From NCBI GenBank assembly GCA_965237415.1, contig CBDEFM010000001.1, positions 260,205 to 324,204 of the forward strand: a DNA stretch of 64,000 bases. The letters run 5' to 3'. Both the position numbers and the translations under genes were made by a program. Positions 1 through 64,000 of this stretch are shown in pieces; positions within the stretch are counted from its first letter, which is position 1; each line of letters starts with the position of its first letter. This DNA is from Alphaproteobacteria bacterium (lineage in GTDB: Bacteria; Pseudomonadota; Alphaproteobacteria; UBA828). The notes beneath the pieces were generated by a model. It did not search any database and was not told the DNA's origin. It was given only the letters and a program-made list of their open reading frames with translations.

Positions 1-313
1 GCTCCACGGAGGCGAGCACCCCGTATTCGTGCATCGTATCCACCCAGCCGCGCAACTGCTCCGCGTACTCGTCATTCCAGAGTCGCCGTTCCCCATAAGG
101 TGCTGAGCAGGAGCTTGGATGAATGCTGCATTGCTCGGTGGAAATGACGGCCCATCCGCCTTCGGCTTTCATGCGCCGATGCGCGACATCCCCATGGTGC
201 TCGGTGTACCCCATCGCATTGCAGTGAGGCACTTGATAGAAGCGATTCTTGGCAATCTTCGGGCCGATCTTGATCGGCGTGAACAGGATGTCATGGCGGG
301 GATCGCGGGCCAT
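1..313 (-). CDS. Trimethylamine/dimethylamine/histamine-dehydrogenase-family flavoprotein (OYE-like FMN domain), 5' part only; gene runs off the window start
   Basis: Open-ended, so absent from the ORF track. Reverse translation from ATG (cat at 311-313, GGAGG upstream) gives MARDPRHDILFTPIKIGPKIAKNRFYQVPHCNAMGY...MKAEGGWAVISTEQCSIHP. This is the conserved TMADH-family N-terminus, including the VPHC cysteine context. It is paralogous to the N-terminus encoded at 2603..3127. Confidence 0.8.
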   Translation of the reverse strand, partial: MARDPRHDILFTPIKIGPKIAKNRFYQVPHCNAMGYTEHHGDVAHRRMKAEGGWAVISTEQCSIHPSSCSAPYGERRLWNDEYAEQLRGWVDTMHEYGVLASVE

Positions 314-451
314 TGTTGCCTCCCTGCACAGAATGCAGGCAGCGCCGCTGCAGGGGCGCGCCCTCTTATACGTCCTTGGCGATAGTCCGGCAGCGAACGC
401 GCCGAGCGCGTGGGCGCAAGGCGCGGCGCTGCCGGGATGTGAGACCCTCGC

Positions 452-832
452 CTAGGCGGCGAGCTGCTCGGCCTCGGGATCGTGAATGAAGAAGACCTTG
501 CGCACGGTCTCCTCGATTACCCAAGTCACCTGCTCACCCTTCGACGTGTAAAAGATATCGCCGGCGGTATAGGTGTGGGTCGTGCCGTCCTGCTCCGTTA
601 CGTGGATCTTGCCCTGGAGCAAGGTGCAGATCTCGTCGCCGGGATAGGTGTATTCGAACTTGCCCGGCGTGCACTGCCAGACGCCCGCCATCGTGCGCAT
701 GCCGAAGCCGCCCAGATCGAAACGTCCCTCGTGCACCGGGTTCCCTTCGAGCACATTCACGAACGGCAGATCACCCAGCGGCGGCCATGGCTCGAGGCCG
801 CCCTCGTCCTTCAGCGTCACATAGTTGAGCAT
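452..832 (-). CDS. Cupin-domain protein (DUF861/EutQ-like small cupin)
   Basis: 126-aa ORF. GDEICTLLQGKIHVTEQDG...YTAGDIFYTSKGEQVTW fits the two-motif cupin beta-barrel. The size is typical of single-domain cupins. Confidence 0.7.
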   Translation of the reverse strand: MLNYVTLKDEGGLEPWPPLGDLPFVNVLEGNPVHEGRFDLGGFGMRTMAGVWQCTPGKFEYTYPGDEICTLLQGKIHVTEQDGTTHTYTAGDIFYTSKGEQVTWVIEETVRKVFFIHDPEAEQLAA

Positions 833-950
833 TCTCTTTTCCTCTCCTTTGTGGGGTCTTGTCCCCTATCAGTCTACCCGGTCCATCGGTTGAGTCATCG
901 GTCGCTTTGCAGAAGCCTCATGAGCCCGATGCAGGAACATGTGTGACCTC

Positions 951-3240
<2,290 letters not shown>

Positions 3241-3518
3241 ATGTACTTACAATGCAAGACTTACATACATCAAAGTCGTTCTTGGCACTTCAATCTAAAG
3301 AGTTCGTTCGACCCGATCACACAGGGAAGAACCGACGTCGCGCATTGAGATAAGACTCTTCGAAATCCGAATTCCGCTCTGCCCCTGCCTCCAGGCGTCC
3401 CGTCCACCCTACTCCGGGCGGGCCATCGGGCGCTATCGCGCGAGGCGGCACACTTGCCCTCGCGCGGCCGCTGACTGCAAGCTGAGCACGCAACGCCCGC
3501 AGGGAGAAGGACAACGCA

Positions 3519-5039
3519 ATGGCGAACGCAACGTACGACGCAATCATCGTCGGCGCGGGCCATAATGGGCTCGTCGCCGCCTTCTATCTCGCGCGGGCGG
3601 GGCGCAAGGTGCTGCTCTGCGAGCGCAGACCCTTCGTCGGCGGCGCCTGCGCGACGGAGGAGCTTTTCGAAGGCTACCGCGTCTCGTCTTGTTCCTACGT
3701 CATGTGGAAGCTCGAACAGAAGGTGCGCGATGACATGGGCCTCGACGCGCGCGGGTTGACCATGCACTTGATCGACCCGCCCGTGTTCCTTCCCTACGAA
3801 GACGGCTCGCACGCACTCCTGCACTACGACATGGAGACCACGGTGGAATCGATCGCGCGGCTGAATACGCGCGACGCGGCGCGCTTTCCCGAATGGGTCG
3901 ACCTCTGGACCAGGGCAACCGCGCTGGTGCAGCCCTACATGCTGACCGATCCGCCGACACTCTCCGACGTTTGGGAACGCGCCAAGGCGAACGGCGACGA
4001 AGCGGTGTTGGAGCGTTTATTCACCTCGTCGCTCGTCGACCTCGCGGCCGACTATTTCGAGGACGAGCGCGTGCGCGCGATGATGCTCTACGTGCAGGAT
4101 ATGGCCGACCCCTACGCCAATGGCAGCGCCTGGGCCGAGATATTCTTCCAATTCGGCGCTGCTGGCGGGCACGGCTTCTACGTCGTCGAAGGCGGCATGG
4201 GCTCGATCACCCGCACCATGGCAGAGGCGGTGGCGGAGCAGGGCGGCGAGATCCGCTGCGATGCGCCGGTCGTGCGGGTGCTGGTGGAGGGCGGCGCAGC
4301 TACCGGCGTGCGCCTCGCCTCGGGTGAAGAGATCCGCGCCGAGATCGTGCTCTCGAATGCCGATCCCAAGCGCACCTACCGGAGCCTCTTCGGGCCCGAG
4401 GATCTGCCGGCGGGTCTCATGAACCGCGTGGAGCGGCTCAAGACCGAGACCGGCTACTTCAAGTTTCACTGCGTGATGGACGAGCCGCCGGACGTTTCGG
4501 GTTATCTCGACGGATATGACGGCCCGCCCATCTCCTACATTCTGATCGCGCCGAGCCTTGATCATTATGCCCGGGCGGGAGCGGAAATGCGGGCGGGAGA
4601 GCCCTGCAGCGAGCCGATCTGCCACCTTCAGGTGCCGACCTTCTATGACAAGACACTGACCGATCGGGATGGCCATATTTGCTCGATCTGGGGTCTCTAC
4701 GCGCCGCCGCGGCTCGCGACAGGCACCTGGGAGGAGCGGCGCGAGGAAGTGGGCGAAGGAGTCGTCGATTACGTGACGCGCTTCGTCCCCAATTTCCGCT
4801 CAGCCATCCGCGAGTGGATGTTCATGAGCCCCTGGGACATCGAGCAGCGCACGGGGATCACCGATGGCGCAATCCGCCATCTCGACGTGGTGCCGAGCCA
4901 GTTCCTGAGGGGGCGGCCCGGCTACGATACCGAGATTCGCAACTTCTATCTCTGCGGCGGCGGCACGCACCCGGCCGGCGAGGTTACCGGCGCACCCGGC
5001 CACAACGCCGCCCACCACATCCTTCGCACCAACGCCTGA
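3519..5039 (+). CDS. NAD(P)/FAD-dependent oxidoreductase, phytoene-desaturase (CrtI)/amine-oxidase family
   Basis: 506 aa. N-terminal dinucleotide-binding motif YDAIIVGAGHNGLVAAFYLARAGRKVLLCE..VGG. Length and C-terminal GGGTHPAGEVTGAPG are typical of the CrtI family. GGAGAAGGA lies upstream of the ATG. Confidence 0.8.
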   Translation: MANATYDAIIVGAGHNGLVAAFYLARAGRKVLLCERRPFVGGACATEELFEGYRVSSCSYVMWKLEQKVRDDMGLDARGLTMHLIDPPVFLPYEDGSHALLHYDMETTVESIARLNTRDAARFPEWVDLWTRATALVQPYMLTDPPTLSDVWERAKANGDEAVLERLFTSSLVDLAADYFEDERVRAMMLYVQDMADPYANGSAWAEIFFQFGAAGGHGFYVVEGGMGSITRTMAEAVAEQGGEIRCDAPVVRVLVEGGAATGVRLASGEEIRAEIVLSNADPKRTYRSLFGPEDLPAGLMNRVERLKTETGYFKFHCVMDEPPDVSGYLDGYDGPPISYILIAPSLDHYARAGAEMRAGEPCSEPICHLQVPTFYDKTLTDRDGHICSIWGLYAPPRLATGTWEERREEVGEGVVDYVTRFVPNFRSAIREWMFMSPWDIEQRTGITDGAIRHLDVVPSQFLRGRPGYDTEIRNFYLCGGGTHPAGEVTGAPGHNAAHHILRTNA

Positions 5040-5121
5040 CTCCCCTCGCCCCGCTTCGTGATCCCACAGACCCGCTGATAGACTGAGCGCCGCCGAGCGC
5101 AATGCGGGAGGGCTGCAGCCG

Positions 5122-7569
5122 ATGACCCAAGGGTTTCCCGACCAGGCGCGTGTCGTGATCATCGGCGGCGGGGCGATTGGCTGTGCCACCGCGTACCATC
5201 TGGCGAAACACGGCTGCGATGATGTCGTCCTGGTCGAGAAAGCCAAGCTCACTTCTGGATCGACCTGGCATGCCGCCGGCGCCTTCGCGCAGTTCCGCAC
5301 AGATCCGAACGCGGGGCGGCTTATGGCCTATGGCGCCGACCTCTACGCCTCGCTCGAGGCCGAAACCGGCCAGGCCACGGGTTGGCGGCAGACCGGCGGC
5401 ATGCGGGTCGCCTCGAACCGCGACCGCCGCCACGAGTACGAGCGGGCGATCACGACGGCGCGCTCCTTCGGCGTCGAGATGCAACTGATATCGGCGAAGG
5501 AAGCGCAGGCGCTCTTCCCCTTCATGACCATCGATCATGTGGATTGCGCGCTCTATATCCCCTCCGACGGCGCCCTGAGCCCGTCGGATACATGCATGGC
5601 ACTGGCGAAAGGGGCGCGCCAATACGGTGCCCGGCTCTTCGAAGACACCGCGGTGACCGGTTTCGAGATGGAGCGCGGCCGTGTCAACGCAGTCAGGACG
5701 GAGCGCGGCACGATCCGCTGCGAGATCGCGGTGATCTGCTGCGGCATCTGGTCGCGCGAAGTCGGGCGGCTCGCGGGGGTGAACGTCCCAATCCAGCCCT
5801 CGCATCATTGCTATTTCATCACCGAGCCGATCGAGGGCGTGACCCGCGACCTGCCGACGACGCGGGACCCCGACCTCTGGCACTACATCCGCGAGGAGGT
5901 CGGCGGACTGCTCGTCGGCCAGTACGACCCCGATCCGATCCCGTTCACCGATCCGATACCCAGGGACCACGAGTTCAAGCTCATGCCCGAGAACCTCGAC
6001 CACTTCATGCCGAGGCTCGAAGGGTTGCTCGACTGGATTCCCGTGCTCAAGACGGTGGGCATCAAGAGCTGGTTCAATGGCCTGGAATCCTTCACCGAAG
6101 ACCAGAATCCGGTGATGGGCGAGGCGCCGGAGGTGCGCAACATCTTCGTGAGCGCGGGCTTCAATGCCTACGGTCTCACCGGCTGCGGCGGCGCCGGTAT
6201 GGCGCTCGGCGAGTGGATCCTGAACGGCGAGCCGCCCTACGACATCTGGAGCTTCGATATCCGCCGCTTTAGCGGCTACCACAGGGCCGACAGCCAGGTT
6301 CTGGTTCGTTCGCTGGAAGGCCAGGGTCACCATTACACCATCGTCTGGCCCCGCGAGGAGATGAAGGCCGGCCGGCCGCTACGGCGTAGCGCGATCTACG
6401 ATCGCCTGGCAGACAGCCGCGCCTGCTTCGGCGCCAAGTTCGGGTGGGAGCGGCCCAACTGGTTTGCGCCCGAAGGGGTCGAGCCGGTGGAGATCGACAG
6501 CTTCGTGCGCCCCCACTGGCACGCGCACGTCGCCGTCGAGCACGCGTCCTGCCGGGGTGCGGCCGCCCTCTTCGACCAGTCGTCCTTCGCCAAGTTCGCC
6601 CTGGTTGGGCGCGATGCGGAGTCCTGCCTGCAGCGCATCTGCGCCGCGGATGTGAGCAAGCCGCCGGGGCGCATCACCTACACGCAGATGCTCAAGGGGC
6701 ACGGCGGGATCGAATGCGACCTGACCGTCGCGCGCATCGCGGACGACTCCTTCTACATCGTTACCGGCACCGGCTTTGCGACCCACGACTTCGACCATAT
6801 CAGCTGCAACATCGATCCGGACGCCCACGCCTCGCTGATCGACGTCACCTCGGCCTACGGGGTGCTCGCGCTGATGGGGCCGCGCGCCCGCGAAATCCTC
6901 GCTGCCGTTGCCGAAGGCCCTCTCGGGCCGGAGGACTTTCCCTTCGGCGCGGTGCGGGAGATCTACGTGGCCGGCGCGCCCGTCCGCGCCATGCGCATCA
7001 CCTTCGTGGGCGAGCTCGGCTGGGAGCTCCACGTTCCGACCGACTACATGGTCACGGTCTACGATGCGCTGAAGGAAGCGGGTGACGCGCACGGGCTGCG
7101 CGATGCGGGCTACCGGGCGATCGACAGCCTGCGGTTGGAGAAGGGCTACCGCGTGTGGGCGGCGGATATCGGTCCTGACTTCAACCCGCTGGAGGCCGGC
7201 CTCGACTTCGCAGTTGCGTTCGACAAGGCGACGCCGTTCATCGGCCAGGACGCTGTGCGGAGGCAGCGGGAACAGCCGCTGACCCGCCGCCTCGTGACCT
7301 TCACCATCGCGGACGACCCCGAGGTGCAGCTGTGGGGCCGTGAGACAATCATTCGGAACGGCGAGCGCGTGGGCTGGCTCGCTTCCGGCGGTTTCGGCCA
7401 CACCGTCGGCCAGAGCATTGGCATGGGCTATGTGCGAAACCCGGCGGGCGTCGGCGACGACTATCTCGCGAGTGGCACGTATTCGCTGGAGGTCGCAACG
7501 CGCGAGGTGCCGGCCGAACTCCACCTACGGCCGCTCTACGATCCGGACAACGAGCGGGTCAAGGCGTGA
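5122..7569 (+). CDS. Dimethylglycine/sarcosine-dehydrogenase-like enzyme (DAO-type FAD domain fused to GcvT folate-binding aminomethyltransferase domain)
   Basis: 815 aa. N-terminal RVVIIGGGAIGCATAYHLAKHG FAD motif. The C-terminal half has GcvT-like features (FAKFALVGRDAE.., GYRAIDSLRLEKGY). The two-domain architecture is diagnostic of this family. Confidence 0.85.
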   Translation: MTQGFPDQARVVIIGGGAIGCATAYHLAKHGCDDVVLVEKAKLTSGSTWHAAGAFAQFRTDPNAGRLMAYGADLYASLEAETGQATGWRQTGGMRVASNRDRRHEYERAITTARSFGVEMQLISAKEAQALFPFMTIDHVDCALYIPSDGALSPSDTCMALAKGARQYGARLFEDTAVTGFEMERGRVNAVRTERGTIRCEIAVICCGIWSREVGRLAGVNVPIQPSHHCYFITEPIEGVTRDLPTTRDPDLWHYIREEVGGLLVGQYDPDPIPFTDPIPRDHEFKLMPENLDHFMPRLEGLLDWIPVLKTVGIKSWFNGLESFTEDQNPVMGEAPEVRNIFVSAGFNAYGLTGCGGAGMALGEWILNGEPPYDIWSFDIRRFSGYHRADSQVLVRSLEGQGHHYTIVWPREEMKAGRPLRRSAIYDRLADSRACFGAKFGWERPNWFAPEGVEPVEIDSFVRPHWHAHVAVEHASCRGAAALFDQSSFAKFALVGRDAESCLQRICAADVSKPPGRITYTQMLKGHGGIECDLTVARIADDSFYIVTGTGFATHDFDHISCNIDPDAHASLIDVTSAYGVLALMGPRAREILAAVAEGPLGPEDFPFGAVREIYVAGAPVRAMRITFVGELGWELHVPTDYMVTVYDALKEAGDAHGLRDAGYRAIDSLRLEKGYRVWAADIGPDFNPLEAGLDFAVAFDKATPFIGQDAVRRQREQPLTRRLVTFTIADDPEVQLWGRETIIRNGERVGWLASGGFGHTVGQSIGMGYVRNPAGVGDDYLASGTYSLEVATREVPAELHLRPLYDPDNERVKA

Positions 7570-7597
7570 GCGCCGCCCGCAACCGGGCGCATGAGGC

Positions 7598-8575
7598 ATG
7601 ACGGACAAGCCCATAACAGACGACGAGGTTTATTCGCTGGTCGGCGGCGCGCGCGGCATGGAGGCGCGCAGCGGCGCGGCGATCGAACGCGCCCGCGCGC
7701 TGCCGATCTGGACCGGCGCCGTCGAGCCCGCCTTGTTGAGCGGCGGTCTCAGCAACATCAACCTCACCGCAGAAGACGATGGCCAGCGCTACGTGATCCG
7801 CGTCGGCGAGGACGAGCCCTTCTTCGGCGTCTCCCGCGAGCACGAGCTCCAGGCCTTTCGTGCGGCCCACGCCGCAGGGGTCGCGCCGGAGGTGGTCTAC
7901 GCCGAGCCCGGCCTGATGGTGATCCGCTTCATCGAAGGCCGTTCGCTCCTGCCGGCCGACGTGCACGAGCCGGAGCAGCTCGCCAAGGTGGCCCGTCTCT
8001 TTCGCCAGCTCCATCGCGAGGCGCATAAGCACCTGGACTCGACGGGCTTCATGTTCTGGCCGTTCCAGCATCATCGCTCGTACATTCGGTTGTTGCAGGA
8101 ACGCTCCGACCGGCTCTACGAGCGATGGCTAGCCATGTTGCCGGGCCTCGCCGCAGCGAACGAGGCGCTGGAGCGCGCGATGGGTCCGGCGACCATCGTC
8201 TTCGGCCATAACGACCTCAACCCGCAGAACATCATGGACGACGGCGAACGGCTCTGGTTCGTGGACTGGGAGTTCGCCGGGTTCGTGGTAGACCTGTTCG
8301 ACCTCGGCGTCCTCGCCATGAATATCGAGATCAGGCCGGACGAGATCGACCCTTATCTCGAGAACTATTTCGACGCCCCGGCTACCGACGAGCTTCGCTA
8401 CCGCTTTGCCGCCGCGACAGTGGTTGCTGCCATACGCGAGACCACCTGGAGCATCGTCTCCGAGGTGATGGACAAGCCGATTGACTTCGACTTCCGGATC
8501 TACTCGACGATGAATGCGGACCGCTACGAGCGCATGTACGCTGAATTCTGCGAGACCTATGGCACTTCGGGGTAG
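7598..8575 (+). CDS. Choline/ethanolamine-kinase-like phosphotransferase (APH fold)
   Basis: 325 aa. Brenner-type catalytic motif FGHNDLNPQNIM followed by WFVDWEFAG, the choline-kinase motif pair. Confidence 0.75.
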   Translation: MTDKPITDDEVYSLVGGARGMEARSGAAIERARALPIWTGAVEPALLSGGLSNINLTAEDDGQRYVIRVGEDEPFFGVSREHELQAFRAAHAAGVAPEVVYAEPGLMVIRFIEGRSLLPADVHEPEQLAKVARLFRQLHREAHKHLDSTGFMFWPFQHHRSYIRLLQERSDRLYERWLAMLPGLAAANEALERAMGPATIVFGHNDLNPQNIMDDGERLWFVDWEFAGFVVDLFDLGVLAMNIEIRPDEIDPYLENYFDAPATDELRYRFAAATVVAAIRETTWSIVSEVMDKPIDFDFRIYSTMNADRYERMYAEFCETYGTSG

Positions 8576-8589
8576 CAAGGGGGCGATCG

Positions 8590-9477
8590 ATGAGTGAAGA
8601 GAGGCAGCCCAACGAGACCTGTCGCGTCGCCGTGGAGGGCGGCGAGGTGGCCGTCTACAGCTACGGCGCGAGCGAGCGGATTCTGCTTGGTCTTCACGGC
8701 GGCCCCGGTCTTCCCTGCGACTATGTGCGAGACAGCCATTCGGTGATGGCGGATCACGGCTATCGCGTGGTGGTCTATGACCAGCTCGGCTGCGGCCAGT
8801 CCGACAAACCGGACGATACCTCGCTCTTCAACGTGGCCCGCTATGTGGACGAGGTGGAGGCGGTTCGGTCCGCGCTCGGGCTCGGCCGGGTCCATCTGCT
8901 CGGGCAATCCTGGGGAACCTGGTTGGGCACCGATTACTGCCTGAAGTACCAGGATAACGTCGCATCCTACGTGATCGCGAACGGCTCAGGCTGTGTGCCG
9001 CACACGGTGGCGGAGATGAAGCGCCTTCGCGCCGCCCTGGGCCCCGAGACGGTGGCCATGATGCAGCGTCACGAGGCGCAAGGAACCACGGACCACCCTG
9101 CCTATCAGGCCGCCATCACCATCCTGTACTTCAGGCACCTGTGCCGGGTCGACGAGTGGCCCGCGCCGCTGCAGCGCTCGCTCGACGGCATCAACATGGC
9201 GGTCTACGGCACGATGTGGGGACCCAACGAGTTCTGCTGCGTCGGCACGCTCAAGGATTGGGACCGGCTCTCGGAGATGTCACGCATCACCGTGCCCTGC
9301 CTGATTGTGAGCGGCCTCCACGACGAGCTCACCCCGGAAGGCGCCATGCTCATGCAGGACGTGCTACCGAATGCAACGAGCGTCGTCTTCCCCAACAGCT
9401 CGCACACGCCTTTCTTCGAAGAGCCCGACGCCTATTTCGCGGCGCTGCGCGACTTCCTCGATCGCCAGCCCGGCTGA
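8590..9477 (+). CDS. Alpha/beta hydrolase, proline-iminopeptidase family
   Basis: 295 aa. LHGGPGLPCDY oxyanion region, nucleophile elbow LLGQSWGTWLG (GxSxG), and C-terminal NSSHTPFFEEP with the catalytic His. Confidence 0.75.
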   Translation: MSEERQPNETCRVAVEGGEVAVYSYGASERILLGLHGGPGLPCDYVRDSHSVMADHGYRVVVYDQLGCGQSDKPDDTSLFNVARYVDEVEAVRSALGLGRVHLLGQSWGTWLGTDYCLKYQDNVASYVIANGSGCVPHTVAEMKRLRAALGPETVAMMQRHEAQGTTDHPAYQAAITILYFRHLCRVDEWPAPLQRSLDGINMAVYGTMWGPNEFCCVGTLKDWDRLSEMSRITVPCLIVSGLHDELTPEGAMLMQDVLPNATSVVFPNSSHTPFFEEPDAYFAALRDFLDRQPG

Positions 9478-9490
9478 GCCCTGCCGCTCC

Positions 9491-10276
9491 TCAGTGGATG
9501 CTGAGGCCGGCGCAGACATTGATCGCTTGCCCGGTCACGTAGCGTCCGGGATCGCCGGCGAGGCAAACGGCCATCTCGGCGATCGCGGTCGGCGGGATCA
9601 GGGCGTTCATCATGTTGGTGCGCATGCTCTCGTCATAGACCTTCTCGTAGGGTTCGCCGAGATCGCGCGCCATGTTCTCGTGCAACTCCACCGCCATTTT
9701 GGTCTCGATCCAGCCGGGACAGATGGCGTTCACCCGGATGTTGTGCTCGCCCACCTCGGCGGCGAGACAGCGCACGAAGCCGACCAGGCCGTGCTTGGTG
9801 GCGTTGTAGGCGGTCCACTCCGCATCCGCGGTCTTGGCGTTGGTCGAGGCGTTGAAGAGCTGCACGCCGCCGGCACCCTGCGCGATCATCGTCGGCAGCG
9901 TGTGCTTCGAAATCAGGTACGGCGCCTTCAGGTTGACGGCCATGATCCAGTCCCACATGGCCTCGTCCATGTCGACGACCTTGCTGTAATCGGCGACTCC
10001 GGCATTGTTTACGACCACGTCGATGCCGCCGAGCCTCTCGATGGCGGCCTTGCACATCGCCTCGATGGCCGAAGGGTCTGTCAGATCGGCGGGGGCGGCA
10101 AAGGCCTTGCCGCCAGCGTCGGCGATGGCCTCTAGGGTCTCCGCCGCTCGTGCCTCGCTCCGTGCGTGGATTGCGACCGTCGCGCCTTCTCGTGCGTAAG
10201 CCTCCGCGATCGCGCGCCCGATGCCGCTCGCCGCGCCTGTGACGAGTGTCCGTTTGCCCTCCAGTCCTACTCTCAT
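9491..10276 (-). CDS. Short-chain dehydrogenase/reductase (SDR)
   Basis: TLVTGAASGIGRAI cofactor motif, NNAG, and catalytic YNATK (YxxxK). Start moved from the track's 10354 to ATG 10276 (MRVGLEGKR), which gives the canonical about 260-aa size. Confidence 0.85.
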   Translation of the reverse strand: MRVGLEGKRTLVTGAASGIGRAIAEAYAREGATVAIHARSEARAAETLEAIADAGGKAFAAPADLTDPSAIEAMCKAAIERLGGIDVVVNNAGVADYSKVVDMDEAMWDWIMAVNLKAPYLISKHTLPTMIAQGAGGVQLFNASTNAKTADAEWTAYNATKHGLVGFVRCLAAEVGEHNIRVNAICPGWIETKMAVELHENMARDLGEPYEKVYDESMRTNMMNALIPPTAIAEMAVCLAGDPGRYVTGQAINVCAGLSIH

Positions 10277-10316
10277 GACTCTCTCTCCAGGGTTGCCGCC
10301 AGCGTGACCGGGTTGT

Positions 10317-11027
10317 CTAGGCGACGCCCAGATAGGTCTGCTGCACCTTGTCATTCTCGCGCAGGTCGGCCGCCGGGCCTTCGAGAACGATCCGTCCCGT
10401 CTCCATCACGTACCCCTTCTGGGCAAGCGCAAGGGCAAGCCGGGCGTTCTGCTCGACCAGCACGATGGTCCGTTTCTCGGTGTGCAGCGCGCGGATGATG
10501 CGGGCGATTTCGCGGCACATGATGGGAGACAACCCGAGCGACGGCTCGTCCATCAGGATCACGTTGGGTCTCGACATCAGGGCGCGGCCCATGGCGAGCA
10601 TCTGCTGCTCGCCGCCGGAGAGCGTGCCCGCGAGCTGGCTGGCGCGCTCCTGCAAGCGCGGGAACCGCCTGAAGACATCGTCGAAATCCGCACGCAGACC
10701 GTCCGCGTCCTTGCGCAAGTAGGCGCCCATCTCCAGATTCTCGCGCACGGTCATCATGGGGAAGACACGCCGCCCCTCGGGCACATGGGCGATGCCAAGT
10801 CCGGCGATCTTCTCCGGCGAGGCGCCGTTGATGCGCGCGCCCCCCAGGCGGATTTCGCCGCCGCTCAGACGCTCGAGGCCGGAGATCGCCCGCAATGTGG
10901 TGGACTTCCCCGCGCCGTTGGCACCGATCAGGGTGACGATCTCCCCCTCCTCGACGCCGATGGAGATCCCCTTGACGGCTTCGATCTTGTTGTAGCTGAC
11001 CGATACGTTCTCGAGTTCAAGCAGCAA
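10317..11027 (-). CDS. livF: Branched-chain-amino-acid-type ABC transporter ATP-binding protein (LivF-like)
   Basis: 236 aa. Walker A GANGAGKST, ABC signature LSGGEQQMLAMGRAL, Walker B ILMDEPS. Confidence 0.9.
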   Translation of the reverse strand: MLLELENVSVSYNKIEAVKGISIGVEEGEIVTLIGANGAGKSTTLRAISGLERLSGGEIRLGGARINGASPEKIAGLGIAHVPEGRRVFPMMTVRENLEMGAYLRKDADGLRADFDDVFRRFPRLQERASQLAGTLSGGEQQMLAMGRALMSRPNVILMDEPSLGLSPIMCREIARIIRALHTEKRTIVLVEQNARLALALAQKGYVMETGRIVLEGPAADLRENDKVQQTYLGVA

Positions 11028-11802
11028 AGTCGTCGTCTCCCAAGATGTCCTCGGAGCCGAGATAGGCCTCGATCACCTCCGGGTTAGAAACGATCTCCGC
11101 CGGCACACCTTCCGTCAGCTTCTTTCCGAAATTCAGGACCGTGATGTACTCGCAGAGGCCCATCACAGTCTTCATGTCGTGCTCGACCAACAGGATCGTG
11201 ATGTTCCATTCGTCGCGCAGCTTCCGAATTATTGCGGTCATGCGCTCTGTCTCGGCCGGATTCATCCCGGCGACGGGCTCGTCCAGCATGAGGATGCGGG
11301 GTTCCGTGGCGAGCGCCATCGCGACACCGAGCGCGCGCTGATGACCGTGCGAGAGATTGGGCGCGAGTTCGTCTCTGAACGCACTCAGGCCGATGTAATC
11401 GAGAATCTCCAGAGCCCGCCTCTCATTGGCCTTCTCCATGCCGCGCGCCGTGCCGACAATCGCGCCGAACAGGCTCTCGCGCGCATGCAGGTGCCGTGCG
11501 ATCAGCACATTCTGAAGCACCGTGAAGTCGCTGAACATCGCGGAGCGCTGAAAAGTGCGCACTCCACCCTTGCCTGCGATCCGGCTCGGGCGCAGGCCGG
11601 TGAGCTTGTCGCCGTTCAGGAAGACGTCGCCGGAGGTCGGCCTGTAGGTGCCCGAGATGACGTTGAAGAGCGTCGTCTTGCCTGCCCCGTTCGGCCCGAT
11701 GACGCCGCGGATTTCACCTTCCTCGACCGTCATGTCGAGATCGGAAATGGCGAGGAGGCCGCCGAAGCGCTTGGTCAGTTGTCTGACTTCGAGAAGCGCC
11801 AC
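11017..11802 (-). CDS. livG: Branched-chain-amino-acid-type ABC transporter ATP-binding protein (LivG-like)
   Basis: 261 aa. Walker A GPNGAGKTT, signature LSHGHQRALGVAMAL, Walker B LMLDEPVAG. Overlaps the livF start. Confidence 0.9.
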   Translation of the reverse strand: MALLEVRQLTKRFGGLLAISDLDMTVEEGEIRGVIGPNGAGKTTLFNVISGTYRPTSGDVFLNGDKLTGLRPSRIAGKGGVRTFQRSAMFSDFTVLQNVLIARHLHARESLFGAIVGTARGMEKANERRALEILDYIGLSAFRDELAPNLSHGHQRALGVAMALATEPRILMLDEPVAGMNPAETERMTAIIRKLRDEWNITILLVEHDMKTVMGLCEYITVLNFGKKLTEGVPAEIVSNPEVIEAYLGSEDILGDDDFAA

Positions 11803-11813
11803 GATTTCGGCCC

Positions 11814-12860
11814 CTATGTGCGCGATGCGAACGTCGTCACCCAGGCGCGCAGACGTTCGAGTTGCTGGCCCGGCGGTGTGCGGAGCGCATTGGCGACCTT
11901 AGGGAACAGGCTTTCCAGCCCGCCCGGCAAAAAGATGAGGAAGAAGATCAGGACGGTGCCGAACATCAGCGGTCGCCATTCCAGCAGCGGCCGGCTCCAT
12001 TCGAAGGCGATGGTCACAACGACCAGTCCCACGATCGGACCCCAGAAGGTGGCGATACCGCCGACCACCACCCAGATGATCAGATAGATCATCGTGGTCA
12101 GGTCGAAGTTGCGAGGATCGATCGAACCCATTCGGTACGCCAGCAGAGCGCCCGCGATACCGGCGAAGAACGCGCCCGCGATGAAGGCGAGGCTGCGGTA
12201 GCGCGCGACGTCGATACCGACGCATTCGGCCAGAAGGTCGTCGCTGTGGATCGACTTCCAGGCGTTCCCGAGGCGCGACTTGTCGAGCCTCCACATAATG
12301 AAGACGGCGGCAAGCATGACGATAAAGCAGGTGAAGTAATAGGGCACCGGCGGCGACAGCCTGAGCCCGACGATCTCCGGCGACGGGATATTGATGATCC
12401 CACGCGTACCGCCGAACGGGAACTGCACCTTCACCCAGATAAGCCGGATCAGCTCACCCATGGCGAAGGAGCCGATGAAGAAGCCGAAGCCCGCCGTTCG
12501 CAGCAGTGGCACGATGAAGGCGGCGCCCACGATTGCCGCGGTGATCCCCGCCATCGGTACAACGACACCGAAGGGCAGCCCGGCATGCTTGGCTATGAGC
12601 GCCGCGCCATAGGACCCTGCGCCCATCAGCACCACATGGGCGAAGCTCCAATCCCCGGTCGTGGTGATGAGCCGGTAGCTCGTCACCATGATGACGTTGA
12701 TGAAGAATACGATCGCGAGCTCGCGGTGATAGGGCTTCAGCTCGAAGCCAAGGACACACAGGACGGCGAGCACCGCGGCGAGAAGGAGCAGCGGGGCGAA
12801 CCGCCGCATCGCGTTCGCGGTCGCTTGGCTGGTCTCCACCGCTTCGTCAGGCGCGCTCAC
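11814..12860 (-). CDS. livM: ABC transporter permease (LivM-like)
   Basis: 348 aa, multi-pass hydrophobic protein. Position and order match liv operons. Confidence 0.85.
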   Translation of the reverse strand: MSAPDEAVETSQATANAMRRFAPLLLLAAVLAVLCVLGFELKPYHRELAIVFFINVIMVTSYRLITTTGDWSFAHVVLMGAGSYGAALIAKHAGLPFGVVVPMAGITAAIVGAAFIVPLLRTAGFGFFIGSFAMGELIRLIWVKVQFPFGGTRGIINIPSPEIVGLRLSPPVPYYFTCFIVMLAAVFIMWRLDKSRLGNAWKSIHSDDLLAECVGIDVARYRSLAFIAGAFFAGIAGALLAYRMGSIDPRNFDLTTMIYLIIWVVVGGIATFWGPIVGLVVVTIAFEWSRPLLEWRPLMFGTVLIFFLIFLPGGLESLFPKVANALRTPPGQQLERLRAWVTTFASRT

Positions 12861-13716
12861 GGCCCAAGAGCCCCTGTGGCCGGACGATCAGGGTGATTGC
12901 CATGAAGCCCACGCCCACCATCGTCGCGATCAGGTTGTCGGTGACCGTGGTGACGAAGGTGTGGATGAATCCGAGGATGGCAGCCGCCAGAATCGCACCC
13001 TCGATACTCGCCATCCCGCCCACGATGACGACCACGAAGGCGATCAGGATGACGCCGTGCCCCATATAGGGTGTCACGGAATGGATCGGCGCCATGAGCG
13101 CGCCGGCGAGCCCCGTCGAGGCACCGGCGAGCGCCATCGCCAGCGCCGTCATGCGGTTGGTGCGAATGCCCTGCAGCGCGGCGATCTCCGGATCCTGCGC
13201 GCAGGCGCGCAACGCCTTGCCCAGCTTGACGCGATAGAGGAAGAAGCGCAGCGCCAGCAACATTGCAAACGCGCAGGGGATCACGATCAGGCGTTGCCAG
13301 CCGAGCGTGGCGTCGCCGATGTCAGCGGCGCCCATATAGGGGGTCGGGATGCTCTTTGCCATCCCGACCCCCCAAATTTGCCCCGCGGCGACTTGCAGAA
13401 TAAATGCTAACCCGGCAGTCGCCATGAAGCCGGCAAGGATGTTCTTGCGGGTTGGACGGAAGATTAAGCGCTCCGTCACCAACCCGAACAGGGCGACGAT
13501 CGGGATCGCAAGAACGACCGCCAGAGGAAACGGCAGGCCGACGAGCGCGTAGAGAACGTAGACGCAGTAGGCGCCGACCATGAAGAACTCGCCATGGGCG
13601 AAGTTCGCCATCTTCATGACGCCGAAGGCGAGCGCGAGACCGACCGCAACGAGCGCGTAGATCGACGACGCCACCACTGAATTCAGCAGCGTCTGGATCA
13701 GGGTAGCGGCGTCCAT
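12847..13716 (-). CDS. livH: ABC transporter permease (LivH-like)
   Basis: 289 aa, multi-pass hydrophobic protein with the typical LivH N-terminus (LLNSVVASSIYALVAVGLALAFGVMKMANFAHGEF). Confidence 0.85.
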   Translation of the reverse strand: MDAATLIQTLLNSVVASSIYALVAVGLALAFGVMKMANFAHGEFFMVGAYCVYVLYALVGLPFPLAVVLAIPIVALFGLVTERLIFRPTRKNILAGFMATAGLAFILQVAAGQIWGVGMAKSIPTPYMGAADIGDATLGWQRLIVIPCAFAMLLALRFFLYRVKLGKALRACAQDPEIAALQGIRTNRMTALAMALAGASTGLAGALMAPIHSVTPYMGHGVILIAFVVVIVGGMASIEGAILAAAILGFIHTFVTTVTDNLIATMVGVGFMAITLIVRPQGLLGRERA

Positions 13717-13735
13717 GCGACTGGGTTCCGAGAAA

Positions 13736-13760
13736 CGGTCTCCGGACTATCCGGAGACCG
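13736..13760 (-). terminator. Perfect 10-bp stem / 5-nt loop hairpin (CGGTCTCCGG-ACTAT-CCGGAGACCG) between the binding-protein gene and the permease genes
   Basis: Read directly from the sequence. An intra-operon hairpin downstream of the highly expressed binding-protein gene is a common attenuating arrangement. There is no clear U-tract. Confidence 0.4.
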
Positions 13761-13790
13761 CTGGTCCGTACACTGTCGACCGATACGGAA

Positions 13791-13833
13791 GAACGGGGCG
13801 AGCGATCATGACGTTGTTTTGCTCGCCCCGTTC
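13791..13833 (-). terminator. 13-bp stem hairpin (GAACGGGGCGAGC...GCTCGCCCCGTTC) immediately downstream of the binding-protein stop codon
   Basis: Perfect 13-bp inverted repeat with a 17-nt loop, starting 7 nt after the stop at 13840. The T-tract is weak. Confidence 0.4.
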
Positions 13834-13839
13834 ACATGC

Positions 13840-15150
13840 TTACTGGCGCTGATCCCACATCTGACCGCGCGCCCGCACCTCGGCGATGATCGCCTCCTTA
13901 TGGGCGTCGAACCACGGCTCGAAGCGCATCATGGAGACGATGCGCTTGCACTTGCAGTCGGCGTCGAAGACGTTGGTCGGGATCGGGTGCGACATCATGT
14001 TCCTGATGCCCCACATGTCTTCGCCCGAGATCAGTGCCGGCCCCTCGATGGTCATGATGGCCCTCTCGGCCCGGATGGCCTCGAGCACGGCATCGGGATC
14101 GAAGCTGCCGGCCTTCTGCAGGCCGTGCAGATAGACCTGAACGATCGGCATGTAGAGCCAGTCGATTCCGGTCATCGGCGCGTTCACGTCTTCCGGTGCC
14201 CCGTCGCCGAAGCGCGCCTGCCAATCCTCGACGAACTGGCTTTGCATTGAGGGATTGCCCCACCAGGGGTCGTCCATGGTCGGATAGCTGTCGTAGCCGC
14301 CGACCTTCGCGGCCCACTCAGGCGGCACCTTCTGCAGCACCGATTCCCACTCGATGTAGTTCGCGTTGATGGGTCCTTCGAAGCCCTGCTGATAGAGCTG
14401 CTCCATCACGAGCGGAATAAAGTCCGGCCAGGTGATATTGAGCGCCACGGCATCCGGCTTGGCCGCGAGCAACGCGGTGACGACCGGCGCGAAGTCGGTG
14501 GTCTCAGGCGAGAAATGCTCGTCGTAGACGATCTCCCATCCTGCCGCCTTGGCCGCGCCCACTTCCCAGCTCTGCCCGACGAAGGTAACCGCGTCCTCCT
14601 GAGCGATGACCCCATAGGTGCGGAGCTCGGGATAGATGTTCTTGATGTAGAGCGGACGCATCATTTCGCCACGAGGGAACGAGTCCTCGCCGGCGATCAC
14701 GTAGGGGCGGTTGGGGTTGATGTCGGTGGACGCAAGCGGTGCATAGAACACTCCATTGTCCATCAAGAACGGAATCTGGGAATCTCCGGTCGTGCCGCCG
14801 ACACCCAGCACCATCTTGACTTCGCTCTCGAAGACGAGCTGCTTCGCGCCCTGAAGGGCTTTGCTCGGAACATATTCGTTGTCGAACTGGTGAATCTCGA
14901 TCGGATGGCGCGTATCGCCGACCAGGAGCCCGCCGTCCGCATTGACCCAATCCGCCAGAATTTGCAGGCCGGTAAGCCCGGGAAGACCCCAGCCCGCAAC
15001 CGGGCCGGACAACGGCGCATTGAAGCCGATGCCGATGGGATCCCCGATCTTCTCCTCCGCGTTCGCGTCGGGCAGCGTGCCGAACGCGAGGGCGCCCGCA
15101 GCAGTGAGTATCCCGACTGACCGAAGGGCCATCCTTGCTATCGACTTCAT
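13840..15150 (-). CDS. ABC transporter periplasmic substrate-binding protein (LivK/Peripla_BP_6-like, unusually long)
   Basis: 436 aa. Signal peptide MKSIARMALRSVGILTAAGALAFGTLPDANA. It is the first gene of the liv-type operon. Confidence 0.8.
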   Translation of the reverse strand: MKSIARMALRSVGILTAAGALAFGTLPDANAEEKIGDPIGIGFNAPLSGPVAGWGLPGLTGLQILADWVNADGGLLVGDTRHPIEIHQFDNEYVPSKALQGAKQLVFESEVKMVLGVGGTTGDSQIPFLMDNGVFYAPLASTDINPNRPYVIAGEDSFPRGEMMRPLYIKNIYPELRTYGVIAQEDAVTFVGQSWEVGAAKAAGWEIVYDEHFSPETTDFAPVVTALLAAKPDAVALNITWPDFIPLVMEQLYQQGFEGPINANYIEWESVLQKVPPEWAAKVGGYDSYPTMDDPWWGNPSMQSQFVEDWQARFGDGAPEDVNAPMTGIDWLYMPIVQVYLHGLQKAGSFDPDAVLEAIRAERAIMTIEGPALISGEDMWGIRNMMSHPIPTNVFDADCKCKRIVSMMRFEPWFDAHKEAIIAEVRARGQMWDQRQ

Positions 15151-15177
15151 GGTACCTCCCTTTCTCCTGACTGCGCC

Positions 15178-15456
15178 TTACTTAGTCATGTGAACCGCTA
15201 GCAGCCGGGCAGCATAGTCCTGCGGGAATCGCGGTTCAAGGCGCCCTCCCCCCAGGGCATGGCCAGGCATCCGCGCAGGATCACCCCCGCACATGCGACG
15301 CGCCGAGACCTTGGCGAGTGACCGCGCCGAGGTCGAGGCCAAAGCCAGCGCATCGCGCCAGCGCCGGAAGGTCCGCTCCGACACGCCGAGCACCTCCGCC
15401 GCCTCGGCCTGGCTCAACGGCCGCGCCGTGGTCCGCGCATACACCTCCTCACGCAC
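15178..15456 (-). pseudogene. Helix-turn-helix fragment, probably the N-terminal remnant of a transposase or regulator
   Basis: Only the first about 35 aa (EEVYARTTARPLSQAEAAEVLGVSERTFRRWRDA) look like an HTH of the kind at the N-terminus of some IS transposases. The rest is low complexity. It sits exactly at the transition from core to accessory DNA. Confidence 0.3.
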
Positions 15457-15562
15457 CTTCGGTTCTAACTATTTGAAATAGGGTCGGTTTTCTCCTGAAA
15501 TTCGGTGTCGGGGAACGGATTCTGCAACTTTTCGTTCCCCGGCTGCAACCGCAACCGGGAGA

Positions 15563-16690
15563 ATGAACATGTCCAGAATCGCGTTCACCGAGGCCCGTAT
15601 CAGGGCGCTCAAAACGCGCAAGGCAGCTTACGACCTACGCGACAGCAAGCTCACCGGATTCGGCGTCCGGGTCCTGCCCTCGGGCCGCAAACGCTTCTTC
15701 ATCCACTGTCAGCATAGGGGGGAGCGCCTCTGGAAGATCGTCGGCGACCCCGCGACGATGGATGTCCGCGAGGCACGGTCTCAAGCCACGGCGATGCTCG
15801 CCGCGATCCGGCGGGGCGAGGATGTGCCGGGCGAAACGGGCGGGGATTACTTCGAGGCGGTCGCCGAGACCGTGTTCCGGCGTCACGAACGGGTCTGGAA
15901 GTCGAGGACCCTTTACGTGAACCGGTGTTATCTGCGCAATCAGCTCCTGCCGCATTTCGCCGGACGCCGGGTCGCGGACATCGGCATGGACGATGTCCGG
16001 AACTGGTTTGCTTCGCTGCGTGCAACCCCGGTCGCGGCGGATCGCTCCATGCCGGTGCTTTCCGTCATCATGCGGGAGGCGGAAGCGATGGGCCTTCGGC
16101 CCGAGGGGTCCAACCCGTGCCGAGGCATCAGGCGATACCGCCGGAAGGGGCGGGAGCGCTTCCTGTCCGACGAAGAGATCCGCAGGTTGTCCGCAACGCT
16201 GTCGGCCCATGCGGACCGTCGCCCCGGACAGGTTGCGGTCATTCGCCTTCTCCTGCTGACCGGATGCCGCCAAGGCGAGATCCTGACACTGCGCTGGTCG
16301 GACTATCGCGAAGGCCATCTGTTCCTCCGGGACAGCAAGACGGGCCCCAGAACCGTCTGGCTGTCGGACCCGGCCAGGCGCATTCTCGATACCCTGGAGC
16401 GAACCGGTCCATGGGTCTTTCCGGCCGCGCAGCGGGACCGCCCGCGGAGCGCGGGGTGGCTGCACCGGTTCTGGTACCGGGTCCGCACGGAACCCGGCCT
16501 GTGCGACGTGCGCCTTCACGACCTGCGCCACACTCATGCCAGCATCGCCCTGAAGCAGGGCGCAACCGTCCTCGCGATCGGCAGGCTGCTCGGACACCGC
16601 AGCCCAGAGACGACGCTCAAATATACCCATCTCGCCGACACGATGGTCCACGAGGCCGCCGAGACGGTCGGCGCCGTGCTTGAGGGCTGA
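15563..16690 (+). CDS. Tyrosine integrase, P4-like (DUF4102 arm-binding N-terminus)
   Basis: 375 aa. N-terminal LTGFGVRVLPSGRKRFF. Catalytic motifs LLLLTGCRQGEILTLRW, HDLRHTHAS and LLGHRSPETTLKYTHL. Confidence 0.9.
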   Translation: MNMSRIAFTEARIRALKTRKAAYDLRDSKLTGFGVRVLPSGRKRFFIHCQHRGERLWKIVGDPATMDVREARSQATAMLAAIRRGEDVPGETGGDYFEAVAETVFRRHERVWKSRTLYVNRCYLRNQLLPHFAGRRVADIGMDDVRNWFASLRATPVAADRSMPVLSVIMREAEAMGLRPEGSNPCRGIRRYRRKGRERFLSDEEIRRLSATLSAHADRRPGQVAVIRLLLLTGCRQGEILTLRWSDYREGHLFLRDSKTGPRTVWLSDPARRILDTLERTGPWVFPAAQRDRPRSAGWLHRFWYRVRTEPGLCDVRLHDLRHTHASIALKQGATVLAIGRLLGHRSPETTLKYTHLADTMVHEAAETVGAVLEG

Positions 16691-16693
16691 GCG

Positions 16694-17842
16694 GTGGCGC
16701 ACAAGAAACGCGTGCGACTCACCGATACGGCCATCGCCCGCCTGCGCCCCCGCGAGCGGGAATATACGGTCTGGGACGGGAGCCTGCCCGGTCTCGGGGT
16801 CCGGGTCCGTCCGTCCGGAGGACGCAGCTGGATATTCCTGCTCAAGACGGATGGAGGGACCCGCAAGATCTCCCTCGGGCCGGCGGCGCTGAAGATAGCC
16901 GAGGAGGCCCGCCGCGAGTGCCACGTCCTGTCCGCGGCGCCCGGCCACGAGCGCGAGCCCGAGGAGACCGGGCACGTGGCACCTTTGTTCCGGGCTTTCG
17001 TCGCCGGCGCGTGGAAGACGGCTCACTTCAACCGGTACAAGCCTTCGACGCGGAGGGGCGTGCGATATGTCCTTGCCAGGCAGCTCTTGCCCGCGTTCGG
17101 ATCGAGGCCATTGGATCGAATATCCCGGGCACAGGTCAGATGCTGGTTCGACACATTCAGCCAGACCGCCCCGGCGGGTGCCAACCGTGCTCTCGACATC
17201 TTGCGGCAGATCATGAACTTCGCAATCGCCTGCGGCCACATCGACGCCAATCCCGCGCGCGGCGCAAAAAGGAACCGACGTCAGCCGCTCACCCGCTTCC
17301 TGTCCCGCGAGGAGATCGGCCGCCTCCATAGCGTCCTGGACAAGCAGTCCGGCAAGAGCCGCACGCGGCAGGCCGACATCATCCGGCTTCTGCTGCTCAC
17401 CGGATGCCGCAAAAGCGAGATCGTGCAGCTGCGCCGGTCCGAGGTCCGGGACGACGTGCTCACCTTGGCCGACAGCAAGACCGGGCCGCGAAACGTGCCC
17501 CTCAACGCAGGAGCCCGGCGCATCCTCGAACGGCAGCCCCAATGCGGGAGCCCGTTCGTGTTTCCGTCGCCCCGCGACCCGGCCCGGCCGCGCAGTCTCA
17601 ACCTCCCGCTATGGTATCGGGTCCGGCGGGAAGCCGGGATCGAGGATGTCCGTCTTCATGATCTCCGCCATACGGTGGCGAGCCATGCCGTCATGAACGG
17701 GGTGCCGGTGCCGGTGGTATCCCGGCTGCTCGGCCACTCCAATGTGCGCATGACGCTACGCTATGCCCATCTCGGGGACCGGGAAATCGAGGCTGCGGCC
17801 GAAAGCATCGGCCAATTCATCGCCGATATCATGGACATGTAG
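16694..17842 (+). CDS. Second tyrosine integrase, P4-like, 3 nt downstream of the first
   Basis: 382 aa with a GTG start. LPGLGVRVRPSGGRSW, LLLLTGCRKSEIVQLRR, HDLRHTVASHAV, LLGHSNVRMTLRYAHL. Confidence 0.9.
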   Translation: MAHKKRVRLTDTAIARLRPREREYTVWDGSLPGLGVRVRPSGGRSWIFLLKTDGGTRKISLGPAALKIAEEARRECHVLSAAPGHEREPEETGHVAPLFRAFVAGAWKTAHFNRYKPSTRRGVRYVLARQLLPAFGSRPLDRISRAQVRCWFDTFSQTAPAGANRALDILRQIMNFAIACGHIDANPARGAKRNRRQPLTRFLSREEIGRLHSVLDKQSGKSRTRQADIIRLLLLTGCRKSEIVQLRRSEVRDDVLTLADSKTGPRNVPLNAGARRILERQPQCGSPFVFPSPRDPARPRSLNLPLWYRVRREAGIEDVRLHDLRHTVASHAVMNGVPVPVVSRLLGHSNVRMTLRYAHLGDREIEAAAESIGQFIADIMDM

Positions 17843-18026
17843 AATGACCGTTGGCCGGCGTATTCGCCTCGTACCGCTGGTCCGTGGGGTGTGAAAACCA
17901 ACGCGGCTCCGCCCTTGTAGCCGGACGACGGCACAGCTTATGGTTAGGACTCTTTGCTGTTTGTTGGTCGGCGCGCGGATTGGACGCCGATCGGCGCGCT
18001 AACTAGTTGTTTTCTTTTGACTCATA

Positions 18027-18064
18027 GGGGTCAACATCGCGCGCTTAACAACACTCAAGCTCGC
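18027..18064 (+). repeat. 38-bp GGGG-type terminal inverted repeat, copy L (GGGGTCAACATCGCGCGCTTAACAACACTCAAGCTCGC)
   Basis: Matches the reverse complement of 22984-23021 at 32/38 positions. Matches 22081-22108 (same orientation) at 22/28. Confidence 0.7.
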
Positions 18065-18238
18065 TGCGCTCCTCCGCAGTCAACTTGATCTCCACCGATG
18101 GCCGCATCACCATGCCCCCCGATTCGATACCACCCCTTTAACAATACGAACTTTTGGGAATTATATCGAATAGTCACATTTTCCGCTTGACCATGCGCCC
18201 ATCAATCTTTATCTTATAGTCACACAAGGGGATTGAAG

Positions 18239-19225
18239 ATGGCTCGCAAGGCACCCGGTAAATCGCATCGCAAGGGACTGACCTTCATGGAGGTCGCCGA
18301 CATGTTCCGCGACGAAGAGACGGCGCGGGAGTGGATCGAGAAAGAGCGCTGGCCCGATGGCCCGTACTGCCCAAAGTGCGGATCGTTCAACGTCCAGTCC
18401 AAGATCAAGCACAAGACCATGACGCACCGTTGCCGGGAGTGCATGAGCGGCAAGAGCAAGACCATGTTCACCGTCCGCATCGGCACCGTCATGGAAAGCA
18501 CGAAGATGCCCTACCGCGCTTGGGCGGTCGGCATTTACCTGTTCACGACGAACATCAAGGGCGTGTCGTCCATGAAGCTGCATCGCGAACTGGGCATCAG
18601 TCAGAAGGCGGCATGGTTCATGCTGCATCGGCTGCGGCTGGCGTTTGACGCCGAGACCGGGCCGTTCACGGGGCCGGTGGAAGTGGACGAAACGCATATC
18701 GGTGGCAAGCGGAAGAACAAGCCGTTGGCGAAACGGAAAGAGCTGAAAGGTCGCGGCGCGGTGGACATGACCACCGTTGCCGGGGCGAAGGACCGCGAGA
18801 CCAACCGGATTGCGGCCCGCGTCGTTGCAGATACCGATGCGCCGACGCTGCAAGGTTTCGTTCGCGAGCACGCCAAACCCGGCGCGACGGTCTATACGGA
18901 CGAGGCGAGAGCCTACAAGGGGATGCCCGAATTCACCCATGAGGCCGTCAATCACAGCGTCGGCGAATATGTCCGCGATATGGCTTCGACGAATGGCATG
19001 GAGAGCTTCTGGTCCATGCTGGAGCGCGGGCATCAGGGCATCTACCACAAGTTCTCGCCGAAGCATCTTGATCGCTACGTGACGGAATTCGCCGGCCGGC
19101 ATAACGACCGCGAAGCCGATACCGTCGATCAAATGACGGGGATCGTTGCGGGCATGGTCGGGAAACGGCTGACCTATGCCGATCTGACCGCGGACAATGG
19201 GCTGGACTCGGGAGCGCGCTCATGA
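18239..19225 (+). CDS. IS1595-family (ISXO2-like) DDE transposase with N-terminal zinc ribbon
   Basis: RWPDGPYCPKCGSFNVQSK..HRCRECMSGK zinc ribbon, MPYRAWAVGIYLFTTNIKGVSSMKLHRELGISQKAAWFMLHRLR HTH, and EVDETHIGGKRKN. The track start 18233 is TTG; ATG 18239 is preferred. Confidence 0.9.
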   Translation: MARKAPGKSHRKGLTFMEVADMFRDEETAREWIEKERWPDGPYCPKCGSFNVQSKIKHKTMTHRCRECMSGKSKTMFTVRIGTVMESTKMPYRAWAVGIYLFTTNIKGVSSMKLHRELGISQKAAWFMLHRLRLAFDAETGPFTGPVEVDETHIGGKRKNKPLAKRKELKGRGAVDMTTVAGAKDRETNRIAARVVADTDAPTLQGFVREHAKPGATVYTDEARAYKGMPEFTHEAVNHSVGEYVRDMASTNGMESFWSMLERGHQGIYHKFSPKHLDRYVTEFAGRHNDREADTVDQMTGIVAGMVGKRLTYADLTADNGLDSGARS

Positions 19226-19638
19226 CCGATGAAGAACGCCGTCAACAGAACTGGGTGGAACTCCGGGCAGACTGCACGGCGCAAGGAATCTTCGATCTCA
19301 TTGTGAACGCCGTGAAGCGCGACGTTGAGCGATTCAACAAACTCCCTCCGCAGAGGCGCCGAGACCGAACCTTCAAGCTCGAACAGAATGAACGGGAAAT
19401 CGTTGGTGTCGCTCAAGTGAACGATTCCGGGGAGTGGATAAAAGGGCTGATGGGCATAAACATTGAAAAGACCGGAGCGACTATTAGGGTATGGCGCAAC
19501 CGAGATTGTCAATTTGCGGTCGAACAGGAATGGAATGAAGAGACGCTCGCCTGCGACCTGAAGATCGACGGTAAGCGCTATTCGGTCTGGCAGATCAGTC
19601 AGAAGGCGATCGGTGACCTGCTGTTCGGCTATGGCTGA
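19222..19638 (+). CDS. Hypothetical protein (138 aa), first passenger gene of the IS
   Basis: Its start overlaps the transposase stop (ATGA). Its stop overlaps the next start (ATGGCTGA). I recognise no motif. Confidence 0.55.
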   Translation: MTDEERRQQNWVELRADCTAQGIFDLIVNAVKRDVERFNKLPPQRRRDRTFKLEQNEREIVGVAQVNDSGEWIKGLMGINIEKTGATIRVWRNRDCQFAVEQEWNEETLACDLKIDGKRYSVWQISQKAIGDLLFGYG

Positions 19639-21040
19639 TCCCAACTTCGCGAGCGGCACGGTCTGGACGGGCGACAACCTCGCGGTCATGCGGGGCATGA
19701 ACAGTGGGTGCGTCGATCTGATCTACTTGGACCCGCCGTTCAACTCCAATCGGCACTACGAGGCGCCGATAGGGAGCAAGGCCGCCGGGGCCTCGTTCAA
19801 GGACGCATGGACCCTGGACGACGTTGACGTGTGCGAGCATGGCGAACTAGCCGATCGCAACCCAGCGGCATACTGTGTCATCGAAGCGGCACGCATGGCG
19901 CATGGAAAGTCCATGCAATCATACTTGATCTTCATGGCGGTACGGTTGCTGGAAATGAGGCGCATCCTAAAGCCCACGGGCAGCATCTATTTGCACTGCG
20001 ATCCGACTGCGAGCCATTACCTGAAGTTACTAATGGACAGTATTTTTGGACAAGACAGCTTTCGTAATGAAATTGTGTGGCAACGGACGCCCGCGAAGGC
20101 GTTGATGACCACGCGGCTGGCGACCAACCATGATATTTTGTTTGTTTATCAGATGGCAGAGCGTGCAACATGGAATGCAGACGCAGCCTTCATCCCATAT
20201 GATCCGAACAACCTCGACAGTCGGACGGCTTCTAAATATCGGCACTTAGATGCCGACGGGCGGGTGTACCGTCTTGATAACTTGACTAATCCGAACAGAA
20301 ATAGGCCGAACCTAACATACGAATTCATGGGCGTTACTCGTGTATGGCGCTGGACACAAGAACGAATGCTAGAAGCGTATGACGCGGGATTGATCGTTCA
20401 AAACAAGCCGGGAGGTGTGCCTCAGCTAAAGCGGTATTTGGATGAGCAGAAGGGACGGCCAGTCGGAGATGTATGGGCAGATATTCCGCCTATAAATTCG
20501 CAAGCGAAGGAGCGGATAGGCTATCCCACTCAAAAGCCCTTAGCCTTGCTAAGGCGGATCATTACACTGAGTACCTATCCCGATGATTTTGTGCTTGATC
20601 CCTTCTGCGGTTGCGCCACGGCCCTTGTCGCGGCGGATCGGCTCCAACGGAAGTGGGCCGGTATCGACCTCTCGCCGCTCGCCATAAAGCTAGTTAACGA
20701 GAGAATCGCGGGAGATCGGGCAGCCACCAAGGAGGCCGAACACAACCCCGTGATCGGCGGCTCCCTGTTCCGCGTAACAGCCCTGACAGAGCCCCCCAGC
20801 CGAACGGACCTAGGAGACCTTCCCAACTACCGGACACACCGGCACCGCCTCTACGGCGTACAGGAGGGCGTCTGCGCAGGCTGCGAGACGCACTTCCCGT
20901 TCCGCGTCATGGACGTTGACCACATGCTGCCCCGCTCACGCGGTGGGACGGATCATCCCGACAATCTTCAACTGCTCTGCTCCGGTTGCAACCGGAGCAA
21001 GGGCGGTAAAACGATGGCCGAATGGAGGGCCGCGCAGTGA
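19631..21040 (+). CDS. N6-adenine/N4-cytosine DNA methyltransferase (beta-class motif order) fused to a C-terminal HNH endonuclease domain
   Basis: Motif IV DLIYLDPPFNSN lies near the N-terminus, and the AdoMet motif VLDPFCGCATALVAA lies later. The C-terminal CAGCETHF..DVDHMLPRSRGGTDHPDNLQLLCSGCNRSKGG is a canonical HNH with two CxxC pairs. ATG at 19631. Confidence 0.85.
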   Translation: MADPNFASGTVWTGDNLAVMRGMNSGCVDLIYLDPPFNSNRHYEAPIGSKAAGASFKDAWTLDDVDVCEHGELADRNPAAYCVIEAARMAHGKSMQSYLIFMAVRLLEMRRILKPTGSIYLHCDPTASHYLKLLMDSIFGQDSFRNEIVWQRTPAKALMTTRLATNHDILFVYQMAERATWNADAAFIPYDPNNLDSRTASKYRHLDADGRVYRLDNLTNPNRNRPNLTYEFMGVTRVWRWTQERMLEAYDAGLIVQNKPGGVPQLKRYLDEQKGRPVGDVWADIPPINSQAKERIGYPTQKPLALLRRIITLSTYPDDFVLDPFCGCATALVAADRLQRKWAGIDLSPLAIKLVNERIAGDRAATKEAEHNPVIGGSLFRVTALTEPPSRTDLGDLPNYRTHRHRLYGVQEGVCAGCETHFPFRVMDVDHMLPRSRGGTDHPDNLQLLCSGCNRSKGGKTMAEWRAAQ

Positions 21041-21216
21041 CCGACAAACCCCGCAAGCGCAAGCTGCCGAAGCCCAGGACGATCACGCTGCCCGATCAGA
21101 GCTACCAGCCGCCGAAGGCGGAGCAGGAGAAAGAGCACGACATGCCGGGTGCGTCCAAGAAGACGGTGCGCCGTGCATTCTTCCGTCCGGTCAACGTCCG
21201 CCGCGAGGACGGATGA
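21022..21216 (+). CDS. Hypothetical small basic protein (64 aa)
   Basis: Overlaps the methyltransferase 3' end by 19 nt, and its stop overlaps the next start (ATGA). Lys/Arg/Pro-rich. Coding status rests mainly on this coupling. Confidence 0.4.
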   Translation: MEGRAVTDKPRKRKLPKPRTITLPDQSYQPPKAEQEKEHDMPGASKKTVRRAFFRPVNVRREDG

Positions 21217-21554
21217 AGGGGAAGAAATATAGAAGGCAGATGAAGCGCCTGCGGAAGATGCTGGCCGATGGAACGCGCTACCAGGGCGGGGCGTACAAAG
21301 ACGGCAAGAGGCATGGCCCTTGGGTGGCAATCCGTCGTAATGGGACTGTTGTGGTGTGCGAGTACAAGGAGGGCGCGATGGTTGGCCGTCCTCGCAAACT
21401 CAAGAAGGGTCATTGGCCGCCGGTCATAGCTACGGTGCGGGCCCAAGGCTCTGTTTCAGCACGGAGCTGGGGCCACGCGAGGATGCACGGCCCACCTCTT
21501 CGGGGTGGGAGGGCTGACGGCAATCAGGTGTCGCGACTACGATTCACAATGTGA
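21213..21554 (+). CDS. Hypothetical protein with one MORN/YwqK-like repeat (113 aa)
   Basis: GAYKDGKRHGPWVAIRRNGTVVVCEYKEG resembles a MORN-type repeat. The stop codon lies inside IRR. Confidence 0.4.
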   Translation: MKGKKYRRQMKRLRKMLADGTRYQGGAYKDGKRHGPWVAIRRNGTVVVCEYKEGAMVGRPRKLKKGHWPPVIATVRAQGSVSARSWGHARMHGPPLRGGRADGNQVSRLRFTM

Positions 21555-21606
21555 CTATTCGATATAATCCCCGAACTTTTCGTACAGAACACTAGCACCG
21601 GAGGAC

Positions 21607-21975
21607 ATGGACATGTTGAAGACACTAATGTGGGCGACAGTAAGCGTGATCGCCATAGTGGCAACCACAGAAAACCTGACGGGCGCTGACGGCACTAAGG
21701 CTGACACCTGGGCCAAGCAGATAGCAGAGAAGGACCCGCGGAACGCAAATTGGAGGGCGCTGAAAGCTCGCAAGATGAGCGTGGGTCTGATAGAGCAGCA
21801 GTGCCGCAAATACATCAACGGACCACGCAAGGCAGAGGCATTAGACGAGGTAGCCTCACAGCTGTACCACTGGCGAGAGACTGCATACGACATCGCGGAT
21901 GCCATGAACTACGACCACATACCGACTGCAAGGACCCTGTGCATGGACTTGAAGACCTTGAGCATCATACGCTGA
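21607..21975 (+). CDS. Hypothetical protein with N-terminal hydrophobic segment (122 aa)
   Basis: Strong SD GGAGGA 3 nt upstream of the ATG. N-terminal LMWATVSVIAIVATT looks like a signal or anchor. No homology recognised. Confidence 0.5.
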   Translation: MDMLKTLMWATVSVIAIVATTENLTGADGTKADTWAKQIAEKDPRNANWRALKARKMSVGLIEQQCRKYINGPRKAEALDEVASQLYHWRETAYDIADAMNYDHIPTARTLCMDLKTLSIIR

Positions 21976-22080
21976 CCAAATAGCGCTCCGCCCTACCCAT
22001 AGGCGTTGAACGCTGGCTGTTGTTCGGCGAGTGGTTGCGCGCCGATCGACGCGATAAGCTATTGAAGTGGCTTGATATTG

Positions 22081-22108
22081 GGGGTCAAAATTGCACGCCG
22101 AACAACAA
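22081..22108 (+). repeat. Third, internal copy (M) of the GGGG-type repeat (GGGGTCAAAATTGCACGCCGAACAACAA)
   Basis: 22/28 identical to copy L in the same orientation. Forms an inverted pair with copy R around the HExxH gene. Confidence 0.5.
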
Positions 22109-22145
22109 TAGAAGAAGGGGCAATGCGGTGGGAGGGCATCGCCGG

Positions 22146-22898
22146 ATGACAGAAATGAAACTGACGATCGATCTGCAAAGTTTTTCACCGAAGAACGAAG
22201 TGCGGAAGCGAGGAATCGCGACCACGCTGGAATCGACGTTCGAAGCCTTCATGTCGGTGTTCGAAAGGCAACCGGATGCGGGTGTGAACGTGGCATGGTG
22301 GGGATCGCCGAAGCCGCCGAGGACGTTGTTCGACCGTCGGCCGTACGAGATACGGCTGACAGCCCGGGGAAACGGCTGGCCGCAGTACGCCTATCAGTTT
22401 GCCCACGAGCTGTGCCACGTGATGACCAACTTTGATCGTGTCAAGGAACACCGGCACAAATGGTTCGAGGAAAGCCTGTGCGAGCTTGCCTCGCTCTTCG
22501 TGCTCTACAGGCTTGCCAAAGCATGGGCGGCCGATCCGCCTGCCGGAATAAGCGCAGCCGGGAGTTATGCCCCCGCCCATGCGGAGTACGCGCGGAGCGA
22601 GATGGGAAAGTCCGCTCCCGTACCGCGATCGGGACTTCCGGCGTGGATGAAAGCCAACATCGGCACGATGGAGGAGAACAGCACGAAACGTTGTCTCAAT
22701 CGGGTTGTTGCGGTCGCACTCCTGGATTGTTTCCGGCAAGACCCCGCGCTCTGGCGGGACTGCGCGTGCCTGAATTTCTGGGATGCCAGCAAGGACCCGA
22801 CATTCGCGGCGTATCTCGACTCGTGGGACGGGATTCTCAGCGGTCGGGGCGCCGTGCCGGGAGCGACGCCAAGCCTTGTGAGGGCACTGGTTCTTTGA
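22146..22898 (+). CDS. Putative zinc metallopeptidase, gluzincin-like HExxH...E motif (250 aa)
   Basis: FAHELCHVMTNFDRVKEHRHKWFEESLCELAS gives HExxH followed 17-18 residues later by a Glu in a WFEES context. This is reminiscent of the M1/MA-clan WLNEG motif. Start set at ATG 22146 (MTEMK). Confidence 0.55.
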   Translation: MTEMKLTIDLQSFSPKNEVRKRGIATTLESTFEAFMSVFERQPDAGVNVAWWGSPKPPRTLFDRRPYEIRLTARGNGWPQYAYQFAHELCHVMTNFDRVKEHRHKWFEESLCELASLFVLYRLAKAWAADPPAGISAAGSYAPAHAEYARSEMGKSAPVPRSGLPAWMKANIGTMEENSTKRCLNRVVAVALLDCFRQDPALWRDCACLNFWDASKDPTFAAYLDSWDGILSGRGAVPGATPSLVRALVL

Positions 22899-22983
22899 GA
22901 AGGGTGGTGTGCCGAGTCCAGTGTCCTGTTTCATAAATTACTAGTCACGATTGTTGTTCTGTGATTCGTTATGCCTCGGGTTG

Positions 22984-23021
22984 TCGATCTGGAGTGTTGT
23001 TAAGCACGCTTTGTTGACCCC
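22984..23021 (-). repeat. 38-bp GGGG-type terminal inverted repeat, copy R
   Basis: The reverse complement GGGGTCAACAAAGCGTGCTTAACAACACTCCAGATCGA matches copy L at 32/38. Confidence 0.7.
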
Positions 23022-23080
23022 CCGGAATCCAGCCAGATCAATGGATTACCGCGTCGATCGGCGCCGAACCCGCGCGCCGA

Positions 23081-23172
23081 TCAACAACCGGTTGCCGACG
23101 CAATGAAATTCTGACGCTGCGCTGGGAATTTATCGATTGTGGATTTCCTGCAAGGCGAGAATTTGCATAACT
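23081..23172 (+). pseudogene. Tyrosine-integrase fragment (catalytic Arg box only)
   Basis: Translates to TTGCRRNEILTLRWEFID. Compare LLLLTGCRQGEILTLRW in the intact integrases. It is flanked by unrelated sequence and an early stop. Confidence 0.45.
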
Positions 23173-23434
23173 GATTGTAACCAATCTATTTATTCTATTT
23201 CTCGCCGCCGCCTGGAAGACGGTTTCCTGCACTGTTCAACACTATTTCAACACGGGACCTCCGGTCATGAGCGAGCGCATCCCGGGCGCCGCACGCCGCA
23301 AAGGTAACCGTTCGGCGGCCCTTTCAATTACCCACATCTTGGTATTTTTAGTGTCTTGCCACAATTTGTTGTGTTTGTGGAGTAGAGCGTGATTCCTTGT
23401 CCGGCACCGAATCGGGAACGGAGAGGTGCGGATC

Positions 23435-24019
23435 ATGGAGCAACGTTGGTTCGACGAGGAACTATCGGGTTGCCAGCTTGGCGACGGTCGTCTGGATAGT
23501 CGCCTTCGCCAACTGGTGGAGCGCATGGATGCCGGGTTCGGCGAGAGCATTCCTCTTGCCTGCCAGGACTGGGCCAGCACGAAGGCGGCGTACCGCTTCT
23601 TCTCCAACGACCGGGTGAGCGAAGAAGATATTCTTCGGGGCCATTTCGACGCAACGCGGCGCCGGTTCGTCGCCAGCGACGGCCCGATGCTGGTTCTTCA
23701 CGACACGACGGAGTTTACATGGAAACGTAGGCGTTCCGAGGCAGTGGGCTTCACCACGAAGGTAAGCAGCGGCAAGGACAAGCGCGGTCGCGAGCGCATG
23801 CACACGGTCTGCGGGCTATTGATGCATTCGAGCCTGGTGGCGACGACGGATGGGTTGCCGCTGGGAATAGCCGCGGCCAAGTTCTGGACCCGGAAGAAGT
23901 TCAAGGGCACGAACGCCCTCAGGAGGAGGATCAACCCAACGCGCGTGCCGATCGAGGGCAAGGAGAGCATGCGCTGGCTGGACAACCTGCGTCGGCGGCC
24001 GGGGGATTTCAGCGATTGA
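23435..24019 (+). pseudogene. IS4-family (Tn5/IS50-like) transposase, N-terminal about 185 aa only
   Basis: LGDGRLDSRLRQLVERM, STKAAYRFFSNDRVSEEDIL and VLHDTTEF follow the Tn5 Tnp N-terminal DNA-binding region and first catalytic Asp. Homology stops near 23985, less than half of a full transposase. Confidence 0.7.
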
Positions 24020-24312
24020 GGGTTCGCTTCCAATCCCTTCTGAGGGGCCGGAGCCAGATGTCCTTTTTCGGCTGGGCGCGTTTCATGTGCCTGTCGTAGC
24101 GCCCGCGATCCTGGGTGGTTCCGACACGGATCCAGCCCGATGCCCTGTACGGCGCCGGTGTAGCGCGGGGTCTCGACGAAGGTCTCGATGAGCACGGGCG
24201 TTGTGTTGTAGCGCTCGGTCCAGTCCTCGGGCAGGCGGCGGCGGACGATGGCGAGGATGTGCGAGCCGAGGTTGGGGATCGTGATCCATGGGATTCCAGG
24301 ACAGGTGGTGTA
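24009..24312 (-). pseudogene. DUF4338 (DruA-like) protein, C-terminal fragment with internal frameshift
   Basis: Reverse frames give ..TCPGIPWITIPNLGSHILAIVRRRLPEDWTERYNTTPVLIETFVETPRYTGA, then after a 1-nt shift near 24145-24155 YRASGWIRVGTTQDRGRYDRHMKRAQPKKDIWLRPLRRDWKRTLNR*. The LIETFV..YRA.GW signature is the one I associate with DUF4338. Confidence 0.6.
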
Positions 24313-24599
24313 CGATAACGGGCGGGATCGGATTCAGGCTGACGGCGCGGTGGGAGGCGTACTGATCCTCACGATCGCGTTCGACGCGAGCGGCATCGGA
24401 AGGCAAGAAAGGGGATAACGTGTTCCGGGGCACACAACAGACTGGTGCGTGGCGTGGACGAGTGCACCCCCATCATCAAGCCGGCTCACAACGGTGGCGC
24501 GCGGGTCGGCGTGCACCCCGCGCGCCGGACCACGACCACTTGCAAGACCGGCCCCCTACGGCTGGCATCGCCGCCCGGAATAGGCCCGTGCGCTCCACC

Positions 24600-27500
24600 A
24601 TGGCTCGCGGGACCGCAGCCGCGCTGCTCACGCTGGCCGTGCTGTTGGGCGTGGCCCTGCCGGGTTCCCCCGCCTACGCGAGCGACGTGCTGTGGGAGGC
24701 CTCGTTGACGGTGGGCAACTACCTGACTGCGGACGAGCCGCATTCGGAGAGGGAACGAGGTTTTCGCAGGGAGTATTGCGTTCCGGAATCCTGGGGGTCG
24801 TACCTCGGTGAGGATTGGTCAAATCTTCTTGAAGAGGATCGATCCAATTATGATATGTGCTATGGCAGCATTTCCGACCGTACGTTCGAAGTGGATGGAA
24901 GGACCTACACGCTGGAAGGTGTATTTCACTGGGTTTCCGACGAAGTGTTCCTACTCGAATTCACGAGATCGGTCGATATGACCCCGCTGTTGGGCAAGGA
25001 GTTCATCGTCAACGGGGTCACGTTCCGGATGGCAGACGGGAGCTTCCCGGCTGGCAATAGAGGCGACGGCATCGTCTGGCATGCACCCCAATGGAACGCC
25101 GCCATGGGCTGGGAGGTGGGTTCCACCATCTCGGTGCAAATCAAGGAGTCGGGGCCGCTGACGGCAAAATTCCGGAACCTGCCGAACAGCCACAACCGGG
25201 AGCCGGCCCTTTTGGGGCTGTATCCGTTTGCCTTTCTGCTTGAGTTCAGCGAGGAGGTCGCGGTCGACGCGGACACCTTGCGCTCGGTGCTGACAGTGAC
25301 AGGCGGCGAGATGACCGGCATCGCGCGGCGATATCCGCCGAGGAACCAGATCTGGCGGATCACCGTGCAGCCGGCCTCGCTGGTCGCACCGGTGATGCTC
25401 ACGCTGACGGCGAAGGCGAGCTGCGAGGACGATGGGGCCATCTGCACCGCGGACGGCCGCCGCATGGCCGAGGCGGTCGAGGCCGAGGTGCCGGGCGCCC
25501 CGCCGCCCCGGGTGACGAATGTGGCGATACCGGGATCGTCGGGTCCCGGAGAGAACGGCACCTGGGACACGGGCGAGATCGTCCTTGCGCAGGTGAGCTT
25601 CAGCGTGCCGGTGACATTGGTGAAGCCTGGGGGCAGGGAACCGACCCTCGGCATCCTGCTCGACGGTATGCGCCGCGAGGCGGCGTACTGGACCAGAACC
25701 GAACGGACCCTCCTGTTCCGCTACACGGTGACCGCGGAGGACGACGGGGCGCGCAACGCGTGGGTGGTGTCGAACGGGCTGTCGCTCAACGGTACGACCC
25801 TCCGTGACGAGATCGACCGGGACGCGAATCTCGGCTTCTCTATCGCGCCGCCCCTCCCCGGGCTTTCGGTAGCGGATGTCACGGTGACGGAGGCCGCAGG
25901 CGCGACGGCGGATTTCGTGGTGACCCTGAGCCCGGCGGCGTCGGAGACGGTGACGGTGGACTACGCCACCTCGGACGGCACCGCGACCGCGGGGGCGGAC
26001 TACACGGACACCTCGGGGACGCTCACCTTCAACGCCGGCGAGACCTCGAAGACGGTCTCGGTGCCGGTGGTCGATGACGCCCACGAGGACAGCGGAGAGA
26101 CCTTCACGCTGACGCTCAGCAACGCGTCGGGCGGCGAGGCGTATCTTGCCGACGCAAGCGCGACCGGGGCTATCGAGAACGACGACCCCGCGGTGGAAGC
26201 GACGCCGCTGACGGCGGAGGTCCGGGACATTTCCGTGGAGGCCCACGATGGGAGCACGGCGTTCACCTTCGAGCTTCGCTTCAGCGAGGACGTAACGGGC
26301 CTGAGCTACGCGACGCTACGCAATTCCGCGTTCTCGGTAACGAACGGGCAGGTGACGCGGTCGCGACGCCTCGTGCAAGGGAAGAACAGACGCTGGGAAA
26401 TCACCGTCGCGCCCGACGGCAACGACGACGTCACCATCACGCTGCCGGCGACGACGGACTGCGCGGCCACGGGCGCCATCTGCAACGAAGACGGCCGTCC
26501 ACTCTCGGCGGCGGTCACGGCGACGGTCCCGCATACGGCGCAGGCGCAGACGGACACGCCCCCGCCGCCGGACTTCCGGGTCCGGTTCGAGGACATTCCG
26601 GCCGTGCATGACGGGACGAGCGCGATCGTCTTCAAGGTCAAGTTCAACACGAAGCCCAAGGCCAGCTACAGCTACGTCACGATGCGCGACGGCACGCTGG
26701 TCGTCCGGCAGGGCGGAGCGGCCATTGCGGTCACGCGGGCCAAACGCCTCAACAAGCCGCACAACGACCAGTGGGAGATCACGGTCAATCCGGTGTCGAA
26801 GGCGAACATGACGGTCGCGATCCGGCAGACCGCCTCGTGTAGCGAGACGGGCGCGATCTGCACGGAGACGGACGAGCCGCTCGCGAATGGCGGGCTCTCG
26901 CAGACGATCCTCGGCCCGCCGGGGCTCCGGGTGATGGATGCGGAGGTGCGGGAGGCCGCGGACGCGACGGTGGATTTCTCGGTCATCCTGAGCCCCGTGT
27001 CGTCGGCGACGGTGACGGTGAACTACGCCACCGCGGACGACACGGCCACCGCGGGCTCGGACTACACGGCCACGTCGGGGACGCTGACCTTCGAGCCGGG
27101 CGTCACCTTAAAGAGGGTGTCGGTGCCGGTGCTCGACGACGTCCTTGACGATGACGGGGAGACGTTCACGCTGACCTTGAGCAATCCCTCGGGGGCGAAT
27201 GCGTATCTGGTGGACGCCACGGCCACGGGCACCATCCGGAACTCCGACCCGCTACAGCAAGCGTGGCTGGCGCGGTTCGGCCGCACGGTGGCCGACCAGG
27301 TGATCGAGGCGGTGCAGGGCCGTATTCAGGCGCCGCCGCGTCCCGGGGTCGCGGTGAGTCTCGCCGGCCAGGCGATCGGCGGCGACGGATCGTTGTCCGG
27401 GGCCGGTTCCGCGGAGCCGGACGGCGCGGACGCGCGGGCGTCGCTGGCCGAGGAGACCGAGGCCCGGTCGCGGCTGGAGACGATGTCGAACTGGTTGCAG

Positions 27501-28799
27501 GGCGAGAATGAGGAGGATGGCAGTCGGGCCGGGTTCCGGTCACGCAGCGTGACGGAACGCGACCTGCTGACCGGGACGTCGTTCTCGCTGACGGGCGAGG
27601 CCGCGGCGGACGGCGGCTACGCGTCGCTGTGGGGCCGGGGCGCGGTCTCAAGCTTCGACGGCCGCGACGGCGACCTCACGCTCGACGGCGAGGTGACGAG
27701 CGCCATGCTCGGGGCGGACTGGACGCGCGACCCCGGATCGGGGTCCGGGGCAGGTGCGTGGACCGCCGGGCTTCTGGTGTCGCATTCGCGCGGCGACGGC
27801 AGCTACCGGGGCGAGGGCGAGGGCAAGGTCGAGAGCGCGCTGACCGGGCTCTATCCCTATGGGCGCTATGCGGTGAGCGACCGCGTGACGGTCTGGGGCG
27901 TGGCCGGCTACGGGTCGGGCACGCTCACGCTGACGCCGAAGAACCCGGTGGAGGGCGAGGACGACAGGCCGATCGAGACCGATATGAGCCTGACGATGGG
28001 CGCGGTGGGCGTGCGCGGGGTGATGATCGAGGCGCCGGCCGAAGGCGGCCCGGAACTCGCGGTCAAGTCGGACGCGATGATGGTGCGCACGAGCTCGGAG
28101 GCGGCAAGCGGCAGCGGCGGCAATCTCGCGGCGGCGGAGGCCGACGTGACCCGTCTGCGGCTCGGTCTGGAGGGGAGCTGGCGCGGCATCGAGGCCGGCG
28201 GCGGCGAACTGACGCCGCGTCTCGAGATCGGGCTTCGCCATGACGGCGGCGATGCCGAGACCGGCTTCGGCCTCGACCTCGGTGGCGGGCTTGCCTGGTC
28301 GCATCCGGCGAGCGGGGTCTCGGCCGAGCTCAGCGGGCGCGGCTTGCTGACCCACGAGGCCGGCGGCTTCCGCGACCGTGGTATCTCGGGCTCGCTCGGC
28401 TGGGATCCGCGGCCGGAGACCGGGCGCGGGGTGAGCCTCACGCTGACCCAGACGCTGGGTGCGTCGGCCTCGGGCGGCATGGACGCGCTCTTGTCGCGCG
28501 GCACCCTGGCGGATCTGGCGGCCAACGACGACGGGGCGGACGATCTGCAGCGCCGCCGTCTGGAGCTCCGGCTCGGCTACGGCGTCTCCGCCTTCGGGGA
28601 CCGGTTCACGGCGACGCCGGAGATCGGGCTCGGCCTGTCGGACAGCGCGCGCGACTACAGCCTCGGCTGGCGGCTCGGTCTCGACCGGTCCGGACCGAAC
28701 GCGCTCGAACTCCGGCTCGAGGCGACGCGGCGCGAGAGCGCAAACGACAACGCGGACCCGGAGCACGGCATCGGGTTCAAGCTGACGGCGAGCTGGTGA
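24600..28799 (+). CDS. Autotransporter with Calx-beta and Big-like passenger modules (about 1,399 aa)
   Basis: Signal peptide MARGTAAALLTLAVLLGVALPGSPAYA at ATG 24600. Two Calx-beta domains (..VDYATSDGTATAGADYTDTSGTLTFNAGETSKTVSVPVVDD..) and three 90-100-aa Big-like modules. The C-terminal about 470 aa is a beta-barrel translocator with alternating pattern, ending GFKLTASW. Confidence 0.85.
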   Translation: MARGTAAALLTLAVLLGVALPGSPAYASDVLWEASLTVGNYLTADEPHSERERGFRREYCVPESWGSYLGEDWSNLLEEDRSNYDMCYGSISDRTFEVDGRTYTLEGVFHWVSDEVFLLEFTRSVDMTPLLGKEFIVNGVTFRMADGSFPAGNRGDGIVWHAPQWNAAMGWEVGSTISVQIKESGPLTAKFRNLPNSHNREPALLGLYPFAFLLEFSEEVAVDADTLRSVLTVTGGEMTGIARRYPPRNQIWRITVQPASLVAPVMLTLTAKASCEDDGAICTADGRRMAEAVEAEVPGAPPPRVTNVAIPGSSGPGENGTWDTGEIVLAQVSFSVPVTLVKPGGREPTLGILLDGMRREAAYWTRTERTLLFRYTVTAEDDGARNAWVVSNGLSLNGTTLRDEIDRDANLGFSIAPPLPGLSVADVTVTEAAGATADFVVTLSPAASETVTVDYATSDGTATAGADYTDTSGTLTFNAGETSKTVSVPVVDDAHEDSGETFTLTLSNASGGEAYLADASATGAIENDDPAVEATPLTAEVRDISVEAHDGSTAFTFELRFSEDVTGLSYATLRNSAFSVTNGQVTRSRRLVQGKNRRWEITVAPDGNDDVTITLPATTDCAATGAICNEDGRPLSAAVTATVPHTAQAQTDTPPPPDFRVRFEDIPAVHDGTSAIVFKVKFNTKPKASYSYVTMRDGTLVVRQGGAAIAVTRAKRLNKPHNDQWEITVNPVSKANMTVAIRQTASCSETGAICTETDEPLANGGLSQTILGPPGLRVMDAEVREAADATVDFSVILSPVSSATVTVNYATADDTATAGSDYTATSGTLTFEPGVTLKRVSVPVLDDVLDDDGETFTLTLSNPSGANAYLVDATATGTIRNSDPLQQAWLARFGRTVADQVIEAVQGRIQAPPRPGVAVSLAGQAIGGDGSLSGAGSAEPDGADARASLAEETEARSRLETMSNWLQGENEEDGSRAGFRSRSVTERDLLTGTSFSLTGEAAADGGYASLWGRGAVSSFDGRDGDLTLDGEVTSAMLGADWTRDPGSGSGAGAWTAGLLVSHSRGDGSYRGEGEGKVESALTGLYPYGRYAVSDRVTVWGVAGYGSGTLTLTPKNPVEGEDDRPIETDMSLTMGAVGVRGVMIEAPAEGGPELAVKSDAMMVRTSSEAASGSGGNLAAAEADVTRLRLGLEGSWRGIEAGGGELTPRLEIGLRHDGGDAETGFGLDLGGGLAWSHPASGVSAELSGRGLLTHEAGGFRDRGISGSLGWDPRPETGRGVSLTLTQTLGASASGGMDALLSRGTLADLAANDDGADDLQRRRLELRLGYGVSAFGDRFTATPEIGLGLSDSARDYSLGWRLGLDRSGPNALELRLEATRRESANDNADPEHGIGFKLTASW

Positions 28800-29456
28800 G
28801 GGCGCGGCGATGCGTCCCCTCGCCCACCCGTTCCGCGGAGCCGGCGCCCGGACCTCAGGCCCGGGTGACCTTCCAGAGGACCTTGCCGACGATATGGATG
28901 TCCGCGGCAAGGCAGGTATAGGCCGGGTAGCCCGGGTTGACCGAGAGCAGGCGCAGGCTCGGCGGGCCCGGCTCGCGGACCGGCTCGACGCGCTTGACGA
29001 CGAGGCCGTCGCCGTCCCACAGCACGAACAGCTCGCCGGCGCCGGGCATGGTGCGCCCGGTGTCGACCACCAGGCGGTCGCCCTCGCGCAGCTCCGGCTC
29101 CATGGAGATGCCGCGCACCTTGATGATGCGCAAGGCCCCGGGCTCGGCGTCGCCCTCGTGGCGGATCATCGCCTCGGGGAGCCGCCAGCGGGCCTTCTCA
29201 AGCACGAAGTCGTCGTTCCAGGCGCCGGGTCCGGCGGCGGCCTCGATCTCCATCTCGGCGACGCCGGTGGTGCGGGGCCGGGTACCGCGGTCCTTCTTCT
29301 TCCAGGGCTTGGGGGCCGGGAGCTCGGCATGGCGCAGCCCGGCCGGATCGCAGTCGAGCAGCGTGCCGAGCGCCTCGCTGTCCTGGAAGGAGAGCACGCG
29401 GGGCATGCCGCGGGCGAGATATTGCTGGAGATAGGCCTTGTTGCGGCCGATGGCGA
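27261..29456 (+). repeat. Copy 1 of a 2.2-kb direct repeat (autotransporter beta-domain, intergenic spacer, and 3' three-quarters of the repressor gene)
   Basis: About 95-99% identical to 45815..47998 by eye, with a 24-bp indel (DPGSGSGAGAW vs DAW) and a small indel in the spacer. Identity drops sharply upstream of 27261 and ends abruptly at 29456. Confidence 0.9.
28855..29456 (-). pseudogene. CI/LexA-like S24 peptidase repressor, 5'-truncated duplicate (HTH lost, peptidase domain retained)
   Basis: Nearly identical to residues about 27-225 of the protein at 47397..48074. Homology breaks at 29456 within the HTH (..IGRNKAYLQQYLARG). GISMEP (Ser) and VVKRV (Lys) are retained. Confidence 0.8.
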
Positions 29457-29891
29457 TGAGTCGTCCTGGCCGTCGCCGTCGTCCTGCTCGTCGGCCAGCC
29501 GGTCATAGGCTTGCTCGACGCTCATGCCCTCCCACGCCTCGGCGTCGGGCGGCAGGGTGAAACCGGCGTCGCGCAGCAGCGCATGGGTGACGAGCTGCGA
29601 GGCCCGCTGCCAGCGTTCGGGGTCGCGTTCGCCCCGGCGGGTGTGATGCTTGAGGGCGCAGGCCAGCACCACGCGGCCGATCGCGGTCTCGATGAAATGC
29701 GCATCGGTGTCCACGATCCATTGGGGCGCATAGCGGATTTCGCGGCTGTCGCTGGCCACGGTCTCGCGGCTGGCATCGGCCCGGAGCGGCAGCCTGAGCG
29801 CCAGGCTGCCGAAGAAGGGCTGGTCGCGCAGCAATGCGGTCACGCAGCCGCTGATCCGCTGCGCCGATTCAGACTGCATGCGGGCGGCCAT
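29457..29891 (-). pseudogene. DUF2201-like (putative metallopeptidase/VWA-associated) protein, N-terminal 145 aa only
   Basis: MAARMQSESAQRISGCVTALLRDQPFFGSLALRLPL..REIRYAPQW.. resembles the N-terminal domain of DUF2201 proteins. It is cut at the repeat junction at 29456/29457. Confidence 0.45.
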
Positions 29892-30085
29892 CACGCCGCC
29901 CTCCGCGCGGGCTCGGCAGGGGCCTGGGCGTCCGGCGCGAAATACCCCGCGAACTGCTCCATCAGCGCATCGGCGTCGCGCTTCACCTGCGCCCGGGCGG
30001 CCGGGTCGAAGTTGCGCGACGGACGCAGCGTGTCGGGATCGACGCCGGCGATCTTGTCCTTCACCTGCTCGCACAGCCGCGCCAG
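29891..30085 (-). pseudogene. 3' part of a gene split by IS21 (hypothetical, possibly DUF3150-like)
   Basis: Reverse frame gives LARLCEQVKDKIAGVDPDTLRPSRNFDPAARAQVKRDADALMEQFAGYFAP..*. It joins in frame with 32862..33128 once the IS and one copy of the 6-bp duplication are removed. Its stop overlaps the next ATG. Confidence 0.6.
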
Positions 30086-30421
30086 TGCGGATTCTCACCA
30101 ACGTAGCCGGCCGTTCTCAATCAACGTAGCCGGCGATTCTCACTCAAGGTAGCCACCCAATCTCACCATGGTAGCCACCCCGGAGCGAAGCGAGGGATCA
30201 CGTTATTGTCGGCAGTTCTCCCTTCGCGATTTCCTCTTCAGCGATACCACCGCCGAAGGCCCTGCGGCAAGACGGGGGAGCATGGGGTGCGCGCGACGCG
30301 TGACCCCTCACGAGTCGGAGCGGCGCGCGCACCCCATGCCGTCGCACGATCCGTTCCACCACTCCGACGCTCCGGAGCGAAGCGACGATTCTGCCGCGCG
30401 AAGCGCGGCCCCCTGCCGCGG

Positions 30422-31183
30422 TCATGACTTGGTAGCAGCGTCGGCATCATCGGTGCGCATGGACGTGCCGTGCAGCTCGATCCGGGTGGCGCCGTGGACG
30501 AGACGGTCGAGGATTGCATCGGCGAGGGTGGGATCGTTGAGCTGCCGGTGCCAGTCGGCGACCGGGAGTTGGCTGGTGGCGACCACCGAGCGCCGGCCGA
30601 AGCGATCATCGAGTATCTCGAGGAGGTCGCGTGCCCGCGCGCCGTCGATCGGCGCCAGGCCCCAGTCGTCGAGGATGAGCACCTCGATGCGGGCAAGATC
30701 GCGGTAGAGCTTCAGTATGGTGCCCTCGCCATGGGCGATCCGCAGATCGGTGAGCAGCCGCGGCACGCGCAGGTACTGGGCTTGGTACCCTTCGAGGCAG
30801 GCCTTGTGGGCGAAGGCGCACGCGATCCAGGACTTGCCGGTGCCGCAGGGGCCGGTGATCAGGATATTGGCGCCGTTGCGGACCCACACGCAGTCGCCGA
30901 GGCCGAGCACGAGGCTGCGGTCGAGACCGCGGGGGCGGCTCAGGTTGATGTCCTCGAAGCAGGCGTCCTGGTGGCGGAGCTGGGCCTTCTTGAGCCGCCG
31001 CTGTAGGGCTCTGGATCGGCGCTCGGCGATCTCGCGGTCGATCAGCAACGCGAGGCGGTCCTCGAAGGTCATGTCATCGAGGTCGTGGCGCGCCATCTGT
31101 TCTAGGAAGGCGGCCTGCATCCCGGGTAGGCGCAGCTTGGCTATGCGCGCGGCCAGGGGGTGGGATACGGCGTTATCGGTCAT
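30422..31183 (-). CDS. istB: IS21 helper ATPase IstB
   Basis: 253 aa. Walker A GPCGTGKSW, Walker B VLILDDWG. Overlaps the istA stop. Confidence 0.9.
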   Translation of the reverse strand: MTDNAVSHPLAARIAKLRLPGMQAAFLEQMARHDLDDMTFEDRLALLIDREIAERRSRALQRRLKKAQLRHQDACFEDINLSRPRGLDRSLVLGLGDCVWVRNGANILITGPCGTGKSWIACAFAHKACLEGYQAQYLRVPRLLTDLRIAHGEGTILKLYRDLARIEVLILDDWGLAPIDGARARDLLEILDDRFGRRSVVATSQLPVADWHRQLNDPTLADAILDRLVHGATRIELHGTSMRTDDADAATKS

Positions 31184-32709
31184 CTGTAATACTCCGGTCC
31201 TCTAATGTTCGGATGATCGAGGGGCAGGGCCTCGGGTTCCTGCTCGGCGGCGGTGCGATCGGCGCCGGTGCGCAGGATGTTGTCGAGGCCGCGATAGGTT
31301 CGGGTGCCGAGCTCCAGCGCGTAGCGGCAGGCGGCGTCGAAGCGCGCCGGCTCGTGGCCGTTGGCGAGCCGCAGAACGCCGTAGCACGAGCGGAAGCCGA
31401 ACTCCGGATTGGGATTGCGCTCCATGACCGCCGTGACGAAGGCGTGGACATGGGGGCCGAGATCCCGGGCCTTGTCCTCCAGCCGGACGCGGGTGTCCTC
31501 GACGCCGGCGCGCTGATGTGCCTGCGGCTGGTGTTCCCTGAGCGTGGTGGCGCGGCCTCTGGCCTGGCTGCGGAGATGGCTGGCAATCTGCCGGCCTCGG
31601 TGGAAGACGTCGATGACCGATCCGCGCAGGCGGACATCGACCTCCTTGCCGACGTACTGGTAGGGCACCGAGTAGAAGTGGCGGTCGATGGCGATGTGGT
31701 AATCGCGGTGGACCGTGTTCTTGCGCCACTGCGTGCGCTGCCAGCGCCGGTCCGGCAGGGACCGCATGTGGGGGAGATCGACACTCTCGAAACGGCTGTA
31801 GCGGTTCCCGCCCGTGCCATCGGCATAGGGGCGCTCGTTGATCTTCCGGGCCCGGACGGCGATCGCCCGGTTCAGCGACGCCAGATCATGGAAGACATGG
31901 TTGCGCAGCGGCGCCAGGATCCTGCGCTCAACGTGAAGCACTCCTTGTTCGACGAGTCCCTTGTCGCGCGGGCGCCGGACCCGCGCCGGCAGGCCCTGGA
32001 CGCCGTAATGTTCGAGCAGATCGGCGTAGGTCTCGTTCAGGACCGGCTCGTAGCGCGACGGCTGCGTCACCGCCGGCTTGATGTTGTCGGGCACCACCAG
32101 CTGCGGCGCCCAGCCCATGTCCTCGAAGCAGCGCACGTGCGAAGCGCACCAGTCCTCGATCTTCTGGGTCAGCGTCGCCTCGGCGTAGAGCCGCCCCGAC
32201 ACGCCCATCGAGGCCACGAACACCTGCGCCTCGTGCTCGACCCCGTCGACCAGGAGCGCAATCGTCATGCCGGCGTAATCGACGAACAGCCGCTCTCCGG
32301 GACGGCGATTCTGGCGCATCGTCACGTCCCGGCGCGGTCGCCATTCCCGGAACCGGCGGCACCAGGTCGGATAGCTCATCCCGTCGGGATGCGTCTCGCG
32401 CCATTCCTCCCACAGCAGCATCAGAGTCATGCCGCGGCCGGACAGGTCTTTCTCGACCTTCGCCCAGTCCACCTCCGGCCAATCCGAAGCCCGGGACCTG
32501 CGGTAGAGCGCCGCCTCCAGGACCTCCTCGTCCAGGTCGCGGGCCTCCGGCCAGCTCAGCCCCGAGGCGGCAAACCGCTCCAGGATCTGCGCCACCGAGC
32601 GCCGCGCAAGGCCGCAGTGGGTGGCGATGGCGCGGGCGCTGCGGCCCTCGTCGAAATGAAACGCAAGAATCCTCTTCACCTTTCTCATCGGTAACCTTCC
32701 CTGTGCCAT
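31180..32709 (-). CDS. istA: IS21 transposase IstA
   Basis: About 509 aa. N-terminal HTH (RKVKRILAFHFDEGRSARAIATHCGLARRSV) and a DDE region (FVDYAGMT.., VVPDNIKPAV). The start is uncertain (ATG 32709 or 32688). Confidence 0.85.
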   Translation of the reverse strand: MAQGRLPMRKVKRILAFHFDEGRSARAIATHCGLARRSVAQILERFAASGLSWPEARDLDEEVLEAALYRRSRASDWPEVDWAKVEKDLSGRGMTLMLLWEEWRETHPDGMSYPTWCRRFREWRPRRDVTMRQNRRPGERLFVDYAGMTIALLVDGVEHEAQVFVASMGVSGRLYAEATLTQKIEDWCASHVRCFEDMGWAPQLVVPDNIKPAVTQPSRYEPVLNETYADLLEHYGVQGLPARVRRPRDKGLVEQGVLHVERRILAPLRNHVFHDLASLNRAIAVRARKINERPYADGTGGNRYSRFESVDLPHMRSLPDRRWQRTQWRKNTVHRDYHIAIDRHFYSVPYQYVGKEVDVRLRGSVIDVFHRGRQIASHLRSQARGRATTLREHQPQAHQRAGVEDTRVRLEDKARDLGPHVHAFVTAVMERNPNPEFGFRSCYGVLRLANGHEPARFDAACRYALELGTRTYRGLDNILRTGADRTAAEQEPEALPLDHPNIRGPEYYR

Positions 32710-32861
32710 CCCGTATCCCTCGGACCAATCGCGAAAGTCCGAGGCGTACGACGGCACCCTGAGTCGCACCAAAACCCGCCGCCCCGCAGGGGTGGCTACC
32801 TTGGTGAGATTGGGTGGCTACCTTGAGTGAGAATCGGTGGCTACCTTCGTGAGATTCCGCA

Positions 32862-33128
32862 CGCCAGCGCGTCGTCGCCGAAGATGTTGAGACGCGGAAC
32901 CACGTCGACCAGGCCGCGGATGTTGTCGATCATCGAATCGCGGAACACGAGCGGCTTGCCGTTGTCGTCTTCCTGCAACCGCTCCGAAACGCGCTCCACG
33001 GCTTCGCCCAGGCGCCGGTAGAGGTCGGCGACGGCATCGTGCAGCCGCTCCTCGATCTGGCGCTCGATGTCGCGCTTGACCCGGTCGGTGTCGTCGCAGG
33101 CCAGCTTGGCGATAAAGTGGTCGGCGTC
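32862..33128 (-). pseudogene. 5' part of the gene split by IS21 (itself 5'-truncated at a junction with an integrase fragment)
   Basis: ..DADHFIAKLACDDTDRVKRDIERQIEERLHDAVADLYRRLGEAVERVSERLQEDDNGKPLVFRDSMIDNIRGLVDVVPRLNIFGDDALA. The apparent ATG at 33143 is the antisense of integrase-fragment sequence and so is fortuitous. Confidence 0.55.
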
Positions 33129-33131
33129 GGG

Positions 33132-33332
33132 GACCTTCGTCATTCGTATGCGTCCCGGGCGCTGGCACTCGGCGAGAGCCTGACGGTCATCGGCCGGCTG
33201 CTCGGCCACAACAAGGTCGAGACCACCGCCAAGTATGCCCATCTGGTTCGCGACGCGGAAAAGGCCGCAGCCGCGCGCACCGGCGACAGCATCGGCGCCC
33301 AGCTCATGCCCGTCGGTGCCGAGGCGGCGTGA
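33132..33332 (+). pseudogene. Tyrosine-integrase C-terminal fragment
   Basis: DLRHSYASRALALGESLTVIGRLLGHNKVETTAKYAHL holds box II with the catalytic His and Tyr, ending at a stop at 33332. Confidence 0.75.
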
Positions 33333-33343
33333 AGGGGGAAACG

Positions 33344-33469
33344 ATGGCCGTACAGCAGAAGATCCTCTCCAACCGCACCGTGGCGGCGCTCAGGGTCGAA
33401 CGGGACACGGTGTTCTGGGACCGGGACCTGACTGGATTTGGAAATTACGATCCGATTTTGGTCTCGTGA
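33344..33469 (+). pseudogene. Tyrosine-integrase N-terminal fragment (DUF4102-type), 11 nt after the previous fragment
   Basis: MAVQQKILSNRTVAALRVERDTVFWDRDLTGFG parallels MAHKKRVRLTDTAIARLRPREREYTVWDGSLPGLG of the integrase at 16694. Homology breaks after LTGFG near 33445. Confidence 0.65.
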
Positions 33470-33743
33470 ATCAGGATAAACTATTGAATTAAATAACTAT
33501 ATTGCACTTTCCATCTTCCGCGCGCACCCATGTATCATCGGTTCCGTAAGCACAGCACAAGGGGATTCACTATAGTCCAGGCGCATCCCTACGCGCTCTA
33601 GGCGTAGCATCCGTGATCGACAATCCTGGCGCGTCACCGTTCCTCCAGGCCGTGATGGCCCGGCCGGGCGGAGGAAGTGAATGGCCGCTGTCGAGGCGGC
33701 GGCGAAACCGTGCCGAGCCGATCGCTGACGCGCAGGCAGTCGA

Positions 33744-33908
33744 ACCGGCGCCGGTGAAGCGCGGGGTCTCGACAAAGGTCTCGATGAGCACGGGAGTAGT
33801 GCTGTAGCGCTGGGTCCAGTCCTGGGGCAGTTGGCATCGGACGAGGGACAAGATGTGCGAGCTCAGGTTGGGGGTGGTAATCCAGGGGAGGATGGGGATG
33901 CAAGTGGG
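33744..33908 (-). pseudogene. Second, more degenerate DUF4338 (DruA-like) fragment
   Basis: PTCIPILPWITTPNLSSHILSLVRCQLPQDWTQRYSTTPVLIETFVETPRFTGAG is about 75% identical to the fragment at 24009..24312. Downstream frames are degenerate. Confidence 0.55.
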
Positions 33909-33939
33909 GGCTCCCTTCTCGGCCTTTTGAGAGAAGCCT

Positions 33940-34593
33940 CTAGTTTTCTGTCGGTCCACACCTTTCCAGAACCTTTTCCCTTCGGTGACGGGCCACAAGT
34001 AGGGCCAGCAGGAGTGTTGATGTCATCTTCGAGACCTTGAAAAAGGCATCCGCTACGTTGTAATAGTTGGCCTCTTCGTGCTTTGGATCCTCACCAGACA
34101 CGACGAAATAAGCCATTTGATCCTCGGCATTCGTCCCAACTAAAGTGGGCCAGAAGTGCCGGAACGACAGGTGCACGAAATCGGACGTTTCTTCGTAGAG
34201 CTGCGTGACCCATGGATATTTCTCGGACAACCGCTCGTGCAGGTATGCATCTGTCATTGACTTCCCATTCTTTGATTTCAGTTTCCTGAACGTAGTCTCA
34301 CCGTCGAAGATACGCTTAACGTCGATTTCAGGATCGGCCAATAGCGGGATTCCGTTGACCCTCATGGCCGTGTCGATCTGCGTGCGTACCAGGATAGTGG
34401 CGCAGGAGAAATTCCATCCTTCAACGAGTTTGCGAAAACCCAGGGACTGCGAGACCGTTCGCTTCATCGCTCCGAGCAGGAAATTGTCTATAGAGGAAAT
34501 GGGTGCGCCTGACGGAAGAATCGACTGGCCCTTGCGTAGCAACTCGCTCTCAAGGCTCTCAATAGCGTTGAGGCGTTCAGCAAGACTCTTCAT
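33940..34593 (-). CDS. Hypothetical protein (217 aa), low-GC orphan
   Basis: ATG 34593 is preceded by GGAGG. Amino-acid composition is balanced and GC is clearly lower than in neighbouring DNA. No motif recognised. Confidence 0.55.
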   Translation of the reverse strand: MKSLAERLNAIESLESELLRKGQSILPSGAPISSIDNFLLGAMKRTVSQSLGFRKLVEGWNFSCATILVRTQIDTAMRVNGIPLLADPEIDVKRIFDGETTFRKLKSKNGKSMTDAYLHERLSEKYPWVTQLYEETSDFVHLSFRHFWPTLVGTNAEDQMAYFVVSGEDPKHEEANYYNVADAFFKVSKMTSTLLLALLVARHRREKVLERCGPTEN

Positions 34594-34686
34594 TTGTCGC
34601 CTCCATCCCAATCGCTATCCCGTTCGTCGCAGCAACGCACCTCCCGTCTCCCTGCAATGGAACCGGCGCGGTCGGCGGTCGCGCCT

Positions 34687-34962
34687 TCACCGGTTGACGG
34701 CATCGCGGAGCGCCTTGCCGGCCTTGAACGACGGTGCCTTCGAGGCGGCGACGGCGATGCTTTCGCCGGTCGCGGGATTGCGGGCCTGTCTTGCCGCCCT
34801 GGCCCTGGTCGAGAAGCGCCCGAACCCCGCGATGGCGACGGTGTCGTCATGCGCCAGAGCGTCGGTGATGGCGGAGAATACGGCAGCGACGGCACGATTG
34901 GCGGTTGCGTTGTCCAGAGACGCCTCGGCGGCCACGCGGGCGGTCAATTCGGACTTGTTCAT
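34687..34962 (-). CDS. HU/IHF-family nucleoid-associated DNA-binding protein
   Basis: MNKSELTARVAAEASLDNATANRAVAAVFSAITDALAHDDTVAIAGFGRFSTRARAARQARNPATGESIAVAASKAPSFKAGKALRDAVN is a canonical 91-aa HU, including the RNPxTG arm. Confidence 0.9.
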   Translation of the reverse strand: MNKSELTARVAAEASLDNATANRAVAAVFSAITDALAHDDTVAIAGFGRFSTRARAARQARNPATGESIAVAASKAPSFKAGKALRDAVNR

Positions 34963-35774
34963 GGTGTATCCCCCGGGGTGCGATCGGACAGCCGCGGTCG
35001 GTGCGGCCTCCGGCAAGGGTGCCGATTCGCCGGGCGGCGATCAACGGGTGGTGTGACAACCCGGACCAACGGGTACGTCCCCGACCCGGCATGGCGTTGC
35101 GGGACGGGCTGAGTCGGGTTGGGGATGTCGAACCCGACATCGGGTACCGGGCAAGCGACCGGAGCCACGCGAGCCAACCGCGGTTGCCTCTGTGGACATG
35201 GCGATGTCTTCCGATATGAGCGTGGGCAGACGGCGGTGGCGGATTTGCCCGTCGCGGAGGACAGGCCGGCCGCGCGGATGCCCCGCGCCTCCGGATGCCC
35301 TCCCAGCATGAATTTCTACGCAAACGGCATTTTCGTTCCGGTCGGCACGCCGCCAATGAAAGCGGTGGTGCATGCGGTGCATGCGGATTGTCGAACGCGT
35401 CCCGATCCCGGTCGAGCGCGTCGGCATGCGGCAGGACCGGAGGGTTCCGAGAGCATCCGTGTCGTCGCGAGCGGCAGCCGACCGGCATCGATCGCCGCGA
35501 ACATCGGGCGCGTGAGATCCGGGCCGGTACCGCCTGGATGCGGGCGGTGTCGCATCGGAATCAGAAACGCCCGGAGAACGACGTGCCCCGGCGAGTACCC
35601 CACGTTCGGTCGGGGTTTGAATGACGCGACGGCCGCCCCATACCAATCGATGGAGAACATGCGGCCGGGCGCTCATGGCGGGAACCGTATGTTCGAGAAG
35701 AGAAAGGATGTCATTTGTGGAGTCGCCGCCGCCGGCGGCGATTTCACCCGTTCACCCTCGTTGCCGATGGCGCT

Positions 35775-35948
35775 CGGCGCTGATGGACACCGTGTCCGGG
35801 CGCAGCGCCCGGGCCGGCGCAGCGCCGGGAGCGAATTGGTGGCGAGCCTGCACAGGGGACGCTGGAAGACCACCGCGAAGGTGAATCGCTACGCCAAGCG
35901 GTTGCTCACCCGTCGCAGGCACGCGAGTGACCTCGCGCGGGCGCGGGT
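35775..35948 (+). pseudogene. Degenerate C-terminal remnant of a second Cre-like recombinase, opposite orientation to the intact one
   Basis: GADGHRVRAQ..LHRGRWKTTAKVNRYAKRLLTRRRHASDLARA compares with SGHSTRVGAAQ..LHAGRWKTTAMVNRYGERLLARRSGAAQLARL in the intact gene. Confidence 0.45.
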
Positions 35949-36830
35949 CCGACTGACCGGGTTCACCGGTGCACCGGCAACCGGTATCGTGCCGACGCCA
36001 CCGCCGCGCGCGATTGCACGGGGAATCGGTATGCGATTTCGACGTCGCGCGGTCCGTGCAGCCCTTCATCGCAATCGCGCAAGGCGCCTCGCCCCGCGTG
36101 ACGCACGACAGGGCGTTACCGGGCACCCACGGTCATTCGCACTGTGTCTGTCGACAGCCCCGCACAGTACAGCGCGCTCTCCGGCGAAGTGTGTCTGGAA
36201 CTTCGGTGCGCGCCGGCTATCGTCGGCGTCAGTCACCGACGCACAGGCAACGAGATGGCTTGCATCGGCAAGGCGACGGACCGCCACCGGAGCGGAGTGC
36301 GCACACCGACCCCACTGGGCGCCCTCGCGGGTCGCGCCGCAACGACGATGTTGCATCCGCGCATTCGAAGGTGCGTCGACGGCCATCGCGCCCGGGGCGG
36401 GGGTAGCCGGTTGCAGGCGAAACACCCGAAGGCGTCCCCGTGCGGCAGGCCCAATGCCGGTCGAGCATCGAGGTTGCCGCAAACGGCATTTTCATTCCCG
36501 CCGCCGAGTCGATAGTCAGGTCGGTGCACGACACGGCAGCCGCGGCCGGAGGCGCGGACGGTGAAGCGGAGAGGATCGGAAAGCTCGGGAGCGGAGACGG
36601 CGAACCGCCGCAACGGCGCCGGGGAATGCCGGGCGCGGCGGGCCGTCCATCGCGGCGCGACAGGCGCGATCTTGGCCACGGGCAGGCCATCGGACGGGCT
36701 GCTCTCGCACGTGTCGGGACGCGCATGCACCGAAGGCGCTCGAAGCGCCCGGTCGCGTCCGAAAAATTGTTTGAAAGCAACCGGTTGCGGCGGATTCCAA
36801 GCAGCTCTGGCCTGGAGTCCACGACACCGT

Positions 36831-36864
36831 TTGGCTCGCGATAACTGTTGTTATCGCGAGCCAA
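36831..36864 (+). promoter_or_regulatory. 34-bp lox-like palindrome, site A: TTGGCTCGCGATA-ACTGTTGT-TATCGCGAGCCAA
   Basis: Perfect 15-bp arms around the asymmetric centre TGTT. The 13-8-13 layout is the same as loxP. It is identical to site B except that the centre is inverted. Confidence 0.6.
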
Positions 36865-37050
36865 CTTGTCAATTCCTGCGTTTCCGACCGGCGACCCGGA
36901 GGCTGCCCAGTCTCGACCCGAACATCGTAAGCCGTGCCGGAACTCGATACAACCGGTTGGTTCAAGGGCGGTTTCTTCCTCCCGGGACGCGCCGACTGTG
37001 ATGCGCGCGCCTCCCTCGCCCGGAAGCCGACCCTGAGCCCGGCGACGATT

Positions 37051-37065
37051 TTGGCTCGCGATAAC
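37051..37065 (+). promoter_or_regulatory. Isolated half-site TTGGCTCGCGATAAC
   Basis: Exact copy of one 15-bp arm without its partner, located 94 bp beyond the recombinase stop codon. Confidence 0.45.
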
Positions 37066-37158
37066 ATTTTCTGGAAATCCGCCCCTTGGCACGATTCCTG
37101 TCGGGCGCACGGCGCCGGACGCCGCCGTGGGTACGCCGCATGATACGCCACCGCGCCC

Positions 37159-38130
37159 CTACTCGCGATGCTGTAAACGGGCGAGCTGCGCCGCCCCGCT
37201 TCGCCGCGCCAGGAGGCGCTCGCCGTAGCGGTTGACCATCGCCGTCGTCTTCCACCGTCCCGCGTGCAGGATGGCCGCCATGCCGATGCCTTCGGCGACC
37301 ATGTCCTGCGCCGCCCCGACCCGTGTGCTGTGCCCGGAGATGCGCTCGACGACGTCGCCGGGCAATCCGGCACGCTCGGCCATGGCCTTGAAGATGCGCG
37401 GCACCTGGCTCGCATCGAGCCGCTCGCCGACCGCACCCCGGTTCAGCGAGCGGAAGAGCATGCCTTGGCACACGCCGCTTCGCTCGAGCCACTCGTGCAC
37501 CAGCGCCACGCTGTCGCGCGCAAGATACGCCGTCGCGCCCCGGCCTTCGGCGTCCGTCTTGGAGCGGCGCACCAGCACCGTGGCCGCGCCGTCGCGTTCT
37601 TCAACGATATCCGTCACTTGCAGCGCGACGAGCTCGCCCCGGCGCAGCAGCGTGTCGTAGGCGACGGCCAGTAGCGCGCGGTTGCGCGCATCGATGAGCC
37701 CATCGCCCATGGCGTCGAGCAGGCGCTCGCGCAGCGCCCCGGTGAGCCCCTTGGCCTGCGCCTGACGCCGGCCCGTTCGCCGGTGCATGCGCTGCAGCGC
37801 GCGTCGCACCGGCTCGCGTTGCGTCGTCTTTCCCACCCCCATCGCCCGGTGCGCGGCGGCGATGCTCGCCACGTAGCGGCGCACCGTCGCGGGCGCGCGG
37901 ACCCGGGCCATGGCGTCGACGAACGCGGCGAGGGTCTCGGCGCTCGCGGCCAGCGCCGGCTCACCGCGCTCGGTGCACCAGGCGGCGTAGATGGCGAGGT
38001 CGGAGCGCAGCGCCCGCTCGGTGTTGGCGCTCAGCGCCCCGCGCGCGGCCTTGGTGCAGGCGTCGAGCGTGTCCCGGTGAGTCTGGCCGTCGCTCTCGCG
38101 CGGCGGGTAGCGAACGGCGTCTACCAGCAT
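37159..38130 (-). CDS. Cre-like tyrosine recombinase
   Basis: 323 aa from ATG 38130 (MLVDAVRYPP). It is colinear with Cre landmarks: AAWC; RNRALLAVAYDTLLRRGELVALQVTDI (Cre RNLAFLGIAYNTLLRIAEIARIRVKDI); RRSKTD; SGHSTRVGAAQDM (Cre SGHSARVGAARDM); HAGRWKTTAMVNRY (Cre QAGGWTNVNIVMNY, catalytic Tyr). The track start 38184 merely reads through site B. Confidence 0.85.
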   Translation of the reverse strand: MLVDAVRYPPRESDGQTHRDTLDACTKAARGALSANTERALRSDLAIYAAWCTERGEPALAASAETLAAFVDAMARVRAPATVRRYVASIAAAHRAMGVGKTTQREPVRRALQRMHRRTGRRQAQAKGLTGALRERLLDAMGDGLIDARNRALLAVAYDTLLRRGELVALQVTDIVEERDGAATVLVRRSKTDAEGRGATAYLARDSVALVHEWLERSGVCQGMLFRSLNRGAVGERLDASQVPRIFKAMAERAGLPGDVVERISGHSTRVGAAQDMVAEGIGMAAILHAGRWKTTAMVNRYGERLLARRSGAAQLARLQHRE

Positions 38131-38167
38131 GGGGAAGCCTCCAGGTCCGTGGAATACGGCCCGGAGA

Positions 38168-38201
38168 TTGGCTCGCGATAACAACAGTTATCGCGAGCCA
38201 A
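38168..38201 (+). promoter_or_regulatory. 34-bp lox-like palindrome, site B: TTGGCTCGCGATA-ACAACAGT-TATCGCGAGCCAA
   Basis: Exact reverse complement of site A, so the two sites are in inverted orientation. It lies between the divergent recombinase and giant autotransporter genes. Confidence 0.6.
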
Positions 38202-38359
38202 ATCGAGTGCGGCGGGGCGACCGGTTCGGACGTGGGCGAAGACGAGGAGCCACGGGCGATGTCGGGGCCATGTCCGCCGTGTCTCGGCTGGGAAGGGGGA
38301 CGTCGGGCGCTCGCGCGCGGCGCCTGCGGCGACGAAGGCAAGGCCGGGGAGATGGGTTC

Positions 38360-41300
38360 ATGGCGAGAGTGAGACAGGCAACCGCGTCACGCGGCCGCAC
38401 GGGGGCGCCGGAAACCGCCTCGACGCAGTGGGGGGCGCGGTGTCGGCAGGAGAAGCGAGCGGCAATCGCGCCCGGGAAGACACCGGAGGCGGCACATGCG
38501 TCGCGACGGGAGCCGGTAGCACCCGTCTCCCGGCGGCGAGACTGCCCGCCTAGACCTTCTCCCACCGCGCGGTCCCCGCGCGGGCTATCTTCCTCCCTAC
38601 TCGCTTATTTCGCGGCCGTCCCGGCGGCGGCGCTGCGCTGCCTGTCCCCGGATCGGGGTCCGGGGCAAGCCCCGCGCGCGGTTTCCTCCCGGCGCCGCGG
38701 CCCGCCTGCCGCCGCGCTACGCGCCGGGGCGGGCATCGCCCTGCTGCTGCTCGCCATGCTGACCGCCCTGCCGGCCCAGGCGCAGACCGACACCACGGCG
38801 CCGACGCTCGTCACGACCAGCGCTCGCGGACCCACAGTCATTAGCACTGGCTTATCTCTCTACTTGATTTACGACGAGAATCTGGACCACGACAACCATC
38901 CACCGGTCAGCGCCTTCAGCGTCATGGTCGATAGCAGTCCGATCACGGTGACAAGCGTAGAGGAAAGAACAACTATCAGCTTGAGGCTGAATCTGTCCCC
39001 CACCATCCGCCAGGGCCAGACCGTCACGGTGAGCTACACCGATCCGAGCTCGAGCAACGACGCCAACGCAATCCAGGACGCGGCCGGCAACGACGCCGCC
39101 ACCTTCGCGAACCAGGCGATACGCAACATATCCACCGTCACCGGCATCCCCGGCGCCCCGACGGGGCTGTCGGCGACGAAGATGGGCGCCACGCAGATCG
39201 ACCTTTCCTGGACCGCGCCGACGGACACCGGCGGTGCGGAAATCACCGGCTACAAGATCGAGTGGTCGGCCAACGGCAATGCCCCCTGGAATGAGCTGAT
39301 CGCGGACACCGGCAACACGGACACGACGTATTCCGACACCGGGCTCGCCTCGAAGACCACGCGCCACTACCGGGTTTCGGCGAGAAATTCCTTCGACCTC
39401 GGCCCCGGCCCCGCCTCGAACGTCGACGACGCCACCACCGACGACATCGTCGGGCCGGTGCTGGTGAGGGTGTCGATCAACGCGTCCGGCGATAATGTAA
39501 GGTTTTTCTTTGACGAGGCGCTTGACCAGCGCTCAGGAAAAACCCCGCCGGAGAGCGCCTTCGAGGTGCTGGCCGATGGAGTCCGGGTAGCGACAGACGG
39601 TTTCGACGCGGTTTCGGAACCCCACCGTATTGTGCTCGTAACTACCGCCCCGACCATCAAGCAGGGCCAGACGGTCGTCGTCACCTACACCGACCCGAGC
39701 ACGGGCAACGATCCCGTCGCCATCCAGGACCTGGCGGGCAACGACGCGGCGACCTTCACCACCGGCGTGTCGGGCGTCCCCGCGGTCGTCAACAGTTCCA
39801 ACGTCGCGAATCCCGCCCCGGACGCGCCGACGGGGCTGACGGCGACGAAGATGGGCGGCACGCAGATCGACCTTTCCTGGACGGAGCCGGCGGACCCTGG
39901 CGATGCGGTAATCACGGGCTACTGGATCGAGGTCTCGGATACCGGCGCTACCGGCCCCTGGACCGAGCTGATCGCGGACACCGGCAACACGGACAAGACG
40001 TATTCCGACACCGGGCTCGCCTCGGAAACCACGCGCCACTACCGGGTTCGGGCGATCAATTCCTTCGGCCCCGGCCCCGCCTCGAACATCGACTCTGCCA
40101 CCACCGACGACATCGTCGCGCCGGAGCTGGTGAGGGTGTCGATCAACGCGTTCGGCGATAATGTAAGGTTTTTCTTTGACGGGGCGCTTGACCAGCGCTC
40201 AGGAAAGACCCCGCCGGAGAGCGCCTTCGAGGTGCTGGCCGATGGAGTCCGGGTAGCGACAGACGGTTTCGACGCGGTTTCGGAACCCCACCGTATTGTG
40301 CTCGTAACTACCGCCCCGACCATCAAGCAGGGCCAAACGGTCGTCGTTACCTACACCGACCCGAGCACGGGCAACGATGCCGCCGCCATCCAGGATGCCG
40401 CCGGCAACGACGTGGCGACATTCACCACCGGAAAGGCGGGCGTCCCCGCGGTCGTCAACAGTTCCAATCAACCCGGCGTGAAGATATCCAAGACGGAACT
40501 GAGCATCGACGAAGGCGGCACCGGCACCTACACGGTGGCGCTCTATTCGCAGCCGACGGCGACGGTGACGGTCACGCCGTCGCGCACCAGCGGCGATGCG
40601 GACATCACCGTGAGCGGCGGCCCCCTCACCTTCACCACGACGACCTGGAATGTGGCGCAGACGGTGACGGTACGCGCGGCCGAGGATGCGGATTTGGTTC
40701 GCGATACGGCCGTGATCGGCCACGCGGTGAGCGGCGGCAACTACGCCTCGGTCATGGCCGCTTCGGTGACCGTCACCGCGGCTGACAACGATGCGTCCAA
40801 CGAGCCTGCCACCGGCAAGCCGACGATTTCAGGGACGGCGCAGGTCGGCCAGACGCTGACCGCGGCGAAGGGCAACATCAACGACCCAAACGGGCTGACC
40901 AAGGCCGACAACGACGAGACGGGCTTCGCCTACACCTACCAGTGGATCCGGGTGGATTCCGACGGCACGTCGAACCCGATGAATGTCGGGACCTCGAGCA
41001 CCTACACGCTGGCGGCGTTGGACGAGGACAAGAAGATCAAGGTGGAAGTGAGCTTCCACGACGACAATGGCCACGCGGAGACGCGGACGAGCGACGCGTA
41101 TCCGTCCGCGGACACGGTCCTGCCCTCTTCGGCGGTGAGCCTGTTGCTGTCGCCTGCATCGATCCGCGAGAACGGCGGCAGTGCCAGGATCAGGGCAAGG
41201 CTGAACGTGGCGTCGAGTGCCGAGACGACGGTCACGGTATCGGTCGAGCCGGTCCCGCCGGCGGTCGCCGGGGACTACGCGCTGAGCGCCAACACGGTGC

Positions 41301-44300
41301 TGAGGATTGCCGCCGGGCGGACCTTCAGCACGGGCCTGGTGACGCTGACGGCGGTGAACAACGATGTGGACGCGGACGACAAGACGGTCATCATCCTGGG
41401 CGATGCGGAGAACAGCGCGGGCGTTGGCGGTCCGGCCGAGGAGACGCTGACGATCGCGGACGACGATCGGGGCGTGCGGCTGGGCACGCGGTCGCTCGCG
41501 ATCGATGAGGGCCGCAGCAAGGGCTACACGGTGGTGTTGGGGTCGCGGCCCACGGGGACGGTGACGGTGACGCCGCAGGTTCCGCCCGGCATGGTGACGG
41601 TGTCGGGGCCGCTCCGGTTCACGCCGAGCACATGGGACGAGCCGCAGACGGTGACGGTGACGGCGGGCCAGGACGAGGACGAGGAGGACGAGTCGGTCCA
41701 GGTGACGCACGTTGTGTCGGGCGCGGATTACGGCGGCGTGACCGCGGACATCGTGCGGGTCACGGTGAGCGACGACGACGGCGGCACGGGCGTGCTGGAG
41801 GTGGGTGTGTATGACGGCTCGGACGGGGCCGGCGTCAAGGACCCGCCGCCGCAGGTGCATTTCGGGCAGCCGTTCAGGCTCGACCTGGTGTGGTCGCATC
41901 TGCGGACGAAGCATTGGGACAATCCGGAGTACGCGATCGGGCCGACCCGGGCGATCCGGGCGGTCGGCGGGACGGTGCGTGCGGTGCGGGGCCGGTTCAG
42001 CCCGCCCAGTAAGGGGGACCACGGCTGGGACCAGGCGCGCCTGACGCTCGAGGTCACGCCCGAGGCGAGCGACGGCAGCGACGACGTGACGCTGGTCCTG
42101 GAGCCGATGGATTGCAGCAGCAATGACGCGCGAGCGCTGTGCGCCTTCGCCAGCATCGGGAAGTGGACCGGCCTGGCGAAACGGGTGCGCTTCACGGTGC
42201 GCGGTATCACCGGTCCGCCGGAGGTGGCGCCGGCGGAGCTGGACCTGACGGTGACCCCGCAGGAGCGGCGCGGCACGGATATGTTCCTGGTGAGCTTCGA
42301 CGCCGACGAGGAGGGGACGCGCTTCCGGCTGCAGACGCAGGCGGCCGGCGGGGATTGGACGAGAACGCGCGAGTGGACCGGGGCGATGCGCTCGGAGAAC
42401 CAGCATCGGGTGACGGTCGACGGGGTGTCGCACGATGACGCCTACGAGTTCCGGGTGCGCTGGGAGAACCGCTTCGGGCCGGGGCCGTGGGCGCAAGCGA
42501 GCACGGCCGGCGCGGCGCCGGCGGCGCCGACAAGGCTCACGCTCACGGCGATGTACGACGCCAAGAGCCTGGCGCTCGCCTGGACCCCGGCGGCAGGCGG
42601 GGTGCGGATCGACCGCTTCCAGTACCGGATCGAGCGAATCCGTAGCGAGGAGCTGGTTATCCTTTCGGACACGGGGCCGATTCAATATTTGGGCAATTGG
42701 ATCGACATTCCGAACAGCGGAACGGGCGGCGCGAACCACCGTTCGTGGACGATCGGGGGGCTTGCGAACATATGGGCCGCCAGGATCCGGGTGCGCGCGG
42801 TGAGCGCGTCGGGCCGCGCGGGCGCGGCCTCGGCGGAAGCGGTGGCGGCGGTCGACGTGCCGCGGGTGGTGGACATCTCGATGGCGTCGGACCCCGGTGC
42901 CGACGGGTACTACACGTACGGAAACAGGATCGGGATCAACGTGAGGTTGAGCCGTCCGGTCCGCATCCCGGGTAACGATCGGGGACCGTCGCTGGAGGTC
43001 GAGATCGGAAGCCGCGTGTACAGCCTGGGGCTGGTGTCGATGCGGCAGTCGGTGGCGCATGAACTGATCGGACAGGCGCCGTTGTCGGGCGACGTGCTGT
43101 TCTTCGAGCACAGCCTTGGTACGGGTGACGTGGACCACAACGGGATCCGGGTGCCGGCCGGCGCGCTCAAAGGCAATGGCGGGCGGCTGCTCGACCTGAC
43201 ACCCGCGGGAGAAGACCAGGTGGCGGACCTCGCCGTGAGCACGGCAAAAACCTTCCCGGCGCACAAGGTGAACACGGTCCCGCCGGGCATCGTGCGCATG
43301 ACCTGGCAGCAGAACCTGGACACGAAGGGCGTGGTGCGGGGCGCCGAGGTGCGCATCCACTACGACCGCGACCTCGACCCGGATTCGAGGCTGGATCCCG
43401 GCAGGGTCCAGTACCGGGTGGCGTATTCGGAGTCGCGGGCGCTCGGCCGCAGCGTGACGGGACTGAGCATCGGCGACGCCACCGACGACGGGATCGACAA
43501 CCCCCGGACGGTGCGGCTGGTGCTGGCGCCGGTGGTCCACGATCCGAGCACCAACCCGCGCAACAGCCCGACGCCGCCCGAGACCGTGACGGTGACCTAT
43601 TCGGGAATGAAAGTGAGCGGGAACACCGGGCGGCGATACGGCCCCTTCGATACGCTGGGGAACCCCCTCGCGGGCTTCACCCGGGCGGCGGAGCACCTGA
43701 CCGCGACGCAGGCAGCGTTGGCGGCGGAGTTCCGAAACGTACCGCCCGAGCACAACAGCCCGTTCACCTTCGAGGTGCATTTCAGCGAGGAGGTCGCGCT
43801 CACCGAAGAGATGCTGCTGAACTCGGTCTTCACGGTGACCAACGGCACGGTGTCGGCCGCGCGGCGGCTCAATCCGCCGAGCAACATCGCCTGGGAGATC
43901 ACGGTCGATTCGATCACCGAGGAGGCGGTGACGGTGGTGCTGCCGGAGACCACGGACTGCACCGTGGCGGGCGCGATCTGCACCTGGGACGAGCGCCCGC
44001 TCTCGGCGGAGATTTCGGCGACGGTGGCCGGCCCGCAGATCGTGGCGACGAGCGTGGTGACGAGCGCGGCGGTGACCAACGGTCCCGGAGACAATGGCAC
44101 CTGGGACACCGGCGAAACCGTCGAGGCCGAGGTGCGCTTCAGCGCGCCGGTGACGGTGGTGGCGCCTCCGGGCTCCGGGCCGATCCTCGCCATCCTGCTC
44201 GACGGCACGCGCCGCGAGGCGGCGTACACCGGCGGTTCAGGCACCGACACGCTGCGCTTCAGCTACACGGTTGCGGAAGCGGACAACGGAGCCCGGAAGG

Positions 44301-47300
44301 CGCGCGTTGCCCCGAACGGGCTCGCGCTCAACGGAACGACCATCGGAGACAGTGAAGGCGTCGCGGCCGATATCGGTTTCTCTACCGCGCCGTATGTGAC
44401 GGCTGTCGAACTCGCGGCGGATGGCTCGGGGGACGGGATCTGGACCCCAGGCGAGACTATTGCCGCCCGCCTCACCTTCAGCGAGGCGGTGACGGTGGCG
44501 GGCGGCACGCCGTATCTCTGGATCACGGTCGCAGGGATGCCGGGCGCGCTCGGCTACGCGTCCGGATCGGGAAGCGACACGCTGGTCTTCTCCATAGAGG
44601 TGCCGGGCGGGAGCCTCTCCGAAATCGAGGTGACGGCGGACAGTCTCAACGCCAACGGCGCGGCCATCGTGTCGCAGGCGAGCGGCATCGCGGCGGAGCT
44701 CGGCCATGACGGCACGGCGCCGGAGGCGGCGCCGGAGAACGCGGGCGCCACCGCGCTGACGGCGGCGTTCGCGGAGCTGCCGGAGAGCCACGGCGGCGCG
44801 GCGTTCACCTTCGAGCTCCGCTTCAGCGAGGCGTTCCCGATCGGCTACGAGACGATGCGCGACGATGCGTTCACGGTGACGAACGGGCGTGTGACCGGGG
44901 CGCGACGCCTCGACAATCCGCACCGCGAGTCCGTGCGCATGGAACCCAACCGGGTATGGGAGATCACCGTCGAGCCCGACACGGACGCCGGAGACGTCTC
45001 GATTGCGCTGCCTGAAACGACCGACTGCACCGCGGCCGGCGCGGTCTGCACCGGGGACAACCGCCCGCTCACGGCGGAGATTTCGGCGACGGTGGCCGGC
45101 CCGGCGCAGGCGGTGACGCCCCCGCCGCCGGGCTTCCGGGTCCGCTTCGAGGACTTCCCGTCGGAGCATGACGGGACCAGCGCGGTCGTCTTCAAGGTGA
45201 TGTTCAACAAGAAGCCGGCGAACTACAGCTACCGCACGATGCGCGACAACACGCTCCTCGCCCGGCAGGGGAGCCAAGCGGTCACGCCCAAGCGGGCCAA
45301 ACGCCTCAACGCACCGCACAGCGACCAGTGGCGGATCACGATCGAGCCGGCCTCCAAGGCGGACATGCACGTCGAGATCCGCCACACCACGGCGTGCACC
45401 GAAACGGGCGCGGTGTGCACGGCGGAGAACGAACAGCTCTCGAACCGGCTCTCGAAGACGATCCTCGGCCCTCCGGGGCTCGCGGTGGCGGACGCGCGGG
45501 TGGAGGAAGCGGCGAACGCGACGGTGGACTTCGCGGTGACGCTCAGCCGCGCGTCATCGTCGACGGTGACGGTGGACTATGCGACCTCGGACGGCACGGC
45601 GACGGCGGGCAGCGACTACACGGCGACGTCGGGGACGCTGACCTTCGCGCCGGGCGACACGGCGAAGACGGTGTCGGTGCCGGTGCTGGACGACGCCCAT
45701 GACGAGGACCATGAGACGTTCACGCTGACGCTCTCCAACCCCTCGGGCGGCAACGCCTGGCTCTCCGACGCCACGGCGACGGGCACGATCGAGAACACCG
45801 ACAAGATGCCGCAGGCGTGGCTGGCGCGCTTCGGGCGCACGGTGGCCGACCAGGTGATCGACGCGGTGCAGGGCCGCATTCAGGCGCAGCCGAGTCCCGG
45901 GGTCGCGGTGAGTCTCGCGGGCCAGGCGATCGGCGCCAACGGATCGTTGTCCGGGGCCGGTTCCGCGGAGCCGGACGGTGCGGACGCGCGGGCGACGCTG
46001 GCCGAGGAGACCGAGGCCCGGTCGCGGCTGGAGACGATGTCGAACTGGCTGCAGGGCGAGAATGAGGAGGATGGCAGTCGGGCCGGGTTCCAGTCACGCA
46101 GCGTGACGGAACGCGACCTGCTGACCGGGACGTCGTTCTCGCTGACCGGCGAGGCCGCGGCGGGCGGCGGCTACGCGTCGCTGTGGGGCCGGGGCGCGGT
46201 CTCGCGCTTCGACGGCCGCGACGGCGATCTCACGCTCGACGGCGAGGTGACGAGCGCGATGCTCGGGGCGGACTGGACGCGCGATGCGTGGACCGCCGGG
46301 CTTCTGGTGTCGCATTCGCGCGGCGACGGCAGCTACCGGGGCGAGGGCGAGGGCAAGGTCGAGAGCGCGCTGACCGGGCTCTATCCCTATGGGCGCTATG
46401 CGGTGAGCGACCGCGTGACGGTCTGGGGCGTGGCCGGCTACGGGTCGGGCACGCTCACGCTGACGCCGAAGAACCCGGTGGAGGGCGAGGACGACAGGCC
46501 GATCGAGACCGATATGAGCCTGACGATGGGCGCGGTGGGCGTGCGCGGGGTGATGATTGAGGCGCCGGCCGAAGGCGGCCCGGAGCTCGCGGTCAAGTCC
46601 GACGCGATGATGGTGCGCACGAGCTCGGAGGCGGCAAGCGGCAGCGGCGGCAATCTCGCGGCGGCGGACGCCGATGTGACCCGTCTGCGTCTCGGGCTTG
46701 AGGGAACCTGGCGCGGCATCGAGGCCGGCGGCGGGGAACTGACGCCGCGTCTCGAGGTGGGCGTGCGCCATGACGGCGGCGACGCCGAGACCGGCTTCGG
46801 CCTCGACCTCGGTGGCGGGCTTGCCTGGTCGCATCCGGCGAGCGGGATATCGGCCGAGCTCAGCGGGCGCGGCTTGCTGACCCACGAGGCCGGCGGCTTC
46901 CGCGACCGTGGTATCTCGGGCTCGCTCGGCTGGGATCCGCGGCCGGAGACCGGGCGCGGGGTGAGCCTCACGCTGACCCAGACGCTGGGTGCGTCGGCCT
47001 CGGGCGGCATGGACGCGCTCTTGTCGCGCGGCACCCTGGCGGATCTGGCGGCCAACGACGACGGGGCGGACGATCTGCAGCGCCGCCGTCTGGAGCTCCG
47101 GCTCGGCTACGGCGTCTCCGCCTTCGGGGACCGGTTCACGGCGACGCCGGAGATCGGGCTCGGCCTGTCGGACAGCGCGCGCGACTACAGCCTCGGCTGG
47201 CGGCTCGGTCTCGACCGGTCCGGGGCGAACGCGCTCGAACTCCGGATCGAGGCGACGCGGCGCGAGAGCGCCAACGACAACGCGGACCCGGAGCACGGCA

Positions 47301-47329
47301 TCGGGTTCAAGCTGACGGCGAGCTGGTGA
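38360..47329 (+). CDS. Giant autotransporter adhesin (Big-like/FN3/Calx-beta passenger, about 2,990 aa); start codon uncertain
   Basis: The ORF is open from 38129. A signal-peptide-like segment RRRGPPAAALRAGAGIALLLLAMLTALPAQA lies at about 38690-38780. The passenger has alternating Big-like and FN3 modules, Calx-beta domains (VDYATSDGTATAGSDYTATSGTLTF) and three Cys-pair Big-like modules. The C-terminal beta-domain is nearly identical to that of 24600..28799 and ends GFKLTASW. ATG 38360 is the nearest upstream canonical in-frame start. Confidence 0.8.
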   Translation: MARVRQATASRGRTGAPETASTQWGARCRQEKRAAIAPGKTPEAAHASRREPVAPVSRRRDCPPRPSPTARSPRGLSSSLLAYFAAVPAAALRCLSPDRGPGQAPRAVSSRRRGPPAAALRAGAGIALLLLAMLTALPAQAQTDTTAPTLVTTSARGPTVISTGLSLYLIYDENLDHDNHPPVSAFSVMVDSSPITVTSVEERTTISLRLNLSPTIRQGQTVTVSYTDPSSSNDANAIQDAAGNDAATFANQAIRNISTVTGIPGAPTGLSATKMGATQIDLSWTAPTDTGGAEITGYKIEWSANGNAPWNELIADTGNTDTTYSDTGLASKTTRHYRVSARNSFDLGPGPASNVDDATTDDIVGPVLVRVSINASGDNVRFFFDEALDQRSGKTPPESAFEVLADGVRVATDGFDAVSEPHRIVLVTTAPTIKQGQTVVVTYTDPSTGNDPVAIQDLAGNDAATFTTGVSGVPAVVNSSNVANPAPDAPTGLTATKMGGTQIDLSWTEPADPGDAVITGYWIEVSDTGATGPWTELIADTGNTDKTYSDTGLASETTRHYRVRAINSFGPGPASNIDSATTDDIVAPELVRVSINAFGDNVRFFFDGALDQRSGKTPPESAFEVLADGVRVATDGFDAVSEPHRIVLVTTAPTIKQGQTVVVTYTDPSTGNDAAAIQDAAGNDVATFTTGKAGVPAVVNSSNQPGVKISKTELSIDEGGTGTYTVALYSQPTATVTVTPSRTSGDADITVSGGPLTFTTTTWNVAQTVTVRAAEDADLVRDTAVIGHAVSGGNYASVMAASVTVTAADNDASNEPATGKPTISGTAQVGQTLTAAKGNINDPNGLTKADNDETGFAYTYQWIRVDSDGTSNPMNVGTSSTYTLAALDEDKKIKVEVSFHDDNGHAETRTSDAYPSADTVLPSSAVSLLLSPASIRENGGSARIRARLNVASSAETTVTVSVEPVPPAVAGDYALSANTVLRIAAGRTFSTGLVTLTAVNNDVDADDKTVIILGDAENSAGVGGPAEETLTIADDDRGVRLGTRSLAIDEGRSKGYTVVLGSRPTGTVTVTPQVPPGMVTVSGPLRFTPSTWDEPQTVTVTAGQDEDEEDESVQVTHVVSGADYGGVTADIVRVTVSDDDGGTGVLEVGVYDGSDGAGVKDPPPQVHFGQPFRLDLVWSHLRTKHWDNPEYAIGPTRAIRAVGGTVRAVRGRFSPPSKGDHGWDQARLTLEVTPEASDGSDDVTLVLEPMDCSSNDARALCAFASIGKWTGLAKRVRFTVRGITGPPEVAPAELDLTVTPQERRGTDMFLVSFDADEEGTRFRLQTQAAGGDWTRTREWTGAMRSENQHRVTVDGVSHDDAYEFRVRWENRFGPGPWAQASTAGAAPAAPTRLTLTAMYDAKSLALAWTPAAGGVRIDRFQYRIERIRSEELVILSDTGPIQYLGNWIDIPNSGTGGANHRSWTIGGLANIWAARIRVRAVSASGRAGAASAEAVAAVDVPRVVDISMASDPGADGYYTYGNRIGINVRLSRPVRIPGNDRGPSLEVEIGSRVYSLGLVSMRQSVAHELIGQAPLSGDVLFFEHSLGTGDVDHNGIRVPAGALKGNGGRLLDLTPAGEDQVADLAVSTAKTFPAHKVNTVPPGIVRMTWQQNLDTKGVVRGAEVRIHYDRDLDPDSRLDPGRVQYRVAYSESRALGRSVTGLSIGDATDDGIDNPRTVRLVLAPVVHDPSTNPRNSPTPPETVTVTYSGMKVSGNTGRRYGPFDTLGNPLAGFTRAAEHLTATQAALAAEFRNVPPEHNSPFTFEVHFSEEVALTEEMLLNSVFTVTNGTVSAARRLNPPSNIAWEITVDSITEEAVTVVLPETTDCTVAGAICTWDERPLSAEISATVAGPQIVATSVVTSAAVTNGPGDNGTWDTGETVEAEVRFSAPVTVVAPPGSGPILAILLDGTRREAAYTGGSGTDTLRFSYTVAEADNGARKARVAPNGLALNGTTIGDSEGVAADIGFSTAPYVTAVELAADGSGDGIWTPGETIAARLTFSEAVTVAGGTPYLWITVAGMPGALGYASGSGSDTLVFSIEVPGGSLSEIEVTADSLNANGAAIVSQASGIAAELGHDGTAPEAAPENAGATALTAAFAELPESHGGAAFTFELRFSEAFPIGYETMRDDAFTVTNGRVTGARRLDNPHRESVRMEPNRVWEITVEPDTDAGDVSIALPETTDCTAAGAVCTGDNRPLTAEISATVAGPAQAVTPPPPGFRVRFEDFPSEHDGTSAVVFKVMFNKKPANYSYRTMRDNTLLARQGSQAVTPKRAKRLNAPHSDQWRITIEPASKADMHVEIRHTTACTETGAVCTAENEQLSNRLSKTILGPPGLAVADARVEEAANATVDFAVTLSRASSSTVTVDYATSDGTATAGSDYTATSGTLTFAPGDTAKTVSVPVLDDAHDEDHETFTLTLSNPSGGNAWLSDATATGTIENTDKMPQAWLARFGRTVADQVIDAVQGRIQAQPSPGVAVSLAGQAIGANGSLSGAGSAEPDGADARATLAEETEARSRLETMSNWLQGENEEDGSRAGFQSRSVTERDLLTGTSFSLTGEAAAGGGYASLWGRGAVSRFDGRDGDLTLDGEVTSAMLGADWTRDAWTAGLLVSHSRGDGSYRGEGEGKVESALTGLYPYGRYAVSDRVTVWGVAGYGSGTLTLTPKNPVEGEDDRPIETDMSLTMGAVGVRGVMIEAPAEGGPELAVKSDAMMVRTSSEAASGSGGNLAAADADVTRLRLGLEGTWRGIEAGGGELTPRLEVGVRHDGGDAETGFGLDLGGGLAWSHPASGISAELSGRGLLTHEAGGFRDRGISGSLGWDPRPETGRGVSLTLTQTLGASASGGMDALLSRGTLADLAANDDGADDLQRRRLELRLGYGVSAFGDRFTATPEIGLGLSDSARDYSLGWRLGLDRSGANALELRIEATRRESANDNADPEHGIGFKLTASW
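38790..40471 (+). repeat. About 2.5 tandem copies of a 666-669-bp unit (Big-like plus FN3 module) inside the giant gene
   Basis: 39431-39805 and 40097-40471 are nearly identical (offset 666 bp). The FN3 parts at about 39148-39430 and 39818-40085 are about 85% identical (offset 669). Confidence 0.85.
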
Positions 47330-47998
47330 GGGCGCGGCGATGCGTCCCCTCGCCCACCCGGTCCGCGGAGCCGGCGCCCCTGGCGCGGTGTGCGGCTCAG
47401 GCCCGGGTGACCTTCCACAACACCTTGCCGACGATGTGGATGTCCGCGGCAAGGCAGGTATAGGCCGGGTAGCCCGGGTTGACCGAGAGCAGGCGCAGGC
47501 TCGGCGGGCCCGGCTCGCGGACCGGCTCGACGCGCTTGACGACGAGCCCGTCGCCGTCCCAGAGCACGAAGAGCTCGCCGGCGCCGGGCATGCGCCGCCC
47601 GGTGTCAACCACCAGGCGGTCGCCCTCGCGCAGCTCCGGCTCCATGGAGATGCCGCGCACCTTGATGATGCGCAAGGCCCCGGGCTCGGCGTCGCCCTCG
47701 TGGCGGATCATCGCCTCGGGGAGCCGCCAGCGGGCCTTCTCAAGCACGAAGTCGTCGTTCCAGGCGCCGGGTCCGGCGGCGGCCTCGATCTCCATCTCGG
47801 CGACGCCGGTGGTGCGGGGCCGGGTACCGCGGTCCTTCTTCTTCCAGGGCTTGGGCGCCGGGAGCTCGGCATGGCGCAGCCCGGCCGGGTCGCAGTCGAG
47901 CAGCGCGCCGAGGGCCTCGCTGTCCTGGAAGGAGAGCACGCGGGGCATGCCGCGGGCGAGATATTGCTGGAGATAGGCCTTGTTGCGGCCGATGGCGA
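45815..47998 (+). repeat. Copy 2 of the 2.2-kb direct repeat
   Basis: See copy 1 (27261..29456). Here the repeat continues into an intact repressor gene. Confidence 0.9.
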
Positions 47999-48074
47999 GC
48001 GAGGCTTCGGCGAGTGAGACGCCGCTCTGCCATAGCTGTTCGCGCAGTCGGTCTCGCACTGGGTCGCGCTCCAT
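47397..48074 (-). CDS. CI/LexA-like repressor (N-terminal HTH plus C-terminal S24 autopeptidase)
   Basis: 225 aa. HTH SGVSLAEASLAIGRNKAYLQQYL and S24 motifs VRGISMEP (Ser) and LVVKRV (Lys). It is divergent from the transfer operon, as with SetR/CI-type ICE regulators. Confidence 0.85.
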   Translation of the reverse strand: MERDPVRDRLREQLWQSGVSLAEASLAIGRNKAYLQQYLARGMPRVLSFQDSEALGALLDCDPAGLRHAELPAPKPWKKKDRGTRPRTTGVAEMEIEAAAGPGAWNDDFVLEKARWRLPEAMIRHEGDAEPGALRIIKVRGISMEPELREGDRLVVDTGRRMPGAGELFVLWDGDGLVVKRVEPVREPGPPSLRLLSVNPGYPAYTCLAADIHIVGKVLWKVTRA

Positions 48075-48144
48075 CGCGGGCTCCTCTGTCTATGCCTCAC
48101 AGGTGCAGGATATCTCCTAACTAATCCTGTTGTCAACGGCGCGT

Positions 48145-48159
48145 GTTCGGTTTACGTTC
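48145..48159 (+). promoter_or_regulatory. Candidate alphaproteobacterial SOS (LexA) box GTTC-N7-GTTC
   Basis: GTTCGGTTTACGTTC lies 7 nt upstream of ATG 48166 in the 91-bp divergent intergenic region. The motif matches the published GTTC-N7-GTTC consensus. One or two chance hits are expected in 64 kb, so position is the main argument. Confidence 0.4.
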
Positions 48160-48165
48160 GCGTCC

Positions 48166-48882
48166 ATGGCAAGTCTCGACCACCAGTTCCGCACCCTGCT
48201 GCACACCCATCTCGACCGCTCCGGCACGAGCGGGCGGCGCTTCGGGCTGGAGGCGCTCGGCGATCCGGGCTTCGTCGCTTCTTTGGCCAAGGGCCGGCGG
48301 CTGGGCCTGAAGACCGCCGACCGGGTGCTCACGTTCATCGGCCTCACGCCTCTGGCGCCCGCGTTCCGGCGCGAGGTCGAGGCGTTCCTGCGCCTGACCG
48401 GGACCAAGGTCTATGTGCTCGGCGAGGGCGCGCTGAGCGACCCCTCCTTCATCGAACGGCTGCGCCGGGACGCCTCGTTCCGGCTCGGCACCGTGGAGCG
48501 GGTGCGGGGCTGGATGACGTGCCGCGCCGACGCGGCGGCGCTGGCCGCGATGCGCGACGCGGTCGCGGGCGTGCCGCTGCTCTCGGACGGGCCGGTCCCG
48601 TCCGGCGGCCCGTCCGGCGAGTGTGGACCACAGGGAGATCACGACATGAAACAGGACAACGGCAACTATCTGAGCACGCGCCGGGCGGCGGCCTTTCTCG
48701 GCCTCTCGCCGCGCACGCTCGACCGCTACCGGGTTACCGGCGAGGGCCCGGTCTATCACCGTTTCGGCAACCGCATCCTCTACCGCCGGGAAGACCTGGA
48801 GGCCTGGGCGGGTGCGCGCCGGGTGCGCTCGACCTCGGACGGCGGCGCCGGTTCGGCGTCGCACCCGCGGAGGACGGTCTGA
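48166..48882 (+). CDS. Regulatory protein: duplicated N-terminal module plus C-terminal excisionase/MerR-type HTH; an internal start at 48646 could give a separate 78-aa HTH protein
   Basis: The C-terminal LSTRRAAAFLGLSPRTLDRYRVTGEGPVYHRFGNRILYRREDLEAWA is an AlpA/excisionase-type HTH. ATG 48646 has a GGGAGA SD. The N-terminal part contains two related about 45-aa repeats (GLEALGDPGFVASLAKGRRLGLKTADRVLTF and GEGALSDPSFIERLRRDASFRLGTVERVRGW). Confidence 0.6.
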   Translation: MASLDHQFRTLLHTHLDRSGTSGRRFGLEALGDPGFVASLAKGRRLGLKTADRVLTFIGLTPLAPAFRREVEAFLRLTGTKVYVLGEGALSDPSFIERLRRDASFRLGTVERVRGWMTCRADAAALAAMRDAVAGVPLLSDGPVPSGGPSGECGPQGDHDMKQDNGNYLSTRRAAAFLGLSPRTLDRYRVTGEGPVYHRFGNRILYRREDLEAWAGARRVRSTSDGGAGSASHPRRTV

Positions 48883-49238
48883 TGGGTGCGCGGGTCGTGA
48901 ATGTGCGGCGCATCGCGCCCCCACCGGTCCGGGCGCTGGTGTGGGCCGGGGTCCGGGTACTGGTCCCCGCGGGGGTGGCGCTGGCGGCGTCGTTTGGCCT
49001 CGCGGACGGGGCGTTCGCCTCGACCGACGACACCTTTTCCGGCCCGCTCGACACGGTGAGCGGCATCGTCGAGGGCACCGGCGGCCAGCTCGCCGCGGCA
49101 CTCGCGGTGGGCGCGGCGCTGGTCGGCTCGGTGCTGCGCTTCAACGCCATGCAGCTGATGGGCGCGGTCGGCGTCGGCGTTGCGGCCGGGGCCGGGGTCG
49201 GCATCGTCACCAGCCTGGTCGGCACGGCGATCGTCTGA
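48882..49238 (+). CDS. Putative conjugative pilin precursor (TraA-like)
   Basis: 118 aa with two hydrophobic segments and a Gly/Ala/Val-rich C-terminus. It sits directly upstream of traL-traE-traK as in F-type operons. Its start overlaps the previous stop (TGATG). Confidence 0.5.
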   Translation: MGARVVNVRRIAPPPVRALVWAGVRVLVPAGVALAASFGLADGAFASTDDTFSGPLDTVSGIVEGTGGQLAAALAVGAALVGSVLRFNAMQLMGAVGVGVAAGAGVGIVTSLVGTAIV

Positions 49239-49251
49239 GGGTGCGGGAACG

Positions 49252-49545
49252 ATGAACGACACCGCGCGCCATACCATCCCGCGCCGCCTCGACGATCCGG
49301 AGCGCTGGCTGTTCTGGACCGTCGACGAGGCGGCGGCGCTGATGGGCCCGGCGCTGCTCGGGCTCGCCGCCAACCAGTTCGTGCCGGGGCTGATCGCGGG
49401 GCTAAGCGGCTGGATGCTGCTCAGGCGCATCAAGCGCGGCGGCGGCGCCAACATCGCGCAATACGCCCTCTACTGGTTCCTGCCGGACTTCGTGCTGCGT
49501 CTTAAACGCACGCCGCCGAGCCATGTCCGGCGTTACGTGGGCTGA
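49252..49545 (+). CDS. traL: Type-F conjugative transfer protein TraL
   Basis: 97 aa. IPRRLDDPERWLFWTVDEAAALMGP.. matches the TraL signature and size, and gene order agrees. Confidence 0.8.
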   Translation: MNDTARHTIPRRLDDPERWLFWTVDEAAALMGPALLGLAANQFVPGLIAGLSGWMLLRRIKRGGGANIAQYALYWFLPDFVLRLKRTPPSHVRRYVG

Positions 49546-49550
49546 CGGCG

Positions 49551-50102
49551 ATGCAGCGCACGGTACTTGAGGGCGAGCGGCGCCGCGCGCGGGATTCGCG
49601 CCTGGCGCTGGCCGGGCTGCTGGCGCTCTCGCTCGCGGCCAACCTGGCGCTGTCGGCGTCGCTGGCCTCGCGCGAGGGCATGACGGTGCTGGTGCCGGCG
49701 GCGGCGGGACCGGGCTGGGAGGTCGGCGAGAGCTGGGCCGGGCGGCGGTATCTGGAAGACATGGCGCGCACGGCGGCGGCGACGCTGCTGACGCTGACGC
49801 CGGAGAACGCGGGCTATGTGCGGGAAGCCGCGGCGCGGATGAGCCACGCATCGGCGCGGGGCGCGATCGGCGCCTGGGTGGCCTCGGAGGCGGCGCGGAT
49901 GGCGCGGCGCGACCTCGCGACCGCGTTCTATCCGGAGCGGGTCGAGATCGAGGCGGAAGCGCTCGCGGCCGAGGTCACGGGCGAGTTGGTGACCTGGATC
50001 GGCCGCGAGGAGGCCGCGCGGGCAAGCCGGACCTACCGGCTGGTGTTCCGCATGGACGGCGGGCGCATCGGGCTGCTGCGTTTCGAGCAACGGGAGGACT
50101 GA
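49551..50102 (+). CDS. traE: Type-F conjugative transfer protein TraE
   Basis: 183 aa with an N-terminal TM segment and YRLVFRMDGGRIGLLRFE at the C-terminus. Position is after traL. Confidence 0.75.
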   Translation: MQRTVLEGERRRARDSRLALAGLLALSLAANLALSASLASREGMTVLVPAAAGPGWEVGESWAGRRYLEDMARTAAATLLTLTPENAGYVREAAARMSHASARGAIGAWVASEAARMARRDLATAFYPERVEIEAEALAAEVTGELVTWIGREEAARASRTYRLVFRMDGGRIGLLRFEQRED

Positions 50103-50104
50103 GA

Positions 50105-50998
50105 GTGAGAACCACGCAATCGATATTGCCGGCGATACTGCCGGCGCGCGCGGCGCCCCGGTCAGGGTCCGGGGCAGGCTGCCGGCGCACCGTGCGGGGC
50201 GCCCTGCTTCTTGTCCATATGGCCTGCGCGCTGGCGGCGGCGCCGGCGGCGGCGATGCAGGTGCTCGACGCGGTCGACCATGCCGAGCTCACGGCGGAGG
50301 TCTCGGCGACGGCGGTGAGCCGCATCGCGCTCGGCAATGACCGCATCGCGCGGGTGATCCGGGCGCCGGGCGGCTTCGAGACCGAGCACGACCCGGGCTC
50401 CGGCGACCTCTATCTGCGCCCGCTCGGAACCCGGGATGCGGGCGCTGGAATGGACGATACGGGGGACGATCCGCCCGAGACGGCGCCGGTGTCGCTGTTC
50501 ATCGGCACCGAGAAGGGATTCACCTACCGGCTGACGCTGGCGGTCGCCGAGCGCGGCTCGGCGCAGATCCTGATCCGCAACGCCGCGGCCCAGGATCCGG
50601 TCCGGAACGCCCCGGCGGCGGGCGATCCGCGGATCGGCGCCCTGGTGCGCCTGATCGGCGCGGTGGCGCGCCGCGAACCGCTGCCGGGCTATGCGATCGA
50701 GGCCGCGGCGGCCGGCCCTGACGGCGCGGCCGGACCGGTCTTCGGCACCTTGGAGACCTGGCGCGGGCCGCGCTTCGAGGTCCTTGTGGTCGAGATCCCG
50801 GACCGGATGTTGGTTGGCGAAACCCCTGGCGGACCCCTTTCCGGCGGACCTGGGGATGCGGCGGCGGTCGCCGCCCGGCTCGGCCCCGGCATCGCGGCGG
50901 CGTGGCTCGCCGGCCCCGGCACGGGGCCATCGGGCGGGCGCATCGCGGTGACGGTGCGCGAGCGAGCCGCGCCGGTGTCCGGGGGGACTTCGCGATGA
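50105..50998 (+). CDS. traK: Type-F conjugative transfer protein TraK (secretin-like)
   Basis: 297 aa (GTG start). VSRIALGNDRIARVIRAPGGFETEHDPGSGDLYLRP and GFTYRLTLAV are typical of TraK. Confidence 0.8.
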   Translation: MRTTQSILPAILPARAAPRSGSGAGCRRTVRGALLLVHMACALAAAPAAAMQVLDAVDHAELTAEVSATAVSRIALGNDRIARVIRAPGGFETEHDPGSGDLYLRPLGTRDAGAGMDDTGDDPPETAPVSLFIGTEKGFTYRLTLAVAERGSAQILIRNAAAQDPVRNAPAAGDPRIGALVRLIGAVARREPLPGYAIEAAAAGPDGAAGPVFGTLETWRGPRFEVLVVEIPDRMLVGETPGGPLSGGPGDAAAVAARLGPGIAAAWLAGPGTGPSGGRIAVTVRERAAPVSGGTSR

Positions 50999-52269
50999 CG
51001 GCGCAGGGCACGGCCGGCCGGGCGGGCGCGATCGACGGCGAATCGCGCAAGGTCCGCAACCGCCAGATCGTGCTGTTCTCCGCCATCGCGGCGGCGCTGA
51101 TGCTGGTGTTCGCGGTCTGGATGGGGTTCGGCGCCGGCAAGGCGCCCGCGCCGGGTGCGCGCATCGACGCCGAGCTCGCCGGTCCCGGCACCGCCGAGGA
51201 CAGCTGGACCCGGCGCTCGGAAGGGCGGCTCGGGCTGATCGAGACCCGGCTGCGGGAGATGGAGACCCGGGCGCGGCAGCTCACCTCGGAGAATGAGCGT
51301 CTGCGGGGGCAGCTCAAGGACAACGACCGCAACGCGCGCGATGTCATCGACAAGTACAAGGCGGTGATCGACGAGATGCAGGGCGCCCGGGCCGGCACAC
51401 CGGCCCCGGCTCCGGATTTTGTTCCTGACGAGGAAATGTTCGCGCCGGGCGGCGCGGTCCGCCAATCCGCGGCGGGCACGGCGAACGCCCCGGCCGGGGC
51501 GCCCCCGGCCCCGCTGATCGAGAACTTCACGCTCGACGGCGCCGCGCCCGCACTCCTCGGCGACGATCCCGGAACGGTGGATGCCAAACCGCTCTCGATC
51601 TGGCTGCCGGCGGGCAGCCACGCCGAGGCGGTGGTGCTGGCCGGCGTCGACGCCTCGGCCGGGATCTCCAGCCAGGGCGATCCGCGCCCGGTGCTGCTGC
51701 GCCTCACCGGTCCGGCCTGGACGGCGGCGCCGTCTGCCGCGGCCGGGACCGCGCTGAGCGTCGATATCGCGGGCTGCACGGTGACCGGGGCTGCCCATGG
51801 CGACCTCTCCTCGGAGAAGGTCTATGCGCGGCTGCGCACGCTGACCTGCGCCGGGCCCGAGCCCGGCACGGTGGTCGAGACCGAGGTCGCGGGCTTCGTC
51901 GCGGGGTCGGGCAAGACCGGGGTGCGCGGCCCGGTGGTGAGCCGCGAAGGCGCCTTGGTCCAGAAGGCGTTCCTCGCGGGCCTCGTCTCCGGCGTCGGCC
52001 AGGGCGTGGCGGGCGCCTTCCAGCCCCAGGCGGTGGCCACGGGCGGCGCGGCGGTCGCCAATACCGGGCTGGCCGATATCGGCCGCGCCGGCCTCGGGTC
52101 GGGCGCAGCCAGCGCCGGGCAGAAGGTTGCCGACTACATGATCCGCCGCGCCGAGCAGTACCAGCCGGTGATCCAGCTACGCGCCGGGACCCGCGTCACC
52201 GTGGTGTTCCTCGAAGGCGCGCGCCTCGACGGCGCGCCCGCCAGACCGGCCCCCCGAAAGGAGAAATAG
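50995..52269 (+). CDS. traB: Type-F conjugative transfer protein TraB (VirB10-like)
   Basis: 424 aa from ATG 50995 (ATGA overlap with traK). It has an N-terminal TM segment, a coiled coil and a Pro-rich linker. The conserved C-terminal domain reads GCTVTGAAHGDLSSEKVYARL.. and ..VIQLRAGTRVTVVF. Confidence 0.8.
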   Translation: MTAQGTAGRAGAIDGESRKVRNRQIVLFSAIAAALMLVFAVWMGFGAGKAPAPGARIDAELAGPGTAEDSWTRRSEGRLGLIETRLREMETRARQLTSENERLRGQLKDNDRNARDVIDKYKAVIDEMQGARAGTPAPAPDFVPDEEMFAPGGAVRQSAAGTANAPAGAPPAPLIENFTLDGAAPALLGDDPGTVDAKPLSIWLPAGSHAEAVVLAGVDASAGISSQGDPRPVLLRLTGPAWTAAPSAAAGTALSVDIAGCTVTGAAHGDLSSEKVYARLRTLTCAGPEPGTVVETEVAGFVAGSGKTGVRGPVVSREGALVQKAFLAGLVSGVGQGVAGAFQPQAVATGGAAVANTGLADIGRAGLGSGAASAGQKVADYMIRRAEQYQPVIQLRAGTRVTVVFLEGARLDGAPARPAPRKEK

Positions 52270-52270
52270 G

Positions 52271-52942
52271 ATGACCCATTCCATCCGACCGTGGCGCGGG
52301 CCACGGGTTGTTGCGGGCGCTGCCGTCCTCGCGGCGCTCGCCGGCTGCTCGTCGACCCATGTCGGGGAGTCCTGGCAGTGTCCGCTGGCGCAGGGCGGAT
52401 CGTGCACGAGCGTCGCCGGCGCCGATCCGGCGGTGCCGGCGCGCGCCGGCGAAGCGATGGCCCTGCCCGCGCCGCTCTACCGGGTGCGCGCCGACGGAAA
52501 CCGGGTGCGCGCTCGGGAGGCGGCGCGGGCCGAAAGACCCTGCGATAGCGAATGCGGCCCCCTCGCCTGGCTGGCGCGGTTGTTCGGCCCGGATACGGAA
52601 GCCGGCGATGATTCGGCCGGCCCGGAATCCGCCACGGCGGTATCCGCGGTCCGGCCCGGTGCTGCCCTGCCCGCCTCGACCGGCGAGCGTCCGGCCGGCG
52701 ATCGTCAGGTCGATCGTCAGGTCAAAGGGTCGGTCAATGAGGCGCCGGTCCACGACGATCCGGCCCCTGGCGATACGGCGGCTATCGAAGCGGCTGCGAT
52801 GGATGCGCGTGGCGACGATCTGCGCGAGGCGGAGGTTGTCGGGCGCATCTGGATCGCGCCTTTCGTCGACGGCGACGGGATCTACCGCGAGGCGGGCTGG
52901 GTGCGCCTGGTGATCGCGCCGGCGCGCTGGCGGCTGCCATGA
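52271..52942 (+). CDS. traV: Type-F conjugative transfer lipoprotein TraV
   Basis: Lipobox LAALAGCSS followed by the conserved Cys pair (WQCPLAQGGSCTSV). Confidence 0.75.
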   Translation: MTHSIRPWRGPRVVAGAAVLAALAGCSSTHVGESWQCPLAQGGSCTSVAGADPAVPARAGEAMALPAPLYRVRADGNRVRAREAARAERPCDSECGPLAWLARLFGPDTEAGDDSAGPESATAVSAVRPGAALPASTGERPAGDRQVDRQVKGSVNEAPVHDDPAPGDTAAIEAAAMDARGDDLREAEVVGRIWIAPFVDGDGIYREAGWVRLVIAPARWRLP

Positions 52943-55618
52943 CCGGATTCGGGATCCCGCGCCGCCTCATCGACCTGTTCGAGGGCTCGGCCGGGCTTGA
53001 GCCGTGGTCGCCGCCGGAGCTGCCGGCGGCGCTCGCCGAGCTGCTGCCCTGGCGCGCCTTCGACGAGCGGAGCGAGCTCTATGTCAACGCCGGCTCGTGC
53101 GGCTTCGTGATCGAGCTGCCGCCCTTTGCCGGGATCGACGCCGAGACCCTGGGCGCGCTTGGCGGTGCCCTGGCCGATGCGGCGCCGGAGCACTGCTGCG
53201 CGAGGCCACTGCACCGTCCAGGTGATCCACTGGGCGAGCCCGCGCTTCGGGGCGGCGCTCGCCGCCTGGGCGGCGCCGCGCGCAAGCGCGGGCGCGGTCC
53301 AGGCCGCGATGGCGCGCGGCCGCGCGGACCTGCTGCGGGACGCCGGCTGGCGGGCGCTGCATGCGGGTGGCCCGCCCTTCACGCTGTCCGATTACCGGGT
53401 CTTCATCGCGGCGACGCTCGCCGGTCCGGCGGGGCCGGCGGCGGAGACCGCCCTCGGCAGCTTCCGCCGCGCGCTCGAGGGCACGCTCGCCTCGGCGGGC
53501 GCGACGGCGCGGCGGATCGCGCCGGACGCGCTCCTGTCGCTGGCCGCCGAGCTGACCGCGCCGGATGTCGCGGGCGCCCAGGACGGCGGGCTCGACCGCC
53601 CGCACCGGCGCTGGTCGCCGCGCGACCCGCTGCATCTCCAATGCGCCGCGCCCGGGCGCGCGCTCACCGTGGCGCCCACCGGGCTGGTGTTCCACCACCC
53701 CGACGGCTCCGATGTCGCGGTCCGGGTGCTGTCGGCCATCGCCTTCCCCGAGGTCTGGCCGGGCTGGCGCGGCAACGCGCTGATCGGCGACTTCCACCGC
53801 GATTTCCTGCAGCCCGGCTGCCCGGTGCTGACCGCGCTCACCATCGTGACCGGGGACGAGGCGGCGGGCGAGCGCGCCTTCCTCAAATCCGCCCGCGCGA
53901 CCCAGCAGGCCGGCACCGGGCTGGCGCGCTACCTGCCGGGGCTGCCCGAGAAGGCGCGCGACTGGCAGGTGGTGACCGAGCGGCTGAAGGACGGCGAGCG
54001 CCTGGTCAAGGCCTGCTACACGGTCGCGGTCTATGCGCCGCTCGATGCGATCGACGAGGCCGAGCAGGCGGTGCGCGCGATCTATCACGGCCAGGGTTGG
54101 CGCGTGGTCGCCGAGCGCTATGTCCAGCTCCCCTCCTGGCTCACCTGCCTGCCGATGGCGCCGGCGGGCGGGCTCGACGCCGACCTCGCCCGCATGGGCC
54201 GGATGAAGACGCTGCTGACCTCGGCGGCGGTCGATCTCGCGCCGGTGCACGGCGAATGGCGCGGCCAGGGTGCCGCGCCCGACAACCCGCCCGCCCTTTT
54301 CCTCATCGGCCGGCGCGGCCAGCCCGCCTGCTGGTCGCCCTTCGCCAACGCGGCCGGCAACTACAACGTCGCCGTCACCGGCAAGTCCGGGTCCGGCAAG
54401 TCGGTGCTGATGCAGGAGCTGGTGGCCGGCATCGTCGGCGCCGGCGGCGAGGCCGTGGTGATCGACGACGGCCGCTCGTTCCAGCACACGGCGGAAGCAC
54501 TCGGCGGCGCCTTCATCGCCTTCGGCAAGGACCCGGCCTGCCTCAACCCCTTCGCCATGATCGACGCCGGAACCGCGAACCGGGACGGCGACTATCGCGA
54601 GGAGTGCTTCGCGATGCTGGCCGGCGTGGTCGGGCGGATGTGCCGGCGGCGCGGGTCGATCGACGACATCGAGGCGGCGCTGATCGACGAGGCCATCGCC
54701 GCGTCCTGGGACGAGGCCGGCAATGCCGCGGATCTCGGGACGGTCCGCAAGCATCTCGAAGCGCGGTCCGACCGCCGCGCCACCGACATGGCGACCGCGC
54801 TCGGGCCGTGGTGCCCGGGCGGCGCCATGGGCCGGCTGTTCGCCGGCGGCGACACCCCGGAGCTCGATGCGGCGCTGACCGTGTTCGAGCTCGCCGAACT
54901 CAAGGGCCGCGGCGACGTCCAGGGCGTGGTGCTGATGCTGGTGGTCTTCCTGGCGACCCAGCGCATGTATCACGGCCCGCGCACGCGGGCGAAGGCGATC
55001 GTCATCGACGAGGCCTGGGACCTGCTCTCGGGCGAGGACAGCAAGGCCTTCCTCGAAGGCGCGGCAAGGCGCGCCCGCAAATACCGGGGCTCGCTGATCA
55101 CCGGCACGCAATCGGTCAACGACTACTACGCCAACCCGGCCGCGCGGGCCGCCTGGGAGAACTCGGACTGGGTGATCTTCCTCGCCCAGAAGGACGAATC
55201 GGTCGAGCTCCTGAAGGCGGAGAAGCGCATCCACTGCGATCCGGGCATGGAGCGGGCACTTAAGAGTCTCACCACCGCCGACGGGCGCTTCGCCGAAGTC
55301 GTGCTGCACGGCCCGGACGGCTGGCGGGTCGCCCGCCTCGTGCTCGATGCCTGGTCGGTGGCGCTGTTCTCCTCGCGCGGCCCGGCCTTCACGGCGGTCG
55401 AGACGCTCAAGGCCGAGGGGCTCACCACCGCCCAGGCCATCGACCGCATCGCCGGCGGGACCGGCGCGGACGGTTCCGGTACAGGCGGCGGGACCGCGAG
55501 GGCCGGAGGGCGCGGCGACGGCACGAAATCCGCCCCTTCCAGCCGGGAAGACAACGAAGGCGGCTCCTTTTTTGAGCCCGAAGGAGAACGAACCGAAAAC
55601 GCAAGGAGGGATGCATGA
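52939..55618 (+). pseudogene. traC: Type-F conjugative ATPase TraC (VirB4-like), frame broken by a 16-bp insertion at 53191-53206
   Basis: The N-terminus (MTGFGIPRRLIDLFEGS..FVIELPPFAGIDAETLGALGGALADAAPEH) is in the frame of 52939. The rest (CTVQVIHWASPRFG.. Walker A VTGKSGSGKS .. IVIDEAW) is in the frame of ORF 53126..55618. Removing CACTGCTGCGCGAGGC, which is bounded by the 6-bp repeat CACTGC, restores one frame. Confidence 0.85.
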
Positions 55619-56436
55619 GCGCAGACAGGACATCGGATGCCGCCGCGGCAACCGCGGGCGCCGGGCGGCGGCTCGCCTGGCCGGGCGATCCGGAGACCGT
55701 GGCCGCTGCCGATATCGACTTCGAGGCGCTGGCCCATGTGCTGGCCAACACCTGCCTCTGGGGCGGGCGCACGCGCCGTTACCACGCGCTGGCGGCGCAC
55801 GCGCTGATCGCGAGCGAGGAGATCGAGGCGCTCGACGGGCTGGGCGAAGAGGACCGGCGGGTGCTCGCGCTGCATGCGCTGCTCAAGGACGCGCCCGCGG
55901 CCTGGCTCGGCGTCGGGGCAATGGACACGCAGGGGGCGGCATCGCAGCGGGGGGCGGAGCGCGCCAACCGCCTTGCCGCCGGCATCGAGCGCGCGGTCCG
56001 CGAGGCCGCCGGGCTGGATGCGGTGCTGGCCGTCGAGCATGCCGAGCTGCTGCGCTTCATCGCGCGCATGACGGCGGCGTCGGAGCGCCGCGACCTGTTC
56101 GACGCGGGCGAACCGGGACCGGCGCCCGGATCGGGTCCGGGCCAGGCCTGGGCCGCGTTCCCGCCGCTCAAGCGGCGCATCCGCCCGCTCGGGCCGGGCC
56201 GCGCCGCGAAGCTCTGGCTCGCCCGCTTCCGGGCGCTCGCCCGCCCGCCCGGCGGCGCCGGCGCGGGGGCAAATGCGACCGGCGCGGGCAATGACCGCGA
56301 AACCAATGACGGGACCAATGACGGGGAGGACAGCGATGTCGCGGACGTATCGGCGAAGGAAGGACCGGAGAAACGGGCAGCGGCACGGACACCGGCACGG
56401 ACACCGGGGGGCAGGGATGAACGCAAGGCGGCGTAG
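55615..56436 (+). CDS. Hypothetical protein (273 aa)
   Basis: ATGA overlap with the traC stop. No motif recognised. The C-terminal third is low complexity. Confidence 0.45.
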   Translation: MSADRTSDAAAATAGAGRRLAWPGDPETVAAADIDFEALAHVLANTCLWGGRTRRYHALAAHALIASEEIEALDGLGEEDRRVLALHALLKDAPAAWLGVGAMDTQGAASQRGAERANRLAAGIERAVREAAGLDAVLAVEHAELLRFIARMTAASERRDLFDAGEPGPAPGSGPGQAWAAFPPLKRRIRPLGPGRAAKLWLARFRALARPPGGAGAGANATGAGNDRETNDGTNDGEDSDVADVSAKEGPEKRAAARTPARTPGGRDERKAA

Positions 56437-56665
56437 GCCCCGCAATGCGCCGGGCTGCGTGCAGGTCGTGCAGGACGCCGAGGCGGTGTTCCGCTCAGGC
56501 GTCCTCGCCGGCGTGCTGTCGGCCGAGCGCTCCGCGCGCAACTGGGCCGGGCACTACATGTACCTGTTCCACGACGAGGACGGCACCGCCTGGTTCAAGC
56601 ACCGCGATACCCGCGTGCACGTGACGATGACGGCGCGCCAGCGCGCCGCGGGGTACCGGGGATGA
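56417..56665 (+). CDS. Hypothetical small protein (82 aa)
   Basis: ATG 56417. ..NWAGHYMYLFHDEDGTAWFKHRDTRVHVTM looks globular. Its stop overlaps the next start. Confidence 0.4.
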   Translation: MNARRRRPRNAPGCVQVVQDAEAVFRSGVLAGVLSAERSARNWAGHYMYLFHDEDGTAWFKHRDTRVHVTMTARQRAAGYRG

Positions 56666-57093
56666 GCGAGCTCAGGGTGCTGGCCGCAGCGGTGCTGCTG
56701 GCCGGCGGGGTCGCGGCCGCGGTCTCGGCGACCGTGCTGCGTTACGGCCCGGCGATTGAATCGTCGATCGTGGCGGGCCATGGCGCCGACGCGCCGGCCC
56801 GGATCGCAAGCGTGCGCCTCGGCGAGCTGGCGGCGGACCATGCCCTGCGGGTGGCCCGCGCCGGGACTTCGCCGGGGGAGACCGCGGCGGCAACCCGGGC
56901 CTGGGCGGTGGCGCTGGAACGGGCGCTGGCCCGGGTCGCGGCCCATCATCGCGCGGTGCTGCTGCCGGCGCGCGCCGTCGCCGCCGGGGCGCCGGACCTC
57001 ACGGCCGAAATCGAGGCGGCGATGGCCGCGGCGATTGCGGAGCCGATGGCGGACCGGGCGCCGCCGCAACCCGCGCCGGAGACCAGGCCATGA
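56662..57093 (+). CDS. TrbI-like (type-F) inner-membrane protein
   Basis: 143 aa with a single N-terminal TM segment. Its position between traC and traW matches trbI of F-like operons. Sequence evidence alone is weak. Confidence 0.4.
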   Translation: MSELRVLAAAVLLAGGVAAAVSATVLRYGPAIESSIVAGHGADAPARIASVRLGELAADHALRVARAGTSPGETAAATRAWAVALERALARVAAHHRAVLLPARAVAAGAPDLTAEIEAAMAAAIAEPMADRAPPQPAPETRP

Positions 57094-57716
57094 GGGCCCG
57101 GTCGATGACGGTAAGGGCGATCCTCCGCGGCGCCCGTCCGGGGCGGCGGCGCCGCGCCGATATCGCGCTCGCCTGCATGGCGGTGCTGGCGCTGCTGTGG
57201 CTGGGCGCGGCCTCGCGCATCCATGTCAATGCGAGCTGGTCGGACGGCGCCTGGGGCTATGCCGCCTTCCCGCTGTTCGGCAATCCCCGGATCGGCGACC
57301 GGGTGCTGTTCGAGCCGCCGGACTCCCTTGGATCTCCGGTGCCGTATCTCAAGACCGTGCGCGGCCTGCCCGGCATGCGTATCGCCGTCGACAAGGACAG
57401 GACGGTCCGTATCGACGGTGTGGCGCTCGGCCGGGCCAAGACCCATGCCCTCGACGGGCGGGCTCTGGAGGCAATCGCGCGCGGCGTTGTGCCACCCGGC
57501 CACTACTACCTGCACGCCGATCATCCCGACAGCCACGACAGCCGCTATGCGGAGATCGGCCCGGTGCCGCGCGCGCGCATTCTGGGCCGCGCCGTGGCGC
57601 TGCCGGACCTGCCCTGGCTCGGCCTGAAGGGGCCGCTGGTGGGGCCGGAGGATGCCGGAATTGCGCCAGGCGCCGAACAAAGCCCGCCGCGCCTGCCGGC
57701 GGGAGCGGCGCCATGA
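57090..57716 (+). CDS. S26-family conjugative signal peptidase (TraF/TrhF-like)
   Basis: 208 aa with an N-terminal TM segment and the signal-peptidase box HPDSHDSRYAEIGPV. The same position as trhF between traC and traW in SXT/R27-type operons. Confidence 0.7.
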   Translation: MRARSMTVRAILRGARPGRRRRADIALACMAVLALLWLGAASRIHVNASWSDGAWGYAAFPLFGNPRIGDRVLFEPPDSLGSPVPYLKTVRGLPGMRIAVDKDRTVRIDGVALGRAKTHALDGRALEAIARGVVPPGHYYLHADHPDSHDSRYAEIGPVPRARILGRAVALPDLPWLGLKGPLVGPEDAGIAPGAEQSPPRLPAGAAP

Positions 57717-58393
57717 GGCGGTCCGCAATGTTACGCAGCCTCGCGCTGCCGGTCCTCGCGATCCTGTTCGCGGCCGGCGCGGCATCGGCGAAGGACCTCG
57801 GCGTGCGCGGCCAGACCTGGCCGGTCGCAGAGCCGGACCTGCTGGCGCAGATCGAGTCGCGTCTCATGGAGATGGAACGCTCGGGCGAGCTGGCCCGGCT
57901 GCAAGAGGAAGCCCGCGTCCGTGCCCGGTCGCGGCTGGAGGCGCCCGAACCGGTGGCGGGAATCGCACCGGCCAGGACCGGACGCACCCGCCTGTTCGAC
58001 CCGTCGATCACCGTCGGGCGCGACATCCGTGCCGCCGACGGGACCGTGATTGCGGCCGCCGGAACGCGGGTCGATCCGTTCGCCCATGCGCCGTTCACCC
58101 GCGACCTGCTGTTCATCGACGGCACCCGCGAGGCGGAAATCGCCTGGGCGCTCGAACGGACCCGCGACGGGGACAGGCCATCGACGATCGTGCTGCTGGC
58201 GGGCCGGCCCCTCGACCTCGCGCGGCGCCACGGCCGTCCGTTCTTCTTCGACCAGGGCGGGCGCATCGCCCGGCGCCTCGGCCTTGCCGCCACGCCCTCG
58301 CGGGTGACGCGCGACGGCGCGCATCTGCGCATCGACGAAATCCCGCTCGACGACCACGCGGCAGACACGCGGCGCGGCCGCGGCAATCCATGA
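57713..58393 (+). CDS. traW: Type-F conjugative transfer protein TraW
   Basis: 226 aa with a signal peptide, then AKDLGVRGQTWPVAEPDLLAQIESRL, the typical TraW N-terminus. Confidence 0.8.
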   Translation: MRRSAMLRSLALPVLAILFAAGAASAKDLGVRGQTWPVAEPDLLAQIESRLMEMERSGELARLQEEARVRARSRLEAPEPVAGIAPARTGRTRLFDPSITVGRDIRAADGTVIAAAGTRVDPFAHAPFTRDLLFIDGTREAEIAWALERTRDGDRPSTIVLLAGRPLDLARRHGRPFFFDQGGRIARRLGLAATPSRVTRDGAHLRIDEIPLDDHAADTRRGRGNP

Positions 58394-58440
58394 ACCCGCA
58401 GGACCAATCCCGATGAAGAGAAGGACAGGAGGAAACAGCG

Positions 58441-58884
58441 ATGCTGAACATGAACAGGGTGACATTGCTCGGCCGCGCCGGGCGCGATCCGGAGCTCCGC
58501 ACCATGCGGAGCGGCGACCGCGCGGCGTCGTTCAGCCTGGCCACCACGGAGCGGTGGAAACGCCAGGACGGGCAGACCGAAGAGAGTACCGAATGGCACC
58601 GCATCGTGGTCTACGGGGCCGCGGTCGAGGCGGTCGAAACGATGGTGCGCAAGGGCTGCGCGGTGCTGATCGAGGGCCGGCTCGCGGTGCGCGCCTGGAA
58701 GGACGGCGAGGGCCGCGACCGGCAGGTGACCGAGATCGTCGTCGCCGGCCGGCAGGGCCTGGTCAACGTGCTCTCCGGACGCCCGCAAGCAGACACGCAG
58801 GCGGGCACGGATACGGAGGCGGCGCCGGCCGCGGGCGGGCCGCCCGCAACCGCGGACGCGGCGCCGGCCGGTGGGCCGGCATGA
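58441..58884 (+). CDS. ssb: Single-stranded DNA-binding protein (OB fold) lacking the canonical acidic C-terminal tip
   Basis: MNRVTLLGRAGRDPELRTMRSGDRAASFSLATTERWK..TEWHRIVVYG is a canonical SSB OB fold. The tail ends ..AAPAGGPA instead of D-D-D-I-P-F. Confidence 0.85.
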   Translation: MLNMNRVTLLGRAGRDPELRTMRSGDRAASFSLATTERWKRQDGQTEESTEWHRIVVYGAAVEAVETMVRKGCAVLIEGRLAVRAWKDGEGRDRQVTEIVVAGRQGLVNVLSGRPQADTQAGTDTEAAPAAGGPPATADAAPAGGPA

Positions 58885-59882
58885 GATGCCGTTTCATCCT
58901 CCTGTTGGCGTTGGTCTCGTTCGCCGTGTTTCCGGTTGGAACCGCGTCGGCGCAGACCTGCACCGGGCGCTTCGTCAACCCCATCACGGATGTGTGCTGG
59001 GAGTGCCTGCTGCCGATCTCGATCGGCCCGATCTCCATTGGCAGCGCATCGGGCGCTCCCGACACGGCCAACCCGTCCTCGCCGATTTGCCTGTGCGGCT
59101 CGCCGATCCCCCGGATCGGGCTCTCCCTCGGAGTCTGGGAGCCGGCAAGGCTAATGGACGTGTCGCGGGCGCCCTGGTGCTTCCCCAATCTCGGCGGCCT
59201 CACCATCGATCCGGGGTTGCCGGCGGCGCGCGGGCGCACCGGGTCCTCGGGCGGCGACGGCGCCTCGGGCTCGGTCTGGCACGCGCACTATTACGTCTAT
59301 CCGCTGCTGTCCTGGATCGGGGCGCTGCTCGACCTCGGCTGCCTCGAAGCCGGCGGGCTCGATATCGCCTGGACCTCGGAGCTCGACCCGGCCTGGCTCG
59401 ACGACGAGCTGTCCTTCCTGCTCAACCCGGAAGCCGCGCTCTTTGCCAACCTGCCGGCCCAGGCGGCCTGTGCCGCCGACTGCGCGGCGTCCTCGGCCGG
59501 GCTGCCGCTCGATCCGCTGTTCTGGTGCGCCGGCTGCCAGGGCGGGATGTATCCGCTGACCGGCAACGTCGCGGCCCATGTCGGCGGCGTCCAGGCCTCG
59601 CTGCTCGCGGCCCAGCGCCTAGTCTACCGGCTGCACCGGCTCGGGCTCGCCTGGGGCACGTTCGGCTCCGGGGCGCTCTGCGGGCGCTACCCGATGCCGG
59701 TGATGAAGAAGTCGCAATACCGCTGGCAGATGACCCAGCCGGTGCCGGCCACGACGCCGTTCCTGGGCTGCAACCCGACCGGTCGCTCCTCGGTGCTCTG
59801 GGAAACGCTGCGCGAGCTCCCGGTCGCGGGCGAGAGCTTCGGCTACCTGCTGTGGCGAAAACGCAACTGCTGTTTGCTGTGA
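58881..59882 (+). CDS. traU: Type-F conjugative transfer protein TraU
   Basis: 333 aa with a signal peptide, then CTGRFVNPITDVCWECLLPISIG, the hallmark TraU motif. ATGA overlap with ssb. Confidence 0.9.
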   Translation: MRCRFILLLALVSFAVFPVGTASAQTCTGRFVNPITDVCWECLLPISIGPISIGSASGAPDTANPSSPICLCGSPIPRIGLSLGVWEPARLMDVSRAPWCFPNLGGLTIDPGLPAARGRTGSSGGDGASGSVWHAHYYVYPLLSWIGALLDLGCLEAGGLDIAWTSELDPAWLDDELSFLLNPEAALFANLPAQAACAADCAASSAGLPLDPLFWCAGCQGGMYPLTGNVAAHVGGVQASLLAAQRLVYRLHRLGLAWGTFGSGALCGRYPMPVMKKSQYRWQMTQPVPATTPFLGCNPTGRSSVLWETLRELPVAGESFGYLLWRKRNCCLL

Positions 59883-59926
59883 ACCCTTTGAAAACACAAG
59901 TGAAAACCGTCCGACAAGGCTCCGCA

Positions 59927-60667
59927 ATGACCGCTATCCGCTCCCGCAACGTCGCTATCTCCCTCGCTGCTGCGATGCTGCTGGCCGCATGCTGCGGCCC
60001 GGTCCGGGCGGACGACGCCGGGCCCGTCGCCGTTCCCGGCGATGGCGCGTCGAAGGCTGCGCGCACCCTCGTCGATGAGGTGCTGCGCAAGGCCGGCGGT
60101 AGTGAAAACGGCCTCGGCGACTGGACGCAGAAGATCATCGGAGATGCCCTCGACCGCGCGTCCGGCGCCGCCGGGGCCACCCCCGCTCCGCTGCCGGCCG
60201 AACGCCACGCAGCGGGCACGCGGGCAGGTCTCGCCGGGCGGCCGAACAGCGCGGAAATCATCGTCTTCACCAGCCTGTCCGTTCCCGCCGCGAGCTGGGC
60301 GCAGTGGGCGTCCGAGGCGGCGCGGGTCGGCGTGCCGCTGGTGCTGCGCGGCGTCGGCGAAGACGGATTGCGCGCGACGGTCAAACGAATCGGCGACCGG
60401 ATCGATACGCACAAGGTCGGCATCGCCATCGATCCGCGCCTGTTCCGGCTGTTCGGCGTGACCCGTGTCCCCGCCGTCGTCGCGGTCCCGGGCGGCGTGC
60501 CGCCCTGCCGGAGCCGGGGCTGCTCGGACGATGCACAGCCGCCCTTCGATCGCGTCGCCGGGAATATCGGTCTCGCCGCCGCCCTCGAAGCCATCGCCGC
60601 CGAGGGCGGGCCGGGCCGGGACATTGCACGGCAGCATCTCGGGCGGCTGAGAGGAGAAGAGCGATGA
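59927..60667 (+). CDS. trbC: Type-F conjugative transfer protein TrbC
   Basis: 246 aa. IIVFTSLSVPAASWAQWASEAARVGVPLVLRGV is the TrbC signature. Confidence 0.8.
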   Translation: MTAIRSRNVAISLAAAMLLAACCGPVRADDAGPVAVPGDGASKAARTLVDEVLRKAGGSENGLGDWTQKIIGDALDRASGAAGATPAPLPAERHAAGTRAGLAGRPNSAEIIVFTSLSVPAASWAQWASEAARVGVPLVLRGVGEDGLRATVKRIGDRIDTHKVGIAIDPRLFRLFGVTRVPAVVAVPGGVPPCRSRGCSDDAQPPFDRVAGNIGLAAALEAIAAEGGPGRDIARQHLGRLRGEER

Positions 60668-61803
60668 CCGTGGAGATTCAACCCGAGCGGATCGACGTCC
60701 TGGTCGACCGGGCGACACGGATTGTCCGCCTGCTGGCCTGGCTCGTGGCGCTTGCCTGTGCGGTGCTCCTGTTCGCCCTCCTCTCGGCGGCGGCGGCGGC
60801 GGCGGAAGATCCGAAGGCGGCCGCCCGCGAAATCGGCCGGGCGGGAACCACGGCGGCGGGCGCGATCGCGAAGAGCGCCGGCAGCGCGGCGACCGTGCCG
60901 GGCTATGCCGGGACCGACGTGCCCGAACGCGGCATCGGGGCGGGCGCGCTACAGGACGCGGCGAAAGCAAGGCTCGCCGATCCGCACGATCCCGGCGGGG
61001 CGGCCGGGCGCGCGGTGATCGAGGGCACCGTGAACCGGCCCGCCGCGGAGGTGCCGGCGAGCGATCCGGCGGTGGTCCGCTCGGAGGGTATCGCGGTGTC
61101 GCCGCAGTCCCCGGCCCATGGTGCTTCCGGGCTCGCCTCGGGCAGCGTCTCCGACTGCGGCAAGGAGCTTGAGGATGCCCAGGATGGCGGGGCCTGCGGC
61201 GCCGTGCGCTGGTGCGTGGGCGCGGGCTGCGAGAGCGTATCGGGGCAGTCCAACACCGGGTTCGTGAACGCCACGACCCGGCTCAACATGGCGCTGGAGC
61301 TCGGCGGCGAGGAATTCGACCGCGACGACATGCGCTTCTTCACCGGCAAGCGCCGGGCCTGCACCATCAGGCTGTTCGGCCTCGCCAACTGCTGCAAGAA
61401 CTCGGGCGCCCTGGTCGGGCTCGCCGGGTGCAGCGCCGAAGAGATCGAGCTCGCGGAGGAACGCAACGGCGGCAACACCCACTATCTGGGGAGTTACTGC
61501 GCGAAGCGCACCTTCTTCGGGGTGTGCATCCGCCGGGCGCGCGCCTGGTGCGTGTTCGGCTCCAAGCTCGGGCGCATCCTGCAGGAGCAGGGGCGCAGCC
61601 AGCTCGGGGTCGGCTGGGGCGACTGCCGGGGGCTGTCGGTCGCCGAGATCGAGGGCATCGACTTCGAGAGGCTCGACCTCTCCGAGTTCACCGAGAACCT
61701 GATGGACGGTGGCCAGGAGCCCGCGATCTCGCTGCCCGAGGCGGGCGACACGCAGTCGGTCATGCGGGACCGCGTCCGCGACTTCTACCGGCGGGGCGAA
61801 TGA
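60664..61803 (+). CDS. traN: Type-F conjugative transfer protein TraN (Cys-rich outer-membrane protein)
   Basis: 379 aa with many conserved Cys in the C-terminal half (..CTIRLFGLANCCKNSG..GCSAEE..YCAKRTFFGVCIRRARAWCVFGSKLGRILQEQG..). Confidence 0.85.
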   Translation: MTVEIQPERIDVLVDRATRIVRLLAWLVALACAVLLFALLSAAAAAAEDPKAAAREIGRAGTTAAGAIAKSAGSAATVPGYAGTDVPERGIGAGALQDAAKARLADPHDPGGAAGRAVIEGTVNRPAAEVPASDPAVVRSEGIAVSPQSPAHGASGLASGSVSDCGKELEDAQDGGACGAVRWCVGAGCESVSGQSNTGFVNATTRLNMALELGGEEFDRDDMRFFTGKRRACTIRLFGLANCCKNSGALVGLAGCSAEEIELAEERNGGNTHYLGSYCAKRTFFGVCIRRARAWCVFGSKLGRILQEQGRSQLGVGWGDCRGLSVAEIEGIDFERLDLSEFTENLMDGGQEPAISLPEAGDTQSVMRDRVRDFYRRGE

Positions 61804-62618
61804 TGACGCCCGGCATGAAACATGCGGTCGTGGCGTGTGGGGTCTCGATACTCCTTGCCGGGCCGCTCACGGCAGAGGCCGCGGGCGGCGAATGGCGGTC
61901 CTGGTGCAGCCCCGACGGCTCGAACGCTTCCCTCGGCTGGCACTTCTATTGCGACCGGGACGAGGCGTCGGAACCGGAGGTTCGTGCGCCCGCACCGCAA
62001 TCCGGGCAGCAGAGCGCAACCGGGCGAATCCTGGAGATTCGCCGGCAACTGGAAGAGGCCCGCGCGGCGGCCGTGCTCGATCCGACGCCGGATAAGGTGG
62101 CCTCCTATCTGCGCCTGCAACAGGAAACCCTGCAACGCGCCGCCGCTTTTTCCGACGTGTTCCGCCGCACGGTTTGGGCGACGCCCGAGCTCGACTACAC
62201 CCTGAAACGCCCGGTCGGCGCGCTCGCCAAGCAGCTCTGGTCCGACGAGCGGCGCGAGGCACGAAACACGGCGCTGGCGCGGCTCGGGGAGCGCTACGGG
62301 CTGATCTATCTCGGCCATGCCGGCTGCGCCGGATGCAAGGTGTTCGGCCCGCTGCTGCGTGCATTCGCGACGCGCCACGGCCTCGACGTGCTGGCCGTGT
62401 CGATGTCCGGCGAGGCGCTGGAAGGCTGGCCGGAGGCGGTGCCCGACAATGGCCGAGCCGCCAGGCTCGGGCTTGCCGGTTCCCCGGTCCCGGCCGTCGT
62501 GCTGTTCGACACGAAGACCAAGCGGGTGCTGCCGGTCGGCTTCGGCGTGATGGCCGAGGACCAGCTGGCGATGCGCATCTTCACCCTCACAGCGCAGGAG
62601 CCCGGCCGTGACTATTGA
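61800..62618 (+). CDS. traF: TraF/TrbB-type thioredoxin-fold conjugative protein (retains a CxxC)
   Basis: 272 aa with a signal peptide. GLIYLGHAGCAGCKVFGPLL (CAGC) and VPAVVLFD. Position is between traN and traH. Confidence 0.8.
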   Translation: MMTPGMKHAVVACGVSILLAGPLTAEAAGGEWRSWCSPDGSNASLGWHFYCDRDEASEPEVRAPAPQSGQQSATGRILEIRRQLEEARAAAVLDPTPDKVASYLRLQQETLQRAAAFSDVFRRTVWATPELDYTLKRPVGALAKQLWSDERREARNTALARLGERYGLIYLGHAGCAGCKVFGPLLRAFATRHGLDVLAVSMSGEALEGWPEAVPDNGRAARLGLAGSPVPAVVLFDTKTKRVLPVGFGVMAEDQLAMRIFTLTAQEPGRDY

Positions 62619-62625
62619 TCCGAGA

Positions 62626-64000
62626 ATGGGCGCGATTTGCGCCGCCCTGGCGCTCGCGCTGACGGGCGCCATTCCCGGTGCAGGCCCCGCCTCCGCCGAC
62701 GTGCTGTCGGAGATGAACCGCTTCTGGCAGGGCGCGGCGGTCAACACCACCGGCCCGACCGCGTTCCAGGGCCAGGCCTCGGGCCACTGGACGCTCGGCA
62801 ATCTCTATCTGAGATCGCCGGTGCGCTCGGAGCAGGTCGCGACGGTGAACCTGCCCTCGTTCCGGGCCGGCTGCGGCGGCATCGACGCCTTCGCCGGCGC
62901 CTTCTCCTTCATCGACTCCGACCAGTTGATCGCGTTTGCCCGCGCGGTCGCCCAGAACGCCGCCGGCTTCGCCTTCGAGCTCGCCCTGGAGACCATCTCG
63001 CCGGTGATCGCCGAGACCATGTCGAAGCTGCGGGCGCTGGCGCAGTGGGTCAACAGCCAGAACCTGAACAGCTGCGAGACCGCCCAGGCGCTGGTCGGCG
63101 CCGCGTGGTCGAAGAACGACCGTGCATCCGCCTCGATCTGCGCCGCCATCGGCACGTCGCAGGGGATCTTCTCGGACTATGCCGCGGCCAAGCACGGCTG
63201 CGGCTCGGAGGGCAAGCGCAACTCGACGCTGGCGTCCGCCTCGGGCGCCATGGCCGACCAGGTGCCGGTCAATGTCAACTATGCCTGGAAGGCGGTTCGG
63301 GCGTCGTCCTTCCTCGCGGGGGATGCGCAGCTTGCGGAGTTCGCGATGTCGGTCACCGGCACGGTGATCGTCACCGCGCCGACCTCGGACGGGGATTCGT
63401 CGGGTCCGCGCGTCCGCATCCTCGAGCCGCTGGCCCTCGACCGCCGCGTGACGGAAATCCTGATGGAGGGCGGTGGCGACCTGCCGGTCTATCGCTGCGA
63501 TACGACGGCGCTCTGCCTCAACCCGACGCTCGGGCGGGTGACCATACCGGCCGACCGGGGCTTCCGGGCCCGCGTCGCCGACCTGCTGCGCGATCTGGTC
63601 GACGCGGTACGGACCGACACCGCGCCGCCGGCCGAAGCGCTCGGGCTGGTCAACCTCACCACGCTTCCGGTCTACCGGGTCGCCAATACCGCCGCGGCCT
63701 ATCGCGGCGCGGTGGTCGACCAGGAGATGGACGCGCTGGCCGAAGCCGTCGCGCTCGACATATTGCAGGTCTGGATCTCGGACCTGCACCGCACCGTCGA
63801 GGAACGCGCCGGGACGCTGGACATCGCCGACGGCGAGCAGTTGCGGCGCTGGCGCGAGGGGCTGCGCGCCAACCGCATTGCGCTCGCCCGCCACCGCCAC
63901 GAGGGGCTGGAGCGTTTCAACACGGCGCTCTCCGTGGTCGAGAAGCTGCGCCTGATCGAGACCGAGCTCGCCGGTGCGCTCAGCGCCGACCTGCGTGCCG
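62626..64000 (+). CDS. traH: Type-F conjugative transfer protein TraH, 3'-incomplete (runs off the window end)
   Basis: Open-ended, so absent from the ORF track. Translation gives MGAICAALALALTGAIPGAGPASADVLSEMNRFWQGAAVNTTGPTAFQGQASGHWTLGNLYLRSP..LPSFRAGCGGIDAFAGAFSFIDSDQLI, the TraH signature. An alternative GTG start is at 62608. Confidence 0.85.
   Translation, partial: MGAICAALALALTGAIPGAGPASADVLSEMNRFWQGAAVNTTGPTAFQGQASGHWTLGNLYLRSPVRSEQVATVNLPSFRAGCGGIDAFAGAFSFIDSDQLIAFARAVAQNAAGFAFELALETISPVIAETMSKLRALAQWVNSQNLNSCETAQALVGAAWSKNDRASASICAAIGTSQGIFSDYAAAKHGCGSEGKRNSTLASASGAMADQVPVNVNYAWKAVRASSFLAGDAQLAEFAMSVTGTVIVTAPTSDGDSSGPRVRILEPLALDRRVTEILMEGGGDLPVYRCDTTALCLNPTLGRVTIPADRGFRARVADLLRDLVDAVRTDTAPPAEALGLVNLTTLPVYRVANTAAAYRGAVVDQEMDALAEAVALDILQVWISDLHRTVEERAGTLDIADGEQLRRWREGLRANRIALARHRHEGLERFNTALSVVEKLRLIETELAGALSADLRA

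What the first reader, a model, noticed from the sequence alone, without database searches (positions are those of the whole stretch)
18148..21580. Intact IS1595-family transporter IS (3,417 bp) with 25-bp IRs and a perfect 8-bp target duplication
IRL GGGAATTATATCGAATAGTCACATT (18156-18180) and IRR (21548-21572) match at 24/25. The 8-mer GAACTTTT directly abuts both ends. An 8-bp duplication is the established hallmark of IS1595-family transposition. As far as I recall, the tip GGnnATTAT fits the ISNwi1 subgroup, which includes passenger-carrying members. Only 987 bp of the element is transposase; the other 2.3 kb is cargo. All five ORFs are chained by overlapping stop and start codons (ATGA at 19222, ATGGCTGA at 19631, a 19-nt overlap at 21022, ATGA at 21213), and the last ORF stops inside IRR. 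The perfect duplication and near-perfect IRs argue for a recent, probably still active insertion. The reconstructed empty site (TACGAA-CTT-TTCGTA) lies about 27 bp upstream of the ATG of orf122, so the IS has displaced that gene's promoter.
Basis: partly seen in the sequence, partly recalled or inferred. Interest (0 to 1): 0.65.

Follow-up and report, generated by a model that had tools for sequence, protein, structure and literature searches.

The report
Jumping gene carrying a DNA-methylase–nuclease
This is a real 3.4-kb insertion sequence of the IS1595 family that moves as one unit with a DNA methyltransferase–HNH nuclease gene; it is a new member of a known kind of element, and this copy may no longer be able to move itself.

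Summary
Element 18156-21572 (3,417 bp) has 24/25 inverted repeats and perfect GAACTTTT duplications. Two more copies, 99.7% identical, sit at other sites in another assembly with different perfect 8-bp duplications, so the unit transposes whole. The transposase has the IS1595 zinc ribbon and DDE domain, and matches ISNwi1-subgroup references best (36% identity).

The interpretation needs three corrections.
- Not all non-transposase DNA is cargo. The 59-aa orf4 is conserved next to the right end of almost all relatives, including 1.35-kb tnp+orf4 elements. orf2 is restricted to the closest relatives of this element. True cargo is the beta-class MTase fused to an HNH nuclease, probably a single-chain restriction-modification enzyme. 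orf5 is a doubtful gene.
- "Recent and still active" is doubtful here. The same insertion occurs in a second assembly. Both carry K262E at the signature lysine, which is K/R in 81/82 relatives. That second copy also has a nonsense mutation in the MTase and a 189-bp duplication.
- The orf4 start is more likely GTG 21037.

Family-level findings: the target preference is S|WWWNNWWW|S, a promoter-plus-operator layout at the left end is conserved, and about half of relatives carry methyltransferase or restriction-modification cargo.

Verdict: new member of a known kind, moderate interest.

The parts
18148..18155 (.). Left copy of the 8-bp target-site duplication, GAACTTTT
   Evidence: It is identical to 21573-21580 and fits the clade target preference WWWNNWWW flanked by G/C.
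18156..18180 (+). IRL, GGGAATTATATCGAATAGTCACATT. The tip is GGGAATTAT. ATAGTCACA (18170-18178) is the presumed transposase-binding core.
   Evidence: The tip GGGGATTATA and the AGTCAC core are conserved across relatives.
18187..18215 (+). Sigma-70-like promoter for the IS operon: TTGACC (18187-18192), 17 nt, TATCTT (18210-18215)
   Evidence: It is the only + strand promoter-like hit in 17850-21750. The same -35/-10 arrangement sits at the same distance from IRL in relatives. Function is inferred.
18216..18224 (+). Internal second copy of the IR core ATAGTCACA, immediately after the -10 hexamer. Presumed operator for transposase autoregulation.
   Evidence: (I15). In relatives the internal 6-mer changes together with the IR 6-mer: AGTGCC in L019 and L029, AGTTAC in L013. 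Binding is inferred.
18239..19225 (+). tnp, 328 aa. Zn ribbon CPKC (44-47) and CREC (65-68), HTH region 'GISQKAAW' at 119, DDE triad D150/D221/E255. The signature residue +7 after E255 is E262 in this copy and K in the sister copies.
   Evidence: Pfam PF12760 and PF12762; NCBIfam NF033547; motif positions; alignment to ISfinder references; K262E.
19222..19638 (+). orf2, 138 aa, unknown function, ATGA-coupled to tnp. Found only in the elements whose transposases are closest to this one; not tied to the MTase.
   Evidence: No Pfam, NCBIfam, PADLOC or PHROG hit. 37 homologue clusters, all unnamed. AlphaFold2 pLDDT 92 with no significant Foldseek match. Present in L004-L007, L016 and L018, with or without the MTase.
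19631..21040 (+). Cargo: 469-aa fusion of a beta-class N6/N4 DNA methyltransferase (motif IV DPPF at 34, motif I DPFCGCAT at 323) and a C-terminal HNH nuclease (CxxC 415, DH 430-431, N 445, CxxC 450)
   Evidence: Pfam N6_N4_Mtase 1.4e-40 and HNH 8e-11; PADLOC MTase_II 2.8e-60; PDB relatives including CcrM and MboIIA; motif positions; alignment with a hypervariable central TRD.
21037..21216 (+). orf4, 59 aa (GTG start, GTGA overlap). Conserved small backbone protein of this IS clade with motif YQP(S/P)KAE..E.DMPG....VRRAFFRPV.
   Evidence: Found near the right end of almost all relatives. At least 1,036 homologue clusters of about 60 aa, none named. Third-codon-position bias in substitutions of 4/2/18 and 9/5/22. 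The ORF4-seeded metagenome loci again show the transposase and/or IRR.
21213..21554 (+). orf5, 113 aa, doubtful gene. It is an extra ~0.3 kb between orf4 and IRR that most relatives lack.
   Evidence: Not called by the gene caller on L001/L002/L003. Only 5 homologue clusters. Weak codon-position bias of 16/14/23. A 189-bp tandem duplication is tolerated in L003. An orf4-orf5-IRR arrangement also exists in L083.
21548..21572 (-). IRR, 24/25 match to IRL
21573..21580 (.). Right copy of the 8-bp target-site duplication, GAACTTTT

Best explanation
The feature is a transporter insertion sequence of the IS1595 family, closest to the ISNwi1 subgroup. Its DDE transposase (Zn ribbon, HTH, D150/D221/E255) presumably binds the 25-bp terminal repeats and inserts the whole 3,417-bp unit into A/T-rich 8-bp targets (WWWNNWWW flanked by G/C), producing the 8-bp duplication. 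All genes form one + strand operon with overlapping stop and start codons. A promoter just inside IRL probably drives it, and a second copy of the IR core immediately after the -10 hexamer probably acts as a transposase operator (inferred autoregulation). The backbone of the clade is tnp plus a conserved ~60-aa gene (orf4) that hugs the right end. Cargo sits mainly between them. Here the cargo is a beta-class DNA methyltransferase fused to an HNH nuclease, most likely a single-polypeptide restriction-modification enzyme whose central recognition domain varies between elements. orf2 is an accessory gene of unknown function found only in the closest relatives, and orf5 is a doubtful gene. Shown: boundaries, mobility as a unit, family membership, conservation of orf4, cargo domain content, target preference. 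Inferred: promoter and operator function, restriction activity of the fusion, any role of orf4 and orf2. This particular copy carries Tnp K262E and is shared with a second, more decayed assembly. It is therefore probably an older insertion whose own transposase may be impaired, although its intact ends could still be used in trans.
For: IRs and TSD. Three independent insertions of the same 3,417-bp unit with different perfect TSDs (GAACTTTT, GAAAATTG, CTTTTTTC); homology stops at the IR tips, give or take 0-3 chance-matching flank bases. L001 and L002 are identical over 3,417 bp. Family domains. DDE triad and best match to the ISNwi1, ISPepr2 and ISSpo8 references (95.5, 82.8, 82.8 bits, against at most 77.8 for other subgroups). 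In 79 related loci most elements have GGGGATTATA tips and perfect 8-bp TSDs, with lengths of 1,351-5,438 bp. Target logo from 52 independent insertions (position 2 is 98% A/T, position 7 is 96% A/T, flanks are 75% G/C). orf4 lies on the tnp strand with its stop 16-58 bp from the right tip in most elements that have it (up to about 1.9 kb where extra DNA follows); it is also present in the 1,351-bp elements, which have ten separate insertions in one genome. orf4 is under purifying selection. It is widespread and unnamed. MTase and HNH motifs are intact. The same fusion occurs in relatives whose transposases are only 58-85% identical, with a hypervariable central TRD, and a PD-(D/E)xK-like domain replaces HNH in L022 and L025. 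14 of about 30 distinct element types carry a DNA methyltransferase, 7 of them with a partner ORF that includes BglII-like, EcoRI-like and GmrSD-HNH nucleases. Promoter hit and absence of + strand terminator-like sites. Conserved left-end layout with covarying internal repeat. Literature: transporter ISs and 8-bp TSDs in the IS1595 family (PMC3129680, PMC5704250, PMC8101967); RM or solitary M genes flanked by ISs (PMC2853133).
Against: No ISfinder comparison was possible. Identity to ISNwi1 is only 36% over a trimmed DDE-domain alignment, and the monophyly of the ISNwi1 group is not well supported in PMC8101967. Restriction activity of the MTase-HNH is untested, and the nearest plasmid-borne MTase homologues (up to 54% identity) lack the HNH part. 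Motif I reads DPFCGCAT rather than the usual FxGxG-type motif, but this is conserved in the MTase-HNH fusions of L004, L006, L007, L028 and L048. The promoter and operator are consensus matches plus comparative conservation only. orf4 and orf2 have no detectable homology to any characterised protein, and the orf4 model is poor (pLDDT 64). K262E is not proof of inactivity, because ISfinder references ISPepr2 and ISSpo8 have E and Q at that position.
Confidence: 0.85

Rival explanations
1. The window copy is a dead, non-autonomous copy. K262E inactivates its transposase, so it can move only if a K262 copy supplies transposase in trans. The insertion is old rather than recent.
For: E262 replaces a residue that is K in 80 and R in 1 of 82 clade loci; the only other E is L003, which is the same insertion. 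K/R at this +7 position occurs in 19/21 ISfinder family references. The same insertion, with the same TSD and flanks, is present in a second assembly where the MTase has L206* and the orf5 region has a 189-bp tandem duplication. Window and L001 differ at 8 sites while L001 and L002 are identical.
Against: ISPepr2 ('ILERA') and ISSpo8 ('VQRA'), both ISNwi1-subgroup references, lack K/R at this position, and the neighbouring R263 is retained. Both IRs and the reading frame are intact. L003 comes from a low-coverage long-read assembly (the record name carries '10x_l'), so some of its defects could be sequencing errors.
Confidence: 0.45
2. The MTase-HNH protein is not a restriction-modification enzyme. 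It is an orphan or protective methyltransferase, for example one that shields DNA from other restriction systems, with an HNH domain that nicks or acts as a homing-type nuclease, or that is inactive.
For: No separate restriction gene is present. The closest plasmid homologues are MTases without HNH. The fusion is often inactivated without apparent harm: L206* in L003, loss of part of motif IV in L007, internal deletions in L011, L013 and L015, and a TRD deletion in L028.
Against: The HNH catalytic and zinc-binding residues are conserved in every full-length fusion aligned, whereas the TRD is hypervariable; that pattern is typical of restriction-modification specificity diversification. In L022 and L025 the same MTase backbone carries a different, PD-(D/E)xK-like C-terminal domain in place of HNH. 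Sister elements carry classical MTase plus REase pairs in the same slot. Truncating mutations upstream of a C-terminal nuclease remove both activities together, so they are not expected to be lethal.
Confidence: 0.3
3. The extra genes are part of the transposition machinery. The HNH nuclease would cut the second strand (as TnsA does in Tn7), or methylation would control transposase binding, so the element would be a multi-protein transposon rather than an IS with cargo.
For: The tnp-(orf2)-MTase-HNH-orf4 architecture persists over transposase divergence down to 58% identity. The genes are translationally coupled.
Against: Elements of the same clade without MTase-HNH and orf2 have transposed repeatedly with perfect TSDs. 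The 1,351-bp tnp+orf4 element has ten separate insertions in one genome, and the 1,566-bp deletion derivative has two. Other relatives carry unrelated cargo in the same position. This argues against a role for MTase-HNH and orf2, but not against one for orf4.
Confidence: 0.07
4. It is an accidental juxtaposition: a ~1.1-kb IS next to unrelated genes, closed off by a solo IR from another copy, so it is not a unit.
For: None beyond the general possibility.
Against: The identical 3,417-bp unit occurs at three unrelated sites, each with its own perfect 8-bp duplication directly outside the two IRs.
Confidence: 0.01

Closest known systems
ISNwi1 subgroup of the IS1595 family (ISfinder references ISNwi1, ISPepr2, ISSpo8)
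   Same: N-terminal Zn ribbon plus DDE_Tnp_IS1595 domain, DDE triad, GG-initiated terminal IRs and 8-bp TSD. The transposase DDE domain scores best against these three references. The tip GGGAATTAT fits the subgroup consensus ggnnatTAT, and passenger-carrying members ('ISNwi1+', 1.75-4.75 kb) are listed; both points are recalled from the ISfinder family table and were not checked here.
   Different: Only 36% identity to ISNwi1 over the trimmed DDE domain, and the best hit among 72,556 plasmids is 40%. A conserved second small gene (orf4) sits at the right end, whereas the family is described as having a single transposase gene (PMC8101967). This lineage carries an MTase-HNH cargo.
tISCpe8 and MTnSag1 (IS1595-family transporter IS / mobilizable transposons of Firmicutes)
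   Same: An IS1595-family transposase, 25-bp terminal IRs, 8-bp direct repeats and passenger genes inside the IRs that move with the element (PMC5704250).
   Different: Those elements carry lincomycin resistance and mobilisation functions and are transferred by conjugation. Here there is no resistance or mob/oriT gene, the cargo is a DNA methyltransferase-nuclease, and the hosts are uncultured Alphaproteobacteria-like MAG lineages.
Transposon-like restriction-modification units flanked by inverted repeats with 8-bp target duplications (Xanthomonas oryzae, Neisseria gonorrhoeae; Furuta, Abe and Kobayashi 2010, PMC2853133)
   Same: Restriction-modification genes bounded by imperfect IRs and inserted with an 8-bp duplication. 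That paper also notes RM systems and solitary M genes flanked by ISs, citing the IS1595 paper among its sources.
   Different: Those units contain no transposase gene. This element is autonomous in design, with tnp inside.
Single-polypeptide (Type IIC/IIG-like) restriction-modification enzymes
   Same: A methyltransferase and a nuclease in one chain, with a variable recognition domain between conserved catalytic parts.
   Different: Characterised Type IIG enzymes typically have an N-terminal PD-(D/E)xK nuclease and a gamma-class MTase (from general knowledge). Here a beta-class MTase has a C-terminal HNH. No activity data exist, and no solved structure covers both parts.

Membership tests
IS1595 family | C-terminal DDE_Tnp_IS1595 catalytic domain | tested here: met
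   Pfam PF12762 at 1.1e-38, full-length match 3-153/153. NCBIfam transpos_IS1595 at 5.7e-52, 176.7 bits against a cut-off of 75.
IS1595 family | N-terminal zinc-ribbon domain (absent only in the IS1016 group) | tested here: met
   Pfam PF12760 at 5.5e-09, above its cut-off. CPKC at 44 and CREC at 65.
IS1595 family | Catalytic triad D, D, E/N, with K/R seven residues after the third residue | tested here: inconclusive
   D150, D221 and E255 align with the reference triad. The +7 residue is E262 in this copy, K in the sister copies and in 80/82 relatives, and K/R in 19/21 references. ISPepr2 has E and ISSpo8 has Q.
IS1595 family | Terminal inverted repeats beginning GG, and an 8-bp target duplication | tested here: met
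   25-bp IRs matching at 24/25 with GGG tips. Perfect 8-bp TSDs at three insertions of this element and at 52 independent insertions of relatives.
ISNwi1 subgroup | Transposase closest to ISNwi1-group references | tested here: met
   BLASTP against the 21 ISfinder reference DDE domains from PMC8101967 S2 File: ISNwi1 95.5 bits (36%), ISPepr2 82.8, ISSpo8 82.8; the next best is the ISSod11 group at 77.8. The margin is modest and the reference sequences are trimmed.
ISNwi1 subgroup | End consensus ggnnatTAT | not testable with these tools
   The sequence reads GGGAATTAT and GGGGATTAT, which fits, but the consensus is recalled from the ISfinder table and could not be consulted.
Transporter IS (tIS) | Passenger gene(s) unrelated to transposition, inside the IRs and moving with the IS | tested here: met
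   The MTase-HNH gene lies within the IRs. The unit is found at three sites. Relatives transpose without it.
Restriction-modification system (single-chain) | Intact methyltransferase catalytic and AdoMet-binding motifs | tested here: met
   Motif IV is DPPF at residue 34 and motif I is DPFCGCAT at 323. Motif I is conserved in all five other full-length fusions aligned; motif IV is conserved in four of them and partly deleted in L007. Pfam N6_N4_Mtase at 1.4e-40.
Restriction-modification system (single-chain) | Intact nuclease active site | tested here: met
   Pfam HNH at 8.2e-11 and HNH_5 at 1.6e-10. The two CxxC pairs, DH and N are conserved in all fusions.
Restriction-modification system (single-chain) | Cleavage of unmodified DNA at or near the sequence that the methyltransferase protects | not testable with these tools
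   Needs biochemistry or methylome data.
Mobilizable transposon / IME of the MTnSag1 type | Relaxase/mob gene or oriT | tested here: not met
   No relaxase or mobilisation domain in any of the five ORFs.

The most novel reading that the evidence does not exclude
This ISNwi1-like clade could be a dedicated two-gene transposition platform. It would consist of tnp plus the uncharacterised ~60-aa orf4 protein, with a promoter/operator module at the left end and a fixed cargo slot between the two genes. That slot would preferentially shuttle restriction-modification and other defence modules between distantly related bacteria of one habitat. orf4 (and orf2 in the closest relatives) would be new transposition-control proteins. 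The beta-MTase-HNH fusion would be a new architecture of single-chain restriction enzyme with an exchangeable recognition domain.
Probability: 0.3. Interest if true: 0.6.

Novelty: new member of a known kind. Interest (0 to 1): 0.4.

Why it matters
Transporter ISs of the IS1595 family have been known since 2009, so the element itself extends a known class. Three things from the comparison are useful beyond that.
- It gives a clean, multi-copy example of a restriction-modification-type gene moving inside a simple IS. It also shows that methyltransferase or restriction-modification modules are the commonest cargo in this clade. This bears on how defence genes spread between lineages.
- It identifies a large unannotated family of ~60-aa proteins (at least 1,036 clusters) that is tied to the right end of these ISs. 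A family described as having a single transposase gene therefore has, in this clade, a second conserved gene that can now be tested.
- It provides a sharp target-site rule (S|WWWNNWWW|S) and a conserved promoter/operator layout. Both could improve automatic IS annotation in metagenome-assembled genomes.

Tried and rejected
- Near-identity searches of the whole element against 72,556 plasmids and 50,697 phage records found nothing.
- Exact-protein look-ups of the window's transposase, orf2 and orf122 found no record. Only the MTase-HNH and the integrase were on record.
- orf2: no hit in Pfam, NCBIfam, PADLOC or PHROGs. The confident AlphaFold2 model (pLDDT 92) had no significant Foldseek match in PDB (best: frataxin, TM 0.51, E 0.5) or in BFVD. 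A profile search against PDB sequences found nothing.
- orf4: the model was poor (pLDDT 64), and there was no Pfam or PDB signal even at lax thresholds.
- The FEMS review with the ISfinder family table could not be fetched. The subgroup test therefore used reference sequences from a supplementary alignment in PMC8101967.
- The broad ORF4 alignment was too divergent for a metagenome scan; a narrower alignment returned only 11 loci.
- No tRNA gene and no Rfam family was found anywhere in the window.
- Rejected: a composite or accidental structure (three insertions of the same unit) and an HNH requirement for transposition (minimal relatives move without it).
- Considered but left open: that the 15-nt repeat shared by tnp and orf2 means orf2 borrowed part of the transposase HTH.

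Full report
**1. Observation**

Reading the sequence confirms every coordinate.
- IRL is GGGAATTATATCGAATAGTCACATT at 18156-18180.
- IRR at 21548-21572 is its reverse complement with one mismatch.
- GAACTTTT directly abuts both ends, at 18148-18155 and 21573-21580.

The pair is the longest inverted repeat in the region. With up to three mismatches allowed, the IR occurs only at these two places in the 64-kb window, against zero in 100 shuffles.

**2. The element moves as a unit**

The exact MTase-HNH protein is also encoded twice on a 5.79-Mb contig of another assembly (L001 and L002).
- Both places hold the same 3,417-bp element, 99.7% identical to the window copy.
- Similarity stops at the IR tips, apart from 0-3 flank bases that match by chance.
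- Each copy has its own perfect 8-bp duplication: GAAAATTG and CTTTTTTC.
- L001 and L002 are identical to each other over all 3,417 bp.

So the element, cargo included, has transposed recently in that genome. This rules out an accidental juxtaposition of an IS and a solo IR.

**3. Family**

The 328-aa transposase has Pfam Zn_ribbon_IS1595 and a full-length DDE_Tnp_IS1595 domain, and it passes the NCBIfam IS1595 transposase model.

PMC8101967 summarises the family as having 8-bp duplications, one transposase gene, an N-terminal zinc finger and a C-terminal DDE domain. Its supplementary alignment gave 21 ISfinder reference DDE domains. The comparison gave:
- ISNwi1 95.5 bits (36% identity), ISPepr2 82.8 bits and ISSpo8 82.8 bits, all ISNwi1 subgroup;
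- the ISSod11 group next, at 77.8 bits or below, and all other subgroups lower.

D150, D221 and E255 align with the reference triad. The best transposase match among 72,556 plasmids is only 40% identical. Transporter ISs in this family are established in the literature, with tISCpe8 and MTnSag1 as examples (PMC3129680, PMC5704250).

**4. Relatives and what counts as backbone**

A scan of species-representative genomes with the transposase returned 79 loci with 56-85% identity, almost all from uncultured MAGs of several phyla.

A script anchored on the GGnnTTAT tip found IR pairs with perfect 8-bp duplications in most of them. Element lengths ranged from 1,351 to 5,438 bp.

*orf4 is a backbone gene.*
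- Its homologues occur in almost all elements whose transposase is at least about 59% identical.
- They are always on the tnp strand.
- The stop codon lies 16-58 bp from the right tip in most of these elements.
- This holds whatever lies between tnp and orf4.
- The smallest elements (1,351 bp, ten separate insertions in one genome) consist of tnp and an orf4 homologue only.
- Substitutions between orf4 homologues concentrate at third codon positions (4/2/18 and 9/5/22), so the protein is under selection.
- A profile search found at least 1,036 clusters of about 60 aa, none with a Pfam domain and only one with a source name, 'hypothetical protein'.
- In 11 metagenome loci found by seeding with ORF4 itself, eight again showed an IS1595-type transposase upstream and/or an IRR-like tip 44-129 nt downstream.

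*orf2 is restricted to the closest relatives.*
- It occurs only in the elements closest to this one: L004-L007, L016 and L018.
- Among them, L005, L016 and L018 gave no MTase-HNH match.
- It has 37 unnamed homologue clusters.
- Its AlphaFold2 model is confident (pLDDT 92) but has no significant structural neighbour.

*orf5 is doubtful.*
- The gene caller did not call it on the sister copies.
- It has only five homologue clusters and a weak codon-position bias of 16/14/23.
- L003 tolerates a 189-bp tandem duplication inside it.
- Most relatives lack this extra 0.3 kb.

**5. Cargo**

The 469-aa protein is a beta-class N6/N4 DNA methyltransferase with a C-terminal HNH nuclease.
- MTase: motif IV DPPF at 34 and motif I DPFCGCAT at 323.
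- HNH: two CxxC pairs, DH and N.
- Sources.

The same fusion is carried by relatives whose transposases are 58-85% identical. The alignment shows three things:
- The catalytic N- and C-terminal parts and the HNH domain are conserved.
- The central part, roughly residues 160-290, is hypervariable; this is the presumed target-recognition domain.
- In L022 and L025 the same MTase backbone carries a C-terminal domain that, by eye, looks like a PD-(D/E)xK nuclease, in place of HNH. Pfam was not run on it.

Other relatives carry different methyltransferase modules in the same slot:
- L043 has an N6_N4 MTase with a BglII-like endonuclease, and L079 has an N6 MTase with an EcoRI-like endonuclease.
- L049 has an EcoRI-type methylase with a GmrSD_N-HNH protein.
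- L032 has a D12 (Dam-like) MTase whose only neighbouring ORF was not scanned and looks spurious.
- L064 (D12, Dam-like MTase), L008 (N6_N4 MTase) and L052 (weak, below-threshold Eco57I-like match) each have a partner ORF without a Pfam match.

In all, 14 of about 30 distinct element types carry a methyltransferase, counting three deletion remnants. Other cargo includes a trypsin-like protease, glycosyltransferase family 25, DUF1232, putative secreted lipoproteins and nested IS630/IS66 elements.

I read the fusion as a single-chain restriction-modification enzyme. This is an inference, because no activity data exist and the nearest plasmid homologues lack the HNH part.

The fusion is not needed for transposition. 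Minimal and deletion-derivative elements have moved repeatedly. PMC2853133 already notes RM and solitary M genes flanked by ISs (citing the IS1595 paper among others), and describes RM units bounded by IRs with 8-bp duplications.

**6. How it probably works**

*Target choice.* The 52 independent insertions with perfect duplications give a symmetric target preference.
- Positions 1-3 and 6-8 of the duplication are A/T: position 2 at 98% and position 7 at 96%.
- The centre is neutral.
- The bases just outside the duplication are about 75% G/C, in loci that average 62% G+C.
- GAACTTTT fits this pattern.

*Expression.*
- The only + strand promoter-like site in the region is TTGACC-17-TATCTT at 18187-18215, just inside IRL.
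- No + strand terminator-like site lies within the scanned region, which runs to 21750.
- Directly after the -10 hexamer lies a second copy of the IR core, ATAGTCACA (18216-18224).
- This layout recurs in 17 distinct relatives.
- The internal 6-mer changes together with the IR 6-mer: AGTGCC in L019 and L029, AGTTAC in L013.

I infer one operon (tnp-orf2-MTase/HNH-orf4, with overlapping stops and starts) that is repressed by transposase binding at this operator. The homologue alignment and the gene caller put the orf4 start at GTG 21037, not ATG 21022.

**7. Is this copy active?**

The window copy differs from L001 and L002 at eight sites:
- three synonymous changes in tnp;
- E262 in the window against K262 in the sister copies;
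- three non-synonymous changes in orf2;
- one change in orf5;
- none in the MTase-HNH gene or orf4.

Residue 262 lies seven positions after the catalytic E255 (NGMESFWSML-K/E-RG).
- It is K in 80 and R in 1 of 82 related loci.
- The only other E is L003, which is the same insertion (same flanks, same duplication) in another assembly.
- K/R at this position occurs in 19 of 21 ISfinder references.
- However, ISPepr2 has E and ISSpo8 has Q, so the change is suspicious rather than conclusive.

L003 additionally has a nonsense codon in the MTase (L206*) and the 189-bp duplication. It comes from a low-coverage long-read assembly, so some of this may be error. Overall, the insertion looks older and possibly transposase-impaired rather than fresh. 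Its intact ends could still be mobilised in trans.

**8. Context**

The element lies in the intergenic DNA after two tandem tyrosine-integrase genes (15563-16690 and 16694-17842). It sits 27 nt upstream of the ATG of orf122, which has no known homologue.

The reconstructed target, TACGAA-CTT-TTCGTA, is a perfect 6-3-6 palindrome. The other two insertion sites are not palindromic.

Because the IS operon points into orf122 without a terminator-like site, read-through is as plausible as promoter displacement. Neither was tested.

**9. Verdict**

The finding is real and correctly classified. It is a new member of a known kind: an IS1595-family transporter IS, closest to the ISNwi1 subgroup, with restriction-modification-type cargo.

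- the conserved orf4 backbone gene;
- the cargo slot and its bias towards methyltransferase and restriction-modification modules;
- the target rule;
- the promoter/operator layout;
- the K262E change, which undercuts 'probably still active'.

Interest is moderate (0.4).

Noticed in passing
window 15563-16690 and 16694-17842; also L001 15027-17408 and L083 73-2250: Two tandem tyrosine-integrase genes lie immediately upstream of the IS. Similar tandem integrase pairs lie near the sister copy in L001 and near a truncated relative in L083. The IS copies seem to sit in integrase-rich islands.
   Followed up: partly
window 24420-28799 and 38129-47329: Two giant + strand ORFs (1,459 and 3,066 aa) with Calx-beta, fibronectin type III and SWM repeats, which look like adhesins.
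   Followed up: partly
window 18596-18610 and 19594-19608: An exact 15-nt repeat, ATCAGTCAGAAGGCG, occurs once in tnp (HTH region, 'GISQKAAW') and once in orf2 (the invariant C-terminal 'WQISQKAIGDLLFG'). Both copies encode ISQKA. A rough calculation expects about 0.01 such repeats by chance; the meaning is unknown.
   Followed up: no
window 18142-18155 joined to 21581-21587 (reconstructed empty site): The target was a perfect 6-3-6 palindrome, TACGAA-CTT-TTCGTA. The L001 and L002 targets are not palindromic. It could be an operator of the neighbouring gene, or chance.
   Followed up: partly
L003 10768 region (equivalent to window 21272-21461): The same insertion in another assembly carries a 189-bp tandem duplication inside orf5 and a nonsense codon (L206*) in the MTase-HNH gene. 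This is either real decay or long-read assembly error.
   Followed up: partly
L022 2859-3998, L023 652-1791, L025 7067-8209: A methyltransferase of the same backbone carries a different C-terminal domain in place of HNH. By eye it looks like a PD-(D/E)xK (Mrr-like) nuclease ('GADGGIDGR...V.VKSG'). Pfam was not run on it.
   Followed up: partly
L004-L082 (record titles): Close relatives of this IS occur in MAGs of Alphaproteobacteria, Gammaproteobacteria, Bryobacterales, Dehalococcoidia, Tectimicrobiota, Binatia, Thermoanaerobaculia and Nitrosomonadaceae. Some genomes hold seven to ten copies. The MAG names suggest marine-invertebrate (sponge) microbiome projects, which would imply cross-phylum spread within one habitat. 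The habitat was not verified.
   Followed up: no
window 24005-24292; L001 4026-4313; L002 11945-12174: A ~290-bp stretch of the window is 87% identical to DNA at one end of a DruA-domain gene that sits next to an IS66-type transposase gene in both L001 and L002. This may be another shared mobile element.
   Followed up: no
window 31183-32772 (- strand): A 530-aa ORF with a Mu-transposase C-terminal domain, which is a further mobile-element gene in the window.
   Followed up: no
L031 6945-8147: In one relative the orf4 motif (HSYQPSKAELDEP...) forms the C-terminus of a 401-aa cargo ORF rather than a separate gene.
   Followed up: no

Follow-up and report, generated by a model that had tools for sequence, protein, structure and literature searches.

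An IS1595-family transporter insertion sequence with a methyltransferase–HNH nuclease fusion as its probable cargo

Four overlapping plus-strand genes at 19222-21554 lie directly after an IS1595-family transposase gene in the window, the whole 64,000-nucleotide stretch of alphaproteobacterial DNA analyzed here. One of them encodes a methyltransferase fused to an HNH nuclease (MTase::HNH); the others encode small proteins (p138, p64, and p113). Do these genes form a single functional cassette, as the first-pass annotation proposed, or do they combine an insertion sequence (IS) with a separable passenger? The reading frames themselves were drawn as we find them, and the stop codon of each gene overlaps the start codon of the next (ATGA at 19222-19225, ATGGCTGA at 19631-19638, GTGA at 21037-21040, and ATGA at 21213-21216). 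All coordinates are window positions, and labels such as L001 denote compared loci.

Boundaries, mobility, and family of the element

[quoted passage not shown]

18148-18155, no strand: left target-site duplication, 8 bp GAACTTTT, identical to the 8 bases at 21573-21580
18156-18180, + strand: left terminal inverted repeat GGGAATTATATCGAATAGTCACATT, found as an inverted-repeat pair and common to L010, L014-L021, and L189-L193
18187-18215, + strand: sigma-70-like promoter match (TTGACC-17-TATCTT, 9/12 positions), inside the left end and upstream of the transposase gene
18233-19225, + strand: IS1595-family transposase, 330 aa, N-terminal zinc ribbon and DDE domain (PF12760, PF12762, NF033547)
19222-19638, + strand: p138, an uncharacterized family accompanying IS1595 transposases (conserved clusters, transposase neighborhood)
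19631-21040, + strand: cargo gene, 469-aa beta-class amino-methyltransferase with C-terminal HNH nuclease (PF01555, PF01844)
20075-20470, + strand: hypervariable middle of the fusion, aa 149-280, presumed target-recognition domain (mean pairwise identity 0.44)
20873-21019, + strand: HNH nuclease domain, aa 415-463, CxxC...CxxC zinc site and DH...N...N (PF01844, PF14279)
21037-21216 (59 aa, GTG) or 21022-21216 (64 aa, ATG), + strand: p64, small K/R/P-rich protein, right-end backbone gene (orthologues)
21213-21554, + strand: p113, optional small right-end protein, with its stop codon inside the right inverted repeat
21548-21572, - strand: right terminal inverted repeat (inverted-repeat pair and flank check)
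21573-21580, no strand: right target-site duplication, 8 bp GAACTTTT (flank check)

We are highly confident of this anatomy, in both its boundaries and its parts. The inverted repeats measure 23-25 nt, and the pair as detected has 28-nt arms that are 93% complementary. The same or sister elements occupy at least 11-12 other metagenome sites with their own 8-bp duplication at each (sister copies with such duplications are L010, L015-L020, and L189-L192); thus the unit transposes as a whole, in agreement with the earlier proposal that the transposase mobilizes the entire set. Insertion targets are AT-rich and CAAAATTG-like. No close copy of the IS was present in the plasmid collection, and no tRNA gene was found in the window, so no tRNA-linked island boundary can be assigned. 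Promoter-like matches were no more numerous than shuffled expectation, and the one at 18187-18215 is a consensus match alone; the genes of the element may be co-transcribed from this left end.

[quoted passage not shown] The window transposase carries the DDE_Tnp_IS1595 domain (PF12762, E 1.1e-38, 133 bits against a cutoff of 27) and a zinc ribbon at aa 27-70 (PF12760, E 5.5e-09), scores 176.7 bits against NF033547 (cutoff 75), and has a dN/dS of 0.17 relative to sister copies. An IS-like structure with passenger genes between its inverted repeats is termed a transporter IS (tIS), a form stated for IS1595 (10.1101/2021.05.26.445724). Like other IS1595 tIS, the window element has one DDE transposase, which bears an N-terminal zinc ribbon, as well as short inverted repeats, an 8-bp duplication, and passengers inside (here four further genes); it differs in having a specific backbone (p138 family, p64, and p113), a defined cargo slot, and an MTase::HNH cargo. 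We therefore consider it probable that 18156-21572 is one active, 3.4-kb IS1595-family tIS carrying the MTase::HNH gene as cargo. The statement that the five-gene combination matches no described system is partly right: we found no description of this backbone, slot, or cargo in the literature searched, but an IS with passengers is a described kind of element. An ISNwi1+ subgroup of IS1595 tIS was reportedly described by Siguier, Gagnevin, and Chandler in 2009. The ISfinder table lists ISNwi1+ with ends ggnnatTAT and lengths of 1.75-4.75 kb. With its ends GGGAATTAT/GGGGATTAT and a length of 3.4 kb, the element would fit this entry, which makes ISNwi1+ a candidate subgroup.

The MTase::HNH fusion and its possible functions

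The cargo gene encodes, as had been claimed, a single 469-aa polypeptide with both predicted domains; both catalytic centers are conserved. Its methyltransferase half matches PF01555 (N6_N4_Mtase) over aa 28-356, with E 1.4e-40 and 140 bits (cutoff 26.7), and its nuclease half matches PF01844 over aa 415-458, with E 8.2e-11 and 42.3 bits (cutoff 21.4). Motif IV (DPPF, aa 34-37) precedes motif I (DPFCGCAT, aa 323-330), which is the beta-class order. Across 30 homologues, residues D34, P35, P36, D323, P324, F325, G327, C328, A329, and T330 of the methyltransferase are invariant, as are C415, C418, D430, H431, N445, C450, C453, and N454 of the HNH domain, which include its catalytic residues and zinc cysteines. 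The gene has a dN/dS of 0.09-0.17. Pairwise identity in aa 149-280 falls as low as 0.14, against 0.72-0.78 in the catalytic cores, and nucleotide identity to the sister element L016 drops to ~40% at 20075-20470.

By sequence, the best solved-structure matches of the methyltransferase are 9c3u, 8urk, CcrM (6pbd), MboIIA, and RsrI, and the HNH domain resembles those of Cas9, a group II intron maturase, and PDB entry 4h9d. The fusion matches PHROG 67 (E 2.9e-53); against the NCBIfam CcrM and PRK11524 models it scores ~79-80 bits, far under their cutoffs of 830 and 292. Among the 25 of 95 matching PADLOC families listed, it was matched through its methyltransferase half only, by the generic MTase_II, MTase_III, and oMTase models, and none was a system-specific component. 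It is absent from the plasmid collection, where the best match is a methyltransferase without HNH at 54% identity. A literature search for MTase-HNH fusions or IS1595 methylase passengers returned no direct description and no name for the family, and we know of no experimentally characterized member.

In Type IIC/IIG enzymes (MmeI, BcgI-like), a gamma-class methyltransferase is joined to an N-terminal PD-(D/E)XK nuclease and a fast-evolving recognition module. The window fusion likewise combines methyltransferase, nuclease, and a single recognition module in one chain with no separate R or S gene, whereas its methyltransferase is beta-class and its HNH domain C-terminal; it therefore works like a Type IIC/IIG enzyme at most and is not a member of the Type IIG/IIL (MmeI-like) family. 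Solitary beta-class N6-adenine methyltransferases (CcrM, M.RsrI, M.MboIIA, and phage orphan methylases) share its motif order, but none carries a nuclease domain. At the level of the whole element, Furuta, Abe, and Kobayashi (2010; PMC2853133) described restriction-modification (RM) systems or solitary M genes that are bounded by inverted repeats and have an 8-bp target duplication. Their transposon-like units enclose RM genes in long inverted repeats (65 bp, for instance, in Xanthomonas oryzae) and came from a set that had first been cleared of RM systems with linked mobility genes; the 2009 Siguier paper is one of four references cited there for RM systems or solitary M genes flanked by IS elements (PMC2853133). 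The window element resembles these units in its inverted repeats and 8-bp duplication, and differs in having its transposase inside the unit and many documented independent insertions.

We tentatively read the fusion as a self-contained, one-polypeptide RM-like enzyme, and give this reading slightly less than an even chance. Judged from sequence, it is supported indirectly: the catalytic sites are intact, the recognition domain is variable, and partner genes are absent; as the first-pass annotation noted, there is no separate restriction or specificity gene within the element, and none occurs in 27 other fusion loci. We hypothesize that one variable recognition domain would direct the methyltransferase, probably an N6-adenine enzyme because of its DPPF motif, to mark host sites, while the tethered HNH nuclease would cut unmarked DNA. 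As a self-contained, horizontally mobile unit, such an enzyme would exclude incoming DNA and/or penalize loss of the element. If it is active in this way, the element would be the smallest known package of autonomous transposition and a self-contained restriction system, and would open two questions directly to experiment: how restriction systems spread and diversify, and how a mobile element present in multiple copies tolerates a nuclease. Should the fusion be no more than an orphan methylase whose nuclease is vestigial, this is an ordinary passenger-carrying IS.

The fusion could instead be selfish, in the manner of a homing gene, or act as a protective orphan methylase. The methylase would then shield the host, or mobile DNA entering new hosts, from other restriction systems, and the HNH domain would nick or cut to spread the gene itself by recombination rather than to restrict foreign DNA. 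We regard this as improbable, though several observations point toward it. Its nearest relatives lacking an HNH domain (50-58% identity) are phage-borne orphan methylases, which makes a purely protective ancestry plausible, and the fusion also stands as a lone gene amid housekeeping genes (L022, L186-L188), in several genomes at intergenic positions. Fusions from Chloroflexota and alphaproteobacterial metagenome-assembled genomes share 62-71% identity, indicating frequent horizontal transfer, and alleles are swapped within one IS slot. However, a homing nuclease would normally have no need of a methylase, since its target is destroyed on insertion, and the strong diversification of the recognition domain looks like the evolution of RM specificity.

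Independent modules and a cargo slot

The modules of the element are independent of each other. The genes for p64 and p113 occur at the right end of relatives with other cargo (DUF1232; a 127-aa membrane protein; 94 plus 111 aa; 148 aa), and in related ISs this other cargo sits between p138 and p64. Conversely, the fusion is found without p138 or p64 inside other IS1595 elements (L011, L012, L031, L121, and L185), and the IS1595 transposase is its only recurrent neighbor across 27 loci. In backbones whose transposases are 88-89% identical, the same position is occupied by fusion alleles that are 99%, 68%, and 38% identical, which fits selection for changing specificity.

These observations bear directly on whether transposase-linked p138, MTase::HNH, p64, and p113 make up one multi-protein restriction, addiction, or anti-phage system. 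In favor of this, all of the genes overlap and look translationally coupled, and a p138-like protein, fusion, and p64 occur together in three allelic versions (window and L010; L014-L021; L190-L193). However, the small genes are found without the fusion (e.g., L001, L007, L184, and L189), the fusion without the small genes in the loci already named, including those where it stands alone, and no small protein matches a PADLOC defense model. Moreover, the window and L010 pair 99%-identical fusions with p138 proteins only 27% identical, so p138 and fusion alleles do not track each other. We conclude that the idea of a single five-gene cassette is not supported, consider a multi-protein defense system quite implausible, and assign p138, p64, and p113 to the IS itself.

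On this reading, the backbone comprises the transposase, a translationally coupled p138-family protein, and the basic p64 at the right end, with p113 added in the sub-lineage of the window. The slot between p138 and p64 holds varying cargo among relatives, here a solitary MTase::HNH gene, and the three small proteins may act in transposition. Genomes carry several copies of these elements, and nearly identical backbones have exchanged their specificity domains. A bolder and more doubtful extension is that this IS1595 lineage is a dedicated mobile platform, in which a backbone of transposase, new-fold p138, and small basic right-end protein flanks a slot that exchanges MTase::HNH restriction-like genes of different specificity. 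Minimal restriction systems might thus be spread and shuffled within and between genomes, and the fast-diverging p138 might be an unrecognized transposition accessory or immunity factor.

Dam methylation times the transposition of IS10 and IS50. That the fusion serves transposition in a similar way, by methylating the IS ends or promoter, or through an HNH strand cut needed by the DDE transposase, is very improbable, even though physical linkage to IS1595 transposases turns up repeatedly in several unrelated lineages, HNH-less methylases (L085, L107, L151, and L175) among them: same-ended relatives without the fusion have intact duplications (L001, L007, and L189), so it is not needed for insertion, and near-identical ends with 88-89% identical transposases go with unrelated recognition domains, which makes a conserved methylation site in the ends, and hence a methylation switch, unlikely.

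The small proteins

The small reading frames are genuine genes, as the first-pass annotation supposed, and are under purifying selection (dN/dS 0.07-0.36). For p138 the ratio is 0.17-0.36, with 37 close homologue clusters and ~760 clusters at 50% identity. In its alignment 23 columns are invariant, the C-terminal motif SxWQISQKAIGDLLFG among them, and a confident AlphaFold2 model (pLDDT 91) predicts two helices, a beta-meander of seven strands, and a helix at the end. A fold search with this model gave no match at E<=0.001 in PDB or BFVD; no Pfam, NCBIfam, PADLOC, or PHROG match was found, and p138 is absent from the plasmid collection. Because it has no recognizable fold, its placement as a backbone gene rather than a partner of the fusion draws on gene context only: a transposase adjoins p138 in 8/9 genome loci, and p138 follows an IS1595 transposase in elements without the fusion (L001-L008 and L189). 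We rejected the idea that p138 serves the fusion as a specificity or controller subunit, since their alleles show no co-variation and each is found in loci that lack the other, and neither p138 nor p64 is an RM controller (C) protein, given that neither matches a helix-turn-helix family and both occur without the fusion. The p138 family is thus a sizeable, uncharacterized family tied to IS1595 that may bear on element regulation.

Orthologues of p64 occur in L001, L007, L010, L014-L021, L184, and L189-L193, with or without the fusion. The gene is real, with a dN/dS of 0.07-0.25 and, relative to L010, 10 synonymous and 0 non-synonymous changes, but the 64-aa length first given to it does not stand: orthologues begin, with ATG, at the codon equivalent to 21037, so that homology places the start at GTG 21037 (59 aa).

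Neither p64 nor p113 has a match in Pfam, NCBIfam, PADLOC, or PHROGs. p113 is missing from the relatives L014-L021 and L189-L193, shows only 9 differences from its L010 counterpart, and has a dN/dS of 0.34 relative to L184. The MORN/YwqK repeat proposed for it finds no Pfam family even at E<=10; the pattern YxDGKxHGxW and the predicted beta-hairpins are its sole resemblance to MORN. Its low-confidence model consists of a helix and beta-hairpins (pLDDT 56), and its five homologue clusters (58-94% identity) share the invariant QGGAYxDGKxHGxW...C.Y..G..V...RKLK..WP.

The element and its sister copies

Five forward-strand ORFs lie between 18233 and 21554, with stop and start codons overlapping from each to the next.

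Genes of the element (window positions)
18233-19225, + strand: IS1595 transposase, 330 aa (PF12760; PF12762; NF033547)
19222-19638, + strand: p138 (ORF)
19631-21040, + strand: methyltransferase (MTase)::HNH fusion, 469 aa (N6_N4_Mtase and HNH domain matches)
21022 or 21037 to 21216, + strand: p64 (ORF)
21213-21554, + strand: p113 (ORF)

The transposase contains a zinc ribbon (PF12760) and a DDE domain (PF12762, E 1.1e-38), both IS1595-type, and scores 176.7 bits against NF033547 (cutoff 75). The 469-aa protein matches N6_N4_Mtase at aa 28-356 (E 1.4e-40) and HNH at aa 415-458 (E 8.2e-11), and p138, p64 and p113 have no match in Pfam, NCBIfam, PADLOC or PHROGs. The first-pass annotation, which described an MTase::HNH fusion among three unrecognised small proteins within an IS, therefore read the genes accurately.

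The inverted repeat arms (18153-18180 and 21548-21575) are 93% complementary, and the same 8 bases, GAACTTTT, occur at 18148-18155, directly outside the left end GGGAATTAT..., and at 21573-21580, outside the right end ...ATAATCCCC; the element thus spans 18156-21572 (3,417 bp). A promoter-like match (18187-18215) lies just inside the left end, and the + strand within the element gave no terminator-like site; co-transcription of its genes is plausible. From end sequence and length, we putatively place the element in the "ISNwi1+" subgroup. The IS1595 family is defined by an 8-bp duplication, a zinc finger and a DDE domain (PMC8101967), all of which are present here. IS-like elements with passenger genes are termed transporter IS and have been reported for the IS1595 and IS66 families only (10.1101/2021.05.26.445724), and Furuta et al. 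cite the founding IS1595 paper, along with others, for IS-flanked restriction-modification systems and solitary M genes (PMC2853133). The window element is a passenger-carrying IS1595 element, and so of a kind already known.

The element moves as one unit with all five genes. The same five-gene element occurs on another metagenome contig (L010) between flanks unlike those of the window, with a target duplication of CAAAATTG and with 99% (fusion), 98% (p64) and 95% (p113) identity. A second sister of 3,070 bp, which lacks p113 and encodes a transposase (89% identical), p129, a fusion (68%) and p60 (81%), occupies eight different sites, two of them within one 5.5-Mb contig, and has clean, distinct 8-bp duplications at six of these (L015-L020). 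In a third sister (L190-L193), found at three or more insertion sites, identity is 88% for the transposase, 66% for p138, about 85% for p60 and only 38% for the 426-aa fusion, and there is an additional 72-aa ORF. Target duplications cluster around CAAAATTG and CAATTTTG.

Within the transposase gene (18156-19225, compared with L010 and the 3,070-bp sister at L016), a 97%-identity nucleotide block (18556-18855) alternates with blocks of 74-89%, a mosaic that points to frequent recombination between co-resident IS variants. Directly left of the L014 element lies the right end of another relative (L014 3826-4546) with a different gene order: a p64-like ORF, a p138-like ORF, then the inverted repeat.

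Small proteins of the IS backbone

The three small ORFs are genuine genes, with dN/dS of 0.17-0.36 (p138), 0.07-0.25 (p64) and 0.34 (p113) rather than the values near 1 that the first-pass annotation had named as telling against it. p138 has 37 close clusters, and a profile search widened the family to about 760 when clustered at 50% identity; 23 columns are invariant, among them those of SxWQISQKAIGDLLFG. In the confident AlphaFold2 model of p138 (pLDDT 91), two helices are followed by a seven-strand meander and a last helix at the C terminus, and a fold search of the PDB and BFVD returned no match.

In reference genomes, p138 relatives adjoin an IS1595 transposase at eight of nine loci, none with the fusion, and a p138-family HMM found no member in five fusion-bearing elements (L011, L012, L031, L121, L185) or beside solitary fusions; p138 thus goes with the transposase rather than with the fusion. 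Relatives differ in the cargo that fills the slot between p138 and p64: a DUF1232 protein (L001), a 127-aa membrane protein (L007), 94-aa and 111-aa proteins (L184), or a 148-aa secreted-looking protein (L189, with a p138 that shares 93% identity with that of the window). L184 also keeps p64 (87%) and p113 (76%) beside its right repeat without any fusion, and p113 is absent from two of three fusion-bearing sisters. The p138 proteins of the window and L010 are only 27% identical despite 99%-identical fusions, so that p138 and fusion alleles do not co-vary. The backbone hence consists of the transposase, p138, p64 and, in some elements, p113, with the fusion as cargo. Its small proteins, among them the sizeable p138 family, make up an undescribed backbone.

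Other IS1595 elements have a small basic ORF 3' of the fusion (L031 3649-3828, L121 about 5326-5499, L185 5392-5565, L011 7401-7598), whose similarity to p64 is only weak (E about 0.1). A motif like IPDTxENIAxAI..PPKK is common to all four, and those of L031, L121 and L185 have an RGRP or GRP (AT-hook-like) stretch. Solitary fusions are followed by no such ORF.

The MTase::HNH cargo

The fusion is uncharacterised but widespread. The protein search saturated at 8,000 scored candidates, and all 120 homologues listed, each at least 61% identical, have the MTase plus HNH architecture; sources among the matches listed include Chloroflexota and alphaproteobacterial MAGs. Genomic context was sampled for nine fusion lineages, of which five lie in or beside IS1595 elements (P0038, P0041, P0077, P0132, P0047), some with a convergent transposase and no p138, and four stand by themselves amid housekeeping genes. 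Clustering of all neighbours in 27 fusion loci identified the IS1595 transposase as the sole recurrent partner, and no restriction, specificity, helicase or regulator gene recurred there. The fusion is self-contained as well as widespread. Some termite-gut contigs have a tandem paralogue beside the fusion; at L042, L046 and L055, two paralogues that share about 40% identity with the window protein stand head to tail.

Motif IV DPP, motif I DPFxGCAT, four zinc cysteines and HNH residues D430, H431, N445 and N454 are invariant in 30 homologues, and dN/dS is 0.09-0.17. Mean pairwise identity is 72-78% in the MTase cores and HNH and 44% in the region between the MTase half-cores (aa 149-280), where it drops as low as 14%; the length of the MTase-HNH linker is variable. 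Among solved structures, the best relatives are N6-adenine methylases (CcrM, MboIIA, RsrI) and Type III Mod subunits, and we take the DPPF motif to point to adenine as the target. Because catalysis is conserved, the recognition module hypervariable, a partner gene missing and alleles replaced in a fixed slot, the pattern is as expected of a one-polypeptide restriction-modification enzyme, an activity predicted from sequence. A literature search found no characterised member of this fusion family, and we know of none.

A selfish homing gene or a purely protective methylase is possible, given the lone intergenic insertions and phage-borne relatives: phage contigs commonly carry HNH-less relatives (50-58% identity). 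Several of these HNH-less relatives are in turn carried as cargo by IS1595 elements that are more distant and have inverted repeats, such as L107 2377-6527 (a viral contig) and L085 79-4139, whose transposases are 33-36% identical to the window's and whose clean 8-bp duplications are GGCGCAGG and CTCGCAAA, respectively; methylase cargo therefore recurs in the IS1595 family. A service of the fusion to transposition is unlikely, because relatives without it insert with normal duplications and near-identical ends accompany unrelated recognition domains. The first-pass proposal that all five proteins form one restriction-modification, addiction or anti-phage system is contradicted, since its modules occur independently of each other. 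Overall, the first-pass interpretation is supported in part.

Surroundings of the element

Two tandem tyrosine integrase genes (15563-16690 and 16694-17842) precede the IS, separated from it by about 310 bp. In L184, a 61%-identical tandem pair (73-2250) adjoins a decayed element of this IS lineage, which suggests that the two loci share a type of genomic island. A repeat of roughly 100 nt is present in three copies around the IS (17961-18063, 22018-22107, 22985-23087) and also at L010 12407-12503 and L184 6941-7032. The outer two window copies, inverted with respect to each other (76% complementary), enclose the IS together with two ORFs, 21607-21975 (122 aa) and 22020-22898 (292 aa), neither of which matches anything in Pfam, NCBIfam, PADLOC or PHROGs. 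Insertion of the IS took place about 26 bp before the ribosome-binding site of the former; the latter lies between two inverted repeat copies and resembles a small non-autonomous element with cargo. Further right, a 197-aa N-terminal transposase fragment (23426-24019) with a Tnp_DNA_bind domain (PF14706), which we take to be of Tn5/IS4 type, is probably a truncated IS. A higher-G+C region (about 0.70-0.75) begins with the gene at 24420-28799, whose 1,459-aa product contains two Calx-beta domains and is rich in Gly, Ala, Ser and Asp in its C-terminal half.

Follow-up and report, generated by a model that had tools for sequence, protein, structure and literature searches.

Cre/loxP (P1), Dre, Vika and VCre form the enzyme family to which the recombinase of the module described here also belongs. 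This module occupies positions 36831-38201 of the window, i.e., of the whole 64-kb stretch of DNA that was analysed. The catalytic residues R-K-H-R-W-Y are found in both, and the module, like the Cre-type systems, has a 34-bp site with inverted arms and a short asymmetric centre located beside the recombinase gene. In P1 and the plasmid relatives, a single site serves circularisation or multimer resolution. Two inverted sites bracket the gene in the module, in contrast to the one site of P1 and of the plasmid relatives, and the module differs further from Cre/loxP in its extra fifth arm, its IHF-like motif, its outward promoter-like element and its naturally diversified spacers. The IHF-like motif suggests that, unlike Cre, the recombinase may be helped by a host factor. 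Placement of the site next to the gene has been used as the basis for predicting approximately 500 Cre-type enzyme/site pairs (PMC10250229).

Several features of described inversion systems recur in the proposed module. FimB/FimE-fimS and related promoter invertons share with it a tyrosine recombinase and inverted repeats and, in the proposed reading, an internal promoter, IHF-type bending sites, a surface structure as the product of the regulated gene and one strongly favoured orientation. The fimS segment is 314 bp long, has 9-bp repeats and does not contain its recombinase genes, whereas the module segment consists mainly of the recombinase gene and is bounded by complete 34-bp Cre-type core sites. 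As is proposed for the module, Hin/hix, Gin/gix and Cin/cix encode the recombinase within the segment that it inverts, so that the gene flips along, and their output is a selection between outward-facing expression states. At the same time, Hin, Gin and Cin are serine recombinases requiring a Fis-bound enhancer, and their fold and chemistry are unrelated to those of the module recombinase.

Precedents for a tyrosine recombinase encoded between inverted target sites are provided by Flp/FRT and the pneumococcal hsdS inversion loci. In the Flp/FRT system of the yeast 2-micron plasmid, the recombinase gene likewise lies between inverted sites, and a third, accessory arm belongs to the full FRT. 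Through recombination, one half of this plasmid flips relative to the other; the system is a eukaryotic plasmid copy-number device, with the sites inside 599-bp repeats. Flp was absent from the matches of the module recombinase in a PDB search, and the two have no close sequence relation. The initial annotation was not aware of a description of the arrangement: a full-text literature search found no description of it, but Flp/FRT and hsdS have to be set against this claim. Discrete units bounded by inverted sites, present in many contexts and homologous only up to these sites, are also represented by the pdif modules of Acinetobacter plasmids, SEs, RITs and Tn554. The pdif modules are not known to have a recombinase of their own. 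SEs, RITs and Tn554 have two to three recombinases with helpers, a length of at least 6 kb and single-arm ends, as opposed to the full palindromic core sites of the module (PMC10214605).

The 34-bp sequence TTGGCTCGCGATAACTGTTGTTATCGCGAGCCAA was located at positions 36831-36864 on the + strand (distal site A, or site 2 in the recombinase-oriented numbering), and its exact reverse complement was located at 38168-38201 (proximal site B, or site 1). Each site is a perfect 15+4+15 palindrome with 15-nt arms around the spacer, TGTT in site A and AACA in site B as read on the + strand, and the inverted repeat formed by the pair extends to 35 nt when one flanking base is counted. The exact inverted pair reported in the initial annotation was thus confirmed, since a search of the whole window with up to three mismatches returned only these two sites against 0.00 expected from 100 shuffles. 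Homologues of the distal site were found in 31 distinct pairs, where the asymmetry of the centre extends up to the central 6 nt. As to the loxP geometry initially assigned to the sites (13/8/13), the sites are 34 bp long and lox-like, and they are compatible with either a Cre-type 13-8-13 or a 14-6-14 arrangement. A REP-like element or terminator palindrome was rejected because no other copy was present in the 64 kb, the terminator scan was negative, and within about 0.6 Mb of related loci the site was found only around these recombinase genes. The sequence pattern of the site for genome searching is CGATAACNNNNGTTATCG.

The isolated fifth arm, or accessory half-site, TTGGCTCGCGATAAC (37051-37065, + strand), lies 186 nt inward from site A and follows the recombinase stop codon by 93 nt, and no further good copies of it were present in the window. 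This arm had also been noticed initially, and the comparison of loci bears it out: in the relatives it keeps its position, and within each element it varies in sequence together with the arms.

The recombinase gene (37159-38133, - strand; 324 aa) has a GGAGG Shine-Dalgarno sequence and an ATG 34 nt from site B, and it is the only open reading frame between the sites with codon-bias support. Upstream of it, the module contains only the site and these 34 nt, and no recombinase promoter was identified there. The product matched Pfam Phage_integrase (E 2.6e-20), with the sequence motifs quoted in the initial annotation present, and consists of the SAM-like and catalytic domains only, without an arm-binding domain. 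The best PDB match was Cre (E 3e-23; XerD, 6e-07), with a colinear alignment of residues 29-309 against 32-330 at 29% identity; the NCBIfam Xer models all scored far under their cut-offs. Residues R165, K192, H268, R271, W294 and Y303, aligned to the catalytic residues of Cre, were invariant in 23 homologues, and more than 2400 homologues were found overall, many of them 323 aa long. By these comparisons, the enzyme is Cre-type and nearer to Cre than to the Xer or phage-integrase branches, and the initial description of the sole gene between the sites as a Cre-colinear tyrosine recombinase proved correct.

Approximately 45 related loci with the module were found, giving the 31 distinct site pairs mentioned above, in Alpha- and Gammaproteobacteria, Acidobacteriota and Binatia, with sponge symbionts accounting for many of the hosts. 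The module, 1.37 kb long, recurs across several bacterial phyla, and a giant surface-protein gene usually adjoins. The shared plan comprises a site some 36 nt ahead of the start codon (30-53 nt ahead of the recombinase start in every relative), the half-site about 95 nt past the stop codon, the IHF-like motif, the conserved TTGAC and, finally, the second inverted site. The central 6 nt were exact reverse complements at both ends in 26 of the 31 distinct pairs, and this match persisted even where the arms had drifted at 8-12 of 34 positions. Seven spacer types were recorded (TGTA, TGTC, TGTT, TACT, TATT, TAGA and TCTC); non-matching spacers within a pair were found in L003, L077, L006 and L026, and the distal sites of L003 and L026 carried the foreign spacer GCCA. 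In all four arms, as well as in the half-site, the distal 6 nt changed in concert from element to element. Co-variation of the spacers between the ends indicates that the two sites are partners in recombination, and inversion of the segment would be the outcome. Copies in one genome had arms in common and different spacers (TACT in L001 and TGTT in L002), so such switches would not cross-react.

Homology between the window and its relatives from other phyla begins and ends at the outer edges of both sites, and the module is, as far as sequence comparison can tell, a discrete, conserved and horizontally spread unit. The recombinase relatives with 45-58% identity, including those from Methylobacterium/Methylorubrum plasmids, have a single site upstream of the gene, and against these single-site relatives the site pair appears to be a derived, dedicated feature.

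A candidate outward promoter was found at 36844-36872 on the - strand, with a -35-like TTGACA (36867-36872) and a -10-like AACAGT (36844-36849). The 17-nt gap between them consists of 2 nt and the inner arm of the site, AACAGT being the site spacer followed by GT, and the direction is out through site A, toward lower coordinates. In 23 of 27 elements, TTGAC(N) had a fixed place beside the distal site, 17 nt ahead of the site centre; it showed no co-variation with the arms, and no counterpart was present at the mirror position beside the other site. The combination of the conserved TTGAC, the 17-nt gap and NNNAGT was confined to the distal end. The -10-like AACAGT in the window is weak, matching at three of six positions, and a sigma-70 consensus scan of 36.6-38.9 kb gave no hit. 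The TTGAC element looks like an outward promoter, and it is proposed as such only because of this cross-locus conservation. Midway between the half-site and site A lies the IHF-consensus-like motif AACCAACCGGTTG (36950-36962, - strand), which has one mismatch to the consensus WATCAANNNNTTR. In 17 of 27 elements, an IHF-like motif with up to one mismatch occupies positions -87 to -99 relative to the site and has the same strand, and in L004, L005 and L012 the match is exact; IHF or HU may bind there.

On the side of site B, divergent from the recombinase gene, lies the gene of a giant secreted repeat protein (38360-47329, + strand). Its start is uncertain and was placed at ATG 38360, the nearest canonical in-frame start, which lies 158 nt from site B and has a GGAGA Shine-Dalgarno sequence; the beginning of a signal-like hydrophobic segment is at about 38.72 kb. 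A start inside the module (ATG 38129) was considered and rejected, because other loci do not conserve its open frame and such a frame is to be expected at a G+C content of 70%. The Pfam search over 3066 aa detected only SWM_repeat, fn3, Calx-beta and Ig-like domains and no autotransporter or beta-barrel domain, and the original designation of this 9-kb gene as an autotransporter is therefore not supported. At least 20 loci had a large surface-protein gene pointing away from the recombinase 5' end, with analogous large genes (Ig-like, cadherin, SRCR or SWM) in the position of the giant gene, which is a probable regulated target of the module. The neighbour on the recombinase 5' side was transcribed away from the module in every context checked, including those with prfB, TetR, MalT-type LuxR or phage-like genes at this position. 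Contexts unrelated to surface proteins were the recJ-prfB gap, TetR/ABC loci and phage-like regions.

On the opposite side, only about half of the contexts had distal genes running in the direction of the candidate promoter, and the LuxR-type neighbour was found in either orientation, depending on the locus. In the window, an HU/IHF-family gene (34687-35016, - strand; NCBIfam HU-beta, E 1.6e-27) lies about 1.8 kb past site A on the strand of the candidate promoter, and its product could possibly be an accessory factor, or the gene a second output. HU homologues with the same relative place and strand were present in L001, L002, L007 and L010; this linkage is modest, amounting to about three independent genomes, since L001, L002 and L010 belong to one genome. 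That HU constantly accompanies the module holds only partly: the link is seen in the window, L001/L002/L010 and L007, and the 96-aa genes of L076 and L078 are not HU.

At a probability of roughly 0.5, we consider the module to be a Cre-type recombinase gene carried together with all of its own DNA sites, which inverts the segment and has a promoter-like output; it is probably a self-contained flip switch. Both core sites would be bound by recombinase dimers, and the bent accessory arm would aid assembly of the synapse at the distal end. Strand exchange within the matching 6-8-bp centres would then invert the whole segment, including the recombinase gene and, as the only other cargo, the promoter-like element just inside the distal site. 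In the present orientation, this promoter would be directed at the HU-family gene and, in the relatives, at HU or regulator genes. Once inverted, it would point via site B into the giant surface-protein gene, whose 5' end always faces the module. The orientation in the assembly would be the majority state, with the giant gene probably "off". What the comparisons show is the anatomy and its conservation, the co-variation among sites, spacers and half-site, and the Cre-type catalytic residues; inversion itself, the promoter role of the TTGAC element, the use of IHF or HU and the assignment of the "on" state are inferred. A wider and less likely version of this reading is a portable plug-in phase switch, equipped with its own two sites, accessory arm, bend site and outward promoter and spread across the phyla of sponge and marine symbionts. 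Placed 5' of giant, eukaryote-like adhesin genes, it would toggle transcription between the adhesin and a regulator or HU gene on the far side, while natural diversification of the spacers would prevent cross-reaction among several switches in one genome.

The self-inverting switch of the initial annotation is consistent with the inverted sites, the spacer co-variation and the Cre-type enzyme, but no flipped module was observed in the assemblies. Among 74 loci, compared all against all by megablast, no intact module had the reverse orientation; the search covered consensus assemblies, in which a minority state could be masked, of approximately 45 loci with the module, including 10 contigs from seven samples with the same recombinase and four related syntenic Azotimanducaceae lineages. 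L023, L026 and L047, where the large gene lies on the distal side, were rejected as flipped copies because all of them have decayed sites; in L023, moreover, a simple inversion would not give the observed sense of the upstream spacer. So, any inversion would have to be rare, strongly biased or conditional. The switch reading is weakened by this lack of a flipped copy, as well as by the neighbour without an autotransporter domain and by other contexts such as recJ-prfB. The weak -10 in the window, the lack of a recognisable recombinase promoter, the mixed direction of the distal genes and the pairs with non-matching spacers also speak against it.

The discreteness of the module could also be explained by a small transposon-like mobile element, with the palindromic sites as its terminal inverted repeats and a recombinase that would move or copy the 1.37-kb unit to new places, inversion being incidental or absent; we regard this as unlikely. 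The exact stop of homology at the site edges, the 75-86% identity of recombinases across different phyla and the presence of several copies per genome would suit such an element. OZ245021.1 contains four module copies, three of which share flanks over 3-4 kb, and several of the proteins map to one contig. The flanks of L001, L002 and L010 are, however, shared well past the sites (3716-7565), so these copies may be duplications of the locus. Mobility would also agree with the unrelated contexts, including the housekeeping recJ-prfB gap, where other mobile DNA is found otherwise (relatives identified via RecJ homologues have a RAYT-like gene, an integrase island or another gene order), and with the similarity of L076 and L078 from site 1 rightward, with nothing in common leftward. 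Recombinase fragments nearby (35837-35918 in the window; L023, L024 and L060) point in the same direction, and tyrosine-recombinase elements with inverted ends, such as SEs, RITs and Tn554, are known and can move; yet these have two to three recombinases, helpers and single-arm ends (PMC10214605). A Cre-type enzyme acting on two inverted complete core sites inverts the DNA between them and cannot excise a circle. No flanking direct repeats indicative of target duplication were seen, no clean empty site was obtained, and the placement relative to the 5' end of the neighbour is too regular for random insertion. If the module does move as a unit, it would be the smallest known transposon dependent on a single tyrosine recombinase.

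The left flanks, swapped exactly at site 1 between L076 and L078, would be expected if different modules or DNA molecules with the same spacer exchanged cassettes or shuffled their flanks, acting as a hub for reassortment of giant-gene loci and regulators instead of a local on/off switch. Engineered cassette exchange makes use of just such an inverted pair of identical lox sites, and the foreign distal spacer GCCA in L003 and L026, the LuxR-type neighbour in either orientation and the inverted recombinase fragments and second recombinase copies nearby fit this scheme as well. Nevertheless, we find it improbable: different spacers in copies of one genome would block the exchange, the property conserved is matching within the pair, and the fixed outward TTGAC and the constant orientation of the left gene would be left unexplained. 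Even the uniform orientation in all loci has an explanation that involves no rearrangement, namely a plasmid-derived recombinase whose palindromes now act mainly as operators for autoregulation or looping, with the pair kept by descent. The proximal site 34 nt from the start codon and the location of the site over the upstream region of the gene in single-site plasmid relatives agree with it. This possibility is nonetheless likewise improbable given the invariance of all six catalytic residues, the accessory arm and bend site typical of recombination complexes and the spacer, which is not read by Cre-type proteins for binding and co-varies in 26 of 31 pairs despite arm drift.

Should the module indeed flip, it would provide compact and transferable on/off control of giant adhesin-like proteins (cadherin, fn3, SRCR and Calx-beta) in uncultured symbionts, many of them from sponges, and would bear on how these manage contact with their hosts. 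It would also be a rare bacterial instance of Cre-type inversion in which the flipped DNA includes the enzyme gene. Irrespective of its role in nature, the family supplies dozens of enzyme/site pairs with naturally co-evolved arms and spacers that can be useful in genome engineering and in studying the control of Cre-type reactions by spacer identity and accessory arms. If the portable-switch reading is true, a ready-made set of orthogonal lox variants would be available.

Some minor results concern the surroundings of the module. No known RNA families were detected within 34.5-39.5 kb, and a conserved hairpin in the recombinase 5' leader was rejected, with a consensus energy of about 0 and one compensatory pair. 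No second site pair was present around the extra recombinase in L028 and L020. L027 contains an HU homologue, with an intact recombinase gene absent.

The distal 34-bp site, TTGGCTCGCGATAACTGTTGTTATCGCGAGCCAA (site A, 36831-36864), and the proximal site (site B, 38168-38201) are exact reverse complements, as stated in the initial annotation; no equivalent match was obtained in 100 dinucleotide-preserving shuffles, and the inverted repeat reaches 35 nt once one flanking base is counted. The isolated 15-nt arm that had also been pointed out is present at 37051-37065 as a fifth arm copy, and the window contains no further good copy. The only ORF with coding-type codon bias between the sites is the recombinase gene (37159-38133, minus strand, 324 aa), the product of which matches the Pfam family Phage_integrase. 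Cre is by far its best solved relative (E = 3e-23, colinear over 280 residues; 29% identity to the P1 enzyme), XerD reaching only 6e-07, and the six residues aligned with the catalytic R, K, H, R, W, and Y of Cre are invariant in 23 homologues. The earlier description of a Cre-colinear recombinase as the only gene between the sites, including the motifs quoted for it, was correct, and the enzyme and its site belong with the Cre-type systems.

More than 2400 recombinase homologues were found, many of them exactly 323 aa long and 73-86% identical, and one contig can hold several. The homologous loci collected for comparison came from reference genomes (L001-L027), metagenomes (L028-L073), plasmids (L074-L075), and ENA assemblies (L076-L093); their hosts include Alpha- and Gammaproteobacteria, Vicinamibacterales (Acidobacteriota), and Binatia, and several records name sponges. 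A common plan recurs in loci with a recombinase at least about 60% identical to that of the window: the start codon is preceded, at 30-53 nt, by a full site, the stop codon is followed, after about 95 nt, by a half-site, and a second, inverted full site lies about 200 nt beyond the half-site, giving a module of 1.30-1.54 kb. Relatives at 45-58% identity, including soil and peat contigs and a Methylorubrum plasmid relative, carry a single site, upstream of the gene only, and the paired sites are therefore a derived feature. A full-text literature search found no description of this arrangement; about 500 Cre-type enzyme/site pairs have been predicted, with no discussion of paired inverted sites (PMC10250229).

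When the central 6 nt of the two ends were compared across 31 distinct site pairs, those of the distal and proximal sites proved to be exact reverse complements in 26. The pairs comprise seven spacers (TGTA, TGTC, TGTT, TACT, TATT, TAGA, and TCTC), and the match persists in elements with arms differing at 8-12 of 34 positions. L003, L077, L006, and L026 are exceptions to this pattern, and L038, L042, and L050 were mis-scored in the 31-pair analysis; in a looser scan, their ends had paired over 24 nt with 3 mismatches. It is established that Cre-type enzymes require identical crossover regions in both partner sites (restated in PMC10250229). The repeated change of spacers in concert at both ends indicates that each of the two sites serves as the strand-exchange partner of the other, and as they are inverted, the product of this exchange would be an inversion. 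Co-variation between elements is also seen in the distal 6 nt of the arms, where all four arms and the half-site vary in step, and it marks the half-site as a genuine recombinase binding site. Copies within the same genome have common arms and unlike spacers (TACT in L001, TGTT in L002), a difference that would prevent cross-talk.

Two non-coding features of the module are conserved independently of the arm sequence. In 23 of 27 elements, four of these 23 showing an offset of a base or two, the motif TTGAC(N) ends at a distance of 2 nt from the distal site, on its inner side, and is located 17 nt before a hexamer composed of the spacer and GT, often TACAGT; nothing like it occurs at the mirrored position beside the proximal site of the elements compared. 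The window copy is TTGACA (36867-36872, minus strand), with AACAGT (36844-36849, minus strand) as the -10-like hexamer. Of the 27 elements, 17 have an IHF-consensus-like motif with at most one mismatch, exact in three, at 87-99 nt inward of the distal site; the window copy is AACCAACCGGTTG (36950-36962). Judging from position and conservation, the TTGAC element would be an outward promoter, and the IHF-like motif could provide a bend bringing the accessory arm to the core site. A consensus scanner reported no promoter in the window, the -10 hexamer of which is weak; searches for a conserved leader RNA structure and for Rfam matches were negative. In L079-L088, modules with arms TTGACGCTCGATAAC, the TTGAC promoter-like motif is absent beside the distal site; the recombinase protein and site sequences of these loci, from seven samples, are identical, with DNA identity of 95-100% over shared regions.

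The most likely reading, with a probability of about 0.5, is that of a self-contained Cre-type module that inverts, has an outward promoter, and strongly favours the observed orientation. The self-inverting switch initially proposed is partly supported: the sites are conserved as a pair with matching spacers, but no flipped intact copy was seen: the opposite orientation was found neither in the all-against-all comparison of 74 loci, nor in ten contigs (seven samples) encoding an identical recombinase, nor across four syntenic Azotimanducaceae lineages. This survey was of consensus assemblies, which would hide a minority state but do exclude a balanced switch. A large gene is on the distal side in three loci (L023, L026, and L047), all with decayed sites. 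The main rival, a small mobile element, is rather unlikely. DNA similarity between the window and relatives from other phyla starts and stops at the outer limits of both sites. The flanks of L076 and L078 are swapped exactly at site 1 (the proximal site), which shows that contexts change at the sites; no clean empty site was obtained at the recJ-prfB region of related genomes. Mobile tyrosine-recombinase elements with inverted ends are known (SEs, RITs, and Tn554), but these are larger than the module and carry several recombinases each (PMC10214605). In Azotimanducaceae, the stretch between recJ and prfB is a hot spot, holding the Cre-like module in four lineages (L014, L016, L017, and L093) and elsewhere a gene with a faint Y1_Tnp match (L091) or an arm-type integrase island (L092).

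The proposed inversion module shares with Hin/hix the location of the recombinase inside its own invertible segment and differs from it by tyrosine chemistry. Its inverted sites and extra arm recall the inverted sites and third arm of Flp/FRT, its proposed arrangement recalls the promoter-plus-IHF logic of fimS, and pdif modules are likewise bounded by inverted sites.

The left neighbour, on the 5' side of the recombinase gene, is always transcribed away from the module; in at least 20 loci its product is a very large surface protein with varied Ig-like, cadherin, SRCR, fn3, SWM, or Calx-beta domains; elsewhere it is prfB-lysS (L014, L016, L017, and L093), a TetR gene (L076), a MalT-type regulator (L018), or small genes without a Pfam match (L079-L088). 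On the right side, LysR and HU, HU alone, LuxR-type regulators in either orientation, an LRR protein, or recJ were found. The 9-kb giant gene of the window (38360-47329, plus strand) encodes SWM_repeat, fn3, and Calx-beta domains and, according to Pfam, no autotransporter domain, contrary to its earlier designation. Among canonical start codons, ATG 38360, at 158 nt from site B, is the best candidate. In the stretch 38129-38760, no ATG, GTG, or TTG occurs within 118 codons upstream of the signal-like hydrophobic segment of this ORF, and a start at ATG 38360 (GGAGA Shine-Dalgarno) would extend the protein by about 130 Arg/Pro-rich residues; the same oddity is seen in several relatives (L004, L007, and L008/L009), others having a normal start.

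Genes for an S24 peptidase (minus strand), HTH_17, TrbI, and TraC/VirB4 directly follow the giant gene (47400-55615), so the locus lies in conjugative-element-like DNA, and the giant gene and the module may be part of an integrative conjugative element. On the other side of the module are an IS21 element, with its istA/istB pair at 30422-32772 (minus strand), and integrase fragments, one being the C-terminal fragment of an unrelated phage-type integrase (33039-33332). An IS1595-type transposase (18191-19222) and a DNA methylase-HNH fusion (19562-21037) are located in a lower-G+C stretch (18-24 kb, G+C 0.56-0.59). A 3.3-kb duplication (26206-29456 and 44754-47998, 88.7% identity) spans the 3' part of a Calx-beta giant gene together with the S24-peptidase gene that follows it; large surface-protein genes are therefore present in the window as two paralogues (24366-28796 and 38360-47329), of which only the latter has the module.

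Between the HU gene (34687-35016, minus strand) and site A, a C-terminal recombinase fragment from a second Cre-like gene (LHRGRWKTTAKVNRYAKRLL; 35837-35918, plus strand) lies in opposite orientation to the intact gene, and similar inverted fragments occur in L023, L024, L046, and L060. A second, paralogous recombinase gene is found in L003 (6970-8280), L020 (3734-5542), and L028 (8606-9628), downstream of a LuxR-type regulator, 2-3 kb past the module and without recognisable flanking sites; by analogy with FimB and FimE, its product could act as a further recombinase on the sites of the module.
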